A stretch of DNA of 64,000 nt from Cenococcum geophilum. Taxonomy: Eukaryota. Every line of letters begins with the position of its first letter. The stretch's first letter is position 1. Positions 1-64,000 of this stretch are shown here, one piece after another. Both the position numbers and the translations under genes were made by a program. The stretch covers positions 2,604,001 to 2,668,000 of the forward strand of contig CP158635.1 in the NCBI GenBank assembly GCA_050273025.1, in the 5' to 3' direction. The notes below the pieces were generated by a model. It was not told where the DNA came from. It made no database searches and saw nothing but the letters and a program-made list of their open reading frames with translations.

Positions 1-3000
1 TAGAAGTAACTTTCCGCGTACCTATACTAGTATTAACTAACTTAATAGCCACTACTGGCTGTAAAAGGTTACAAAGCCGAATAGTATTATACTTACCTAT
101 AGCAGCACGTGTGCTATATAGCCAAATTATATTATTAAAGCCCGTAACCTTATTAGTAGATAGGCCCTGCTTATACCTAGTTAAAAGAAGCTTTTAGGTT
201 AAATTACTTATAGAATCACTATATAGCTCTATAAGGGCGGTCCTAAATATAGAGCTCTTAGCGTTATTACCACCCTGCCACATAACTTAATCTAGGATAG
301 CTGTTTAGTTAATTGCCTTATAGGCTTCCTTTCTATAGCTGGCTAGCTCTAACAGCCTAGCAGGTAAATTGCTGTATAAGGCCGCCTAACCTATAGGGGG
401 AAGCTAATAAAAATCGCCTACTAGTAAGATGTTTAAGCCTCTAAAGTAGTTATTGTTACGCGTAGGGTAGATTTAATAGAGGCGGTAATTAATCTAGGCT
501 AGATGTACTTGCCTAATTATAGATTTCTCGTTAAGGATAAGATAGTAAATATCCTTAAAAGCTTATTATAGAGGCGTAAGACTAGTAGTAGGCAATTTGT
601 TAAACGGATGGTTTACTAGCAACCTTAATAGATTATATATAGTTCTGCCGTTAATACTAAAGGTAGCTATCCTAGTAGGGGCAGCTCGAGCTAATAGCAA
701 TGGCTTGCTATTAGCCCTTACTATATTACAGAGTATAGTAGAGAGGACAGTAATAAAATGCAATTTACCGGTTCCTGCCTCTCCATTAACGTTAATCCGC
801 AGTAGAGGGGGGCCAAGGCCCACTTAAATCTGCCTATAGTAATTAACTATAGCGTTATAGATATAACACTAACCTAGTTATAAGGAGGACGGGGTTGCTA
901 TTTAGAATAGGCGGCTTAACAGTAGAGGCTGTAACCGTACTTCCTGCTAATAAGTCCTTTTATTAAGCTGCGGGTACGTACCCCAATATATACTCTAGTC
1001 GTAGTTATAATTAAGCTCCCTATTACTAAGCCTATTAGGATCCTTAATTTTAACTCTATTAGTATTTTAAACGCGGGTATATAGGGCCTTAAAGGACTAG
1101 TATAGCTCTAAGTTATCTGCGAAATCGCCCTTAAACTTATTAATATTATTAGCAGTTTCGCGACCTTCCTCTAGTTTCTAATTATAGAAGTAGTTAGGTG
1201 GGTGCTAATAAGAGTTAACGCAAGCCTAATAAGAAGCCATATAATTAGGGGCCCCGAATCTATTAGTATAAGTAGCCACTTCCTTATACTCCCTCTATAG
1301 GTAATAAAGAATAAGCTTTATACGGTAGAACTTAGAATACTATAGATAGGAACGATCGCCGTTATATCGCGGAAAGTATGATATAACTTAAGGCCTTACT
1401 CTTAGCTAACGCTTATAAGCAGAGTAATTAAAATAGAGTAGAAAATTAAGGAAAGTAATGTCCTCTACCCTATCTAGACGGCGCTTATATTTCTTATAGT
1501 TAGACAGCCCACACCCTCTTAATTGCCTATTATTAAGCTTATATATAGCGCTTTAATCGTCCTCCTAGTAGTAGTTTAAAGTTACTATATTCCTAGAGCC
1601 TTTGCAAAGGGGAATATTAAAAAGTAAATAGTATACCTCTTACGCTAACCAATTGCATTTAGTAATAAGTTTATTTATAAACCTAGCCACAACCAAACTA
1701 AAGGCATAAAGGCTATTGGCGTGCGGCTATACTAATTAGAGTAGCTCCTAGTAGGAAGTTAACTTCTTCTCTTCCTTACTGCAATATTTGCCTATATAGT
1801 TAACTATTATTAATACGCTTATAGCGGGTGATGTATTAATATTCGCCATCTACGCTAATATTATAGCTACGTTATAACTATTAAGAAGCTTATTATTACG
1901 CTATAGATAAAACGTCTAGTAATATGGATTTTAATCCTTTAATACAGCGGCCTTATTATAAAAAGAGCGTGGAAAATAGAAGCGGCACTCCTTTACTCTA
2001 GTGGAGCCTTTCTTTAATCTTAAGCAGTAAGATTTGGTGCAATTGCGGTGCTGTTAAAATTAATTAAGGTAGGTAGTAAGAAGCTTACTAGTATTAAGCT
2101 ATTCTTTATAGCTAAGAGCAGAAGGATATTAGAGATTGGGAGGCCTAGATTAATTAGGATTTATTATAGATATAAAAGTAGTCTAGTACTTAGTAAAAGC
2201 CGCCCTTAATTTACTAGCTAACGGATCTAGCCTTAGGGCTGTTAAACTCTATAAGAAGCTATATATATAGCCGCTACCTTATACCTACTACTTAAATTAG
2301 GACTAAAAGTTAGTGCTATTAAATAGACCTATAAGCACGTGCTTCCTAAATAGATTAAAGCGGTAATATAGCTAATAAGCAGCAATATGCGGATTATTAT
2401 TAAGATTTTAAGAAGTAATCTGGTAGCGCTAAGCCTTATTAGTAGCCTTATATTCGTTAAATAGAGGTATATAAGAGTATAGATTATACTAATGTAAATT
2501 AGTAGCGCTAAGTGTAAAGAATAGAGACCTGCTCTTAATATTCTTAGTATAAGCCGTAAGCTTATTTCTCTTCTGCCTCTAGTAAGGTCTAGTGCCCTTA
2601 AGGTTCCATATATGCTATACAATCTTATTTAGCAACTAGCTACCCCTATTGTTATTTATAAGATTACTAAGCTTATCTAAAGACAGACTATTTATATTTA
2701 ATTGGCTGTAGAGGAAGCGGGTAGCGTTAAGGGCTTACTCTCTTATAATCTAATTAAACACGTAGTAGCGAAATAAGGGGTGGCGGCCAAACCGACCGTC
2801 CTAATACTTAAGCATATGCTTGGCGTACGCAGCTAGGGTAACCGTACGGCTTTGTGGCATGTTAAAATCGGCTTTACCATAAGGAAATAGAGTAGGAAAG
2901 GCGCCGCGCATAATAAAACTAGCCAATTGCTTAGAGAGAGGTGTTTATCACATAGTAGGAACCTCTAGGCCCGCTTATAGGTCTTATTAGTATTAAACCT

Positions 3001-4231
3001 CGCAACCTAAAAGCTCTAATTTATTAAGGTTAGGAACTAAATTAGGAACCAAAGTATCTAGTACGTTATTATTAAATTCGCTATCTAGTATATTAGTGCT
3101 AAGCTTAGCAGGTAGAGGATTAATAGCAGGACGTTATATAGGAGCAGTAGGGTAAGCCGTTAGGCTACTAGAATTAGACTCTAACTTATTAATATAAGGT
3201 AGCTAATCTAATATAGAGCTATTTTTAGGTAAGCTGGTAAGCTAGGTGCTACATATTTTAACGTCGCGATAATTAGGATAATTAACCTTTAGAAAGTAAA
3301 GCTATAGTAATATAGCAGAGTGCCTTATAGTATACCGCTTAGTAAACCATTAACTTAGGTATTTGCTACCCTCTACTGCCGTAGGCCTTACGACTAGTAT
3401 ATTAAGTTTAGTAGGTAGCCGTAGTAGCTACCTTTAAGTCTTTAGTATATTCTGGCCAAAGTAGCAAACGTAACTAGTATAGCGATGTTACTGGCCACGT
3501 ATACGCATAACTTATAGATAAACGTATACGCGCGTAATTAGAAGCTTCTCCACCGCGATAAGTATAGGTAAGAAGCCAGGAACAGGCCCTAGATTAAGCT
3601 TATTACTTTTACCAAATAGGGAAGGAAGGGTTAAATATTTAAGTATATTGGCGTCCTTAATGCAGGCTTTGTATATACCTATATTATTACCCTCCGTAGC
3701 TAGGCCTATTTAGAACTACCACTCCTTATAACAACTGCACATCTCTATATATTTAGCCTGTAGTATACTCCTAAACTTCTTAATTCGCTCCTAATTAACA
3801 GCTAAAACGGGTAGTGGTGTAGCCGTAGTTAGAGCTTGCCGCGATAGAGCTTACTATAAGGGAGCTTGCCGTAAGGGAGCCTACCGTAAGGGAGCTTGCT
3901 ATAAGGGAGCCTACTATAAGGGAGCCTACTATAAGGGAGCCTGCTGTAAGGGAGCCTGCTATAAGGGAGCCTACTATAAGGGAGCTTACTGTAAGGAAGG
4001 TGGTATTAGTAGTAGAGTAGGTATTAAAGGTAGGGTAGGTATTGGCGGTAAAGTAGGTATAGGAGCTAGTTCTAATAAGGACGCATTTAGGCCATCTAAA
4101 GTGTCTCTTCTACTATATAGAGCTTTATCTATAGTATATAGCGGAGGAGTAGGTAAGTAAGCTTTACCCCACTAATTAAAAATACGGTGCTCCCGTTATA
4201 TTACCCTAATTGTTTTCCGTCGTTAAGCCAT
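1..4231 (-). pseudogene. Helitron Rep-helicase (RepHel) pseudogene with many RIP-derived stops
   Basis: Candidate ATG at 4231-4229. Domain order is Zn/DUF6570-like, then Rep HUH, then PIF1 helicase. In-frame TAA/TAG codons fall where CAA/CGA/TGG/CAG are expected. Confidence 0.8.
3832..3995. repeat. 15-bp tandem repeat (AGGGAGCCTACTATA-like) inside the Helitron ORF
   Basis: About 10 imperfect copies. On the minus strand it de-RIPs to a pentapeptide repeat of the LQQAP/LRQAP type. Confidence 0.85.
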
Positions 4232-5855
4232 TTTAGGGGTATTTTAACTATTCTGGCCGTAAGGCAGGAAGGCGTTCTCAGTATTGTTTTTAGGTGGAGT
4301 AGTTTACTAGCGCCTTACAGGATAATTCTTAGTAGTAGAACCTAACTCTATAAAAGCTCTTCGCTTATTTAAACTATATTTAGAGGCCTAGAAAAGTAAG
4401 TAGAAGTAGAAGTAATATATAGGGAAGACGCGCCTTTAACTAATATAACTGGCACAGCTTTAAAATCTTCTTTAAAGGGCCGTCTTTGATAAAGTTAAGG
4501 CGGGGCTTATAGATATAGCACTTGCTACACTTAATTACAGTAGGATCTGCCATATTTATAATATATATATTAGTATTAATAAAGGTATTAATAAAAAGGA
4601 AGGCGTAATACTACCTTGGTAGGATATTTTAATATTCATAATATTTTAATATTCGTCACGTGGATTCTGCCACAACTTACCGCACGCAACTTTTTTTCTA
4701 ACCAATGAGAAGCCGGCTTTCTAACCAATCAGAAGCTGGCTTGGCGGGAGTTTAAATTCCAGGACCCCCCAACCCGAATATATAGACCACTCGTACCTCG
4801 GGTCAATAACTACACTGGAGCTCCGTGGCGCTCCTGGCTTCAAATTGAATATTTGGTGGATGGAGTGGACCTGGCTTCAAATCCGCTCCACTCCGATCCA
4901 AATAGATCACTGCACAGAAATGGGGATGTACCGTAAAACACCTAGAGTATCGATATATTCTCCGAATGAAATTTCAAGTTAGCGAAGTTGTGAAACGCTT
5001 CGTATACGCTATTAAGGTGTACGTATATTTCTTGATATCTTAGCTATGACGTCATGAGCGGCTTTAGATGATAGAGAAATTAAGACAAACTCCCCGGTAT
5101 CACCCATTCCGGAGCGCTTCTAAGGCTTACGGAGTACTTCATCCCAAACCCACACAGCTCTCCGGGAACTAATTTAATGGTCCCTAACATGCATATTAGC
5201 CAGATCTGGTGCCCGTACTCAGGAATATAAAGCTTTTGATTTCATAGCAAATTGATATAAAAGCTTAATCTTCATCTACTCGCCCAAACGGGTTAAGGGA
5301 TAATCCCGACAGATCAGGATAACACTGTTGATGCTGTAGTAAGATATGAATGAATCGGAGGCGAAGCAGATGTAGATAGAAGGCGCAAGTCTTAATCGGA
5401 GCTAGCCACTCTAGTCCACAAAAGGCTGTGAACTCTAATTCCTAGGAAAACATTCTGAAATCACAACATCACGGAACTCTATAAATAGTGACCCTAATAA
5501 TCCTTGAAACGCTTCTCCAAGCGGAGAGCTGCGAGGCAGTGGTTGCATACAGATATGACATGTACTTGAATATGCGCGACTTCAAAATTGCAAATCGAAC
5601 TGAAAATTACTGGGAAAAACATGACCATTTCTTTTACAAACGTAAAACCAACAGAAAAGTAAATAAAAGGAACACCATTCGCCGCCTCCAGTGCCCCAAG
5701 TCTAAGTACATAAAAGAGAATGCCGAAAGAATGAACATGCAAGAATAAAAGTCCGCTCCGCCATGATTCGCTTAGATGTCCGTGGTCGCGTAATTAGACT
5801 TCAGCCTCACTTCATCTCACCACAACACCACTGCGCCTAGCTCACTGCACCTAGC

Positions 5856-7051
5856 TCACTGCATTACGGCAGAGCCTTTTTCAACACCAATACCAGCCAA
5901 GTAGCCTGTAGCCGGTGCCGAATAGTTTCCTTGGCTACCACCGAACTCGAGACCGCCACACATCCCCTCCAGGTTCCTAGTTTGGTTGATGTACATGCCT
6001 TGGACATTCACGCTCTTCACGTTCCAAGTGGTGGTATCCATGTTTTTCAAGAACATGAATGCGAAGTAGAGAACGAAGCAGCAGATGGTGTAGAAGCTGA
6101 TTCCGAGGAACATGGATAGATGCTTGACCTTGGCGATGTAGCCCTTCTCGTTGAGTCTTGGGAAGGGGCGATTGCCCACCATCCGGACATCTTTGCCAAC
6201 GAACTTGCAAAGAGGAGCCCAGCCCATCTTTGGATGGAACTCAAGCAGCTTGTGCTTGGGCACTACCTGGCGAACCCAGTTGTTGTGGGTATAGAAGAGC
6301 TCAGAGCATGGTTTGTCGGGAATACCAAATCGCCTGTGGTATTTGGCAGTCCAGTTCCGTAGGAGATCGCTAGAGGAGCACGCGCCGGGCATGAAGTACA
6401 CGATGGCGCGGTACAGCCACCCTCGCACGTCAAGGCCCATGCCCTCATAAGATTTGAGCCAGACGTCGGGGTTCTCACGGTAAGAGAGGATGAACTGTTT
6501 CAAGATGACAGGGTTAGCAGGTGCTTTTAGAGATCCGCAGTTTCGGATTCAGAAGAGCACAGATCACGGAGATCTGCAGCATTGCATCCCCCGCGTATCC
6601 GCACGCCACTGACGCAGAACCTCACCTTTGCATCCGGATACATCTCAACTAGATCATCAACGCATGCGCTAACAGGCATTTCGAGGCCCGCTTCGTATCC
6701 ATCGAATAGTTCCCGTAGCATCTGTTGACGCCTCTCCTTGTTCTCTTCCTTAAGAAGCTTAGCGCTCTTAGCAATGCGATCAAACTGGAACATGGGATCG
6801 AGTAGGTGATGGCATGGTCCAATGCCGAGTTCTAGGAGAGCAGCCCTAATACTAGTAGTGCAAGTTCGTGGCAAGCCAACCTGCGAGTATTGCGTCAATG
6901 TGTGTTCCAAATAAAGAGCAAGGGAGCTTGAGAAACAGTGCTACATTCTACCAGCTCGATCCTGTGCAGATTGGGAACCACTTACCACGAAGAATCTCGG
7001 TTGCTTCTTGGAAAGAGCTGTGACAGCGGTCTGAGCAATTTCCTTGGACAT
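5856..7051 (-). CDS. P-loop sulfotransferase-like protein (Sulfotransfer_4 family; often annotated NAD-dependent epimerase/dehydratase in fungi), ~319 aa, with a C-terminal hydrophobic segment
   Basis: Exons 7051-6986, 6880-6626 and 6494-5856 joined by GT-AG introns (GTAAGT..CAG; GTGAGG..GCTAAC..CAG). The spliced protein carries the family motifs VVGLPRTCTTSIRAAL..LG.GPCHH, YPDAK.ILS.R....W..S, LLEF...MGW.PLC.F.G and PFPRLN. Confidence 0.85.
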
Positions 7052-8777
7052 GATGCTGGTGATTTTCGTTTTGATTTGGATGCTGATGTTGATGTGCTTG
7101 AATATTTCGATGATGTTGATGATGCTGATGATACTGGCGACGAAGATGGTTGAGATGGTGAGGCTGTTAATATTGCAGATCTTGTTTTGTCTGGTTTCTC
7201 AAGATTGCTCTCTCAAGATGTTATATACCGGACTTGGGTGCTCTCAGCTCATCCGGTAACCCTGCATGGACCACAACCAATAGACCTTACCGGGCAAGAA
7301 AGCACTATTCGCTTGTGTCTCAGGCTGAGCATAGGCCTCCTCATCTCTGTCTATCCTTACGCCGAACGCTTCTTCGGTTGATCTGGCGCCGTGATGGTGT
7401 GGCTAGTATCATACGGTATACCATAAAGATCGGCAAGCGGCGGTGACGAAAGGACCGTTAATGACCTCTTACGGGCAATTGTAAGAGGTGGGTGCTGATG
7501 GTTTGGCCCGGTAGGAGCAAAAAGCTTCAATTCTCCGCCGTAAAGAGTGGACTTTACTTGGCTTGGGTCACCCCGTGATTCGATTTCACCATTGTGCGGA
7601 CGCCGTGAGGGAAACTACAGTCTACGGATCGACTTTCTCATACAAAAGATAGAGAATCCGAAGTCGGTGTGTAGTCACCGTACCACCGATTCTGTAGGAG
7701 GTAGGAAGTCACGATTCCGAAGTCCCATCCTGAGTGTTGACCATACTGTACACATAGCTGACCATCAGCCCTTTGTCGGTTTCAATACCTTCCGAGCATT
7801 TGGTGCCGGACTGACGTAGCTCGCCTATCAATCGTATGATGATCTAGTGGAGATGTTCTCGAACGCTGGAAGTTAGTATTACACGAGAGCGCCGGAGTGG
7901 GACTTGATCCTCTCACGCCAAGCCTCCGTCCGTCAACCGGGGCTTATTCTGGAGCCTCAAGCCTTAATAGACGCCGACTCGCCGACCCCGCGTGTTCGAA
8001 CTAACTGCTTCTGTGTCTTTTGTGGTTCTGGAGGGCTGAAATGCTTGCGCCATGGCGCTAGACAAGCTTAAACACTGGTCACACCGCCATGTTGCACTCC
8101 GACTAGGTTTCAAAGCTTATCTAAACCTCCCAATTAGGAACATACACTAGTTTCTAACAGCAACTAACGAGAGGCTAAATTGCGGCAACTTCGCGGAATT
8201 GAATACTATTACTAAGGCAATTCTAGAATCAAATGGGGTCACTCGTGGCATTAGGAGACTTATCACGGCGTTACAGGACTTATCCCTTGCAACGCCGGCG
8301 TCCATCTGCAAATGGTCCGTGCGAGAACACCAAATCAAAACAACGCGTACAATGTCTATGTTACGATCAACCATGCCTTCCGAACGTACTTCTAACGATA
8401 TAGACTTTGTTGAGCCGACTAAATATAATGTTTAACCAAATTGCGTCGCAAAAGAACCCCTCCCCGAAGCCTGGCCGCTACCTAATTTTAATCCTTTCCA
8501 CATTGATGATTTTGATTTGACTGATTCTATTGGTCGATTCTTATCGATAACAGATGGACGCAAGTCGGCGTTGCAAGGGATAAGCACAATAATGCATTTT
8601 ATGGCTCAATGGGTTTTTTTTCACGGTAAATCAATTGAAATATTGGTAAACGCCGAAAATATCATCTATTCCGTTCTATGACTTTAAGCATACTCTACAG
8701 ATTTACACCAAATTGCAAAGATTCCATACGCCACAGCCGCACACCCAAAATTCTACCCGCTCACCCCACTCAATTGC

Positions 8778-10412
8778 TTATTTGCGGAAAGACACCCTGG
8801 CCGGCATGGAGTCTTTTGGCTTGGCCGTAACATGCAGAGTCTGATACATGCGCTCACCCTCCATCTCTGGTCCGGGGTGCTCATAGGCTGCAGTGATGTC
8901 GAATTTTCGCAGAACCATGACCAGGAGAACCTTGGTTTGGATCAGTGCCATGGCTTCACCAACGCAGAACCGTGGCCCTTTCTCAAACGGACGCCAGGCG
9001 TTCTTTGGTACTGCCAAAGGATGGCCGTCAGGTACAAGGAAGCGCTCTGGCTTGAAGGCCAGAGGCTCGGGGAACACCTCCTCACTGCGCATAATCGCGT
9101 AGTCATTGACGTAGCATGCGAATGGGTAGGTGGGGTAGGTGTTGCCATTGTGTGAAACAGGGTGTCTGCGATATCAAATTAGTTTCCAAGCAGAAACGCG
9201 GACGTTGAAATAAGCTTACTCTTTGCTACCAAATCGGTAGGATCCGGCTATCGGTGGCCATTTGCGGAGAGTCTCCTTGATGACGGCTAGGGTGTAATCC
9301 ATCTTGTTCAAAAGAGCAGGGTTGGCCTTGATGATGTCCGCAGCCTTGTCGATATCCGTGCCAAGAATCTCATCGTGCTCAGCACGGACCTTCGCAAGGA
9401 TTTCAGGGTGACGGCTGAGCTCGTGGAAAACGTAGCAGACGGTGTTTGCAGAGGAGTCGTGGCCTGCGAAAATGACGGACTTGATCTGGCTGGTCATCAT
9501 CTCTAAGAATTGCGGGCTGATGCCTGTGACTTTTCCATCGCCGTTCTGCTCGTTGAATGCCTCGAGTGCGAGATCGACGAAGTGATGCTTCTTGACCTTC
9601 TTGCCATCAGGAGTGACAGCTTCTGGCTTATTGATACGGTCCTGAACGATCTGAACGATGAGGTTGTTGATTCTCTTGGTATTCCGGGCGCGAAGCCAGC
9701 GGCGGTAGGGGTTGGGGTCTGGCAGATAACGGGCCAAGAGCGCAACAGGCTGGAGATCAGCCTGCATGCGGATTCCTGCAGTGAGCGGGTGGTCTTCAGT
9801 CTGTGCCTTGCAGTCAATGTCTAGCGCGACGCGGCACATGATATTGATAATGACACGTGCAACGTGCTCCTCCATGGGGAAGACATCTCCCTTCTTAGCG
9901 TGCTCCTCCAGGATTCCGGCGAAGATGCAGGCGTCATTCACGATGTTGGGGATGTGTTGCTGTAGGGCGGATGTTGCGAAACCTGGGTTGAGCACGCGAC
10001 GGACCATCTTCCATTCGGCGCCATTGAGAGCGACTACCGATTTCTTGCCAACAAGCGGCTCCATGAATTTGGAGATCATGGCACCCTTATCGAAGTTCTT
10101 GACTTGAGTGATGTAGGCAGCAATTTCGGGGTCACAGCAAACGAGTTGGGACTCGGTCAACGGCCACAGATCAAGGTAGAAAAACTCGCCGAGCCTGTAT
10201 TCTTTCCTGATGTAGTGGGCGTATGCCTGAGGATTTGCATCTGGTGGCAGAGAAGCAGCGATTTTACCCATGATGGGCAGGTGGCCGAAAAGCCAGTGGT
10301 GAGGAGGACCGGGCAGGTTCCTGAACATGCGTCGGTGTGTCATAAGTTTGTAAAAGAACATGGCCGCCAGGGCCACCGAAGCGGCGGCCGCGATGTAAAG
10401 TTTGATGCCCAT
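8778..10412 (-). CDS. Cytochrome P450 monooxygenase, StcS/VerA(AflN)-like, 526 aa
   Basis: Exons 10412-9220 and 9165-8778 with a 54-bp GTAAGC..CAG intron; the spliced frame is continuous. Motifs: N-terminal TM anchor plus PGPP, I-helix FAGHDSS, K-helix ETLR, PERF, and heme loop WRPFEKGPRFCVG. Confidence 0.95.
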
Positions 10413-11299
10413 TGTGTTAAGGCTAGTTGTTTCAGGTGACTTGGTGTTTTACTTGGGTAGTGAACGATTGTACGGAAACAGAGGATGAAGAATGAGAGAG
10501 GTAATGGCTGGAGAAGTTTTGGGATTTTAGAGAGAATCTTCCAGTCATAAACAGACCAAGCAGTATGCCTCAGGAGACCGTCCTCACGGACTCCTGCAAC
10601 TACAATACCCATTTGAAACATAGTAAACGGTATAGTTCTCACCCAAGAAGTCCGATGGCTGAAGGACTTCAGGTTCGTTAAGTGGAGCGTTGTCCGAGAT
10701 CATGCTGTTGTGCTTATCCGAAGCCGTATCAAGACTAGCGTCTACGATACTGGAACCTCAGCCACAACGGACTTCCTGGCTCACTTCAAATATACTATCC
10801 TTGTATTGCCATGCGAATCACCACGCTCCAGGGGCTGCGCGGTGCTATTTTAACGAATGCGCATGTTCCGTGAACGCATGCAAATGATGGAGCTTATTGG
10901 CGGACGAGTGACAGATACCTCGGCACCTGCCGCAGTCAATTGTATAGCTGACAGCGCTTGTCCCCATTGCGTACCTACTTTTTTACTGCCTCTAGTAAGT
11001 GTGTATAATGTTCGTAATCGGTGGCCTTGTTATTCAAGGGCCCGACTGCAAATTTAGTGCGATCTGAGGCGATCTCTGCCCATTTGCTGAATCATTGTTG
11101 GAAAAGTCAATTTCCATTTCCTTTCCTATAAATTTAACAAAACTTGGAGGCCATTGCGGGCACTGCGGTAAGGTCCTCACAATTGCCAGACGTTTTCCGG
11201 GCTTCTTACCCAAATTGGTTACAAATCTTCACTTGACAAGCCACCCCATAACTTTCCGCATGCGTAGTGTACCTCCGAAATTTTGTGAATGAAGTCCTC

Positions 11300-11870
11300 G
11301 AGGATGAACCCTTCCACTGACCTGGATCCACAGAGTATGAGTAACCTCCTGGCAAGCAGGACTTCTTGGATAATCCATATTCTGCCCCAATAGTCTGTGT
11401 AAAAGCTCCTTTATGGCTTGCTTGACGTGTGGCAGGAAGACCTGATCGAAGTTAGCGGCATAGCAATAATACCCCTGGGCCTGTCCCAGCCCAAGGCCTC
11501 GGCCATCCCCATCGCATCTGCGGGACGGAACTTGAAGCCAACCGCGGTACCGGGCGTTAAGCTCTTCTGCAGTGCGCAAAGCTAGCAGTCCATTGAGGAA
11601 ATCTATCGCTAAGTCGCTGTGATCGGCTGATTCTCCAAGCTAAACAAGAACACATTTTGTCGAGGCGTATATTTTCTGCACGATCTTGACCTGGTCATTC
11701 CATTCATCAATGTCGCGCTGGTTGATACAGATTGCATCAACCTAGAAGGTCTCGGTCGTTTCTTGCCGAGCGAGGCTAGCCTAGAAAGGAGCCGGAGCAA
11801 ATTATGTCACGGTGGAACGCAGTGTATGGTGGTGTGGACTCGATATGGATGGAGTCTGTACAGCGTAGAA
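11300..11870 (-). pseudogene. HET (heterokaryon incompatibility) domain pseudogene
   Basis: The minus strand reads PPYTA.., F*VDAICINQRDIDEWNDQVKIVQKIYASTKCVLV*LGE and, after a frameshift, DYWGRIWIIQEVLLARRLLILCG. These are the canonical HET motifs. Two conserved Trp codons are now TAG (11744-11742 and 11642-11640). Confidence 0.88.
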
Positions 11871-13382
11871 ATAAGCGGCCGATATTGGCACGTGCGCAAC
11901 CACTAAAAATCGGCCATTTTTGAAGATATATTACTACTCTAATACTTTGTCATTTGCCCATTACGTCTCTTACAATCGTGTAGACGCTTTGGAGGCATTT
12001 CATCGTAGAACGGTAAAGATATTCAGTAAATAAGAAGGTAAACAATCGTCGATTTTTGCAAGCGCGGCTGAAGACAAAGTTGGGCCCTCACGTGAGAGCG
12101 AGCGGGGTCGAGCATCGAACTCGTAATGGTCAGAGTCATCAACATGGCGCCACGAAAGAAACTTTTGCCGCCCGGCGAGAAGGCAGAATTGCACATCGTG
12201 TAAAACGCAGTTGGTTGAAGCCCGGGTCCTGGTAAGTTTGCTACGTCCCGACTCTCATGCTCCAGCTGACTTACACCTTCCAGTGTGACTACCAGATGCA
12301 CAAACCGTCGACACGCTGAAACAAGCTATTGCTCATCATCCCATTCTGTGCCCGCACCAACCGGTTCGGCCAGATGTGGCTTTCGCAGACACCTACCGCG
12401 AACGCACGACGTCTCTAGCCTTGGCCTCCGACACTCCGTCCGACGATATGGCCTGGCCTTGATACAGATTCGTGAAAAGGTCTGTGATATAAGGCCCGCC
12501 AACTGGCATGAAATTGGAAGCCGTCCCTACGATATTGTGGAGATGGCGAAGGGAAGATTGTGGAAGATGGCGGAGGAAAATTGGACTAGGAAGGGAGACT
12601 GATACGGCCACACGCGCCACTCTGGTCCAGCTGTGGCTGACAGAACCCCTTGGCGCGAAGACGGGCTCCCTCAGCTTGCGCCGGGCCTCGTCGTCAGCGA
12701 CCAGCCAGGAGTGGACTTTGAGAGCGATGGCCCCCCCTTATTGACGCCCCCCCATTGTCGAACCAGAAGTTGAAGCGATGGGGCCCATGTGCTTAAAGGG
12801 CAGCTTACTATGGTGGGTCGCTCAATTTGACCCGGTTTTGTTGAAAGTGACTGAATTGAGCACGGCTGATTATAGACTGAATTACTGAATCACTGTTAAG
12901 TCCTGTCTCTCACTGGCCAAATCTCCCCTGTCTAATGTTGGGGGGGGCTTTGAATATTCCTTCACAATTGATATGACAACAGGCGCACTGACTGAACCTT
13001 CAGGCCCACACAACGACATCACGTCCGCGCACCGAGTGATCTACTCTCTGCTGTTAAATACACCACAAGCTAAAACGCTCACTAACCTCGGTTTAAACTC
13101 ATTCCTTTGCTCTATTGCTTCAACACACATCCAGTACCACCGGTGCTAATGCTAAGACCTCTAAGCCCGCCTAGCGAAAGGGAAATTAAAGAGGACATTG
13201 GGATCTAGATTATATGCAAGTGTTGGTATATGGAGTTCGCGGTTACGATGGTAATTGAAGTTTTATTTTCACGACTTGTAAGACATGTCCCACATTTTGG
13301 TGATATATTGTGTCTGCTTGAGGATCTCGAACAGACCTTGTAAGCGAAATTTCGCGGCTTAACCAGAGAAACATATCCCCCA

Positions 13383-15601
13383 TCACTGGTCCGCCAACGC
13401 AGACAGAGCCTTCATACGATTCTGAGCAAGCATCGTCAGGCGATCCATGCCGATCTTTTCGGTACCCTTAAGGCTCAGGAGGTGTGCACTCTTGATGAGG
13501 TTCTTGATCTCGCGGCCGTTGAGCTTGACCTCGGCTAACTCATCAAGGTCGCCGTCGGATACGGTAAACTTGTCACGCCCGGCGCGGTTAATGAAATTCT
13601 CCCACACCTGGCGCCGTGCGGCGACCGTCAGATTCGCGTATGGCAGGAAGAGGTCGACACGAGACTGGAAAGCGTGGTCGAGGGCCGACATGCGGTTCGT
13701 AGTGAGGAAGCAAATGCCTTGGTAGTACTCGAGCTTGGTGAGGAAGACTTGGGTAATGTTGTTAAATACCTACTTCTCGTTGGAGGGGTGGAGAACTCCA
13801 TCACTTACCAGCAACAAGCTCGTTTCTCGCGAGATCGACGTTGGTACGGGCACCGAGGAAGACATCCGCCTCATCGAGAAGCAGCATGGCGTTCCACAGC
13901 TTGCACAGATCAAGAGCCCGGTCGAGAGCCGCTTCGACTTCCTTAGGCCGGGTTCCGAGCGTGCCCGCACTTATGGCGTAAAGTGGGACGCGAGCTCGTT
14001 CAGCAACTAAATGAGAGCTTAGTCAATACTATTCATGCATTTTAGTCGTAGTAAAGCCTACCTGCTTCGGCAGTGTACGTCTTGCCAACACCAGGCGGAC
14101 CAAACATCAGGATAATGATGCCGCGGCCTAGGGCGAGTCAGAGGACGGGATAAAACATGTTGAAGCGACTGCGGCCTACCTTTATCCTGGACGAAGTCGT
14201 CAAACTGGTTGCTAGCCAGAGCCTTGTTCTCGACAAATGCCCAGGCGAGCTCCTTCTCCCTACCAGGAAGGACCAGATGGTTGAAGGCAGAGTCGTTCCA
14301 CACAATTGGGGAAAGATCGCTGACGCAGAATTGAGCTATTCACTGTATCAGCAAAAAGGGGGTACTGCCATTAGGTAATTCAAAGCGTTAAATTCGTACC
14401 CCATTCTTTGGTCTTAAGGTCTAGTCCCCTTAGCCACGGAGTTGCAAGAAGACACTGATCATCGGTGAGACTGCCAAGGACTTCGCAGCGAGCTATAGCT
14501 TTGTTCAGAGACTTGGCTGCTGTCATATCCGTGCTGTCTGCCACGGGCGCGTCGCAATCACTGTCTTCGCCGGATGAAGAACTGTTTCCGCTTGAGGGGT
14601 CACCTTGGGCATCGTCCTCTTCTGGGGGTACCAGTTGTCGCAGCTGAGGCTTCACCATGTTTTCAGTTTGGTAATAGCCATAGGCATCTACGATGACTCT
14701 GCCTGCCACCTGCGATGTTGATCTTGTCAGTATGAGTCGATCTGGCTAGGTCAAGCAGGAGTATTACCGGCCGCTCCTCTGGCTTAGTCCCCAGGAGGAT
14801 CTTAGTTCCAACACAAGTCTGGAAATGATACCCACGGAGGGTCTCAAATTTGCGCCCTCGCTCGATAATCCGGGTTCTGATCTCCGCTGCCGATTCGTTG
14901 AAGGAAAGTGGGTAGACTGGAAGGGACACGACGTGACGCAGGCCTCCAAAATACCCGATGGTGACCCTGGTGCTGGTATATCCGCAGCATTCACCGTTCC
15001 AGTCGACATACTCTAGGCTGATAACCCAGTGCGGAGATTCACGCACCTTCTCATACTTGGTAACGCGGCAGACGGCCTCAACGCCGTAGAAGGTGGTTAC
15101 CGCGAATTCACCAGGAGGAAAGATCTGCCAGACATCATCGAAGACGACCTTCCCGGTCCGCTTGGTGCGGGCCAAGGCATCCACAGAAGAAGCAAGGATG
15201 GGACGGAGAAATTCCATCATCTGGTCAATAGCCTCCTTGCTCGATGCCTCGGTCGCCTCCTCGCAAAGCGCGTTGAGACGATCCCAGCGGTGTAAGATAG
15301 GCTTGAATGGGGACTTGAAGGCCCACTTCTCCAACTCTAGGTCGAAATCCTGGTACTTGGCGAGAGCGACCTTGAGATGGGCTCTCATAGCTGGACTCTG
15401 GATAGTGAACGATTCGGTGACCCATTTCCGATTGGTGAAGATGTGTCGGTGGAGGATTGGATCATCGGTGGTGCTGCTCTTGAAATACTTTTGCTCCTCT
15501 TCGTGGTCGGCGAATTTCGACCATCGTTTGCAACACTTGTCGTGCCTGAAGAGCTTTGTGACGGGATTCATTGCTGGCGCTGGAGCAGTCCTCTTGGCCA
15601 T
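13383..15601 (-). CDS. Fungal AAA+ ATPase with an N-terminal DUF7025-like region, 642 aa
   Basis: Six exons (15601-14768, 14709-14400, 14335-14180, 14127-14062, 14006-13809, 13747-13383) with GT-AG introns give an open 1929-nt CDS. Motifs: Walker A GPPGVGKT, Walker B LLLDEAD, sensor FLTTNR, AFQSR and LNGREIKN. Confidence 0.93.
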
Positions 15602-15905
15602 TGTTGTTCTTTGTGTTTGGGGACTTCTTTAAGGTGTTTCGGGACGGGTTGGTAGTATTCTCAAAGGATATTTTAAGAGGGGAATATGGTTTGCCGTCGT
15701 TTAGGTAAACACAAATTTTTTTTTTTAGTGCCCCACAGTTCCACAATGAGGCGATGTCTGCCTAGTTGTCTGCCTGTATTGGTATGCATTGCTGGCTGCC
15801 TTAGCCCCCTTTGATCTTTTGGCCGCCCAAGGTTTCACCTAATACAGTTCCCTCGCTTCTCGACAGGAATTCTTAGTGCGCTGAGCAAATGTGGTTAAGC
15901 GTTAG

Positions 15906-16135
15906 GCCTGTGAGTCACTGAACTGGAGCATACACCTCGGGGAGTATTGCCGGGTGGAAGATGTCATCAGGAAAATCAAGGATTTCAACCCGGACCCAGT
16001 CATTTTTGGCAGACATCCATGGGACAAAGCCTTCGAAAGGGCCTTCCGAGGCAGTTTTCGAGAGTTAATGAGCATGCATCTTAGTTTCGGACCTGCCATT
16101 GGTTGCGCTGCCCGAATCTTCCAGGCGTTGGCCTA
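15906..16135 (+). pseudogene. Fragment of a fungal hypothetical-protein gene, cut at the AT-rich boundary
   Basis: GC-balanced open frame after a TTAG acceptor-like site (ACESLNWSIHLGEYCRVEDVIRK...GRHPWDKAFERAFRGSFRELM..FGPAIGCAARIFQALA). It ends abruptly where RIP-type sequence begins, and no 5' exon is evident. Confidence 0.55.
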
Positions 16136-16614
16136 TGTTATAGTAAAAAATTAAACTTAATAATAAACTTAATTTAATTTTACTACCTGTAATTAGGGTT
16201 TTAGTATTAGAGCGTCCAAATTCGGATAGTTTAGACGCTGCTTTTAAAGGCTCTAACACTACGTCGAACCCCGTAACCCCTGCCACCCTGGCGTGTTACC
16301 CCTATTACCGCCCTTACTCCCCCAGTTACTACCTTACCTATAAAACCTACTATATTAGAATACTGCGGCCATTAAAGCGCTTACTCTTTGGGTCCTTAAA
16401 GGTTAACCAGCACTATAGAGAAAGGGTATAAATACTTACGTTAGCCTCTTACCTAACCTACCTCTTCTTTATTTACCGCTATTTACGACTTACCTATCTC
16501 TATTTTAATACCGTAACTCTCTTAACCTAAACTATAGACCTCTTTTCTTATTTTATTCTTTTAGCGTATATCTTTACTCCTCTATTTTATACGCTCTAAT
16601 TACTTTCTACTACT

Positions 16615-16861
16615 TGTCAATCGGTAGTCCGTGCGTCGATTGTAAGAAAAGAATAAGAACTCTATTTATTAAATATGGCTCTAGAGCCTCTATATATATA
16701 TAAGAAAGGTATAGGAAATAGGAAAGACAAGGGGGGTAGGGAGTGGTAATGGAAATAAGGAGTAGGTGACTAAGTTAAGACGGGGTAGGTGACCGAGTCA
16801 ATGACTACGTCAATGGGTAGGTAGCTAAGTCGGTGACAAGATAATCTGATTTAGGTCGACA
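16615..16861. mobile_element. Solo LTR (247 bp)
   Basis: TGTCAA...TCGACA termini with 5-bp TSD CTACT on both sides (16610-16614, 16862-16866) and internal GGGTAGGTGACxxAGT repeats. Confidence 0.85.
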
Positions 16862-17019
16862 CTACTCCTTAACTACTTTATTACTCTTCTGTCGCCGTTT
16901 TATTTATAATTACCATACTCCTTCTATCTATAGCCCTATGTTATTCTATCGCCCTTCTCTACTTCCTTTTTATCCTCACTCTTTTTCTAATATATTATTA
17001 CCTATAGTTAGGCCTATAT

Positions 17020-18330
17020 AATAATAATATAAGTTTAAAGAAAGTAACCCTAATAAAAGAGGGTTAAGTACGTAGGCGATTATTATAAAAATCTTAGTAA
17101 AAGGCTAATACTATAAGGTCTAGTTAAAGTAGAGCCTATAGATACTACTATAACTAATATAGGCATAGTATAGAGGAAATTAAAGCTATAAGTTAAGTAT
17201 TTATTATCCTATAAATTCTACTTATTAGCGATTAGGTATTATAAAGAGATTAACTAAAGTCCTACTAACTTTTTAAAATCTTTAATAGCACGAGATTATA
17301 TAGCGTTCTTTTAATAGGTTTTAGATTACTTCCCTTATATATATAGAAGAAATTTAGTCTCTACTAGTACTAGAGAGTATTTAAGCTACTATTTAAAGAA
17401 TATATAAATAGCTTAATAGAAGAAGACGTAATAAAGGATATTAATAACGTATAGATTTCCTCTATAAAGACTAAAAGCGTTTTTACTAATATAAGTACTA
17501 TAGTATATTAAAATCCTAAGGAAGGGATATAATTTTAATATATTAATATAGGGTAAACTAGTATTATTAATTAACGGCCTTCTTTAAGTATTATACTACT
17601 ACTAGGTATTTAATACCTAGGTATATACTAATAAGGAATAGCGGATACTCCTTACTCTACTATTACTATTTACCGCCTATATAGGGTCTTAGCTATACTC
17701 GCTAGTTAACGCGGCTATAAAGAAGGTCAATAAGGTTATAGGAAGTAATATAGAAGAGGCTAGCCCTTATAACGATATTAATAGGCTTAATAATAGATAT
17801 AAAAGTGCGTATGTAAATAATAGTAAGGATAATAAGGACGAATTCTCTTTTACGGCCGTAGATACGACTAAGTTAAAATTAATACTCTACTAGGATATTA
17901 CGATACTTATAGTACGAGTTAGAGATTATATAGTACTAGCTATATTTATTATAATAATCTACGGAAAGGGAGAGGATTAAAAGCCTTAACTATAGGTATC
18001 CCTATTTCACTTTCCTTTTATTTATAGAAAAACGTATAAAATATATTAAAGTTATAACCCTTTTCTTTATCCTATAGCCCTTATAGTTACTATAGGACTT
18101 TATAATAATACCTTCACTATTTTAAATATATAAGACCCTAAATAGATTTTACGTACTTAGGTACCTGCTTAAAAACCGTATAGAATCTTTAGATAGAAGG
18201 AGAGGAAATTAAATAAACCTATATTTCGCGAACTAGAATATTATAAAGGCTAAACTTTTACGTCTAAAAAGAGCTTTATATCCCTACGCGCTAAAACTTT
18301 TTATCGTTATATAAAGTAACTAGGATATAA
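17020..18330 (+). pseudogene. DUF3435 tyrosine recombinase (Starship captain family), RIP-inactivated and truncated by an LTR insertion
   Basis: De-RIPed plus-strand translation across three short introns gives KSSLHQYWRVFK, YI..L...Y..D....KPVL, L.YHWVFDT..Y..EEQR.LLAL.LLF.AYTGSRP.SLV (~17590-17705), an acidic insert, LYQDI....VR, (H)GKGED.KP (~17960), LCP.AL..A.GL.D.AF, PIFR and Y.KRLG. The sequence stops at the 18331 LTR, before the C-terminal catalytic motifs. Confidence 0.85.
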
Positions 18331-18628
18331 TATTAGTCTTAAATAGCTATTATTATGGCGCTAGTGGAAACTAGTGGATTATAGCTAGTAGATATTAGTA
18401 GATTATAGCGGATAGTCGCAGACAGTTTTATATAGTTTTAGATAGTTTTAGATAGTTTTAAACAATTACCGTTATGTAACTAGAGGATTGTATATAATAT
18501 TAAACGGCGCCGCCCTCCGCTTCCCTTCCTTTCTTTAGCTTTAGATCTTTGTTTATAGACAATCCAATTATATAGGCTTGCGCGACCTATTTGCCGTACT
18601 CGTGCCTTAATTAACTAAGTTGCTAATA
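18331..18628 (+). repeat. Putative 5' LTR of Gypsy H (~298 bp)
   Basis: TATTAG...CTAATA termini (RIPed TGTTAG...CTAACA). It starts exactly where the DUF3435 frame stops and has internal GATAGTTTTA repeats. The partner LTR is not in the window. Confidence 0.6.
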
Positions 18629-20939
18629 TTATCTAAAGCTTATCTACTTTTCTTCCTAAGAAGGAACTTAAATATATTTATAGAACTATAAATAAGAACA
18701 GAATATAAAAATAGACTTAAAGACTATTACCAGAACTTAAAGAATAGAATAGAACTAGAAGAATAGAAAAGAATATTAAGATTTATAGAATATGTATAGA
18801 CTAGAACTCCTATAAAATCCTACTAAAAGTTGCCCTAACGACTATACCATTATACTAAGAAATACTGTGGCTAGTAAAGCAGCTATAGGACCTTTAAATA
18901 CCTCTAACAATAAAACAGCAACTAACTTAAACTTTTAGGTAGAGCTTATAGCAGCTAATGCTAAAAATTAAATAACTTTAAGAGCTACTTAAAGCTAGAG
19001 AACCCTCTATACCTAGTAAAGAGTTATTAAACACCTAAAGACTTACTATAGTCCTTAAAACCCTAGCCTAATATATAGTATTAATATCGTTACAGTCTGT
19101 AAAGGTTATAAACCCTCTATTACTTATAGATAGAACCGACCTTATATTTAATAATTAGAAGCTTTAATTATAGGATAAGCTTAAAGTTAATACGGACTAC
19201 TTCCTTACTACTTAGGCTAAAATAGCCTACGTTTTCGGCCGTACTGGCGGGGATATATAGACGTACCTACGTCCGCGATATGTATAGGACTTAGTAGATC
19301 CCTTCCCCTCTAAAGAAAAGATAATTATTTACTTATCTTCTATCTATAAGGACCTCTTTAAAGTATAAAATGCCTAACTTAATTATAAAAGCCTAAATAT
19401 AAAAATAATAGAGACCTTTTTAGCCTTTTAGACCCACTTTCTATACCTAGCTAACTAGGTTTAAATTCCCTAAAAAGATCTAATGCTAGACCTATTTAAT
19501 AAGCTTACCCTAAACCTATAGCGAGCCGTACTACTAGTTTTTACTACTATATAGACGCTAAAGGAACTTATAGACTAGTGCTTGGCTATTAACTAAGGCC
19601 TCTGCTAAATTAAGGTACGCGCTAAATAGTATAAAGCTAGAAACCTATTAAATTAGACTATAAGTAATATAAGAACGGCTTGTAATACCCTAGCATAATT
19701 AGTAACCCCTATAGCACTACCTACATAGCCTACCGCTAATTTAGTAGCTAGCTATATAGCTAGTCCTACTGTAGGTCTGGCGAATGCTTGGCCTATATAT
19801 AGTAACCCCTATATATAGGCCCTTAGCGATTAAGGTGCTTACTTCTTTTATGGTTAGAAAGGCTACTATATAAAGAATTACCTAATAAATATAAAGGCGG
19901 ATAAGGTCCTATTAATCTAGAAGGATAGTATAGAATTAGAAAAAGAGGAACTTTAGAGGAAAACTCCTCTTTAGGGTTAAAAGGGATTAATATATTATAT
20001 ATTAATCTAGGTAAGCTAATTAGTAGAAGAAGCTGCACTATCCCTTATACTTTATTTTGTAATAGATATTAAGTTTTAACCTCTATTTTAGCTAACTCTA
20101 AAGTAAATGCCTTTACCTTAATAGATACCTAATATACCGTAAAGCTGGCTAACTTTTTAAATATACCTATTAAAGAACTACCTAAACTAATTTCTATTCG
20201 CGGGTATAATAGACGGATAGGGCTACCTATTATAACTCTCTTATAAATTTACCTCCGCGTTAATAGATGAAGGTAGTATAATATCCCCTTTATTATAGAC
20301 CTAGGAAGTTATAATATAATCTTAGAAAGAAAATGGCTAGCCTATTTAGGCTTATAGCTTAATATATAGAGTAGGCGGCTTATCTAGCCTAAAACTTTAC
20401 CCCTAACCCCTTCTTTTATAAAAGAAATTAGTATTATAATAGAAAACCTTATATAGCCCTAGATTAATACTATTTACTAGGTAGATACTATGCGTAGAGA
20501 TAAGACCTTTAAGAAAGATATATAGCTTAACCCATAACGGATCTATATACTACGCCGCCCCTAAACTAGTTATATATACTAAAGACCTAAAAAGCTAGTA
20601 GTAACCTAGCTAAGTTAACTATAGAGAACTTAGGCCCTATATAGCTATAAAGGAAAGCTAGGAATATTAGACGCTATACTAAACTAATAGATAAGAAAAA
20701 TACCTTATGGAAAATAGAACGTAAGCTAAGGAAGACTATAAACTATATACCGTAAAATATAACTTAATAGATATCTATAAAGAAACTAGCGGACCTTCTA
20801 CTAGTTAATATCTGCTATATTAGTGCCGTAGGATTCTACTAGAACTTAGTTTAGCCTAATACTATTACCTTTATAACTAGCTTATACAAAATTAATTAAA
20901 TAATTAAGGAAAAGGAAAGCGAACTTAGTAGATAAAAAA

Positions 20940-21333
20940 TGTAACGAAGCCTTGTAGGAAATACTACGGTAGACTTACTAATAGGCTGGGTATATAGAAA
21001 ATAATAAGTTAAAAACATAATAACTAGTAGAGTGGTTGCCTAATAGATTAACTACAAAGAAGAGAACTATCTAGGTAGGGATTGTGGTCCTTTAAATATA
21101 TAATACTGTGCCTAAGAAATGTACTAAGTACGTTAGTACATTAGTACGTTAGTATATTACGTTTTTATGTTTTTATGTTCTTATATTCTAAACTTATAAT
21201 ATAACCGCCCACGTAACTTAGCTACCCCTTATTTTATAGTTTAACTAGTTCTAGCACCTCTTATGCTTTTACTACTAGTCCATTTATATCTCTCCTTAAT
21301 AGTGCTACTACTATTAATATAAGGTCCGTAATA
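20940..21333 (-). repeat. 3' LTR of Gypsy B
   Basis: TGTAACGAAGCC...CCGTAATA; aligns with 44564-44897 plus 50189-50252. Confidence 0.9.
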
Positions 21334-21407
21334 CTATCCCCCTCCTCTTTATCTTTATTCTTAAAGATATCTCCTATCTTTAAATTAATAACCTTTATTG
21401 TTTCTAA

Positions 21408-22030
21408 TATCTCTTATTAAATCCTTTATATTTAATTATTATAACTAGCTAGTAATATTTATTCTTTTACTTAGTAAAGTTATGCTATTCTGTTCTTATT
21501 ATACGGAGAAGAAGTTAGTATATATTATAATCGCGGCTCTATTTAGTCGCTAACCTTTTTTTTATATTAAGTATACGTAAGCAAATATATAATTATCCTA
21601 TAATATTTAATCCGTTTCTAATGCTAAGTGTATATATCTTATTACCCTTTATAACCGTTTAGTTTTTTATTTAATTAATCTTAGGGTTTTATATATTAGT
21701 AGCGGCTAAAAGATTAAAGAGTAAGCTAGTTAAGGCCCTTGCTAAAGTTTAACGCCGTTTTAATAAGGCGTCTTAGGCTCTAAAGGCTTAACTTAATACT
21801 TATACTTAATTATCTTGCTTAATAAAGGTTTATAAGAAGGTACGCTCTAAAGAGTTTTGTTTAGTAAAGTAAGGTCTCTTTAAGCTTAAGGTAAAGGAGG
21901 CTAAAAAGGATTCTAGTTAAGAAGAGGTAGAAACAACTTATACGCTAATAGTAGATCCCCTAGATAACCTGGCTTATTTATTACCTTTAACTAATCCCTT
22001 TATCTTTAACACCTTTTTAATATTACCTAA
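21408..22030 (+). pseudogene. Antisense accessory gene of Gypsy B: Zn2Cys6-like six-Cys cluster plus coiled coil (RIP-mutated, one putative intron)
   Basis: The frame from 21482 has TGT then five TAT codons spaced x2-x6-x13-x2-x8. A putative intron (~21629-21684, GTATAT..CTTAG) is followed by a heptad-like L/E/K/R-rich stretch. Ends are approximate. Confidence 0.65.
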
Positions 22031-23088
22031 CCTTTTTTTTTTTAAATACTTCTATACCTTTTCTATAGCCTTTTTTAGGTTTTATAATAGCTCCTAGGTA
22101 GTCTTATTATAGCTTATCTACTTTACTTTATATTATATTTTATTGTTAATATCCTTATAATTAACGATCTTTAAAACTTACTATTTGTCTTCTTCTTGTC
22201 CTCTATACGCTGGCTCTAATATTGCGATATGCTATATAGGGTAGATTTTTATCTTTACTGGTAAGTTAAGTCTATACATAACTTCTAAAATCTTAGCTAT
22301 AATTTTAAATAGCCCCAGTCTAATATAATCTAATTTCTTACTTAGTTGTTAATTTATAAAAAATTTGTATAATAGCTATACTTTATCTCCCTTCTTAAGA
22401 TCTAGTCCCTTAGATCTCTTAGTATTATAGTACCTTTTTATTTTTTATTATACTATTTTTACTAATTCTATAAGGTCTATATAAAGATTTATTAGTGTTT
22501 TTATTCTTTCTTTAGCTATGCTACTTATTTTCTTTACTTATTATAGTAATAATAATATTCTTGGCTTATATCTATAGTTTGCCTTAAATAGTGATATACC
22601 TATTTCTTCTTATGGTGTTATATTATATATAAACTATATAACTAGTAATAACAATACCTAATTATTGTGCGCGTAATTAATATAATATCTTAGATACTGC
22701 TCTAGCGTTTAATTTAATCTTTCCATTTAACTATCTGTCTGTAGGTAATATACTATTAATATTGCTACGCGAACCCCTTATTCCGCTAAAAATATCTTTT
22801 AGAATACTGCTATAAATCTTAAATCTCTATCTAATATAATTTTACTTAGTGCTCCATATCTTATAAATACTTCTTTAATATAGATTTTAGTAATATCCTC
22901 CACTAAGATTTCTTCTGTATATGCTATAAAGTAGCCCTACTTAGTTAACTTGTCTACTATTATAAGGATTATATTATACTTCTATCCGGTAATAGGATCT
23001 CTTAACTTTAGTAACTTAATAATAAAGTCCTATAATATAACCTCCTATAGTCTCTCTGGTATTTTAATAGGTTATAGCCCTCTATATA

Positions 23089-26000
23089 TATAAGGGATAT
23101 TATTGCGGACACCTTGGGCTGCCCTTAGGACAACCCCTAGACGCCCCTTAGATAGTCGCCGGTTACGTACTAAAGGCATATACCCGTAGTATATAGTCTC
23201 CACAATCCCTAAGGCCTTACCTCCTTAAGGATTTGTCTCTCTTACCAATCTATTCTATTCCACAATCATGTCCTTATAGCCCCCTATCTATAAGATCCCC
23301 TTATATTTAAATCCTTCCTACTCTTTTTTAGAAGGGCAGTCGGCTTTAAGGACTAGATTATTTATTTATATCTTTTATTTACAACCACTATTCTTCCTTA
23401 AAAATCTTGTGACGACCTAAACGGAAACTCCATAGGCACCTTATAGAAAGCCGTTATGGTAAGGCAGGAAGGTCCCTCTAATAGCGAGAGATTACGACAA
23501 TATAACCCTCTAGGTAAGATGGCCGAATAAGCCCTAATACCTAGATGCTCTAGGAGCTCAAAGACTTTTACACACCTATAGTCACCGCTAAGGAAAACGT
23601 AAACACCCTTTATAACGGTTATAACGCTGCTAAAAAGTAACTAAAACCCCTCCGGCCCCATCTAGGCTAATTAAAAGATTAAGCGCTAGAGGCGACTTTA
23701 AGATCTTCCCCTAAGCTAGAAATGCTAGAGGAATATACTAACGCGTCCAACTAGGGAACTAACTAGAACCCTTTTAGAAGACCACCGGCCTATAATTAGT
23801 ATAGTGGCGGTATATAGACTACTTATAAGCTAAGCGGGCCTACCCCTTTAGGTAATTTAAACTAACTACTAACTTAAGACTTAAGCCTTATAGGGAAATT
23901 TGCACTAGCTATTGGTACTAATACTACCTCTATAGCCGGAGCTTCCCTAAGGCTAAGGTTAGAAAGTTAAGAGCCTTAAACCGATGTTCTTTAAGACGGA
24001 TATTAGGAAGCTACTATAAGGCTCTTAGAAGCTATACGGGAAGGAGCCACTAATAAATATATTAGAAACCTTTAAGGGCAAATCTATATCTAGCAGGGTT
24101 TAATCTAAGCTAGGTAAATTTTTTTATAACCTAATTAAGGCTAAGGGCTTTTTAGGAGCTACTTAATACCTACCTAAAGAGGTGTGGAAGACCTAGAGAG
24201 TTATCTACGCTATAAACGGAAAAGGATATAGACTAACTAGCTAAGGCCTTTAGTAGTCTAGAACTCCGCTATAAACCTAACGCCTAGCAGTTAGATAATT
24301 GGGTTTGTAAGGTAAACAACTTCTTTAAAATGCTAATAATACGAGATAATACCAAAGAGCGTATATACTGGATTATTAGCAAGATTAAAGACCAATTGCT
24401 AAACTAGATCGCATTTAATTAGCTTAATAAAGAGCAAATTACTATATAGCCACAGCTGTAAACCTTTCTAAAGAAATAGACTTAAGATCTGTATATTATA
24501 TAATATAATAATGCAAAGCTATTCTAGAATAGGATATAGCTTAACCGCTATAACTTTTGCCAGTTTATAAACTTTATAGAAACTTATACTCAATAGATAG
24601 ATCTAGAGCCCTTTAAAAATAAAAATAGTAGCATCTATAAAAAGGAGAAGATTGGGTTTATCTAGGCTAAAATTAAGCTAGTAATTTATAACGAAATAAA
24701 GCGCGTAGAAGCCCTATTGCGGATCACTATATATATGGATTTTAAATAAGCAGTTCTAAACGCTAAAGATATAGTAAGGAACTAGACCTCTTCTAGTAGA
24801 AAGCTAGGGGGTCACTAGAAGCGCGGGCACTTTAATAGTAATATAGGGCAGACCTAACCTTTAAAGAAGCCATTCTTAAAGAGAACTTTAAAAGGGTTAA
24901 AGTTAGGAACCTTAAATAACGGGAAAAACTCCTAGGGCCAACCTAATACCTATCTAGCACCTTTATAGAAACACTTTAAGAAGTTAAGAGAAAACTCTAG
25001 AGGTAGATTCTATTGGAAAAATAAGTAGGGCGACAACTATACTAACAATCTAAAAAAAAAGCCCTAGTTGTGGACCTTTTTTAGCTATAACTAGGGTAAG
25101 ATACGGAAGGAGAGACCCTCTAAATCGCTGTTAAGCTGGAAATAACACTCCCTATAGGTAAGATGTGTTAGTTCTAAGCACTATATAATAGCGGCGCTAA
25201 AATTAATCTTATATAATATAATATAGTAAAAGAGTATAAACTTATCCTATTATAAAAGTGGTAGAGACCTATTATAGGCTTCTTAGATAAGTATTAGATT
25301 AAACTATATAGTGCCTATAAGCTTATAGTATTAGTAGCTAATATACATAACTGCACTAAGGTGGTCGGCCTGTAACCCTTCTAGGCGGCTAACTTTATAG
25401 GTTATAACCTTATCCTTAAATACCCTTAGCTTGCGGAAGCAGATTTTAAGATACGCTTTAAGACTAGAGCCTTTAAATAGTAGAATAATAAAGATTTGGG
25501 AGGGCGTATATTACTAATAAGCCTAAAGGATATTCTAGAGAATGTAGCCCTAGGTAAAATAGTATACGCTCTATACCTAAAGGAGTATTGGATCTAACCC
25601 CTATTTAATAGCAAGATAGGTATAAAGCCTAGTATAGGTAATAACCCCTCTATAACGGAGACTCTATAGGGAACTACTAGATAGGTCGCGGAGATATTAT
25701 AAGGAGGTGGCGATCTTAAGGATCTTATAAGATACTTTAACTGTTATAGGTTACTTTGGCTTAAGTAATATATAGAGAATATACTACGGTATCTCGAGCG
25801 CTGCGTTAAGGATTTCCCTACCCTTTACTGGCTACTATATGAAACGGTGTAACGCACAGTGGCAACCATATATAAGTAACCACTATAGTGTATAACGCTG
25901 CCCGCGAGTATTCTAAGGGAGCTCTGGGACCTACTTAATAATAATATAGAGGATAAACGCGACCCCAATTTGTTAAATATTCTAGTAGCCCTAAGGGACT

Positions 26001-29000
26001 TACTAAGGGTATTTTTGGGTAGGAGAGCTAAAGTCCTACTATAGAACTTAGAGTACGATTATATAATTAATCTAGAAGAAGGCAAATAACTACTAAACCT
26101 TTCTATTTATAACCTCTCGCGTAAAGAGCTTAAGATCCTATAGGAGTACCTTAATAGGTTACTAGAAAAGGGGTAGATCCGGCCTAGTAAGTCGCCGGCA
26201 GGCGCACCGATCCTCTTTATCTTAAAACTAGATAGAACCATAAGGCTATATATAGACTATTACGGTCTTAATAAGATTATAATTAAGAACCGTTACCTAC
26301 TACTACTAGTTAGTAAAATATTAGATTAATTATTTAGGGCGAAGATCTTTATAAACTTAGATCTATAAGACGCCTATTATAGGCTCTATATTAAAAAAGG
26401 GGATAAATAGAAGACCGCTTTTAAGACCTAATATAGCTATTTTGAGTATCTAGTGATACCTTTTGGGCTAGCCAATGCGCCTATAATATTCTAATAATAT
26501 ATTTATAGAGCCTTAGGGGAACTAGTTAACCGCATATATATTATCTATTTAGATAATATCTTAATCTACTTAAAAAAATAAGGATTAATACAAGCAACAC
26601 GTCCGCGAAGTGCTGGAATACTTAGATAATTAGGGCCTCTACGCTAAGGCGTTAAAATATATCTTTAATACTAAGCAGGTTAAGTTTCTAGGTTACATTA
26701 TAACGCCTATAGGTATAGTTATAGACCTAGTACGGGTGTAGATAATTTAGAAGTGGCCAGAGCTAGAGAGCTATTAGGATGTTTAAGTATTCCTAGGCTT
26801 TGCCAATTTCTATAGGCGTTTTATCTATAACTACTTAGATATCGCCTAATACCTATTTAACTATATTACGGAAGCTTCCTAAGACTTAACCTAAGGAGCA
26901 AAAAGCTTAAAGGTGGTAAGGAAGAAAACTAAAAAGGGACTAACTAAATAGTATAAGCTATAGTTATAGCCTAGAAAGGGTTAGAAGGCCTTCTAAAAAC
27001 TTTATATAAAGTTTATAAAAGCTCTATTACTGCGGCATTTTAACCCAGATTAGCTATTAATAATAATTACTAATATATTAAATTTTGTCCTTACTAGTAT
27101 TCTACTATAACCTAATAGGCATTCAGATGCTACCTAGCTCTATTAGAGACTAGTAGCATTTTATAATAGAAAATTCTAAGGATTTAAAGCTAGGTATTAT
27201 ACCTATAATAAGGAACTGCTAGCTATAGTTAACTACTTTAAACAGTGGCAACACTACCTTAAGCACGCGAGCTATACCACTTATATACTCTCAGATTACT
27301 ATAATCTACGCTACTTTATAACTATAAAGGAGCTTATACCTTAATAAGCTAGATAGACAGAGAAGCTTACGCGATTTAATTTTAAGATTAAATATAAGCT
27401 AGGGGAAAACAACCCTACTAATAGACCTTTATAACGGCCAGACTATACCAAAGGCTTTAAAACGGGAGAAGGAAAACGGATAATAGATATCTTACTCCCT
27501 ATATTATAGAACAAGCTCTAGGTATAGAATGCTTAAGCACTTATAGCTCTATATACTAAGTCTTAGGTAGTGTAAGCCCTATTAGTTTTTACTAACATTC
27601 TAGCTAGTACCCGGTCCGTTACTAATAAGGGTCCAAATATACCTAAATAGGACGTTCCTAATATATTCTTGGAACCTAGTAATATACTATCCCCTTAAAC
27701 AAATAGCGAAGCTATAGAGCAATTGGAACTTGGAGCCCTACAATAACTAAAGGACTTTAACTTTATAGTGGCCTTCCTAATATACGCGTATTAAAGAGTT
27801 ATAAGATCTATAGTACTATCTAGTCTTATACTTAGAGTAGTATAGGACAAAACAGCTTTTACCTAAGAACTATTTAAAAGGTTAACGGATTTTATCCATA
27901 AGGTATAACGGAGGGACGCTTTTTATACTATCCTTAATATAGAAGTAGACTGGAAACGTAACGGAAAGGAAGCTACTAGGTGCTACTATTAGGAACTAAA
28001 CCCGAAAGGCCTACTATATAGAGGTAGTAAGGTTTAGGTGCTATAAAAAGCAAATCTATAATAGAAGATTCTTATAAAGAATTATAATAATCCTTTAGGC
28101 GGCCACTATAGTTAAGCAAAAACTGTAGAATTATTTTAGCGCAAATACTATTGGCTAAGGCTTAATTAGGAAGCAAAAGAGTATATTAGCTATTGCGAGA
28201 AGTAGTAAGTATACAAGATCCGTAGGCATAAGCTATAGGGTCTACTTAAATTAGTTCCCCCCGCTAGTAAGCTATAGTAACATTACACTATAGACTTTAT
28301 TATAGATCTCCCGCTATTTAAAGATAGCTAAGGATAAATATATAATTCGGTCCTTATACTTATTAATAGGGTTTTAAAGTATATCTAATACCTTCCCGTT
28401 AATAAGACAATTGACGTATAAGCGCTAGCTAACCTAATTAAGGAGAAATACTTTCTTAAAGTAGATTAGCCACACTCTATTATTACTAATAGGGGTAGCG
28501 TCTTTATAAGCTAGTACTAGTTAGACCTATACTTCCATTTAAAGATAAACTACTATTATAGTATAGCTTTTTATTTATAAATGGATGGGTAAATAGAACG
28601 CTAGATCTAGGAACTAGAGTCTTACCTATAAATGTATTTAAACCACTAGTAAGATAACTAGTATAAGCTACTTCCGTACACGGAGTACGCTTACAATTTA
28701 AAGTAATATATATTATATAAGTATGCACTAATCTAGATTGCCTATAGCGTTTAATTATTTAGGTTTAATAGTATACCTAATAATTACTAGCTAAGGCCGT
28801 ATAATTAGTTATAGGATCCTATTAAAAAGTCTAAGGATATCTACCGGAGAGTATAAAGATACCTTTAGAAATAGGAGGAGTAATGGAAGTATATAAAGCA
28901 GAGCCTATAAGATACCTAAGAGCAGTAGAGACTTTGGTATAACCGTAAGCACTAAGATAAGCATTTTAGAGTAGGTAATAAGGTTTTATTATATTTAACA

Positions 29001-31956
29001 AATATTAAGACCTATTAACTATTAAAAAAGCTTAATATAAGATACCTAGGTCCCTTCTAAGTTAAAGAACGAATTAGTAAGCTAGCCTATTATCTCTAAC
29101 TACCCCCATCTATGGCCTATATATATTTAGTGTTTTATATAAACTTACTAGAGCTATAGTATAGACCACTACTAGAAAAGAACTTCCGTCTAGGCCCAAT
29201 TAAACACCTTAAGGTAGTGGGCGAGCGGTATAAGGTTAAAGCTATACTATATTATAAGTCTGTTAAGAACAAGCTTTAATTTAAAGTTAAATAGCTAGGC
29301 TAGCTTGCTAAGGACTCTATATGGGAACCAGAGGATTACCTTAATTATTATAAAGATATTCTAAAAGAATATTAGGACTAAGGTCTATAATCTATAAGTT
29401 ACAAAAAGCGCTCTAATACTATAGTGTTATTGCGACCTATAAAGAAAGCTTGTGAAAAGAGAAAATAGGTTAAATTGGATATAGAACGGATAGGCTCCAG
29501 AAACTATAGGGATAAGGCTACAGCCTAAAGCAGGACGGGTCCTTAGCCCTTTTATATATATAGCATAGAGTTAATAGGGCATTTTGCTAGAATTGTATTC
29601 CTATTCATTAATCTATACTAGGAATATTATTTTTAGGGCTTCTAAGCCTTTCCTAAAAGCCTTTTAAGGCCTTCCTAAGCACCTAATTAAGGTCCTTAAT
29701 TGCTACTATATAGAAGAATAAATCCCAAATACCTAATCTAAAAAGCCACTATGCCTTACCCTTAGGAGTAGGATTAGTATCTATTAGCTCTTTAAGGGAT
29801 AGCTAACGAGAATAAGATCCAGAACCCTTAGTAGGGGTATAAGTAGGCATAAAAACAGGGGCAAGATAATAAGGTGTAGCTAGAGTAGAGACTCTTAAAC
29901 GCTTAATACTAATATTAGGTCTAAACCAATACTAATAAAGCTCTTAGGGAGTAAGCTTATAGTTAATAAAGACACACTTAAGCTTAGAATAAACAGAGAC
30001 GTTAGCTGGCTAGTATAATCTAGAACTACTAAGGCCTTACTACGGCAACTATTAATTACCTATCCGCTAGGTACCCAAAGGGTAACCTACCTAATACCGT
30101 ATTATATTATACTCTTTTAAAACTTAACGTGTATACGCGAACTCCTTCCTATAGTAGATAGCAACCTTTTTCTTATCACCCTCATCCTGCACCCTATCCT
30201 TAGTATACTAACCTTACTCTTATATTAGGCGTTACTAGCTAGCTTACTAAGAATTATAGGCGGTATAGATAGCTATAGTATAGTCTTAAATACGACTAAG
30301 ACGTTTAGTATTAGCACTAGAATAAGATAAAGCCTAGGCGATATAGTAGTTAAGAACATTAAAGGATTATCACTACTTAGGCCCAGGCTATTAAAGCTAA
30401 AGTTAGTAATAGAAATCTATTAAGGATAGAAAAGCTCACCTTAATGCAACTGCCGCTCTTAGTACGCATGCATTAATTACAAGGACTAAAGGTATTAGAT
30501 CTAATACAGTACGTCTTATTATAAGTCTCCAGAATCCTGTTATTAGATTTCTGGTCTTTTAAAGACATATAGGTAAAATTATTTAGGTAGGACTAGCACC
30601 AGTTACGAGTTAATAGAGGTTAGGGTTTTATATACGGGGGTGGGACTGGGATACGCTATAGAATCTACTTAAAAGAGCAGTTAGTAGGAGAACGAAGAGG
30701 TATATTAAATTATTAATAAAAAAGAAGAAAATCTTAATAATATATTAAAGATACGTCCAAAATTGGACGAAGGTTAGCAATAGGAAGTAAGGTATTAAGG
30801 AAAAGGATTAAGCTTAATAAGCAAAGTGTCTTTATACTTTACTATCTAATACCCTTTTAGTAAATAGCCGCAACCTTGCCAATATAACTCCGTTACAATA
30901 GCGCTATTTAGAAGAAAGAAAACATATATATAAGTTATTTAACTATTACTTCCTTATAAAAACTAACTACGCGGCCAGGGGAAGGCAATTAAGACGTTAA
31001 TTAAAGACGTATATAGGTTAAATTATACCTAACAAACAATACTATAGTATTAAAGATTAATGTTATAGACGCTCTTAATAATTATATAATAGCTACAATT
31101 ACTATTGCGAAATGTCCCTATTTACTAGGTAGTAGAGCTACACCAAATATACGGTATAGGACTACTAGATTTAAAACCACATACACTAAATCTTAGGAGA
31201 TAAGTCTCCTTAATTAACTAATTAATACCTTAACCGCATTTAATAGCCTAAGGGAAGATATAGGAATAATGCGTTAGTAACGTAAAGAATTTATAAAACG
31301 ATTACAGATCACATCTTAATAGTTAAAGACGATGGTAAGCTAAGGCTCTATACGTTAAATCCCATACTAAAAGGTTTTACGGAACTATACTGGAATACTA
31401 AATTATATATAATACTTATAATTAATTATAGACCGGTATAAAGGCTTAGAAGTAGAGTTGTATAAAAATCCCTATATTAGCCTAAGTAGTTACTAGCATG
31501 CTTCCGGTAGGCTTCTAATAGGTTTTTTAGTAATCCTTACGTTTTTTCTCTAGTTATATTTTTTCCTTATTAAGGTTTTTTAGGAGTTTAAAGTAGGGGT
31601 TAGATAGATAGATAATATACAGCGGCATGCCGATACCTCTTTAATATCTCTCTAAACCCCTTCCGAGACGAGCCTTTATAATCTCCCTACTATAAGGTAA
31701 TAGCGATTAGGGGCTAACTATAAGAAGGGGGAGAGGTAATATAAGGGATATTATTGCGGACACCTTGGGTTGCCCTTAGAATAACCCCTAGACGCCCCTT
31801 AGATAGTTGCCGGTCACGTACTAGAGGCATATACCCATAGTATATAATCTTTACAATCCCTAAGGCCTTACCTCCTTAAGGATTCGTCTCTCTTACTAAT
31901 CTATCCTATTCTACAATCGTGTCCTTATAGCCCCCTGTCTATAAGATCCCCTTATA
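23089..31956 (+). mobile_element. Ty3/Gypsy chromovirus A (8.9 kb), RIP-mutated
   Basis: 217-bp LTRs 23089-23305 and 31740-31956, TSD ATATA, PPT AAGAAGGGGGAGAGG before the 3' LTR. Gag from ~23520, RT YLD(N)IL ~26545, RNase H, integrase ~28050-28700, chromodomain ~29225-29370, and an extra ~2.2 kb before the 3' LTR. Confidence 0.93.
29608..30703 (-). pseudogene. Antisense accessory gene of Gypsy A with a six-Cys cluster (RIP-mutated, one putative intron)
   Basis: The minus frame from 30703 (ATA for ATG; MP.RSP..) has C-x2-(Y<C)-x26-C-x8-C-x2-C-x7-C at 30598-30446. A GTGAGC donor at 30439 with CTAAC branch and TAG acceptor follows, and coding-like sequence continues to ~29608. Confidence 0.55.
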
Positions 31957-32809
31957 ATATAGCTTATACCTTATTAGTTTATTCCTTTAATAATTTAGAT
32001 ACTCTTTTATTCCTTTTTTAGTAATGTTTTAGATTTTATTAATAATATATTCTTTTTAAAGTCTTAATACTAAGCCTATCGCTCTATTGTGTCCTTAAGT
32101 TATTCCCCTATAGAAATCTTCTATAAAATGCTCTGTAATACTTCTTAGGATATACTTTACTTCTTAATTCTTATATATATCTATTTATAGATCTTCTAGC
32201 TATACTTTTAGAATTCTTTATATCTAAAAGCTCTTTAGTGTCTTATAGACTTTTTCTAGTTTATTATCCTCTTAAGTTGCTATTAGCTTAGGGTAATTAT
32301 ACCTAATCTATTCTTATCTTTGCGTAATATAGCTCCTAATAGTTTCTCGTTATTTTATAGTTTAGCCTTTTTACTAAGTATATCTGCTCTTATATTTTCG
32401 GTTCCTTTAGTATACTAAATTTTAAAATAATATTCTATAAGCATCTCTGCCTAGCTAACTTATTTTTAGTTAAGTTCTTTTATTATTAGGAACCCTATTA
32501 GGTTCTTATAGTCTATCTTAACTATAAATAGTTTCTCTATACCTTATAAAAATATTCTCTATTTCTTAAGTGCTATAACTATACCTAATAACTCCTTATT
32601 ATAGATGTTATAGTTTAGTTCTGGTAGTATTATCTTTTAACTATAATATGTTACTAGATGCTATATATTTTTATACTTCTATAGTAAATATACTCCTAAT
32701 ATAAAGTTTAATACATCTATTTCTATAACTATATCTAGTTCTAGTTAATAGATTTTAAAAATTAGCTCTTAGGTAAATAATTCTTTAAATTCCTTAAATA
32801 GTTTCTTTT

Positions 32810-33078
32810 TGTATAATCACAGCACCTGTCGTACTAACCGCGTGCCTACGCGTTCGGTACGCCAGGTACGCGTTTACGCGTTCGGTGTACTAACCACTCG
32901 CTTACGCGTCTGGTGCACTTATAAAGCACTAACTAATTAGGGGGAGGACGCATTAGTATATAGACTACGTAGTCTACCTCAATACAAGAGACAGTCACCA
33001 TCTAAACAAGTATACGATACTACATGTATTTCGTGCCCGTGGATACGACTCACTCGTGCTATTAAGTTAGTACGAACA
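32810..33078. mobile_element. Solo LTR (269 bp) inserted in the pol of Gypsy B
   Basis: TG...CA termini, TSD CTTTT on both sides (32805-32809, 33079-33083), internal TACGCGTTCGGT-like repeats, and higher GC than its flanks. Confidence 0.85.
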
Positions 33079-35431
33079 CTTTTATTTATTTCCCTATACC
33101 TACAGTTTCTCTTTCTTTATAAGCCTGGTAAACGGTTTAGTAGTTTTAGTTAATAGATTTTAAGGATTAGCTCTTAGGTAAATAGCTTCTTTTACTTATT
33201 TTTCTATACCTATAGTTCCTTCTTCTTTATAAGCCCAGTAAACGGTTTAATATTCTTTAATTACTATACTATAAACCTTCTATAATAGTTACAAACCCCT
33301 AAAAATAACCTTAACTACATTATATTCTCTAGTTCTTACTAACTTACTATAGCTTTAATATTCTTTAGGTCTATACTAATATAACTTAATTTAATAATAA
33401 ATTTAACGAAATTAGTTTTTCTAGTAAAGAACTCGCATTTTTTAATTGCTACTAGTATCTGTTTTTCTTATAGTCTCCTTAAAACCTATTTAATGTGTTC
33501 TCTATATTCTTCCTTAGTTATTAAGTAGATAATAATGTTGTTAAGGTATACTATAATAAACTTATTAAGGTATTCTCCTAATATACTATTAAATCACTTC
33601 TAAAACGTTACTAGTATATTTATAAGTCCGAATTATATAACTAATGGCTTATATAGCCCTTTCTTTAACCTAAAAGCTGCCTTTCTTAATTTTAATCTAA
33701 TGGTATACCTATCTTAGATCTATCTTTATAAGGATTTACGTATTACCTATCCTGTTTTAGATTTTGCTAATTATGGGTAAAGGATACTTATCCTTTTAAG
33801 TAATACTATTTAACTATTTATAGTTAATATATAGCCTAAGTTTTCCGTTCTTCTTTAGTACGAATAATACTAGATATTCTGCTAATAACTATAATAGTCT
33901 AATATATCCCTTTTATAAGTTTTCCTAGATAAACTCTTTAAGTGCTCTTACCTTTTCTTAAATAAGCTTATAGGTTGGAAAGAACCTTAAACTTATTTTT
34001 AGTTCTAAGTCTATCTTATAGTTTTATGCTATATAATCTGCCAGCTTTTTACTTTCTAGGCTTTATAGTTTCTTGCTATACTTATAGAATCTCTTTAGTA
34101 TATAACTTAAGCCTTGCTTAGTCTCTTTATATATTACTCTAACTTAGTACTATACTATCTTAGTTTATTATTATATCTTATAGCGTTAAGTATCCCTAAT
34201 ATTAACCTATTTTATAACCTAATTAATTCTTGGATTATATTTCTATAACTAAGGTATATTTATTACTGCCTTATCCCATCCTAATAGTAGGATATTAAAA
34301 GATATCTTAATTTATCTTTCTTTAATAGTTATCTATATAGGTTCTGTTTTAAGGTTAATAATACCTCCTTTATAGGCTATTAGATCTCCTAAGATTATAA
34401 TTAATAGGTAAGGGTACTCTTTCTATCTATAAGGTAGTCCCAATTTTTTTACTGCTATTAGTAAGATGTGGTTCCTAATTACTCCACTATCTATTAATGC
34501 TTTAAACTATTAATCTTACTAATTAACTCGTAAATTTAGGTATTGTCTTTAAATTCCTTTAAGGGTCTAAGGCTCTACTATTAGCTCCCTTTAGTTTTAT
34601 AGGTCTCTACTTTTCCTAACTATTAGCTACTTAATCTTACTATACTCGGCTTATTTTTTAGCCAATGCCTAGTTTATTTTTTATTTTTAATATACTATAA
34701 ACACATATTCTCTAGGCATTTTTACTACTATTATCTATTTAAGTATTCTTCCGTAAGGAATCTTTTTGGTTAAAGTATTAAGTCTCCTAACTTCTAGACT
34801 TCTACTAGATACTATCTATATATATACTTAGTATTTTTATACTATTACTCTTTTAGTGCCTAATATATTCTTATAGGGTACTTTTAATTCTTTTTTTTAG
34901 ATTTTTATATATATAATATATATCGTCTATATATACAATCTATAATAGTATATAATGCGCTAGGTGCTTTAGGTTAACTCTTAACTTATTTTTATCCTTA
35001 AGTTTAAACCTCTATTATGTTAATCTAAACGTTATAACTTTATTCACAAGTACTAAGATTTACTTTTCGCTCCTCTAGTTCTCTAACCGTTCCTTTAGAT
35101 CCTTTAATATTATAATAAAGGCTCCCTTAATATAATTTATAGCTTTTTCCATAATAGGGTGGTTCTAGATAACTCGCTTATCTAACTATATATAGAAATC
35201 TTTCTACTTATCGTTATATAGTTGCCTATACTACTTTTAGTATAGCTATTAGAGTATATATGGCTTTTCCGTAAGGAAGTATCTTCTTTTATATATTATT
35301 CTTTAAACCTAGTAAGGATTTCTAGATCCTCTTCTTGTTCCAGTTTAGTAAGCTATTTTACTTTTAGCGTGCCCATCTTAAGCCTATTAGTTATTCTTTA
35401 TGTAGGTGCTCTATCTTTAGTACAGCCTAGT

Positions 35432-38400
35432 TGTCACAGCACTAACCTATCTTATACTATTTCCTACTGTTGGCTAGCCCACTACTAGCGCCTTGGCGGC
35501 TGGCCCTACTATCTATATATAATACCCCTTTCGCCTCTTCTCCTCTTTATACCATAACGTAGTTATTTGGTCTACTTTACTGCAGCACCGTAACAGTTTG
35601 TGGTATCTCCTCTTGCGCCCTATCGCGATCTTTATCTTTTTAGTTTACCGCCTTTGTCTATAGTCTCTGTTTTTCCCAGTATAATTGCAACCTGGCGTGA
35701 CTAATAACGCTATACTATAGTCTTAGCATAGCCTTAGTATAGCCTTAGTATAGTCCCAGATAGTCTTAATAACCTTAGTATCACAGTTAGCCTTATAAGA
35801 TTTCAATTGCCCTACCTAGATCCCTTGGAATGGGCGACCAAAATATAAATAACACCCCGTTAACGAATACACGCGAAGCACTCGCCTGCCTCTTTAATAC
35901 TACCTATACTAACATCGCCTAGGCGATTAGGAACGGTCCTGAGTACCCTAAGGACCTTAATGTGGTAAAAACCTTCTAGCACTTCTCTATATGTACAACC
36001 TTTTTAACTAGCGTTAAGAGCGGTCTCTAAATGGTCTACGACGAAGGTTGAGCTATAAAGTCCCAACTTAAAGAAGCTTAGTATAGAATTAACTCCCTTA
36101 TAACGCCTAAACTATGTATATAACGATACGAATAGTAAGCTTTTGTATATACCGAGACTATACAAAGTCTAAGCTCTTAGATCGCTATACTTACTTAAGC
36201 TATTACCGATAAGAACACAAACCCTATAGCTAGCTCCCCTCTTCTAGCTAAGCCCTATAGGAAAAGCGTGAAGCAAAAGATCTAACCCTATTTAATAGCA
36301 AGGGATTACTAATTAAAAAGCAAGAAAAATTTAAAATATAGGAAATAAAAATCTAAGGTGTTTTCTGGAGGGATGTAAAGTACTTTAAGACCCTAATAGA
36401 TGAAGTCCTCTATATATTAGATATGCTAATAGATAAGGCCTATAACTATGTTAAATATAGCCTTGATATGCTATGTATATACCCAAACAATTTAAGTAAA
36501 TAGACCTTTTCTAACTGAGAATCTATGTTTATATATATAAGAAGACACTATAAGACTATAGATATAACCTAAGCGGCTAAAAATAAGTTGGATACTTTAT
36601 ATTAAGGCGAGCGTAACTACTAGTCCTAGAAAGCAGAGCTTAATAAGTTAATAATTAAAGCAAATAAGACTAAGGAATAAAAGGTGGATTTGCTTAAGCA
36701 GAATGTTTCCCCTAAAATAAAGGACCTAGCTCTTACCCTTAGCCGCAAGATCGATAATGCTAACTATAAGGGCTGGAGTAAGCAAATGGACGTGTTCGCT
36801 TATAACCTATAGAACTATGCCTACTATACTAAGCTAAATGCCGCCAAGCTAAATACCGCTAGTGGATATCGACCTGCATTACCTAATAATAATACTTTAG
36901 CACTGGTACTATAGAATAACCTAATAGACCTTAACGCCGTTAAATTTGGCGGCGGTAGTAGTAACCTCCCTAATAATGTCTAAAGATATCGTATAGATAA
37001 TAAACTCTATATAGTATATGGCCAATCTAGCCACTAGAAAGATGCTTATAACCCCTAGATAAACCTAAATCCCCTTCTAATACTACTACGCTAACCCCCT
37101 TCTAGCTGCGGCGGATTCTTTAGTAGAGGGGATGGTAATTAAGGCGGTAACTAAGGATAAGGACGCGGGTTTGGATATAGAGACTTGCTCCTATAATTTC
37201 CCTCCCTAATATAGCCCTAGCTAATGGTCCCGTATATAAACTATGGATAAATACTCTGTACTACTACTAATTGTAAGACCGGCTATATTATTGGAGAAGT
37301 ACCCCCTAGCATATATATACCGTTAGAGACTGATATATTAGGATATACTAGCTAAGACCACAGCTATTAGCTAAGCCCTATAATCTAGTTATTAAAAGGC
37401 TAACCTTTGGACTAAGTCGCCTTTAAGGGTTAGAACCATACGGGGAGGAGGATAAAAGGATTAGATTTATACTATTAGATTAGTTAAACCTTGTTTTAAG
37501 CTAGCTGGCATTTAACCTTAAAATAGTAAATAATAATAGAAATGCCATCCTTATTTAGACTTACCTCTCCTTACCGTGTAACCTACTCCTAGAAGTCTTT
37601 ATTAAAACATTAAGCCTTATTAATAGTGGTAGTATAGTACTATCGTTTATAGACGAAGACTCGCTTATAAAAAAGTATAATATTATAATAAAAAGACTCC
37701 TAGTTTTAAAACCACTCCGCCTTACCAACGGATTCCTATCTAGCTTTATTACCTATTACTTTATAGTAAAAATAATAATTGGCTACTATACAGAATCTAT
37801 GCTTTTCTATATTATAAAGTTATCACCCTTAATACCAGTAATTCTTAGAATGCCCTAGCTTAAAAAGTATAACTTAAGAATAGACTTCCCCGTTCTAGAG
37901 CTTAAGTTTAACTCTAATTACTATGCCTATAACTATCTTTTATAGCACATCCCTAACTATAACCGAGTAGTACTATACGGACGCATTGTATGGCTAACGC
38001 TTAGATACCGTTAGCTAATAATAGAAGAGGTACCTAATATTGGCGAGCTAATATATGCAGTAAACGAAGCGGAGATTCTGGAAGATTGGATTACCGCTTT
38101 ACCCCTAAAAATATAAACACCGCTAGAACTATAAGTCCCCTATATACACCCGCTTAACCTAGGCTAGCTAATAAGATATCTAACTTAAAGTTATTTGCTA
38201 TACGTATATGCGACCGCACGTATAACAGCTAAAGGTATTATATCTAAGACTAAAACTAGAGCAATTAAGACCTTCCCCTTATAACGCCTAACCTTACACC
38301 CATCTCCCGCGCGTACTGTATAGGGCCGCCGCCTTGCTTCCGCCCCCCTAGGCTAACTAAGCTGTATTAGCCTAGCCGTAGTACTAGAGAACAAAATACG

Positions 38401-41400
38401 CCCCAACCTGGATAATATTAGATGCACTTATACCGTTAATTTTACCCAGTTCTATAAATAAAAAGATATAAAGGTAATAAGGATCTATATAGCGGAGCTA
38501 GTAGAACTAGTTAAATAAGAAGAGTATCGATAGCTGCTTAAAGAGCTACCTATAGGCCTAATAGAAGTACTAAACCTGTTAGAAAGGTCTTTTTACTAGC
38601 TAGTAGAAGGCAACTATATAATGGAGGAAGCCCGTAAAGCGCTACCCCCTTATTTCTATAACTTCCTTAAAATAAACTTAAAAACTAAGTCTGAGTTCCT
38701 ACGCCGAAAGATAGTTAATATTAATGTTGAAAAATTCCTAAAAGGCAAACTAGAATTAACCCGTAAAGATATTTTATAACGCTTACTAAAAGAGTTCCGT
38801 AAATATATTAAACACTTCCTCCCTAAAAACGTAGATAAGCTGCCCCTTTACCAACTATAGGACTATAAAATTAAGATTATACCCGGAAAGCAAGCCCCGT
38901 ATTATAAAAATAGACCACTTTTACCCGCTAAACTTAGTTGTGTAAAAAAGTGGATTAATAAGATACTAGATAAGGGTTTTATCCGCGAATTAACGTTACT
39001 AGCCGCTATACTACTCCTCCTTACTGTAAAACCTGGCGGCGGTATACGAATCTACTATAACTACTAAGGCCTAAATATAGTTACTATTAAAAATCGGTAC
39101 CTATTACTACTAATCTGTAAGACACTTAACGCACTCTGTAGCGCTAAGTACTTTACTAAGCTTAACGTAATTACTGTATTTAACCGGATCCGGATTATAG
39201 AAGGCCATAAGTGGCTTATAGCATTTATTACCCGGTTTAGGCTCTATAAAATATTAGTTATACTATTTAGTCTTTATAACGCACCTGCTATATTCTAGAA
39301 CTATATAAACTATATTTTGCATAACGCCTTTAATAACTACTATACTGCGTATCTTAATAATATCCTTATCTTCTTAAAAATACGCGCTAAGTATATAAAA
39401 TATATAAATAAAATCATCTAGAGACTTAGTAATGCTGGACTCCAGATTAACATTAATAAGTCTAAGTTTTATACTACTAAAACAAAATACCTTGGTTTAA
39501 TTATCTTAACTAACGGCATAACTATAGACCCTAAGAAGGTGTAGGCCTTATAGGAATAGAAGGACCCAATACTAGTTAAGGAACTACAGCAATTTCTTAG
39601 CTTTGCGAACTTCTACTAATAATTTATCTAAGGCTTTTCTAAGGTAGTTAAGCCTATAACTAGGCTACTAAAGAAAAGCACCGGCTAGTTATAGGGCCCT
39701 AATTAAGCATAAGTATTCTAAACCCTAAAAATAGCATTTACCACAGCACCGGTTTTAGCATACTACAACTATATAAAGAAGACTATAGTAGAGATAGACG
39801 CCTTGAACTAGGCTTTAGAAGGAGTACTCTACTAAGCTAGCGAAGATAATAAACTTAAGCTAGTTATATTTTTTTTTGCTAAATACTCCGCCCTTAAATA
39901 TAACTATAAGATATATAATAAGGAGCTCCTAGTAATTGTAAAAGCACTAGAAGAATAGCGCCCTAAACTATAAGAACCTTTAGACTTTTATAATAACGAA
40001 ACAACTAAACCAGCGCTAAGTCCGTTGGGCTAAGTTCCTCTCTTAGTTTAACTTTATTATTACTTATAGGCCTAGCACTAAAGCTATAATCCTAGACGTT
40101 CTTAGCCGCCTCTTAGGCGTAGCACCTGCTAATATTGGTAATAAACGTCTACGACATCGAGACCACGTTGTTTTACTACCAAAAAAAGTCGACCCCGCTA
40201 TTCTAGAAAAGCTACTAAGTAAATTCTAAGACTAAAGCATTAAAGACTTTATTGCAGTAATGGACCTAGAGCCTAAGAAAAAACCTCTTAAGGAGCTTAT
40301 TAAGAATGCCTATAAGGAGAATAAACTTACTAGGGATATGTTAGCTGTGTTACGTAAACGGGAAGGCTGTAAAGTATGCCGTTGGCCTAAGCAGATTAGG
40401 AAGTTACTCCGCTATAACAAATCCGAATGTTCAATTATTAACGGCCTAATCTACTATAGGAATTGAGTATTTGTCCCTAATTTACCTAAACTCTGACTAG
40501 AAGTTATATACTGTATGTATAGTTTAGGTCCTACCGGCTACCTAGGCCGCGTTAAGACACTAGACCTCCTTAATTAAACCTATTAGTGGCTAGGTATTTT
40601 ATAGTTTATAGCTACCTTTATAAAAGACTGCGCTCTCTACTTCCGCATAAAGACCCTACGCTTAGCACTACCCGGTTTCCTAAAACTAATAGAACTACCA
40701 GTCCGCCTATAGACTGATATTTTTATTAACTACGTCGTTAACCTACCTAAGTGCCTTCGTAATGGCAAAACATATAGATATATTTTTATCGTTATTAACC
40801 GCCTAATAAAGATAAGATACTTTATCCCTGTTACCAGCCTAGATACAAAGAAGCTTATTAAAGTATTTATCTACACTATCTATAAGTTATATAGCGCCTT
40901 AAGTACCATTATCTTTAATAGAGGCTCTTAATTTGTTTCTAACTTCTGGCGCCGCCTAAACTAGCGCCTAAAGGTAACTCTAAGCCCTAGTTTTGTATGG
41001 CACCCTAAAACAAATAGCTAGACTAAGATCGTTAACGTAGTAATAAATAAGTATCTACGCGCTTTCGTAAGCTTTACCTAAGGTAACTAGGTAGATTGGC
41101 TTCCCCTTGCTGAGTTTGCTATAAATAACTAGGTTAACGAAACTATAGGAATCTCACCGTTCTTTGCCAACTATGGCTATAACCCACGTTTAGGCATTAA
41201 ACCAGTAGGCCCCTAGCTATTAGCCCTATCTATATATATATAAAGAAAGAGTACCTATAAGCTGATGCTATTGCTAACCGCTTTAAGCGTATCCTAACTT
41301 AGCTTAAGGCCCTAGCTTGTATCTCCTAGCAACGCTATAAAGATAACGCTAATATAAAATAAGATAAAGGTATAATATTTAAAAAGGATAATATAGTTAT

Positions 41401-42347
41401 GGTTAGCCTTAAAAATATAAAGATTAACTGGCCTAAGAGGAAATGGGACGGTAACTGGGATGGACCTTAGCCCGTCTTAGCCGCCTATAAAGGGGTAGTT
41501 ATAGTGGACCTCCTAGACCACATTTGTGTTAATAAGTCTTTCTATATTTTAAAAGTCCGTCTCTAGTTCCCTAAAGAGATCCCTAGCTAAGTATGCATTA
41601 ATAAAGAGGAACGCCGTAATATTATAGGTAGGATAGCTAAAAGAGATAATAACGGCAATATTACAGATAAGTGGGAATTTAAAAAAAATCCTTAATGTAT
41701 ATAATAAACAAAGAGACGAGCACGGCTTAATGTATTATATTAAGTGGAAGTATTATAATAAGAAAACCTAGGAACCCGAGAAGTCCCTAAAAGGGTATAA
41801 GCGCGTACTACTAAAGTTTTATAAATAATATCCTAAGAAGCCTGGACCCCCAGACTAGGTATAAGATAAAAGAGACTTACCACGCTAAGGCTGTAGACAA
41901 CGACTATGATAATTTAGAGAAGTTAAGATCTTATAGAACTTTAACCGGCGGTTAAAGTTGTCTAATTAGTTAGGTTCTTGCTAAGAACGCCGCGCCTAAT
42001 TAATTTAGGTGGTGGTATGGAGTTCTGCTAACGCTATTTATTAAACTGGCTATATAACTACAGTTTGCTATTATATAATGGCAATTTAATAGTAATCTAA
42101 TAGCAATTTACTAGTACCATAATATTCTATTTTAAAGCTACTTGTTTAGTTTAGGGACTAAACCTTTTAAGGAAAGGGAGTACTGTCACGGCACTAACCT
42201 ATCTTATACTGTTTTCTACTATTAGCTAGCCCACTACTAGCGCCTTAGCGGCTGGCCCTACTATCTATATACGATACCCCTTTTGCCTCTTCTCCTCTTT
42301 ATACCACAACGTAGTTATTTAGTCTACTTCACTACAGTACTGTAATA
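35432..42347 (+). mobile_element. Ty3/Gypsy chromovirus C (6.9 kb), RIP-mutated
   Basis: 164-bp LTRs 35432-35595 and 42184-42347, TSD CTAGT, PPT AAGGAAGGGGAG. Gag from ~35830 with knuckle ~37010, protease ~37620, RT ~38850-39550, RNase H, integrase ~40500-41200 and chromodomain ~41670-41830. Confidence 0.93.
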
Positions 42348-45209
42348 CTAGTATACTAGATCTCTAGTCTAGTTTCTATTCCTACTATACAAAGATTCTC
42401 TATCTAAATTCCTCTATAGTTTCCTTTATATTTTATCTTATATGTATATCCTTAAAGTCCTCTTACTTTATAATCTTATTATTATTTTTGTTAATAGCCC
42501 TTATTTATACTTTAAAACCTTAGTTTTATAGGATTTTTAACCTTAAGTTTGCTTTTTTCTTAAGCTTAGCTCTAGCCTTAGTCCAATTTGGCTTTTATAG
42601 TATTTTTATCTTATTTTAAAAATATTAAATTTTACTTATCTTATCTTAAGAATCTTATGCCTTTAGAAAACTTCGTCCTAAACTTATTTATATATTACTA
42701 AACTAAGCCATTACTCTGCTCTATTAGTTATTATCTATTATAGGTTCTTAAGCGTGTCTTATCCCGTTTTGGGAATTTTAAGCGTTTTTTATCTCCTTTT
42801 AAGATTTTTAAGCCTTTAGCCTTTTACCTTTATTAAGTAATAAGTTAGTACTAGTAGTTATCTGCTTGCTTAATCCCTTATATTAGGTATTTCTCCTTCT
42901 GTCTTATAAAGCGATAAATGCCGTATTTAATAGTGTTATAATTTCTATTACTAATCCTTACTTTATAGTGGTTTTAGTCTCTACTTCTAATATAACTGTT
43001 CTAAGGTCTATACGCTCCTAGTAAGCTACCTTTATTACCTTATTATTAGTAAATATTTCGCCTATATTAAATTTATTATCTTTAATATCCGATTTATATA
43101 ATAGTTTATTAGTGTCTTTAAACTCTAAAATCTTTAGCTCTTATAGCTAGTAGCTTACGCTATACTTAGCGTCCTTATAAATTTGGTATATATTATTATA
43201 GTAAAACGCAAAATACTTAATTAAATATTCTTTTATTTCTTATAGTGTACTATTATCCCTCTATATATATATACCGTCTGCTAGTCTAGTTTCCTTTACT
43301 ATATAGTTACTCTAACTACTTTTATAGTCTTTAGCAAAATAACTCTATTTTCTATAATTTATATAAGCTCCTTTTTTAAACTACTTGTCTTGCTATAGAC
43401 TCCGCCTAAACGTCTTCTACTATTAAGATTCTTAGTTTAGCCTCTACTCTTTAGTCCTTAATTGCTTAATCCTTAACCTTTAGGTTTCTATAGTTTCTTA
43501 TTTTATTTTTTAGATTCTTTAGTACCGCCTAGGTCTATTAGTTCTGTACTATACTATAGTTTTTTATTTTAACTTTATTATTGCGTGCTCTGCGCCTTAT
43601 ATAACTATAGAACTCTATTTTAACCTTTCTTAGTCTGTTCCCTTTAGTAGATTCTATTATCGATTTTAATTACTTAATTAATTAGTTTCCGCATCTTTTA
43701 TTAGGATAATCGCGTTCTAGACTTTCACTTTAAGTCTTTATTTATACTATACTATAAGCGCCTTATCGTTCCATTTGACCTATATAGCTAATATTTAAAA
43801 CTACGTTGTATACTCAATTGCTAAAGTTTATTATATTAGGTTTTAAAGCCTTTGTTTTACTATAGTAGTTACTTTTAAGTTCCGAAATATCTATATTAAT
43901 TATTCTATAAACCTGTTCCAGCTAACGAATATATATTATACTTCTTAATTAGTAGTTACTATGCTGTATTTCTATACTTCTATAAGGTAAGATTTAAACT
44001 ACTTAAGTGCTCTCCCCGTTAGGAATAGTCCTATATAGGCTACTTAGTCTATAGCTATTGCTAACCTTTCTCCTTTCTATATAACCTTAAAGTGCATTTA
44101 TATAAGGAATCCTTTAAGTTTTAACTTCTCCCCTAAGAATCGCTTAATTAATAGTAGCTTAACTTTAGCTGCTCTAATCCCATTAATCTTTTCTTTAAAT
44201 ATCCTGTTGTTGTCTATTAATTAATTAACTATTTCCTATAACTGTCCAACGGTAACTAGCTGTAAGTTAGTATTTATTATACTAGTGTCGTTACCTAATC
44301 TTAAAGTAGTTGCCTCTATTAACGGCGTTATCCCTTAACCCGCTGGGGTGTAATGCTAAGCTGCACCGTGTATAAACACCGTACCGAGCTATACAAAGAA
44401 CCTTATGTTACTGCAATTCTCATTACGGAGGCTCGAATAAGAGCTTCCTATTAGCTAGATTCTTATCGATAACATAGGACCCGAATCAGCAGGTTAAGGG
44501 ATAGCTACTGCTTTTAGTAGTATATTATTTAACTTATTAATACCGTAACCTTAGTAGTAAATATATAACGAAGCCTTGTAGGAAATACTATAGTAGACTT
44601 ATTAATAGGCTAGGTATATAGATAATAATTAGTGGAGTGGTTGCCTAATAGATTAACTCTAATTATATTCTAAGATTTACTATAAAGAAGAGAACTATCT
44701 AGGTAGGGACTGTAGTCCTTTAAATATACAATACTGCGCTTAAGAAATGTACTAAGTATATTAGTACGTTAGTATGTTAGTATGTTACGTTTCTATATTC
44801 CTATATTCCTATATTCCAAACTTATAACGTAACCGCCTACGTAACTTAGCTACCCCTCATCCTATAGTTTAACTAGTTTTAGCACCTCCCGTACTTCTGT
44901 TAGATAATCTATATTCTTGAAGGCGTAGGACGTATACGAGTTATGTGCATTGTAAATATCTTCGTCTAAGCCTAGGGGCCCTAAGTCGACCAACCATTAA
45001 GACACGATTAAGATCATTAATCAATTAACCCATTTTATCAATGAATAGCTCTATATAAGTTATCTGACAGTTATAAGCCCGGTCCGCCGACACAAGAAGC
45101 TATTCAGCTATTACTTAATTATTTAAAGAAATTCTACCTTATCGTTAGACTCTGACACCTCATCGTCATAAGACGACCCTGATCGAAATCCTACCTTAAT
45201 TATCACAGG

Positions 45210-45335
45210 ACGAGATTCTACGAGATTCCACGAGATTCCACGAGACTCCACCTTAATCGTTAAAGGACGATCCTAATAATAAGGACGATCCTAATAATAA
45301 GGACGATCCTGTAATAAGGACGATCCTAACAACAA
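45210..45335. repeat. Two short tandem arrays in the Copia leader (CGAGATTCCA; AAGGACGATCCTAATAAT)
   Basis: About 4 directly visible copies of each unit. Confidence 0.75.
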
Positions 45336-46604
45336 ATTCTATCTTAATTCCCATCTACCTATTAGTTAAATGACTCTACCGATGTTAAGTTTGTCTACTA
45401 TAATTATCCTCAATAAGCTAGAAGACTGGGAGCAATGGATCTGGCAACTATAAGCCCTTGCGGATAAATAAATTTGGGCCTATGTTGGCCTGGATAAGGA
45501 AGCACCTTAATAAGGTCTACTATAAGAACCAGCCTATCCAGAAGTTACAGATTTTAATAAGAATGCAACCTTATATATATAGCTCTCGACAAATTAATAG
45601 AGGGCGTATAAGAATAGCAGATAATACTATGATTAGGATATAAAGTATTTCCTAAAATAAGAAGAGCACCTTTAACAGATCCGCACCTAAATTACGTCCA
45701 TAGTATTAATTTAGAAGAAGCTACTACTTAACCCTTCCTTAACAGTTAAAGAATGGCTATCTTAACTAAAGGAGAACACAGAACCTACCTTATTGTTTAT
45801 TAGGAAGAAGTTACAACACTAGTATACGGAAGCCCTTAAGGGGTTCACATACTTATTAAAATTAAATTAGTGGCTAGATTAATGGGAACACGTAATAGTA
45901 CTAGGAGAGAAGTATAAAATACCCTAAATATTTAATAGAATCTAGCTTTAAGATCTGGCAGAAGTTATTCAACCTTTTAGTGATGCCTACTATATAAAGT
46001 ATACTACTAAGTTAAATAACCCGCAGAAGTTAAGATCTTCTAAATACTGTAGAGTAGTAAAGGAGCTACAAGAAGGGCTTAGAAGACCCTTAAAGAAAGC
46101 CAATACTACTATAAGAGGGAGTACCTTTAATATAGACTTCGCAGAGCAAGCTATTAAGGATTACTTTAATACTACTAAAGGTTTATAGAGAGGAAACACC
46201 TTAGCACGCACTAGCCGCTTAAAGAGAGCCGGGTCACTGGTTAAGGAGACGTCCTAAAAGAAGCTAATACCTAAGTGCTTAGCGTGCGAAAGACAAGGAC
46301 ATTTACTTTGGGACTATTAGTGTTTATTTAAAGATAAGAGACCTGTAGGAGTTATAGTTAGAGATAATTATATTGAAAAGGCACTAAGGAAGGTAGAATA
46401 GAATAAGGATCTTACTGATCTAGTTGCCAAAATTAGACTTAAATAAGAAGACGAAGCTTAATAACGATAAGATAAGAGTAAGGGAGTCCTACGTTTTAAA
46501 GACGTTGCCTTCTATATAGACTTTAATACGAATGTTACGGACAATAGACTATCGAATAAGTCCGACTAGGAAGTCTATCAGCGTTTAATACAAGCCAACT
46601 GCTA

Positions 46605-48755
46605 GAAGGTCTCCCGCCAGCGTGCATATCCCTACGGCTTGCACCACATTTTTTTAAACAACGCATTACTCTAATTAATTAATAATAATTTAACCACTGC
46701 ATCAAATAGGCTCAAATTTTAAAGTTATAACTAGAAATACTATATAAAACTTCTATCCAACTATATAGTCCGTTAGGTAAGCGGGCGCATTTCTCTACTG
46801 CCGAAGCCGCAGGCTTCTGATTTTTACTACCTCTTTATTATTACTAGACTCCACCATTATTGTTACCCGTTTCTTAAAGGCTGAGCCTCTAGACTGCTTA
46901 GTAGGGCTCTGAACTTATTATTATAAGTCTCTTTTAAGCTATAATAAGGCTAAACGTTGAGCAGTTTTATTGTCTTTTGCCTACTTCTTTTACCGTACCA
47001 ACTTCTCCCGATCTTAACGCCTTTGTTTTACCACTTTCTTATTATTTTTCTTCTCTTCCTGTTTCTGAATTTTTGCCTAGGCTTTCTCTAGCGCTATCTG
47101 TTATTTTGTAGCCTCCTCGTCCCTAATAGCCTACTTTATGGTCTTAAGTTTAGTCGGCGACCAGAAGGTAGCTTTACCTTTATTTATTATATGAATATTC
47201 TTAATATATAGCTTCCCTCTCTTTTGCCTCTTCTTTTTAATAATAATAGCATTCTTAAGCCCCTTAATTCGGGCTTATAAAATGCTGTTCTTGGCTGCTA
47301 TCTTCTCTACTAAGTTACCTAGTTTAGCCGCATCACGTGATGGCTTAATACTACTAATGTGCTTTACGAGTCTCCGTACCTAATAGATATTTAATGCTGA
47401 GTATATAGTTGATGTAGATGACGTAGATCTACTTGTACTGGGCTGCTTAGGGGCCGCCGGCTTGACCTGGTTAAGTATTAGGTTTGGATTTAGGGGCTAT
47501 AAGCCGGTTTTGCGCCAGCTGCTAAGGATATTGGTTTCTATAAAGGTATGTTACCAGGCAGCGCGAAATAAGCTATAAAACTCTCTCTTTATAATGCGGC
47601 AAAGCCCTGCCGTATTATTGATCTATTTATTAAGCTCCTAGGAGTAGTAGTTTGCTAGAGGGTTAAAAAGGCTAACGTCTAGAGGCTAAAGTTAATGAGT
47701 TAAATGGGGGGGGGTATACTGCCACTAGGATCCTATGCTTGAGGTACTAGTCTAAAAATAGTATATTAATGTGGCTGCTGTGCCTGTTAATAAAGAGAAG
47801 CCGCTAGTCACGCCCGTGTCTGGCTTTTGCTTTAGTGTAGCGATTAAAAACGGTAGTTAACCACGCCATCCTTAGCTCGTTATTCGTCTACCCTAAAGGT
47901 GAACTTGCGAAATGGGCCGCATCTAGCTCGTTAGGCTTAAAATTATTAAGCTAGGTATTTTGGATGTTGCCCGTTGTAGCTTAGTAGATAAGGGAGGGTG
48001 GAATATATGTCCCGTTCATGCAGATTGTTGCTAGGTACGTAATCTATTTATGATTACCATCTTAGCCAGCACTAATTAATTTACCCCTCTTTTCCGAATC
48101 CTTATTAAATATCCTTTTTACTTTTTAAAGGATACCAATTAGGAACCCTTTTTTATTTATATTATATGTGTTTTGCGGAAGGACGTTATATTGCTTAATT
48201 TTGGCCTGAACCTTTGAAATATTAGTACAAATACTATTATTTAGGAGGCTATAAACCAGCTTAAAATAAAGGGTATATTGATATGCATTATCTGCCTTTT
48301 TACGGCTTAAATCTGCCGCCGCTAAGAAGCCAGATTTTAAGACCTTTTGATGCCGCTTGATAAACTTGTACGCCTAATTTTTTCCAGGGCGTTTCTTAAC
48401 TATATCCTTAGCAAAGTTTCGGACCATTGCACAAGTAGGAGGTAGCCCTTGATTAGTTAATTGATTAATCTCATTTACTAGGGTGAGCTGCTGTTGTGCT
48501 GATAGTAATGAGACATTATCCCGGTAGATATGCCGTGGGTTGATTTTGCCTTGTGCGCGCCTTGCGAGTGTCGTACGATGGGGCTGTCGTACTGGTGTTG
48601 TAGGAGCTGAAAGAGGCACGTTTTGTAAAGATAATGAATTCATTTTTATGTGATTTGGTAAAGAATTGATAGAGATAATTAATTTTGAAGTTTTCCATCT
48701 TGTGGGTAAATGCACGTGCACGCTGCAGGGATGTGCACGCTGTAGGGAGACCTTC
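46605..48755 (-). mobile_element. pogo/Fot1-type Tc1-mariner DNA transposon (2151 bp) inserted in the Copia element
   Basis: ~40-bp imperfect TIRs (GAAGGTCTCCC..CAGCGTGCA.ATCCCT...) flanked by TA duplications, enclosing a minus-strand transposase. Confidence 0.93.
46770..48643 (-). pseudogene. Fot1/pogo DDE transposase pseudogene
   Basis: ATG at 48643 and CENP-B-type HTH (LLSAQQQLTLVNEI..L...GLPPT..MVRNFA..I). RIPed YNMDEKGF (~48150), LL.I(D)GH.SH (~47780) and PPH.TH.LQPLDV (~47690) motifs, with internal stops. The 3' end is approximate. Confidence 0.85.
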
Positions 48756-51700
48756 TACGCCGCCAACGGAAGCGCAGAATATCGTCAAGAGACGTTCGTC
48801 CAGACTCGAAAGGTAATGCACGACTATGGCATCTGTGTCTAGGCCATCCAGGACCTATCAAGCTTCGAGGCCCTAAGACGACGGAATGTCAACACTGCAG
48901 CCTCGCTAAAAAAAATTAAGCGTTAGGTCTTACGAAGGTTCTTGGATCGGAATATTGATAAACCCTATCTCGACGTCTATATTGACTGGACTGACCTTAA
49001 GGAAGCGCATGTAAAAGACCTTAAAGAAAGCTTAAGAAGCAATTAAGGAGCTAAGTAAGGAATACCAGATGAGTACCCTTGGAGAGCTAAAATGGTTCCT
49101 AGGAATCTATGTGCTACGCAATCGTAGCCAGAGGCTCCTGTGGCTATCCCAGGAAGCCTATATTGAGAAGATAGCTAACCAGTATAAGATAGATCTTAAA
49201 GGGCGTCTTCCAGATACTCCTATGGCAGAATTGGAACTCATCCCTACTAATTACCGATCGATCCGTCTGACGCGTCCGTCCCCCAATATAGACTTACTAG
49301 TCCGTCCTATATCCCTACTAAGAAAAGCAGCTTCTATGATGCTATATTAGAGACTAGTACCTATATAGCACGAGGAGCAGAGTAATCTACTATGGAGGAG
49401 ATAAGGAAGGAACGAACGGTAGAGGGAGAGACAAAGGAATGCGTAAAAAAGGATAAGACGACGGAAGAGACGGTAGAAGTGAAGCGCAATCATTTGTCTG
49501 TGCCAGCGACGTATTATTTACGGACAATTCCGTCGACAGAAAGAGCTTGTAAGGATATATTATAAGCTATTTAGGGGACCGATTGTATGGAGAGCAAATA
49601 AGTAGGATACGCGAAAGAAGCTATCTTTATTAGTAGGCTGTTTAAAGCAATAACATTACAGCTAAACGAGCCCTTGATCATTGACTCTCCGACATATTAA
49701 CATCCATTGATACTGGTTGCGTTAAGAATACGCAATAAGACGAGTGGTATTTTAATAAAAAGCGACGAAGGAGATAATCGCCGATGGACTTACGAAGGCC
49801 CTGCCCAAGCAAAGGTTTCAGAACTTCGTCAACCTAGTTAGAATGGTGGATATTAAGGAGCGGCTGGATAAGGAGAAGCAACTAGAGGACCTAAGGGAGA
49901 AGGTTAGGGCGAGACGGAAGGATTTAGATGAGATTACGGTTCATTTAACGCATGGACGGACACGAGAAGGTGGCTAGCTTTGTCCTCGACCAGGTCGAAG
50001 CTAAGGGGGTATGTCAGATAATCTGTATTCTCGGAGGCGTAGGACGTGTACAAGTCACGTGCATTGTAAATATCTTCGTCTAAGCCCAGGGGCCCTAGGT
50101 TGACTAACCATTAAGACACGATTAAGATCATCAATTAATTAACCCATTTTATCAATGAATAGCTCTATATGAACTATCTGACAACTTCTACTACTAGTCT
50201 ATTTATATCTCTCCTTAGTAGTGCTACTACTGCTAATATAAGGTCTGTAATAAAAAAGTAAGCTTATAGATAAGGAACTAGTAAAATAAAAGCTGCCCTA
50301 TTAATACTAGAAATTTAAGGATATATTCTCTAAAGTAGTATTTAATATACTTTTACCTTACTAATTGTTACGGAACCCTATCGTAGGGGCCTCCATAGGA
50401 GAGCCCCATACTTTTATATACACCTTGCGTATAGCTTATGTTAGCTACGCGTAGGTATATTACCTCCTTAAGCCCTTAACCCTTACGATCGATCGCGTAA
50501 CGTCTTGTAGACTCCTTAAATATATACGCTCTATAGCTACTGCCCTTATTCCATAACATTATGTTATGCCTTTTTACTACTAACGCTTAGCCTACGACTA
50601 ATTCTACGTCTTTATAATATTATAGGCGCTACTAAAAGCAGTATGTCTATAAATTACCTCACTTTATACTTCTAAGGAACCTATAATAGTAAGACAATAT
50701 TTCTTACTAGCTACTATATTAAACCTAAAGAATAATTTAATACCTATACTTAACCTATAACGCCAATTAATCCTAGGAGAATTTAATTTATTAGCCCTAG
50801 CCTTAACCCCTAAGAAGATAAACACTAATAATATCTTATCTTTTATTAACTATATAACTACGGATAAGTAAATAAAAGGGCTACTACCTATTAAAATTAA
50901 AATATAAGACGCTAAGACATTTGCAAAAATAGTAGCACAAGACCCTAATAAATACTATTGCCTTTTATAGAACTAATACCTAAAGCTTATATAAGCTAAG
51001 ATATGTACTACCTAAGATTACAATATTATTTAAGACCTATAAGCTTATAAGGCGCTTGCCAATAATATACGTTAAGAAATTAAAGACGACCTCTACGTAT
51101 CTAAACGCGACGTTTAACAGTTAAAGAAGAATAAGATTATACTAATTGCTATAGTTACTAAAAAAGAAGGCATAATTAAATACCTATAATCTTAGCTTAA
51201 CGAGCATATTTATAATAACGCTAGATACCTCTTTATTATATATAACGTGTTATAGGACACCCCCGTAACACCTTACACCCATCTACCTGTTTCCACCGAC
51301 TTAGTAATTAGAGACTAACCGCGAAATAGTAATCTAACGGCAATCTAATAGCAATCTAACGGCAATCTACGGCATTCTGCTATATTCTGCTATATTCTGC
51401 TAAGTTTTACTAAATTCTGCTAAGTTCTGCTAGGATTATGACCTAAACCCTATTTTACCTATGTACGTATTAACTAAGCAACCAAGTTAACGATATATGC
51501 CCTTTTTTCCCATTTTCCTACCTTCTTTCCTTATATAACATCTTAGCCTCCTTATATAGTTTATATATATAGCTTAATAATATCTACCTTGCTATATATT
51601 ATCGTCGCTTATACTTACTCCGTGACACTACATTACGTTAACTACTTATACTACTGTTAACATATAGAATAAACCTAAAGCCCCTATAACGGCCGCCGGT

Positions 51701-53561
51701 ATTATATCCGCACTCTAAAAATAATTAGTAGGGATATAGAAGTCTTTTATAGACGCCCTTAAATAAAACTAAGCTACTTTAAATTAACGGCAAGCCGAAT
51801 AAAAAGCACGATACTAGCAATTAATTAAGGACCTCTAAGAAGAAGTCCGCGCCCTTAAGATGCCTACGCTAGGACCTTAAGACCAAACGCTATCTTTAGA
51901 GATGAATACGTGGAATGCGAGCCCCGAACCCGTAGTAGCTACTTACCCTAAGCCGACTACTATACCAAAACGATCCGAACGACTACTAAACCCCCTAATA
52001 TTTACTGGTAAATAATAAAAGCTCTAATTATTTTTAAGCTAGCTTAAAAATAAGCTAACTGGTAACGCTAACTATTACCTAATTAAAGCTAACCAACTCT
52101 ATTACGCCCTAAGTTAACTAGGAGGAGATATAGCTAACCTTATTAAACCGCTTTAGCCAAACTTAGTGTAAAGCCTAGTTGTACTTCTTAAAGCTATATA
52201 TAGCGACCTAAACCGCTAAGCTACTGCTTAAAGAAAGATAAACTATATAACTTAAGGAGCGAAAAGTTTCCTAGTATACTTCTCCGAATTTAACCGTTAC
52301 GTAAAGGAAATAGGCTAGAACGACTCCGCACTAATTAATAGCCTTATTAAATCCCTAAGCCCCAAACTAAAAACCTCCCTAATAGGCGTAGACCTACCGG
52401 GAGCCCTTAATACCTGCGCAAACGTTATTAATAAACGATATAATAATATACTACGCCTAACACTAAAGCCCGCTCCATAATATAATACGGTAACCCTATA
52501 AACATTTACTAAGTTATTGTCTTAGCCTAAGCACCCTAACGCTATGGATATTGACACTAGGACCCTAGGGTACGCCCTATTAGGGTCCTCTAAATAAGAA
52601 TAACGCATTAAGCTAGGCCTCTACTTTAAATGTAGAAGTAGCTCTTACCTCTTTAACTACTGCTCCATCCCTATGCCTAAACACGAATTATAAACGGCTA
52701 ATACTAGCAGCCGTTTACCGCATCAATCTTTCAGTTACTGTCCCTAATCTCCACCTAGTTCTAGCCCTATATTTAATAAGCACTATTTATAAGAACGAAG
52801 CTACAGCCGACGTCCTATAAGAACCCCACCCTAATCGCCTCTAAAAGGAAGGTCCTAGAGCTAAGTCGCTTTCTAGAACGGCTCTACCATAGGATCTTAT
52901 TAAATATATTTAACGTCATAAACTCCGACTCTTAGGACCGTAGTATAACTATTAACTGCCGTTTTTAGTAGAATAGTTAATAGGCTAATACTTAAATCCT
53001 AATTAACACAGGAGCTAGCGGCATAGGATTTATTAATAAGATCTTTATATAAGATAATGGTTTTACCCTAACCCCCCTTAACTAGTATATTAACGTATTT
53101 GGATTTAATAGCAAACGCACTATTTTAGGCCGTATTACCTACGTAGTATTCCTAAGACTCTAATACCTAAACTATAAAGAATTAATTAAACTTTTCGTTA
53201 CCACCCTAGGTTACTTAGTAATCCTTAAACAACCCTAGATAAACATCGGCAAAATATGGTACCCTTTTAATGGCCTCAATGGCTGGTGGTTGACGCAATT
53301 GGCGCGCAGTTGAGGTCATTTGGCAACTCGACCGACTAGCCTATGTCGTGTTTTTTTGACACGCAGCCTGCGCGCAGCCTGCGCGCAACCTGCGCGCAAC
53401 CTACCAGCAATCTGCGCATTTGGCAACCATAATTATATTTACCTCTTTTATACTAATAGCATATTTTAAATAAATAAAAGCTATTTTAAAGCTATTTATA
53501 AGGCTAGCAAAATAAATATTATTATTTTAGATAATTTAATATAATATAGCGATGGTTCTCT

Positions 53562-53880
53562 TCTACCTATTTACCTATTGACTTACCTACCTGCCTGCAT
53601 CGCCTACCTGTCTGCATTGCCTACCTATCTGCATTGCCTACCTGTCTACATCGCCTACCTGTTTGCATCTGCCTACCTGTCTATATCTGCCTACCCGTCA
53701 GCATCTACCTACCTGTCTGCATCTACCTACCTATCTGCATTTGCTTGCCTATCTGCATCTACTTACCTATCTGCATCTGCCTGCCTATCTATATCTACTT
53801 ACCTGTCTGCATCTACCTACCTATCTATATCTACCTACCCGTCAGCATCTACCTGTTTGTGCCTACCTGTCTGTGCTACC
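53562..53880. repeat. Minisatellite 1, ~18-bp unit (ATCTACCTACCTGTCTGC-like)
   Basis: Directly visible tandem array. Confidence 0.9.
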
Positions 53881-53924
53881 TTGATTCGATTAATCGATCG
53901 AATCGTTTATAGTGTTCGCTGGCT

Positions 53925-54457
53925 AGTCGTTGTCGTCTGGCTCTGGCGACAGTCGTCTGGTTCTGGCGATAGTCGTCTGGTTCTGGCGACGGTTGTCTGG
54001 TTCTGGTAACGGTCGTCTGGCTCTGGTAACGGTCGTCTGGTTCTAGCGACGGTCGTCTGGTTCTAGCGACGGTCATCTAGTTCTGGCGACGGTTGTCTGG
54101 CTCTGGCGACGGTCGTCTGGTTTTGGCGACATTCGTCTAACTCTGGAGACGGTTGTCTGGTTCTGGCGACGGTCGTCTGGCTCTAGTGACGGTCGTCTGG
54201 CTCTGGCGACGGTCGTCTGGTTCTGGTAACGGTTGTCTGGTTCTGGCGACGGTCGTTTGGTTCTAGCGACAGTTGTCTGGCTCTGGCGATAGTCGTCTAG
54301 CTCTGACGACGGTTGTTTGGTTCTAGCGACGGTCGTCTGGCTCTGGCGACGGTCGTCTGGTTCTGGTAACGGTCGTCTGGTTCTGGTAACGGTCGTCTGG
54401 TTCTGGCGACGGTCGTCTGGTTTTAGCGATAGTCATCTAGTTCTAGCAACGGTCCTC
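53925..54457. repeat. Minisatellite 2, 20-bp unit (GACGGTCGTCTGGTTCTGGC), about 26 copies
   Basis: Directly visible tandem array without unique spacers. Confidence 0.92.
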
Positions 54458-54584
54458 TGCTGGCTGCCGTTCTAGTGCCTCCCTAGGTAGGGAGGATGTA
54501 AGGAAGGAAGGAAGGGTAAAAAATAAGGCGGCTACATAGGCAGAGACACGTGTAGACGCTATCGGGAATATAGCGGGGACCCGA

Positions 54585-55108
54585 TGCAGAGCTTCGTGTA
54601 GAGCCTCCGTACGCAGAGCTTCGCGCAGAGCCTTGTGCAGAGCCTCTGTACGTAGAGCTTCGTATAGAGCTTCGTGTAGAGCTTCGCGCAGAGCCTCGTG
54701 CAGAGCTTCGTGTAGAGCCTCCGTACGCAGAGCTTCGCGCAGAGCCTCGTGCAGAGCTTCGTGCAGAGCTTCGTGCAGAGCTTCGTGCAGAGCCTCCGTA
54801 CGCAGAGCCTCGCGCAGAGCCTCGTGCAGAGCCTCTGTACGTAGAGCTTCGTGCAGAGCTTCGTGCAGAGCCTCCGTACGCAGAGCCTCGCGCAGAGCCT
54901 CGCGCAGAGCCTCGTGCAGAGCCTCTACGTAGAGCTTCGTGCAGAGCTTCGTGCAGAGCTTCGTGCAGAGCTTCGTGCAGAGCTTCGTGCAGAGCTTCGT
55001 GCAGAGCTTCGTGCAGAGCCTCTGTACGTAGAGCTTCGTGTAGAGCTTCGTGTAGAGCTTCGTGTAGAGCTTCGTGTAGAGCTTCGTGTAGAGCCTTATG
55101 CAGAGCCT
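54585..55108. repeat. Minisatellite 3, 12-bp unit (GCAGAGCTTCGT) with interspersed 14-bp variants (GCAGAGCCTCCGTA)
   Basis: Directly visible tandem array. Confidence 0.92.
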
Positions 55109-58100
55109 CTAAGTAATAAAACTGTGTAAAAATTTATTTGCGTAATTAGTATATAACTTTACCTTAATTGCATGTCAAGGAATATACAGTTAGCTTTTAA
55201 AGTTGTTAAATAGGTTAACTGCGTGTTAAGGAATATATAGTTAGCTATTAAGTAGGTCAACTGCGTGTTAAGGAATATATAGTTAGCTTTTAAAGTTGTT
55301 AAATAGGTCAACTGCGTGTTATTTGACTTTTGGATGTGTCAAATTGGTCAATTGCGTGTCAAGTTGGTCAATTGCGTGTCGAGTTGGTTAAATTGCATGT
55401 CAATTACGCGAAACGCGAAAACCAAAGTCTACTTGAATCTCATCCTGCGAATATTTTCCCGATGAAGCTATATAAGGTAACTATTAATTAGGATAACCTT
55501 AAGCTTCTATTTACTACCTCCCGTTATAAGCAGAAGTGCCTTATAACTCGCTGCTTAGACCAAAACTAAAATTTAAAAAATCTACCACAATCTACTAGTC
55601 TAAAATTTCTATAACTGTTTACCTTATACCTAAGGAATCTACTAGATTCCACCAACCTAGGAATTTTACTAAATTCTACCGACGTAAGATTTCTACCAAT
55701 GCCCACTTTATGCCTAAGAATTCCACTGATATTCACTAAGGATCCAAAAACTCCACTAAATTCTATAAATTATTACTAAGCACTGCACCGCCCTAAGCTA
55801 AGTAAAAGCTTAAGCTCTATATACGAAAATACCAGAAGGACTAGTATTCTACTATAAAAAGAATTTTTAAAGAACCCGAACCTAAATCTAATACTAACTC
55901 CGTATCTAATACTAAACCTAAACCTAAATAAGAAACTATGGACAATCTAAGCAAGCTTAGCACCCTAGATATCTGTATAATTAAAGCTACCCCGCTAGCG
56001 TAACTTGCTAAGAAACCTAAGTATACAATCTTTACTGTTACAATAGCCGATATTAAGAAGGCCTTAGCACTAAAGAAGTATACTAACCCTGCCACGAAGG
56101 TACTAATAGAGTATTATTATTACCTAGATGCATTCTTATAAAAGGAAGCTAATAAGCTACTAAAACACCAACTATACGACTATAAGATTATACTTAAAGA
56201 AGGAAATCAGCCTGGATTTAGACCCTTATATAGGATATCCTAAAATAAACTCTAAGTGCTATAAAAGTATTTAGATAAAAACCTAAGTAAAGGATTTATT
56301 AGAGTAAGCTTATTGCCTATAGCCGTACTAGTAATCTTCGTTAAGAAACCTAGCGGCGGTCTACGCTTCTGTGTAGACTACTAAGCTCTTAACGCCGTTA
56401 CCGTTAAGAACTAATATCCGATCCCGTTAATATAAGAGACACTAAACTAACTAAGTAAGGCTCGTTACTACATAAAGCTCAATATTATCTCTATATTTAA
56501 CTATTTCCGCATTATAAAAGGGGATAAATAGCTCACTACATTTCGTACCCAATATAGACTATTTAAGTACTTAGTAACACCCTCTAGCCTTATAAACGCT
56601 CTAAGCTCGTTTTAACATTATATAAATAACACCCTACGCCCCTACCTAGACATCTTCTATACTACTTATATTAACGACATCCTAATATATAGTAATAACC
56701 TAACCAAACATTGGAAGCACGTTAATCTTATTTTATAAGCCCTACACGGAGCTAGTTTATAATTAGATATAGATAAATACAAATTCTATAAAACGGAAGT
56801 CCTATACCTTAGACTTCTTATTTCTATAAATAGTATACAAATAGACCCAAAGAAAGTTAAAGTAATTATAAACTGGCAAGAACCTAAGAATGTTAAGGAT
56901 ATAAGAGCCTTTATAGGATTTGCTAATTTCTACCAATAGTTTATTAATAACTTCTCCGCCCTAGTTTCACCCCTTATAGCTCTAACCTAAAAGGATAAAG
57001 TTTTTATCTTTAATAAGGAATATAAGAAGGCCTTTACCTATCTAAAGGTTATATTTACTACTGCGCCTATACTCTAATACTTTAACCTAAACCGAATAAG
57101 TGTTATAAAAGCCAACTTATCTAACTACGTTACTAGAGGCATCCTGTCTTAATATAACGAGGATGGAGTATTGCACCCTATAGTATACTTCTTAAAATAA
57201 CTAAGCTTAGCCGAATATAACTATGAGATCTACGATAAGGAATTATTAGCTATTATTAGATATTTTGAATAATGGCGACCTAAACTAGAAGGCGCTGGAT
57301 TTCCGATTAAGGTCCTTAGCGACTATAAGAACCTATAGTACTTTATAACCACAAAATAGCTAAGTTATCGTTAGGCCCGCTAGTTAGAATATCTGTCTTA
57401 TTTCTAATTCTTAATTATATACCGCCTAGGCGTCTAAGGCCAAAAGCCTAATGCCCTAACCCGACGCTCGTAAAACGCGCCAGCCCTAGAAGAAGCGCGC
57501 TCTTACTAAAATCAGACCCTACTTCACCGTAAATTATTTAACCCTCCCACTAAAGATCTTACGGTATACGTCCTTAAAATAACTAATCAATTAATTAAAT
57601 AGATTATAGTCGATAAATACCTAAATAATAAGTTTATCCAAAAAACGCTTAAGTTAATATAAGATAGCATTAGACGCTCTAAAAAGATTTCTTTAAGTAA
57701 ATGTAAAGCCTACGGAAACCGCTTATATTACCAGAACTATCTAGTTGTCCCTAATTATAATAAGCTTAAGCTTAAACTCCTTAAATACGTATATAATCTA
57801 CCTATCGCCGGCCACCCGGGCTAAGGAAAGACCCTAGAACTACTCTAACGGGAGTATTATTAGCCAAACATGTATAATATAACACGAAGGTACATCTCTA
57901 GCTACTATACCTACCAACGAGCTAAAGCCTCGCATAAGACGTATAACGGTCTTTTAAAGCCACTGCCTGTTCCAAACCAAAGATAAAAGGATATCTTAAT
58001 TAACTTTATTATTAACCTTCCTAAGAGTAGAGGCTATATAAATATTATAGTAGTTATAGACTAACTATCTAAAATAAGACACTTGATCGCCTGCCTTAAT

Positions 58101-61100
58101 ATATTAACGCCTGCCGTCGCCTAACTATTCTTAGATCACGTATAAAAACTCCACAGACTCCCTAAAACGATTATCTCCGATAAAGGTAGCTAGTTTATCT
58201 TAGCATTCTAAAAAGAACTAACTACTTAACTCCGTATTAAAGCACTATTATCTACTACGTATTACCTAGAAACGGATGGCTAAATAGAACGCGTAAATGC
58301 TATAATAGAATAGTATATTCGGATATACACGTCGTATTTATAGGATGACTGGATTAACTAACTCGCATTTGCCAAGTTTACCGCAAATAACTCCGTCTCG
58401 GAAACCACAAAAGTCTCCCCATTCCTAGCCAATTACGGCTAGCACCTATAAATGGGTTTTAAACCCTTTAGTAATATTCCTTACCCCGCTTATTACGCCT
58501 TATAAGTCGCAGAAGTAAATAAATTTATAAAGAAGATAGAGGAACTATAACAGTTCCTTACTAATAAGATAATATGGGCTTAATCTATCTATAAAGCCGC
58601 AGCGAATAAGAAATAAACCCCAGCACCGGCCTACTAAATTAGTAATTTTGTCTAGCTAGATATAAAAAATCTAAACACAAAACAACCTACTAAGAAACTT
58701 AATTGGAAAAACGCTGGCCCTTATAAGGTTAAAAAGGTTATCTCTTCTTATACCTACTAACTAAAGCTCCCTAATACGGTTAAAATCCACCCCGTATTCT
58801 ATACGTTAGTCCTCCGCCCTACTACCCCTATATTAGACGCCCTACCTAAACAAATATAAGACCCTCCCCTACCAGTTAAAGTAGATGGTAAAAACGAGTA
58901 CTTTATTAAAAGAATTAATAATATTAAGTACGATAAACGGAAACGCTAATATATATATCTTATAAAATAGAGAGGCTTTACTAAGTCCTTATAGGAACCC
59001 GTTAACTCTATAGGACTTATATAAGCCGTAGAAGACTTTTATAAACTCTATCTAGAACTACTACAGCCCTATCTCGCAGAAGCTTAAGTTTAAAGGGGGG
59101 GTACTATTACGGGATGCCCCCGTAATACCTTGCACATATCTACCTATTTCCACTAACTTAGCAATTAGAGGCTAACCGTAAAATAGTAATTTAACGGCAA
59201 TCTAATGGCAATCTAACGGCAATCTACGGCATTCTGCCATATTCTGCCATATTCTACCAAGTTCTACTAAATTCTGCTAAGTTCTGCTAGGACTATAACC
59301 TAAACCCTATTCTACCTATGCACGTATTAACTAAGCAACTAAGTCAACAATATATGCCCCTTCTTCCCGTTTTCCTACCTTCTTTCCTTACGCAACGTCT
59401 TGACCTCCTTACACAGTTTATATATATAGCTTAATAATATCTACCTTGCTATATATTATCGTCGCTTATACTTACTCCGTAGTATAACACCACCTAAGTC
59501 TCTACGCCCCCGGCAACTTTACCTACTTAATACTTAATAGAGAGTTAGTGCTAAGCAGCTTTACCTAATAGGAACCCCTACTAAAGTAGCAATAATAAAA
59601 GCTATAATAATCGGACCTAAACTACCACTATAGGGTCTAATATACGCTACCTTAATTCCGTAGTCTTTTAGGGAGACTATAAGGAATACAGCTATTAGAA
59701 GATATAAATCCGCGAGAAACTAACTTAAAGCGCCTGCCTTTTTCCTATAGAAGACACTAAGATTAGCTATATTATTAGGCAAATAAAGGGTATACTATTT
59801 AACAGACTCTTCGCCTAATAGGAGACTAGTAGCCCCTAAAAGTGGTAGTCTTACTGAGAAGTCCTTAATAATCTTAACCTAATATACCGCGACTATAACC
59901 TACTAGCCACCAACTAAGCTAAACTATATACCCTAAAGATAAGCCCTACTAAATTATGTAATAAGTTCTATATTAAATTCTAGAAATATACCAAAGCCCT
60001 CGCCTAAGATAATACTAAAAACTAAAAGGATCTCCTTAAAAAAGTTACTTATTGCCTTAGTTACGCAGCCGCTAGCTATAACGATAATAATATTTATAAA
60101 ATAGTAACAGCCCTATAAAAGATTAAACAATAACTAAATTAGATTGCTACTACTAACCTTTACCCGAAGACCTCTTTATAGAAGCCCTCTGGGCCTATTA
60201 AACCTATATATACTAAGCCACTAACGCCTACTACCTTATATACCACTAGAGCTAATATTAACCTCTCTATACTAACCTTTCCGTAAAAACTCCTAAACAG
60301 AGAGCGCGAGCTACTCTAGAAACTAGGACGCTATTATAGATGCCGTTAAAAAGGCTATTATTGCGATAACCCAAACTACCTAATAGCTAGGTTTAGTACT
60401 TGCCGCCTAATACCTAACCTAATGCCCTAAACACCAAATATGTTACTACGCGCCACTACTATATAAGACGAAAATATAGTAATAGCAGTAGAATTGGATA
60501 CGAAAGCGGAAAACACTAAGTCCCTACCCTAAGTCGTGGGTTAGGATACCCTAATAATAGAGGGATTTATATATCAGCCTGCTTAATAGATAACTTAATA
60601 AAGATATATAAACGGAAATAGATAGTTTTACCTATAATAGGAACTACTGCTAAAAAATAATATAAAAGCCGTTCTATAATTAACTGCGAAGCTACTAATA
60701 AATTTATAAATACCTAATTCGTACGTACTTATAGCCTACCTACCTTACCCCTTACTAGAGCCCACGCCCTATAACTTACTAATAATAGTTCTACTATATA
60801 GAAGATTACCTATATAGTATAACTCTACTTAAATATAAACGGGCACTAGGAAGAGCTCTAGGCCTATATTATACCACTTACTAACTACCCTATTATCCTT
60901 AGAATAAGCTAGCTTAAATAACACAACCTCACTATTAACTAGGAAAAGAGAAAAGCAACCTTTAACTCTAAATACTGTAAAGAGACTTACCTAGGACATA
61001 GCCTAGCCGCCTCTATTTGCTCACCAGGATATTAACCTAAGAAACCCTTTATTACCCCACCTATAACTAACTACTACTATATAAGTGCCGCGGCCTTCTA

Positions 61101-64000
61101 CCATATAGTATATAGAAAAGGCTAGACTATTACTATAGCCTCCTAATTATAACTATATAAGCTTAATAAAGAATAACACCACATCCTCTATAGTAATAGG
61201 ATAGACATAGTTAACCTTTTAGAAGATAACACCCCTGCGGAACTCTACAGACTTTTGCCTTTAGACTTTAAGAAGTTTATAAAGCTTAAAAAAGGACTTA
61301 CTAATAAGGAACTCTATAAGCTCCTCCCTAAAAGGTACTATAACTTTATTAATATATGCTTATAAAAGAGCGTAGATATACTCCCCCTATATTAACCTAA
61401 TAACTATACTATTAATATTAAATAAGGAAAAATGCTATCTTATAAGAGACCCTATCTAATATTTAAAGATAAACTTCTAGTTATACAAAAGTATATTAAC
61501 AAATACCTTAATAAAGGATTTATCCGCCTTAACGTGTCCCTAGCAGCCGCCCCTATTCTTCTTATTAAGAAGCTAAAAGGAGGTATCTAATTCTATGTTA
61601 ATTATAGAGGACTTAAAGCTATTACAATTAAAAACTAATACCCTATACTACTTATATATAAGACTTTAGAGCAGCTTAGTTAAGCTAAAATCTATACTAA
61701 GCTTAATATTATTACTGCCTTTAACTATTTCTAAATACGGGAAGGTAATAAATGGAAAACCGCATTCGCATTACGCTTTAGCCAATTTAAATATACCGTT
61801 ATGCCCTTTAGCGTATATAACGGCCTAGGCACCTTTTAAAGCTATATTAATAACGCCTTATAAGACTACCTTAATGACTTCTGCTCTACATACCTGGATA
61901 ATATACTTATCTACAGCAATAACCCTTCTAAGTATACTAAGCACATTTAAAAAGTCCTAAAGCGCCCTAGGGACGTAGGACTTTATATTAATTTAAAGAA
62001 GTATAAATTCTTAATTATAGAAGTAAAATACTTTAAACTAATTATTACTATTAAGGGTGTCTATATAGACCCTAAGAAAGTACGTATAATTACTAAATAG
62101 TAAGCCCCTAACTGCATTAAGGATATATAAGCCTTCCTTAGTTTCGCTAACTTCTATCGGAAATTTATATATAACTTCTTAGGCGTAGTAGCACTACTTA
62201 TAGTAATAATACAAACGAAGGGCCTTTCTATAAAAGGAAGAAAAACGCACCTACGTTTTACCTAGACGCCTAAATATAAGAAGGCGTTCTAAGACCTTAA
62301 AAACGCTTTCACTAAAGCACCTATCCTAGCTCACTTTATACTAGGATAATAACTCTACCTTAAAACTAACTCCTTAGACCACATTAATGTAGGTATCCTC
62401 TCCTAAATAGGTAATAACGGCCTCCTCTACCTAGTCACATTCTACTCGTCTAAGCTTATACTATAAGAGTATAACTGTAAGATCTATAATAAGGAACTTC
62501 TCACAATTATATAAGCGTTTAAGGAATTCTAACTAGAACTCTCCTTAGCAGAACTTAATTAGCTAACTAAAGTCCTTATAGACCATCGAAATCTTAAATA
62601 CTTTATAATTATAAAGCAGCTAAACTAATATTAAGTATACTAGAACGAGTTCCTCTTTAGTTTTAACTTTAAAATTGTATATAGACTAGGAGTATAAGGT
62701 ACTAAACCTAATAGCCTAATACGCCGCTTATAAGACCTTCCTTAGTCTAAAAATAACCCTTATAATTAGTTCCAATAATAGACGATTCTAAAAGCACGAA
62801 ATTTAGCCCTAGGCATATTACCTACATTAGAGCTAACTATACCTCAGCTTTATACCACAGAACTAAAGTTACCTCCTAAAATTAACAAGCTTATTACTAC
62901 GGCATATAACACCTCTATTAACCTATTACTATATTAACTTATTACTATAAAGACCGCTAGCGCCCATATACTGCCTATTAACCTCTAAAGCTTAGGCTAG
63001 ATTAATATAGCAGCCTTAGAAGTAAAAGAGAACAGGCTCTATTATAGAGGCCGCCTATTTATCCCTAACTTAGAAAATCTATAACGGCAACTAATCTAAA
63101 TGGCCTATAACCTCTAATTAAGCAGCTACCTAGGTAGAGGAAAAACCTACAAGCTTCTTAGCCGATACTACTTCTAGCTAAAAATAATAGACTTAGTTAA
63201 ACGCTTTATAGGCGCCTACCACAGTTATAAGCGCGTTATGGCCTTTAATATAAAGTACTAAGGACTACTATATCCTCTACTAGTACCTATACAACGATAG
63301 GCAGATATCGCTATAGATTTCATTATTAACCTACCACCCTATAAACGACACGGCCGTACCTATAAGAACATCCTTATAATAATATACTAACTTATAAAAG
63401 AGCGCCACTATATCCTAACCAAAGGCGTAGCTGTTAGTGACATTACTAACGCCTTCCTTCGCGAAGTTTACTAACTATATAGGTTACCTAACTTAATTAC
63501 ATCCAACTAAGGCATATAATTTAACTCTAATGTATAGAGATAAATCTACCAACGCCTTAGCATCTCTATTAAGATATCTATATCCTTTTACTATAAAACT
63601 GCTAGGCAACCGGAAAACGCTAATGGTAGTATAAAAGCGTACCTACGATAGGTAGTTACCTATAGTCAAAATAACTAGGTAGATTACCTCCTACTAGGTA
63701 AATTCGCAGCAAATAACTACACCTTAACCACTATAGGACTTACCCTATTCTTTGCGAATAAGGGTTATTACCCCCAATCTAGTATAGAGCCACTAAAACC
63801 TATTAATAAGAACCTACTATATAGAAAACGCCTTAAGATGCTACTTGCCGACTAGCATATAGACTATATAAAAAATCTACTTAACTACTATAAGGGAGAA
63901 ATAGCCTAGGCTTAAGCAAAGTAGGCCTACTTCGCCGACTATTATAAAACGCCACCACTAGAGATACGTATTAGCGACTAAATATAGCTAGATACACGCA

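Follow-up and report, generated by a model that had tools for sequence, protein, structure and literature searches.

The window (the whole 64,000-nt stretch of Cenococcum geophilum DNA that was analysed) has at 16180-18355 what is probably a dead, 3'-truncated copy of a compact DNA transposon. The complete element would be about 3.1-3.3 kb, multicopy and free of cargo, and its sole gene appears to be a four-exon tyrosine recombinase of the DUF3435 (Starship) superfamily with a zinc-finger-like C-terminal tail. The window copy is a genomic fossil without present-day function.

The extent of the family unit comes from 14 sister loci, which were found in metagenome contigs via protein P0005. The sister copies share LTR-retroelement families with the window, their species of origin may differ, and some of the 14 may be one locus in different strains; L002 and L006 have common downstream sequence. 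The window matches the sister loci over 16180-16614 and 16860-18355 only. The recombinase gene is complete in the sister copies, with four exons that together correspond to P0009 aa 8-740, and all of these copies are pseudogenes. The 5' boundary of the family is sharp. In an eight-copy junction alignment homology begins at TTAC in seven copies and at TTTC in L002, and the DNA directly upstream is unrelated between copies. The eight or more distinct 5' flanks represent at least eight distinct insertion loci. The TTAC may simply be the first bases of the element. A repeat search found no terminal inverted repeats. At the other end, mutual homology stops 50-300 bp past the stop codon in all seven sister copies that reach beyond the recombinase gene, and what follows is unrelated except in L002 and L006. 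The end points on L001 are 11866, 11905, 11922, 11983, about 12007 and 12113, so the 3' terminus is ragged, with six end points within 250 bp; the longest tail is common to L001 and L004 only. Since the copies diverge this close to the stop codon and their flanks are unrelated, the family unit seems to be about 3.1-3.3 kb, multicopy and without shared cargo, combining a Crypton-like architecture with a recombinase of the Starship superfamily. The window copy would thus be missing only about 1.2-1.4 kb of it.

Sequencing depth also indicates a repeated family. Summed depth is 15-119 over the recombinase gene and 35-125 over 16180-16614, compared with 5-20 over single-copy host DNA, which puts the recombinase family at about 3-20 times single copy. 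The suggestion in the sequence-only reading that the element was multicopy therefore agrees with the 14 loci, the window copy and the eight distinct 5' flanks. The idea that the element resumes beyond a 6.3-kb insertion in L004 and L005 was rejected, as the piece that these two have in common (L004 3206-3490, L005 18298-18582) begins a different repeat. A Pfam scan of the DNA downstream of L001, the only copy scanned in this way, gave one DUF7104 match of 27.6 bits. As all copies sit in repeat DNA affected by RIP, it is conceivable that later insertions truncated a longer element.

The recombinase relic lies on the plus strand at 17021-18355 and has 28 in-frame stops in 361 codons. A phmmer search of 17300-18340 against 1.84 billion representatives gave 28 matches at E<=1e-3, with E down to 6e-45. 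The best full-length match, P0009 (E 8e-23), itself scores E 9e-71 against DUF3435. Pfam assigned DUF3435 to all eight relatives of at least 200 aa that were checked; a ninth, the 111-aa fragment P0004, had no match. Tblastn places P0009 aa 66-399 on 17261-18343 in a single frame over 1.1 kb, and the same frame is aligned in 24 of the 28 phmmer matches. In the window frame, in the relatives and in the sister copies alike, Pfam returned no family other than DUF3435 (PF11917). The sequence-only reading had proposed a DUF3435 pseudogene destroyed by RIP, and this identification holds. It had also named PF11917 as the model to search, which the relatives and sister copies match. The motif SSLHQYWR, which it obtained by reversing RIP, is literally encoded in sister copy L001.

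A chance origin was considered, in which translated AT-rich, RIPped DNA merely resembles DUF3435. Such translations are biased and rich in I, Y, L, K and N, and the raw window frame, with X at stops, scores 16.1 bits (E 0.0056) and does not reach the gathering score of 25.8. However, chance would not be expected to give the phmmer E values above or a match that stays in one frame across 1.1 kb, and the other two plus-strand frames of the window have no Pfam match. Sister copies, also read with X at stops, exceed the cut-off (L003 at 104.4 bits and L012 at 46.7 bits). The chance reading is already refuted and retains essentially no probability; the DUF3435 signal in the window is confirmed as real and far above chance.

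The window copy retains three exons on the plus strand, the third of them truncated. Exon 1 (17021-17448) has an N-terminal match to P0009 and P0020. Its start ATG is now ATA, and L005 alone keeps ATG at the aligned position. A private 2-bp insertion at 17336-17337 causes a frameshift relative to eight copies. Intron 1 (17449-17503) is 55 nt long, with GT..AG ends and a TACTAAT branch site, and is placed by a nine-copy alignment and by a shift of frame, in the sister loci, between the stretches that match P0009 aa 13-125 and aa 124-304. In exon 2 (17504-17991) the box I sequence AYTGSRP reads AYIGS-stop-L and the HTKGEDRKP motif reads YGKGED-stop-KP. The remnant of intron 2 (17992-18027) has ATAGGT where the family donor is GTAAGT, and a private 16-bp deletion follows 18025. 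Exon 3 (18028-18355) is truncated about 50 bp short of its end, near P0009 aa 400, with the tblastn match running to 18343 and nucleotide homology to nine copies up to 18355. Past the break, the sister copies read CAATTATATATCC... for the rest of the exon. The next intron of the family falls beyond the truncation point. Three short introns had been proposed; the two given here are verified, and a further one near 17190-17225 is only a candidate.

The catalytic R-K-H-R-H/W-Y set is not intact in the window. The box-I arginine codon is TAG at 17690, a position that holds R in 13 of 16 relatives. Exon 3 has the LCP, PIFRE and K-stop-LG motifs, and the catalytic half with RR..GH..FQFY is missing. 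Tblastn found no match to the C-terminal half of the recombinase anywhere in the window; 18301-19300 gave only noise at E>0.2, including a chance 'QFYI'. Self-BLAST found no second copy of 15900-19200 within the window.

The damage to the recombinase is of the RIP type. RIP is indicated when TpA/ApT exceeds about 0.89 and (CpA+TpG)/(ApC+GpT) is under about 1.03. The coding part of the window recombinase has values of 1.70 and 0.07, respectively. Compared with the sister copies, T has replaced C at 167 of 362 inferred C sites and A has replaced G at 142 of 334 inferred G sites (about 45%); there are 309 transition-type changes, and other differences occur in 63 columns. The residues that face the window stop codons in the relatives are R, Q or W in 117 of 173 cases, which is the nonsense signature of RIP. 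The claim that the recombinase was erased by RIP is therefore supported by the indices, the direction of the changes and the position of the stops. All 14 sister copies have RIP-type composition as well, with 12-48 stops each. In C. geophilum, transposable elements make up 78% of the genome and 94% of them are affected by RIP (PMC12910237).

The element's 5' end is close to a sharp compositional boundary at 16136, where TpA/ApT rises from 0.71 to 1.5-2.4 and (CpA+TpG)/(ApC+GpT) falls from 1.26 to 0.07-0.56. This boundary had been noticed correctly and was taken as the left end of the element; the repeat family starts with TTAC at 16180, 44 bp to the right. The 44 bp in between (16136-16179) are an almost pure A+T spacer that divides GC-normal host DNA from the first base of the element. 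BLAST matches to L007 and L009 start within it, at 16144-16147, but they reflect low-complexity AT sequence. The first part of the 5' leader (16180-16614, +) opens with TTAC at 16180-16183 and matches 11 loci by blastn at 72-89% identity. It contains a subterminal inverted repeat at 16203-16259 (+), with two 17-nt arms and a 22-nt loop. The arms correspond to L001 8812-8828 and 8851-8867 and are 88% complementary, and their columns are conserved in the eight-copy alignment. The repeat may be a recombinase-binding or promoter element. The second part of the leader (16862-17020, +) has a private 9-bp deletion after 16972. The earlier estimate of a leader of about 630 bp without the solo LTR is reproduced when it is counted from 16136 to 17021 minus the 247-bp LTR (638 bp); counted from 16180 with the LTR removed, the leader is about 590-600 bp. 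Also as had been proposed, the recombinase gene comes first at the 5' end of a mobile element and is directed inward, with the family 5' end at 16180 and the start codon at 17021 (+).

The insertion site is about 0.5-0.55 kb upstream of a minus-strand AAA+ gene. A protein search with the AAA+ ORF yielded best matches at only 57-65% identity, with C. geophilum not among them, so the host species was assigned through named relatives of the transposon. A host gene fragment had been described as cut at 16136, and this finds no support; the ORF at 15906-16154 has no Pfam match, and no homologue turned up among longer proteins, although the latter is a weak argument. Since Rfam and tRNA scans of the whole window gave no matches, there is no 5S rDNA or tRNA target in the window. 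A presence/absence breakpoint had been anticipated at this junction, and no polymorphism was found in the four runs compared. Contigs of X9 and X11 span the host/element junction, so the insertion is old enough to be common to at least two other sequenced isolates. No empty site was present among the 15 of 69 joints listed for the four runs, which have short contigs and low coverage. At such coverage, stretches without contigs and the lack of a bridging contig in run X5 carry no information. Run X14 has two abutting contigs (one to 16164 and the other from 16157) that fall below the 31-letter bridging rule.

The window copy also has two later insertions. The solo LTR in the leader (16615-16861, 247 bp, strand not assigned) is genuine: it has 5'-TG...CA-3' ends and a CTACT duplication at 16610-16614 and 16862-16866, and none of the 11 loci that span the site contains it, their two flanks being contiguous. 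The summed depth in the bin 16614-17014 is 715-4589. BLAST found no relatives of this LTR within the window, and a transition-tolerant scan gave no clear match there (maximum 128 versus a median of 73). The second insertion is a very high-copy repeat on the plus strand at 18356-20923, which starts with TGGCGC and truncates the element. A later insertion had been blamed for the loss of the 3' part of the recombinase, and this proved correct in kind. Homology runs past the supposed break at 18330 to 18355, which puts the break at 18355/18356, and the candidate 5-bp target duplication is TATTA (18351-18355), ancestrally TATCG, rather than TATAA. The summed depth over 18218-21024 is 3,800-37,600 per 400-bp bin. 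It probably represents the 5' portion of an LTR retroelement of the Gypsy type. Pfam on six frames of 18344-20925 gave no matches, and neither did tblastx of 18356-20923 with the sister loci and the remainder of the window as targets, so this identity is based on motifs that resemble a gag zinc knuckle and a protease and were recognised by eye. A second LTR of the repeat is not present in the window.

The sequence-only reading had seen in the relic the captain of a giant, cargo-carrying Starship, placed at its 5' tip, with the rest of the captain and the cargo expected past the nested retroelements and outside the window on the right. Several observations fit a Starship. A DUF3435 recombinase is encoded, its gene is the first inside the 5' end and points inward, and its 3' part really was displaced by an insertion. 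The TTAC 5' boundary equals the direct-repeat core of Hephaestus-family Starships as given in the Starship catalogue (PMC11162782). According to the same source, cargo may differ widely between captains of one lineage, with a mean Jaccard similarity of 13.4% for cargo within a navis. However, the seven sister copies diverge just after the stop codon at six distinct end points, with only L002 and L006 sharing downstream DNA, which leaves a unit of about 3.1-3.3 kb in place of the cargo expected to the right. The smallest Starship in the catalogue is 15,020 bp (PMC11162782), and at least eight insertion loci contrast with the low copy number that Starships are expected to have. In addition, LTR pairs and Gypsy pol domains explain all the DNA to the right of the relic in the window, with no visible cargo, and the joints discussed above include no empty site. 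A giant Starship is therefore unlikely here, and the compact transposon is preferred.

The copies might also be scattered pseudogenes that derive from a host family of DUF3435 genes and that spread by segmental duplication or as passengers in other repeats. The failure to find terminal inverted repeats, a verified flanking direct repeat or an empty site is in line with this, as are the downstream sequence common to L002 and L006 and the retroelement families that L001 and L005 have in common upstream. However, segmental duplication would not lead one to expect one exact 5' boundary in eight copies with unrelated DNA directly upstream, and the upstream retroelement matches of L001 and L005 lie 0.9-3.6 kb from the element, with which they are not collinear. 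Dispersed pseudogenes are thus very improbable, and the compact transposon remains the preferred reading.

The family resembles two known systems. Starships are reportedly the DUF3435 'captain' transposons of Pezizomycotina, in accounts attributed to Gluck-Thaler et al. 2022, Urquhart et al. 2023 and Gluck-Thaler & Vogan 2024. The window family has the same recombinase family (PF11917), a gene at the 5' end that is transcribed inward, and no long terminal repeats. The other system is the Crypton DNA transposons (CryptonF/CryptonA), which are said to go back to Goodwin et al. 2003 and Kojima & Jurka 2011. The likeness to these is in architecture only: a unit of a few kb with a single intron-containing tyrosine-recombinase gene, multicopy and without terminal inverted repeats, and boundaries at which a short core motif takes the place of a classical target-site duplication. 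The recombinase of the window family, in contrast, matches DUF3435 only and not Crypton-type domains (DUF3504 for CryptonA, PMC13465315). Starship recombinases are treated as a superfamily separate from Cryptons, and repeats that contain DUF3435 were first annotated as Cryptons and later renamed Starships. The zinc-finger-like C-terminal tail of the window family recalls Kirc (PMC8092012), and its TTAC boundary resembles the Hephaestus core mentioned above. The family differs from Starships in its size of about 3.1-3.3 kb, compared with 15-511 kb for the elements in the catalogue (PMC11162782), in having no conserved cargo, and in its copy number. RIP-killed copies of Starships are already recognised as 'derelict/degraded'.

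A tentative history can be given for the window copy. The element would have integrated by site-specific recombination through its tyrosine recombinase, with its TTAC end beside AT-rich DNA about 0.55 kb upstream of the host AAA+ gene. Since the family had many copies, RIP would then have mutated the element heavily, changing about 45% of C and G sites, creating 28 stops and removing the start codon and the box-I arginine codon. A retroelement would have entered the leader and left the solo LTR, and the very high-copy repeat would later have entered exon 3 and displaced the last 1.2-1.4 kb. Since no intact copy of the family was seen among the 14 sister loci and the window, and no empty site was seen, its mobility and autonomy can only be inferred.

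The chances are about even that the family represents a 'captain-only' lineage in the Starship (DUF3435) superfamily: an autonomous 3.3-kb element with at least eight and probably tens of copies in a repeat-rich, RIP-proficient genome, for which a TTAC-bounded 5' end and a subterminal 17-nt inverted repeat suffice. If so, it would be either a minimal or ancestral link between elements of Crypton size and giant Starships or a Starship that has lost its cargo, and in both cases it would show which cis sequences are minimally required for captain-mediated transposition. A compact family of this kind would also offer a minimal substrate for the study of captain target choice and of the transition from Crypton to Starship. 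A literature phrase search found no description of cargo-less or captain-only Starships, which hints that such elements may be undescribed so far.

Starships are defined and sought as giant, low-copy and cargo-carrying, whereas the window family is 3.3 kb, cargo-less and present in many copies. A DUF3435 match beside a compositional boundary is therefore insufficient to call a Starship. The useful result is the architecture of the family; the locus itself is one more DUF3435 gene killed by RIP. It had been claimed that standard annotation would miss the recombinase, which is only partly true. In the catalogue, Table S8 already lists 37 tyrosine-recombinase genes or fragments found by starfish in C. 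geophilum and no bounded elements (PMC11162782). The compact family may account for part of these 'captains without elements' (37 genes, 0 elements). The same source describes a Starship 'Family 11', with DUF3435 recombinases to which no cargo-mobilising element could be assigned. The C. geophilum examples listed there include fam01, fam04 and fam05, and many of the listed recombinase genes are only 0.4-1.4 kb long (PMC11162782).

The window holds a DUF3435 tyrosine-recombinase pseudogene destroyed by RIP, within an element at 16180-18355 (+). Rather than marking the tip of a giant Starship, the locus is probably what remains of a Crypton-sized transposon whose recombinase is of the Starship type, in a dead and truncated copy. 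Judged by protein similarity, the DUF3435 relic is real. One plus-strand frame, with X at stops, has a sub-threshold Pfam DUF3435 match (16.1 bits, E 0.0056; cut-off 25.8), and the remaining two plus-strand frames have no Pfam match. When 17300-18340 was compared by phmmer with 1.84 billion representative proteins, 28 matched at E<=1e-3, including 17 at <=1e-10. Nine of these were compared with Pfam; all eight of at least 200 aa are DUF3435, and the ninth, a 111-aa fragment, has no match. The full-length relatives P0009, P0025 and P0021 match Pfam DUF3435 at E 1e-70 to 1e-80, and two of the named relatives are hypothetical proteins of Cenococcum geophilum. Several short phmmer matches are near-identical (77-80% identity), which shows that there are further RIPped copies. 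The same frame is aligned in 24 of the 28 relatives, and the residues opposite window stop codons are R, Q or W in 117 of 173 cases, as expected from CGA, CAA/CAG and TGG codons struck by RIP. The motifs named in the sequence-only reading are all present (AYIGS*L for AYTGSRP, YGKGED*KP, LYP for LCP, PIFRE, K*LG). By tblastn, aa 66-399 of P0009, the reference for residue positions, map to 17261-18343, and aa 400-747 have no counterpart anywhere in the window.

The start codon at 17021-17023 (+) is ATA in the window; ATG is kept only in L005, one of 14 sister-copy loci from metagenome contigs (L numbers). The plus-strand gene consists of exon 1 (17021-17448), intron 1 (17449-17503), exon 2 (17504-17991), intron 2 (17992-18027) and exon 3 (from 18028). 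In sister copies, one more intron follows P0009 aa 416, and exon 4 then runs to aa 740. Three changes occur in the window copy only: 9 bp are deleted after 16972, 2 bp are inserted at 17336-17337, shifting the frame, and 16 bp are deleted within intron 2. T now occupies 167 of 362 inferred C sites and A 142 of 334 inferred G sites, and there are 28 stops per 361 aligned codons. In box I, a stop has replaced the arginine codon, and the active-site half RR..GH..FQFY, seen in L003 and in the related proteins P0011 and P0020, is absent.

The sister loci were found by searching metagenome contigs with the related protein P0005. The window matches the 14 loci in two blocks only, ~16180-16614 and 16860-18355, which adjoin in every locus spanning the gap. 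All copies are RIPped, with 12-48 stops each; with X at stops, L003 (104.4 bits) and L012 (46.7 bits) are above the Pfam DUF3435 threshold. Ten loci extend past the break in the window; in all of them the recombinase gene goes on, and in six it reaches at least aa 740. Copy-to-copy homology ends at L001 positions 11866, 11905, 11922, 11983, ~12007 and 12113, which is 50-300 bp past the stop codon. Downstream sequence is unrelated between copies except for the L002/L006 pair, which has it in common, and there is no further match in the 4-8 kb downstream of four loci. Among seven copies, six independent ends fall within 250 bp and none in the preceding 3.1 kb. Since later insertions at random points of a long element would not give such clustering, the family is read, from these alignments, as a unit of ~3.1-3.3 kb whose sole content is the recombinase gene, with an exact 3' end that is still ragged. 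A repeat search found no terminal inverted repeat of the family. L002 also has an isolated, less RIPped 92-bp second fragment of the recombinase gene 3' end (4984-5075); the main copy lies 1.6 kb upstream on the same contig. A DUF7104 repeat match (27.6 bits) lies downstream of L001 at ~12457-12522. The L001 sequence at 13.8-16.5 kb (+), read by eye as gag zinc-knuckle and aspartic-protease-like, suggests another retroelement. Upstream, L001 and L005 are flanked by LTR retroelements belonging to families that also occur at 51-64 kb of the window.

The sequence-only reading correctly recognized a DUF3435 relic, and its interpretation is supported in part; its giant Starship tip does not agree with homology that ends so soon after the stop codon. 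In the available portion of PMC11162782, captains are DUF3435 recombinases at the Starship 5' end, Starships range from 15,020 to 511,117 bp with low copy number expected, and inactive RIPped copies are termed derelict or degraded. The same portion gives no known cargo-mobilising element for Starship Family 11. For C. geophilum, its Table S8 has 37 recombinase genes but 0 elements, and many short fragments are listed in Table S3. DUF3435 repeats were formerly annotated as Cryptons. In Kirc, DUF3435 occurs together with a zinc finger (PMC8092012, available text); the same is true of P0009 and of the sister copies. As an object, the relic is of a known kind. The family's architecture (compact, multicopy and without cargo), for which a limited literature search found no description, is a variant of that kind. 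The telomere-to-telomere C. geophilum genome is 78% transposable elements, 94% of these RIPped; the available text of that paper (PMC12910237) does not contain 'tyrosine recombinase', 'Crypton' or 'DUF3435', and has 'Starship' in the reference list only.

Among eight copies with upstream sequence, similarity starts at TTAC (16180-16183) in seven, L002 having TTTC, and the DNA upstream is unrelated among all eight. Therefore, the element has its 5' end at 16180. The left end had earlier been placed at 16136, which is a genuine compositional boundary but lies 44 bp too far left to be the element end. RIP indices change abruptly there: TpA/ApT rises from 0.71 to values of 1.5-2.4, and (CpA+TpG)/(ApC+GpT) falls from 1.26 to 0.07-0.56, with its minimum of 0.07 over the recombinase coding part. 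A host gene fragment cut at 16136, as first proposed, is not supported: the ORF there (15906-16154) has neither a Pfam match nor a longer homologue. The site is ~0.5 kb upstream of the start of an AAA+ gene. The 44 bp at 16136-16179 are almost pure A+T and belong neither to the GC-normal host DNA nor to the TTAC end between which they lie. AT-rich DNA is also directly upstream in five of seven sister copies with upstream sequence. The 44-bp stretch may reflect preferential insertion into AT-rich DNA, leakage of RIP, or a leftover from some older repeat. TTAC is reported as the direct-repeat core of Hephaestus-family Starships (PMC11162782, available portion); here it may be such a core or merely the first bases of the element. 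At +24 to +80 inside the 5' end (16203-16259; L001 8812-8867) is a conserved inverted repeat, with 17-nt arms and a loop of 22 nt, which may be bound by the recombinase or act as a promoter element.

The solo LTR proposed earlier is upheld. It spans 247 bp (16615-16861), begins TG, ends CA, is flanked by CTACT (16610-16614 and 16862-16866) and is missing from all 11 loci spanning its site. The depth bin containing it has a summed depth of 715-4589, versus 5-20 in host DNA. On the right, nucleotide homology with nine copies ends at 18355, and the window departs from 18356 (TGGCGC...), where summed depth rises to thousands. TATTA, ancestrally TATCG, is a candidate 5-bp duplication. The break as first read, at 18330 with TATAA, was placed 25 bp too far to the left. 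By eye, motifs resembling a gag knuckle and a protease can be read in the inserted repeat, which has no HMM or tblastx support and no second LTR within the window. Since the Gypsy pol at 59.5-64 kb (RVP_2, RVT_1, RNase H, integrase zinc domain) has its own protease, it is a different element.

Part of the stretch is present in 20 of 24 listed sequencing runs, and contigs of four were compared at the junction. Contigs of X9 (15649-16244) and X11 (15418-16384) cross both 16136 and 16180. X14, with 131 differences over ~3,200 positions of host DNA, has two abutting contigs at the junction, short of the bridging rule, and X5 has no bridging contig among those listed. The empty site anticipated from strain comparison is not among the joints listed for the four runs. 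Together with the bridging contigs, this suggests that the insertion is old and shared. The indexed contigs of X8, a root metagenome, contain 0.53 of the query's sampled words.

The window is fungal, with AT-rich DNA on both sides of a GC-normal gene island (~5.0-16.1 kb). Most of the DNA right of the relic is accounted for by LTR pairs (20924/44550, 23088/31739, 35432/42184, 44898/50012 and 51260/59117). GC-rich (58%) minisatellite arrays at 53586-55120, with units of 18, 20 and 12/39 bp, sit within the retroelement bounded by 51260-51623 and 59117-59480. Minus-strand genes of the island encode a Sulfotransfer_4 protein, a cytochrome P450 and a DUF7025/AAA+ ATPase. In the 400-bp bin 11802-12202, surrounded by single-copy host DNA, contig depth sums to 48-126, and X14 has strand-switch joints in the same region (11903-12058), which suggests a small repeat, dispersed or inverted, within the island. 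The DUF7025/AAA+ gene (13383-15625, minus) has no near-identical protein among 73 matches in the protein search. For 72 of these, identity is only 42-65%, and most come from Sordariomycetes, including Pleurostoma, Diaporthe and many Fusarium; the match in the Cenococcum relative Glonium stellatum is 58%. Such a distribution of relatives is unusual for a host gene in a Dothideomycete.

Follow-up and report, generated by a model that had tools for sequence, protein, structure and literature searches.

A probable two-exon antisense gene with a six-cysteine motif in a fungal Ty3/Gypsy chromovirus lineage

An antisense gene placed between pol and the 3' LTR has already been described for a fungal Ty3/Gypsy retrotransposon. 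In Boty-like elements of Botrytis cinerea and Sclerotinia, an additional gene, brtn, lies in antisense orientation in the gap between pol and the 3' LTR (Zhao et al. 2011, as related in the accessible parts of PMC8365987, PMC7264820, PMC4227169, and PMC5987419). In plants, the LTR retrotransposons Grande1, RIRE2, Retand, and PvRetro13 carry antisense ORFs between pol and the 3' LTR (accessible parts of PMC7264820 and PMC11963269), and these ORFs are described as being conserved in most copies of a family with no function assigned to them (PMC7264820, accessible part).

Here we describe a locus in a 64,000-nucleotide stretch of DNA from Cenococcum geophilum; this whole stretch is called the window below, and positions are counted from its first letter. 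The plus-strand region 21407-22068 is probably a RIP-killed copy of the third, antisense gene of a fungal Ty3/Gypsy chromovirus lineage, most likely consisting of two exons, which are referred to as ORF-A and ORF-B. In the relatives of this copy the antisense gene is real: where it lies, how well it is conserved, and its coding signature all indicate this, as do six cysteines and a long helix.

As far as the accessible accounts of brtn allow a comparison, the layout is common to both genes, each lying in reverse orientation between pol and the 3' LTR in a fungal Gypsy element that has a chromodomain, and the two are compared by layout alone. The name brtn was absent among the database matches listed for ORF-A and ORF-B, and brtn had no mention in the text supplements of PMC8365987. 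The plant antisense ORFs, according to the same partial sources, agree with the window gene in position and orientation; however, they belong to another kingdom and to other lineages, and the plant elements include non-chromoviruses, the likeness again being one of layout alone. A further parallel comes from retroviruses. HBZ of HTLV-1 is an antisense, spliced gene that is transcribed from the 3' LTR and encodes a leucine-zipper regulator. In outline, the window gene would resemble it in being antisense, bearing an intron, lying at the 3' terminus of an element that uses reverse transcription, and having a small helical regulator as the putative product, whereas element and protein are unrelated, so that HBZ serves as an analogy only. 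The antisense-gene layout is already in print with brtn, and the window gene has neither a Pfam match nor a database name among the matches listed. Our literature search on antisense or LTR-borne Zn2Cys6 genes found no Zn2Cys6 gene carried by a retrotransposon.

Host element and its setting in the window

From 16 kb on, the window has a GC content of 0.25-0.40, with long AT-rich blocks of RIP-type fungal DNA. The element that hosts the gene ("Gypsy B") is a minus-strand Ty3/Gypsy chromovirus, as shown by its reverse transcriptase, RNase H, integrase, and chromodomain in this order together with LTRs and a polypurine tract. Its 3' LTR (20939-21336, minus strand) was delimited by matches to other LTR copies in the window and in relatives. 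In the self-comparison of the window, 20939-21274 matched 44563-44902 and 21265-21333 matched 50184-50252. The similarity stops at 21333, beside the polypurine tract at 21337-21352, which was read from the sequence as AAAGAGGAGGGGGA on the minus strand directly upstream of the LTR start. Six related loci (L033, L034, L040, L047, L015, and L008) contain a second copy of the LTR stretch about 7.4 kb off, indicating that the full element is about 7.8 kb long.

The pol end was located on the minus strand at 22043-22210 from the minus-frame translations of 52 copies. It comprises a chromodomain and the pol stop, which follows ..KVQEY at about 22043-45. Counted by hand, 42 of the 51 related copies have this stop directly behind EY or KY, and L008, the copy with the fewest mutations, is among them. 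The chromodomain-like segment (..YKVKWIGY..TTWEPL..) was present in the translations of the 52 copies and was named by eye, with no Pfam match. Upstream in pol, the integrase core and SH3_Tf2-1 occupy 22210-23087 (minus strand), SH3_Tf2-1 being matched by Pfam with an E-value of 6e-6 at about 22210-22351 (residues 349-396 of the frame read from 23398). The integrase gene is interrupted at 23087/23088 by a nested LTR element, past which the upstream part of the host element continues on the minus strand (31957-36000). Pfam identified RNase H there at about 32430-32805 (RT_RNaseH, E 1e-13; RT_RNaseH_2, E 2.5e-12) and reverse transcriptase at about 33408-33855 (RVT_1, E 1.4e-6).

The original prediction had placed an antisense gene between the chromodomain and the 3' LTR, and this placement was confirmed by the mapped pol stop (about 22043), polypurine tract, and LTR. 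The gene occupies about 690 bases between the pol end and the polypurine tract, on the strand opposite to gag-pol. ORF-B and pol overlap tail to tail by about 25 bases, corresponding to the last eight or so codons of ORF-B; with so short an overlap, pol does not account for the conservation of ORF-B.

Several other features of the window were noted beside the host element. The nested LTR element inside the integrase gene is about 8.9 kb long (23088-31956, plus strand) and is bounded by LTRs at 23088-23305 and 31739-31956. This LTR pair is 93% identical, and 100% identical when purines and pyrimidines are collapsed, so that the differences are transitions (C<->T, G<->A), which is RIP-type change. 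The other LTR of the Gypsy element (44563-44902 plus 50184-50252) appears to be split by about 5.3 kb of foreign DNA, and the 36-42 kb stretch, which has the opposite strand composition, looks like yet another insertion; if so, the Gypsy element covers roughly 20.9-50.3 kb. A weak match to DUF3435 (tyrosine recombinase; E 0.04) was obtained with a read-through translation of about 18044-18332 (plus strand). Finally, about 53500-55200 forms a GC-rich island (GC 0.58 at 54-55 kb) whose read-through peptides contain long runs of short repeat units, suggesting a tandem DNA repeat.

Conservation in relatives and the six cysteines

When the plus frame of 21540-22100 was read through its stops, it matched P0001, a database ORF of 118 residues (E 1.5e-24, 55% identity), and P0002. 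A profile of three ORF-B sequences then retrieved 78 database ORFs. Metagenome contigs were scanned with 16 aligned ORF-B sequences, which gave at least 599 pattern matches; at least 249 of them were confirmed by tblastn, and 80 loci were fetched. All 80 were AT-rich (GC 0.27-0.47) with one to nine stops in ORF-B, and none of these 80 metagenome loci held an intact element as DNA, every one being RIP-mutated. Fifty-one copies were colinear with 20939-22400 of the window at 72-82% identity, with one diverged copy at 65%. For ORF-A, an alignment of 22 read-through translations was used as the query; at E<=10 it matched 637 of 710 candidate database ORFs, and 120 of these matches were listed. A search of its profile against 1.84 billion cluster representatives yielded 262 at E<=1e-3, with 173 of them reaching E<=1e-10. 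Across lineages, hundreds of ORFs are open, down to about 35-45% identity; an ORF in such a database is open by definition, and this biases what is findable. None of the 10 database proteins that were looked up had a name.

In the reverse direction, tblastn of the stored proteins against the window matched ORF-A at 21407-21691, the best being P0091 (E 1.5e-23). The same search with all stored proteins hit the window at 21407-22037 only, with no second gene copy, and the self-comparison of the window, plain or recoded to purines and pyrimidines, contained no second copy of 21408-22030. A permissive un-RIPed consensus (GC 60%) was over-corrected and served only as a guide to the frames.

Two properties of the alignments indicate that both ORFs evolved as coding sequence. 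Over the 52 copies, stop density was 4.4 per 100 codons in ORF-A and 4.7 in ORF-B, against 6.3-16.2 in the other frames of both strands. In addition, the distance from the SNAK end of ORF-A to LKKVYKKV of ORF-B was 190 bases in 45 cases, 211 in 18, 232 in two, and 160, 187, 199, 202, and 217 in one case each. These eight length classes are all 1 mod 3, and 70 of 72 pairs fit, the misfits being 210 and 213. Since the two motifs were searched with no frame constraint, the length classes count as in-frame evolution.

The copy in the window is itself dead, with 11 in-frame stops, one frameshift, and loss of the ATG, and has no function here. By alignment reading, 10 of the 11 stops correspond to Gln, Trp, or Arg codons in relatives, one or two RIP transitions away, and the remaining one, behind ..DSS in ORF-B, is at a variable site occupied by P, L, Y, Q, or C. 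Four of the six ORF-B stops align to Gln or Trp in P0001 and P0002.

The original prediction had pointed out one TGT and five TAT codons from 21482 at the spacing x2-x6-x13-x2-x8, and this spacing is exact in the window translation. The plus strand from 21482 reads MLFCSYYTEKKLVY.., and its translation is MLFCSYYTEKKLVYIIIAALFSR followed by a stop, PFFYIKYT, a stop, ANI, a stop, and LSY, with three in-frame stops. The codons concerned are TGT at 21491 and TAT at 21500, 21521, 21563, 21572, and 21599, so that the motif of the window copy is C-x2-Y-x6-Y-x13-Y-x2-Y-x8-Y. The 216 bases from 21482 were free of indels in 41 of 51 copies.

Relatives carry cysteines at these positions. Among the ORF-A proteins, 118 of the 120 matches listed had only C or Y at all six positions, and the numbers of cysteines in those 118 proteins were 14, 40, 9, 3, 68, and 57 from the first position to the sixth. 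At the DNA level, the middle G of the six codons survives in 1, 2, 2, 0, 18, and 9 of 51 copies, respectively. As RIP cannot make TGT from TAT, Cys is the older state. Twenty-four longer or less mutated proteins were fetched, and two of them, P0225 and P0238, had all six cysteines in the arrangement C-x2-C-x6-C-x13-C-x2-C-x8-C; at the fourth position, at least 11 of the 24 had Cys and none had Arg or His. Accordingly, less mutated relatives do combine an open antisense frame with Cys at each of the six positions named by the original prediction. As a separate observation, P0094 and P0200 each have two tandem copies of the six-Cys module in a single frame; judged from these protein sequences, the module appears to be duplicated in some copies.

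Gene model and predicted product

Exon 1, or ORF-A, spans 21407-21629 on the plus strand and contains the MPPIRS-type N-terminus and the six-Cys motif; in the window its start has decayed to ATA and five in-frame stops are present. Of 52 copies, 14 have ATG at 21407 and the other 38 have ATA, and two stops lie six to seven codons upstream. The limits given by the original prediction, 21408-22030, lie close to those of the present model (21407-22068), but its ATG was placed too far downstream: the true start is 25 codons upstream of it, at 21407, where the database ORF-A proteins begin with MPPIRS...

Exon 2, or ORF-B, spans 21685-22068 on the plus strand in the frame of 21687. It encodes the long helix and a Pro/Phe-rich tail that ends in ..NT(P/S)IPFL before a TAG at 22066-68, and carries six in-frame stops in the window. 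The window copy also has a 1-base insertion in a T/A run near 22033-22045, and a related contig has one base fewer at 22044. With the extra base of the window removed, the spliced model has 606 coding bases, i.e. 202 codons.

Between the two ORFs lies a candidate phase-1 intron of 55 bases (21630-21684, plus strand), with a GTACGC-type 5' site when RIP is undone, a branch-like CTAAT at 21671-75, 10 bases before the end of the interval, and a TAG 3' site. In the alignment columns of the 5' site, G at 21630 was found in two of 52 copies, one of them the window, and A elsewhere, as RIP would give; T at 21631 was invariant (52 of 52). For the 3' site, A at 21683 was present in 50 of 51 copies and G at 21684 in 48 of 51. 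The 55-base interval shifts the frame by +1 into the helical ORF-B. The GT..AG intron that had been proposed is hence plausible, as both the sequence columns and the frame offset fit it.

Sequencing reads were also inspected. In the raw RNA run X1, which is labelled with the same species, no read covered 21359-22021 of the dead window copy, and the reads of X1, X5, X8, and X2 contained no 21629/21685 junction. The only two read joints, 21205>21280 and 21368>21671, came from one contig each and are unrelated to the candidate intron. Two database proteins depart from the arrangement described above. P0321 has the first half of ORF-A, to the third Cys, joined directly to an ORF-B-like helix, and P0206 runs from ORF-A through the candidate intron into the ORF-B frame with no splicing. 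Neither fits the proposed splice junction, and they may be deletion or frameshift variants.

On this model, the intact product would have about 201 residues, with a basic N-terminus (MPPIRS..SKRR), the motif C-x2-C-x6-C-x13-C-x2-C-x8-C, a long alpha-helix, and the Pro/Phe-rich tail. AlphaFold2 with 16 sequences predicted for P0001 a single helix at residues 2-67 (pLDDT 93-98) and then a disordered Pro/Phe-rich tail. In the best register, the heptad count of this helix gave hydrophobic residues at 11 of 20 a/d positions, which is a weak pattern. Thus, of the heptad-like helix that had been claimed, the helix is long and confidently predicted, whereas its heptad pattern is weak. For P0238 with 99 sequences, the mean pLDDT was 68, and the Cys module (46-61) was all-helical and unusable.

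Alternative readings and possible role

It might be argued that the region holds no gene at all and is a conserved non-coding 3' region, in which the ORFs and the C/Y pattern arose by chance on a pyrimidine-rich antisense strand. Taken alone, the C/Y pattern is indeed at chance level in RIP-mutated DNA: the loosened [CY] pattern occurred four times in six frames of 37.1 kb of such DNA (16400-53500), and in 200 second-order Markov simulations the mean number of matches was 0.98, with 62.5% of the simulations having at least one. Moreover, 62% of the 95 TAT triplets in 20939-22400 have a middle G in at least two related copies and would become TGT on undoing RIP, so that restoring TGT from TAT carries little weight on its own; several database ORFs are also open upstream of ORF-A and on into the LTR. 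Chance of this kind is nevertheless highly improbable as the whole explanation, because the eight length classes all keep the frame, stop density is lowest in the proposed frames even on the purine-rich stretch of ORF-B, and the hundreds of open ORFs in other lineages have only C or Y at the six positions. Another reading accepts both ORFs but treats each as a small antisense frame independent of the other, in which ORF-A would code for about 98 residues and ORF-B, from a separate start, for about 90-120. It would account for the many database ORF-A proteins that read through the putative intron to a stop near the equivalent of 21707, for the openness of the ORF-A frame across that interval (1.8 stops per 100 codons), and for P0001, P0002, P0041, and P0044, which begin with Met at or just before an ALAKVQ motif. 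However, no conserved in-frame ATG of ORF-B was found in the 52 copies of the window's subfamily (codon 21693 being Ile in 25, Val in 25, and Met in one), which is hard to reconcile with an independent ORF. The offset of +1 from ORF-A to ORF-B is preserved in all but two of the 72 pairs, and the GT/AG bounds, the branch-like site, and the 55-base length fit fungal introns. As for the database ORFs, their callers do not model introns, and they cannot show a spliced form. We therefore regard two separate ORFs as unlikely, and a single gene spliced across the 55-base intron is, as far as the alignments can tell, reasonably likely.

The remaining alternative concerns the protein, which could be a true Gal4-type Zn(2)Cys(6) member acting as a dimeric, sequence-specific transcription factor on the LTR of its own element. 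The family has in common with this type (PF00172) the order of the six cysteines, the exact first two spacers (x2 and x6), and a helix after the cluster, to which x2 between the fourth and fifth cysteines can be added. Lys-Lys-Leu ahead of the third Cys and C-A-K-C at the fourth and fifth are features that we take to be Gal4-like, and the long helix, predicted as a monomer, stands where Gal4-type proteins have their dimerisation element. Against these points, the family fails the model. None of 22, 28, and 14 family sequences, P0225 and P0238 included, scored above the PF00172 cut-off, those two giving nothing, and the best score (E=0.16, 12.5 bits against a cut-off of 21, in one of the 28) was aligned to the wrong half of the model. 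Zn_clus had no match in a Pfam search of the six-frame read-through of 16400-23400, the DUF3716 model was absent from the Pfam results at E<=10 on the 22, 28, and 14 sequences, and profiles A5 and A7 found no Gal4-type chain at E<=10 among PDB sequences. The ESM Atlas search with the Cys module of P0238 gave a best score of 0.89 and no family. Zn2Cys6 proteins follow the PROSITE-type pattern C-x2-C-x6-C-x(5-12)-C-x2-C-x(6-8)-C, and the third spacer of P0225 and P0238, with 13 residues, is one above the range at that place; it is also hydrophobic (..VCVAIAAL..). Furthermore, the basic residues between the second and third cysteines are not conserved across subfamilies, and the whole protein has only about 200 residues. 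With no Pfam or PDB match and a hydrophobic third spacer of 13 residues, the gene is not filed as a Zn_clus member, and the Gal4-type reading of the original prediction was not supported, since 64 sequences fail the PF00172 cut-off and the PDB profiles returned no Zn2Cys6 chain. The likeness to the Gal4 type consists in the cysteine order and the following helix, and no more; true membership appears doubtful.

The reading that we prefer is accordingly the antisense third gene of the chromovirus lineage, most likely with two exons joined across the 55-base intron. Such an intron lies in the opposite orientation to the genomic RNA; splicing therefore does not remove it from this template, and it survives reverse transcription. 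The cysteines of the intact product presumably bind zinc, and the product would be an accessory factor that the element produces to serve itself. Its most plausible role may be to act on nucleic acid or chromatin and in this way to regulate transcription or silencing of the element, and we infer that a self-made regulator is the most likely functional reading. A more specific proposal is that this widespread lineage uses a spliced antisense gene, driven by the 3' LTR, to produce a DNA-binding regulator of its own with a Gal4-like zinc cluster, and that this regulator controls or protects transcription of the element. It would then be a transcription factor borne by a transposon and related to the largest family of fungal regulators, though too diverged for the family models; this combination is distinctly unlikely in our judgment.

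LTR retrotransposons are usually described as having gag-pol only, and the lineage described here carries a conserved third gene. It is abundant in fungus-rich metagenomes, with at least 249 confirmed stretches in one scan and 262 cluster representatives. For annotation, this means that the many short "hypothetical proteins" of this family in metagenome catalogues are pieces of a single transposon gene, most of them damaged by RIP. Should the product bind both zinc and DNA, the elements would bring their own regulator with them, which would bear on how fungal transposons escape or tune silencing.
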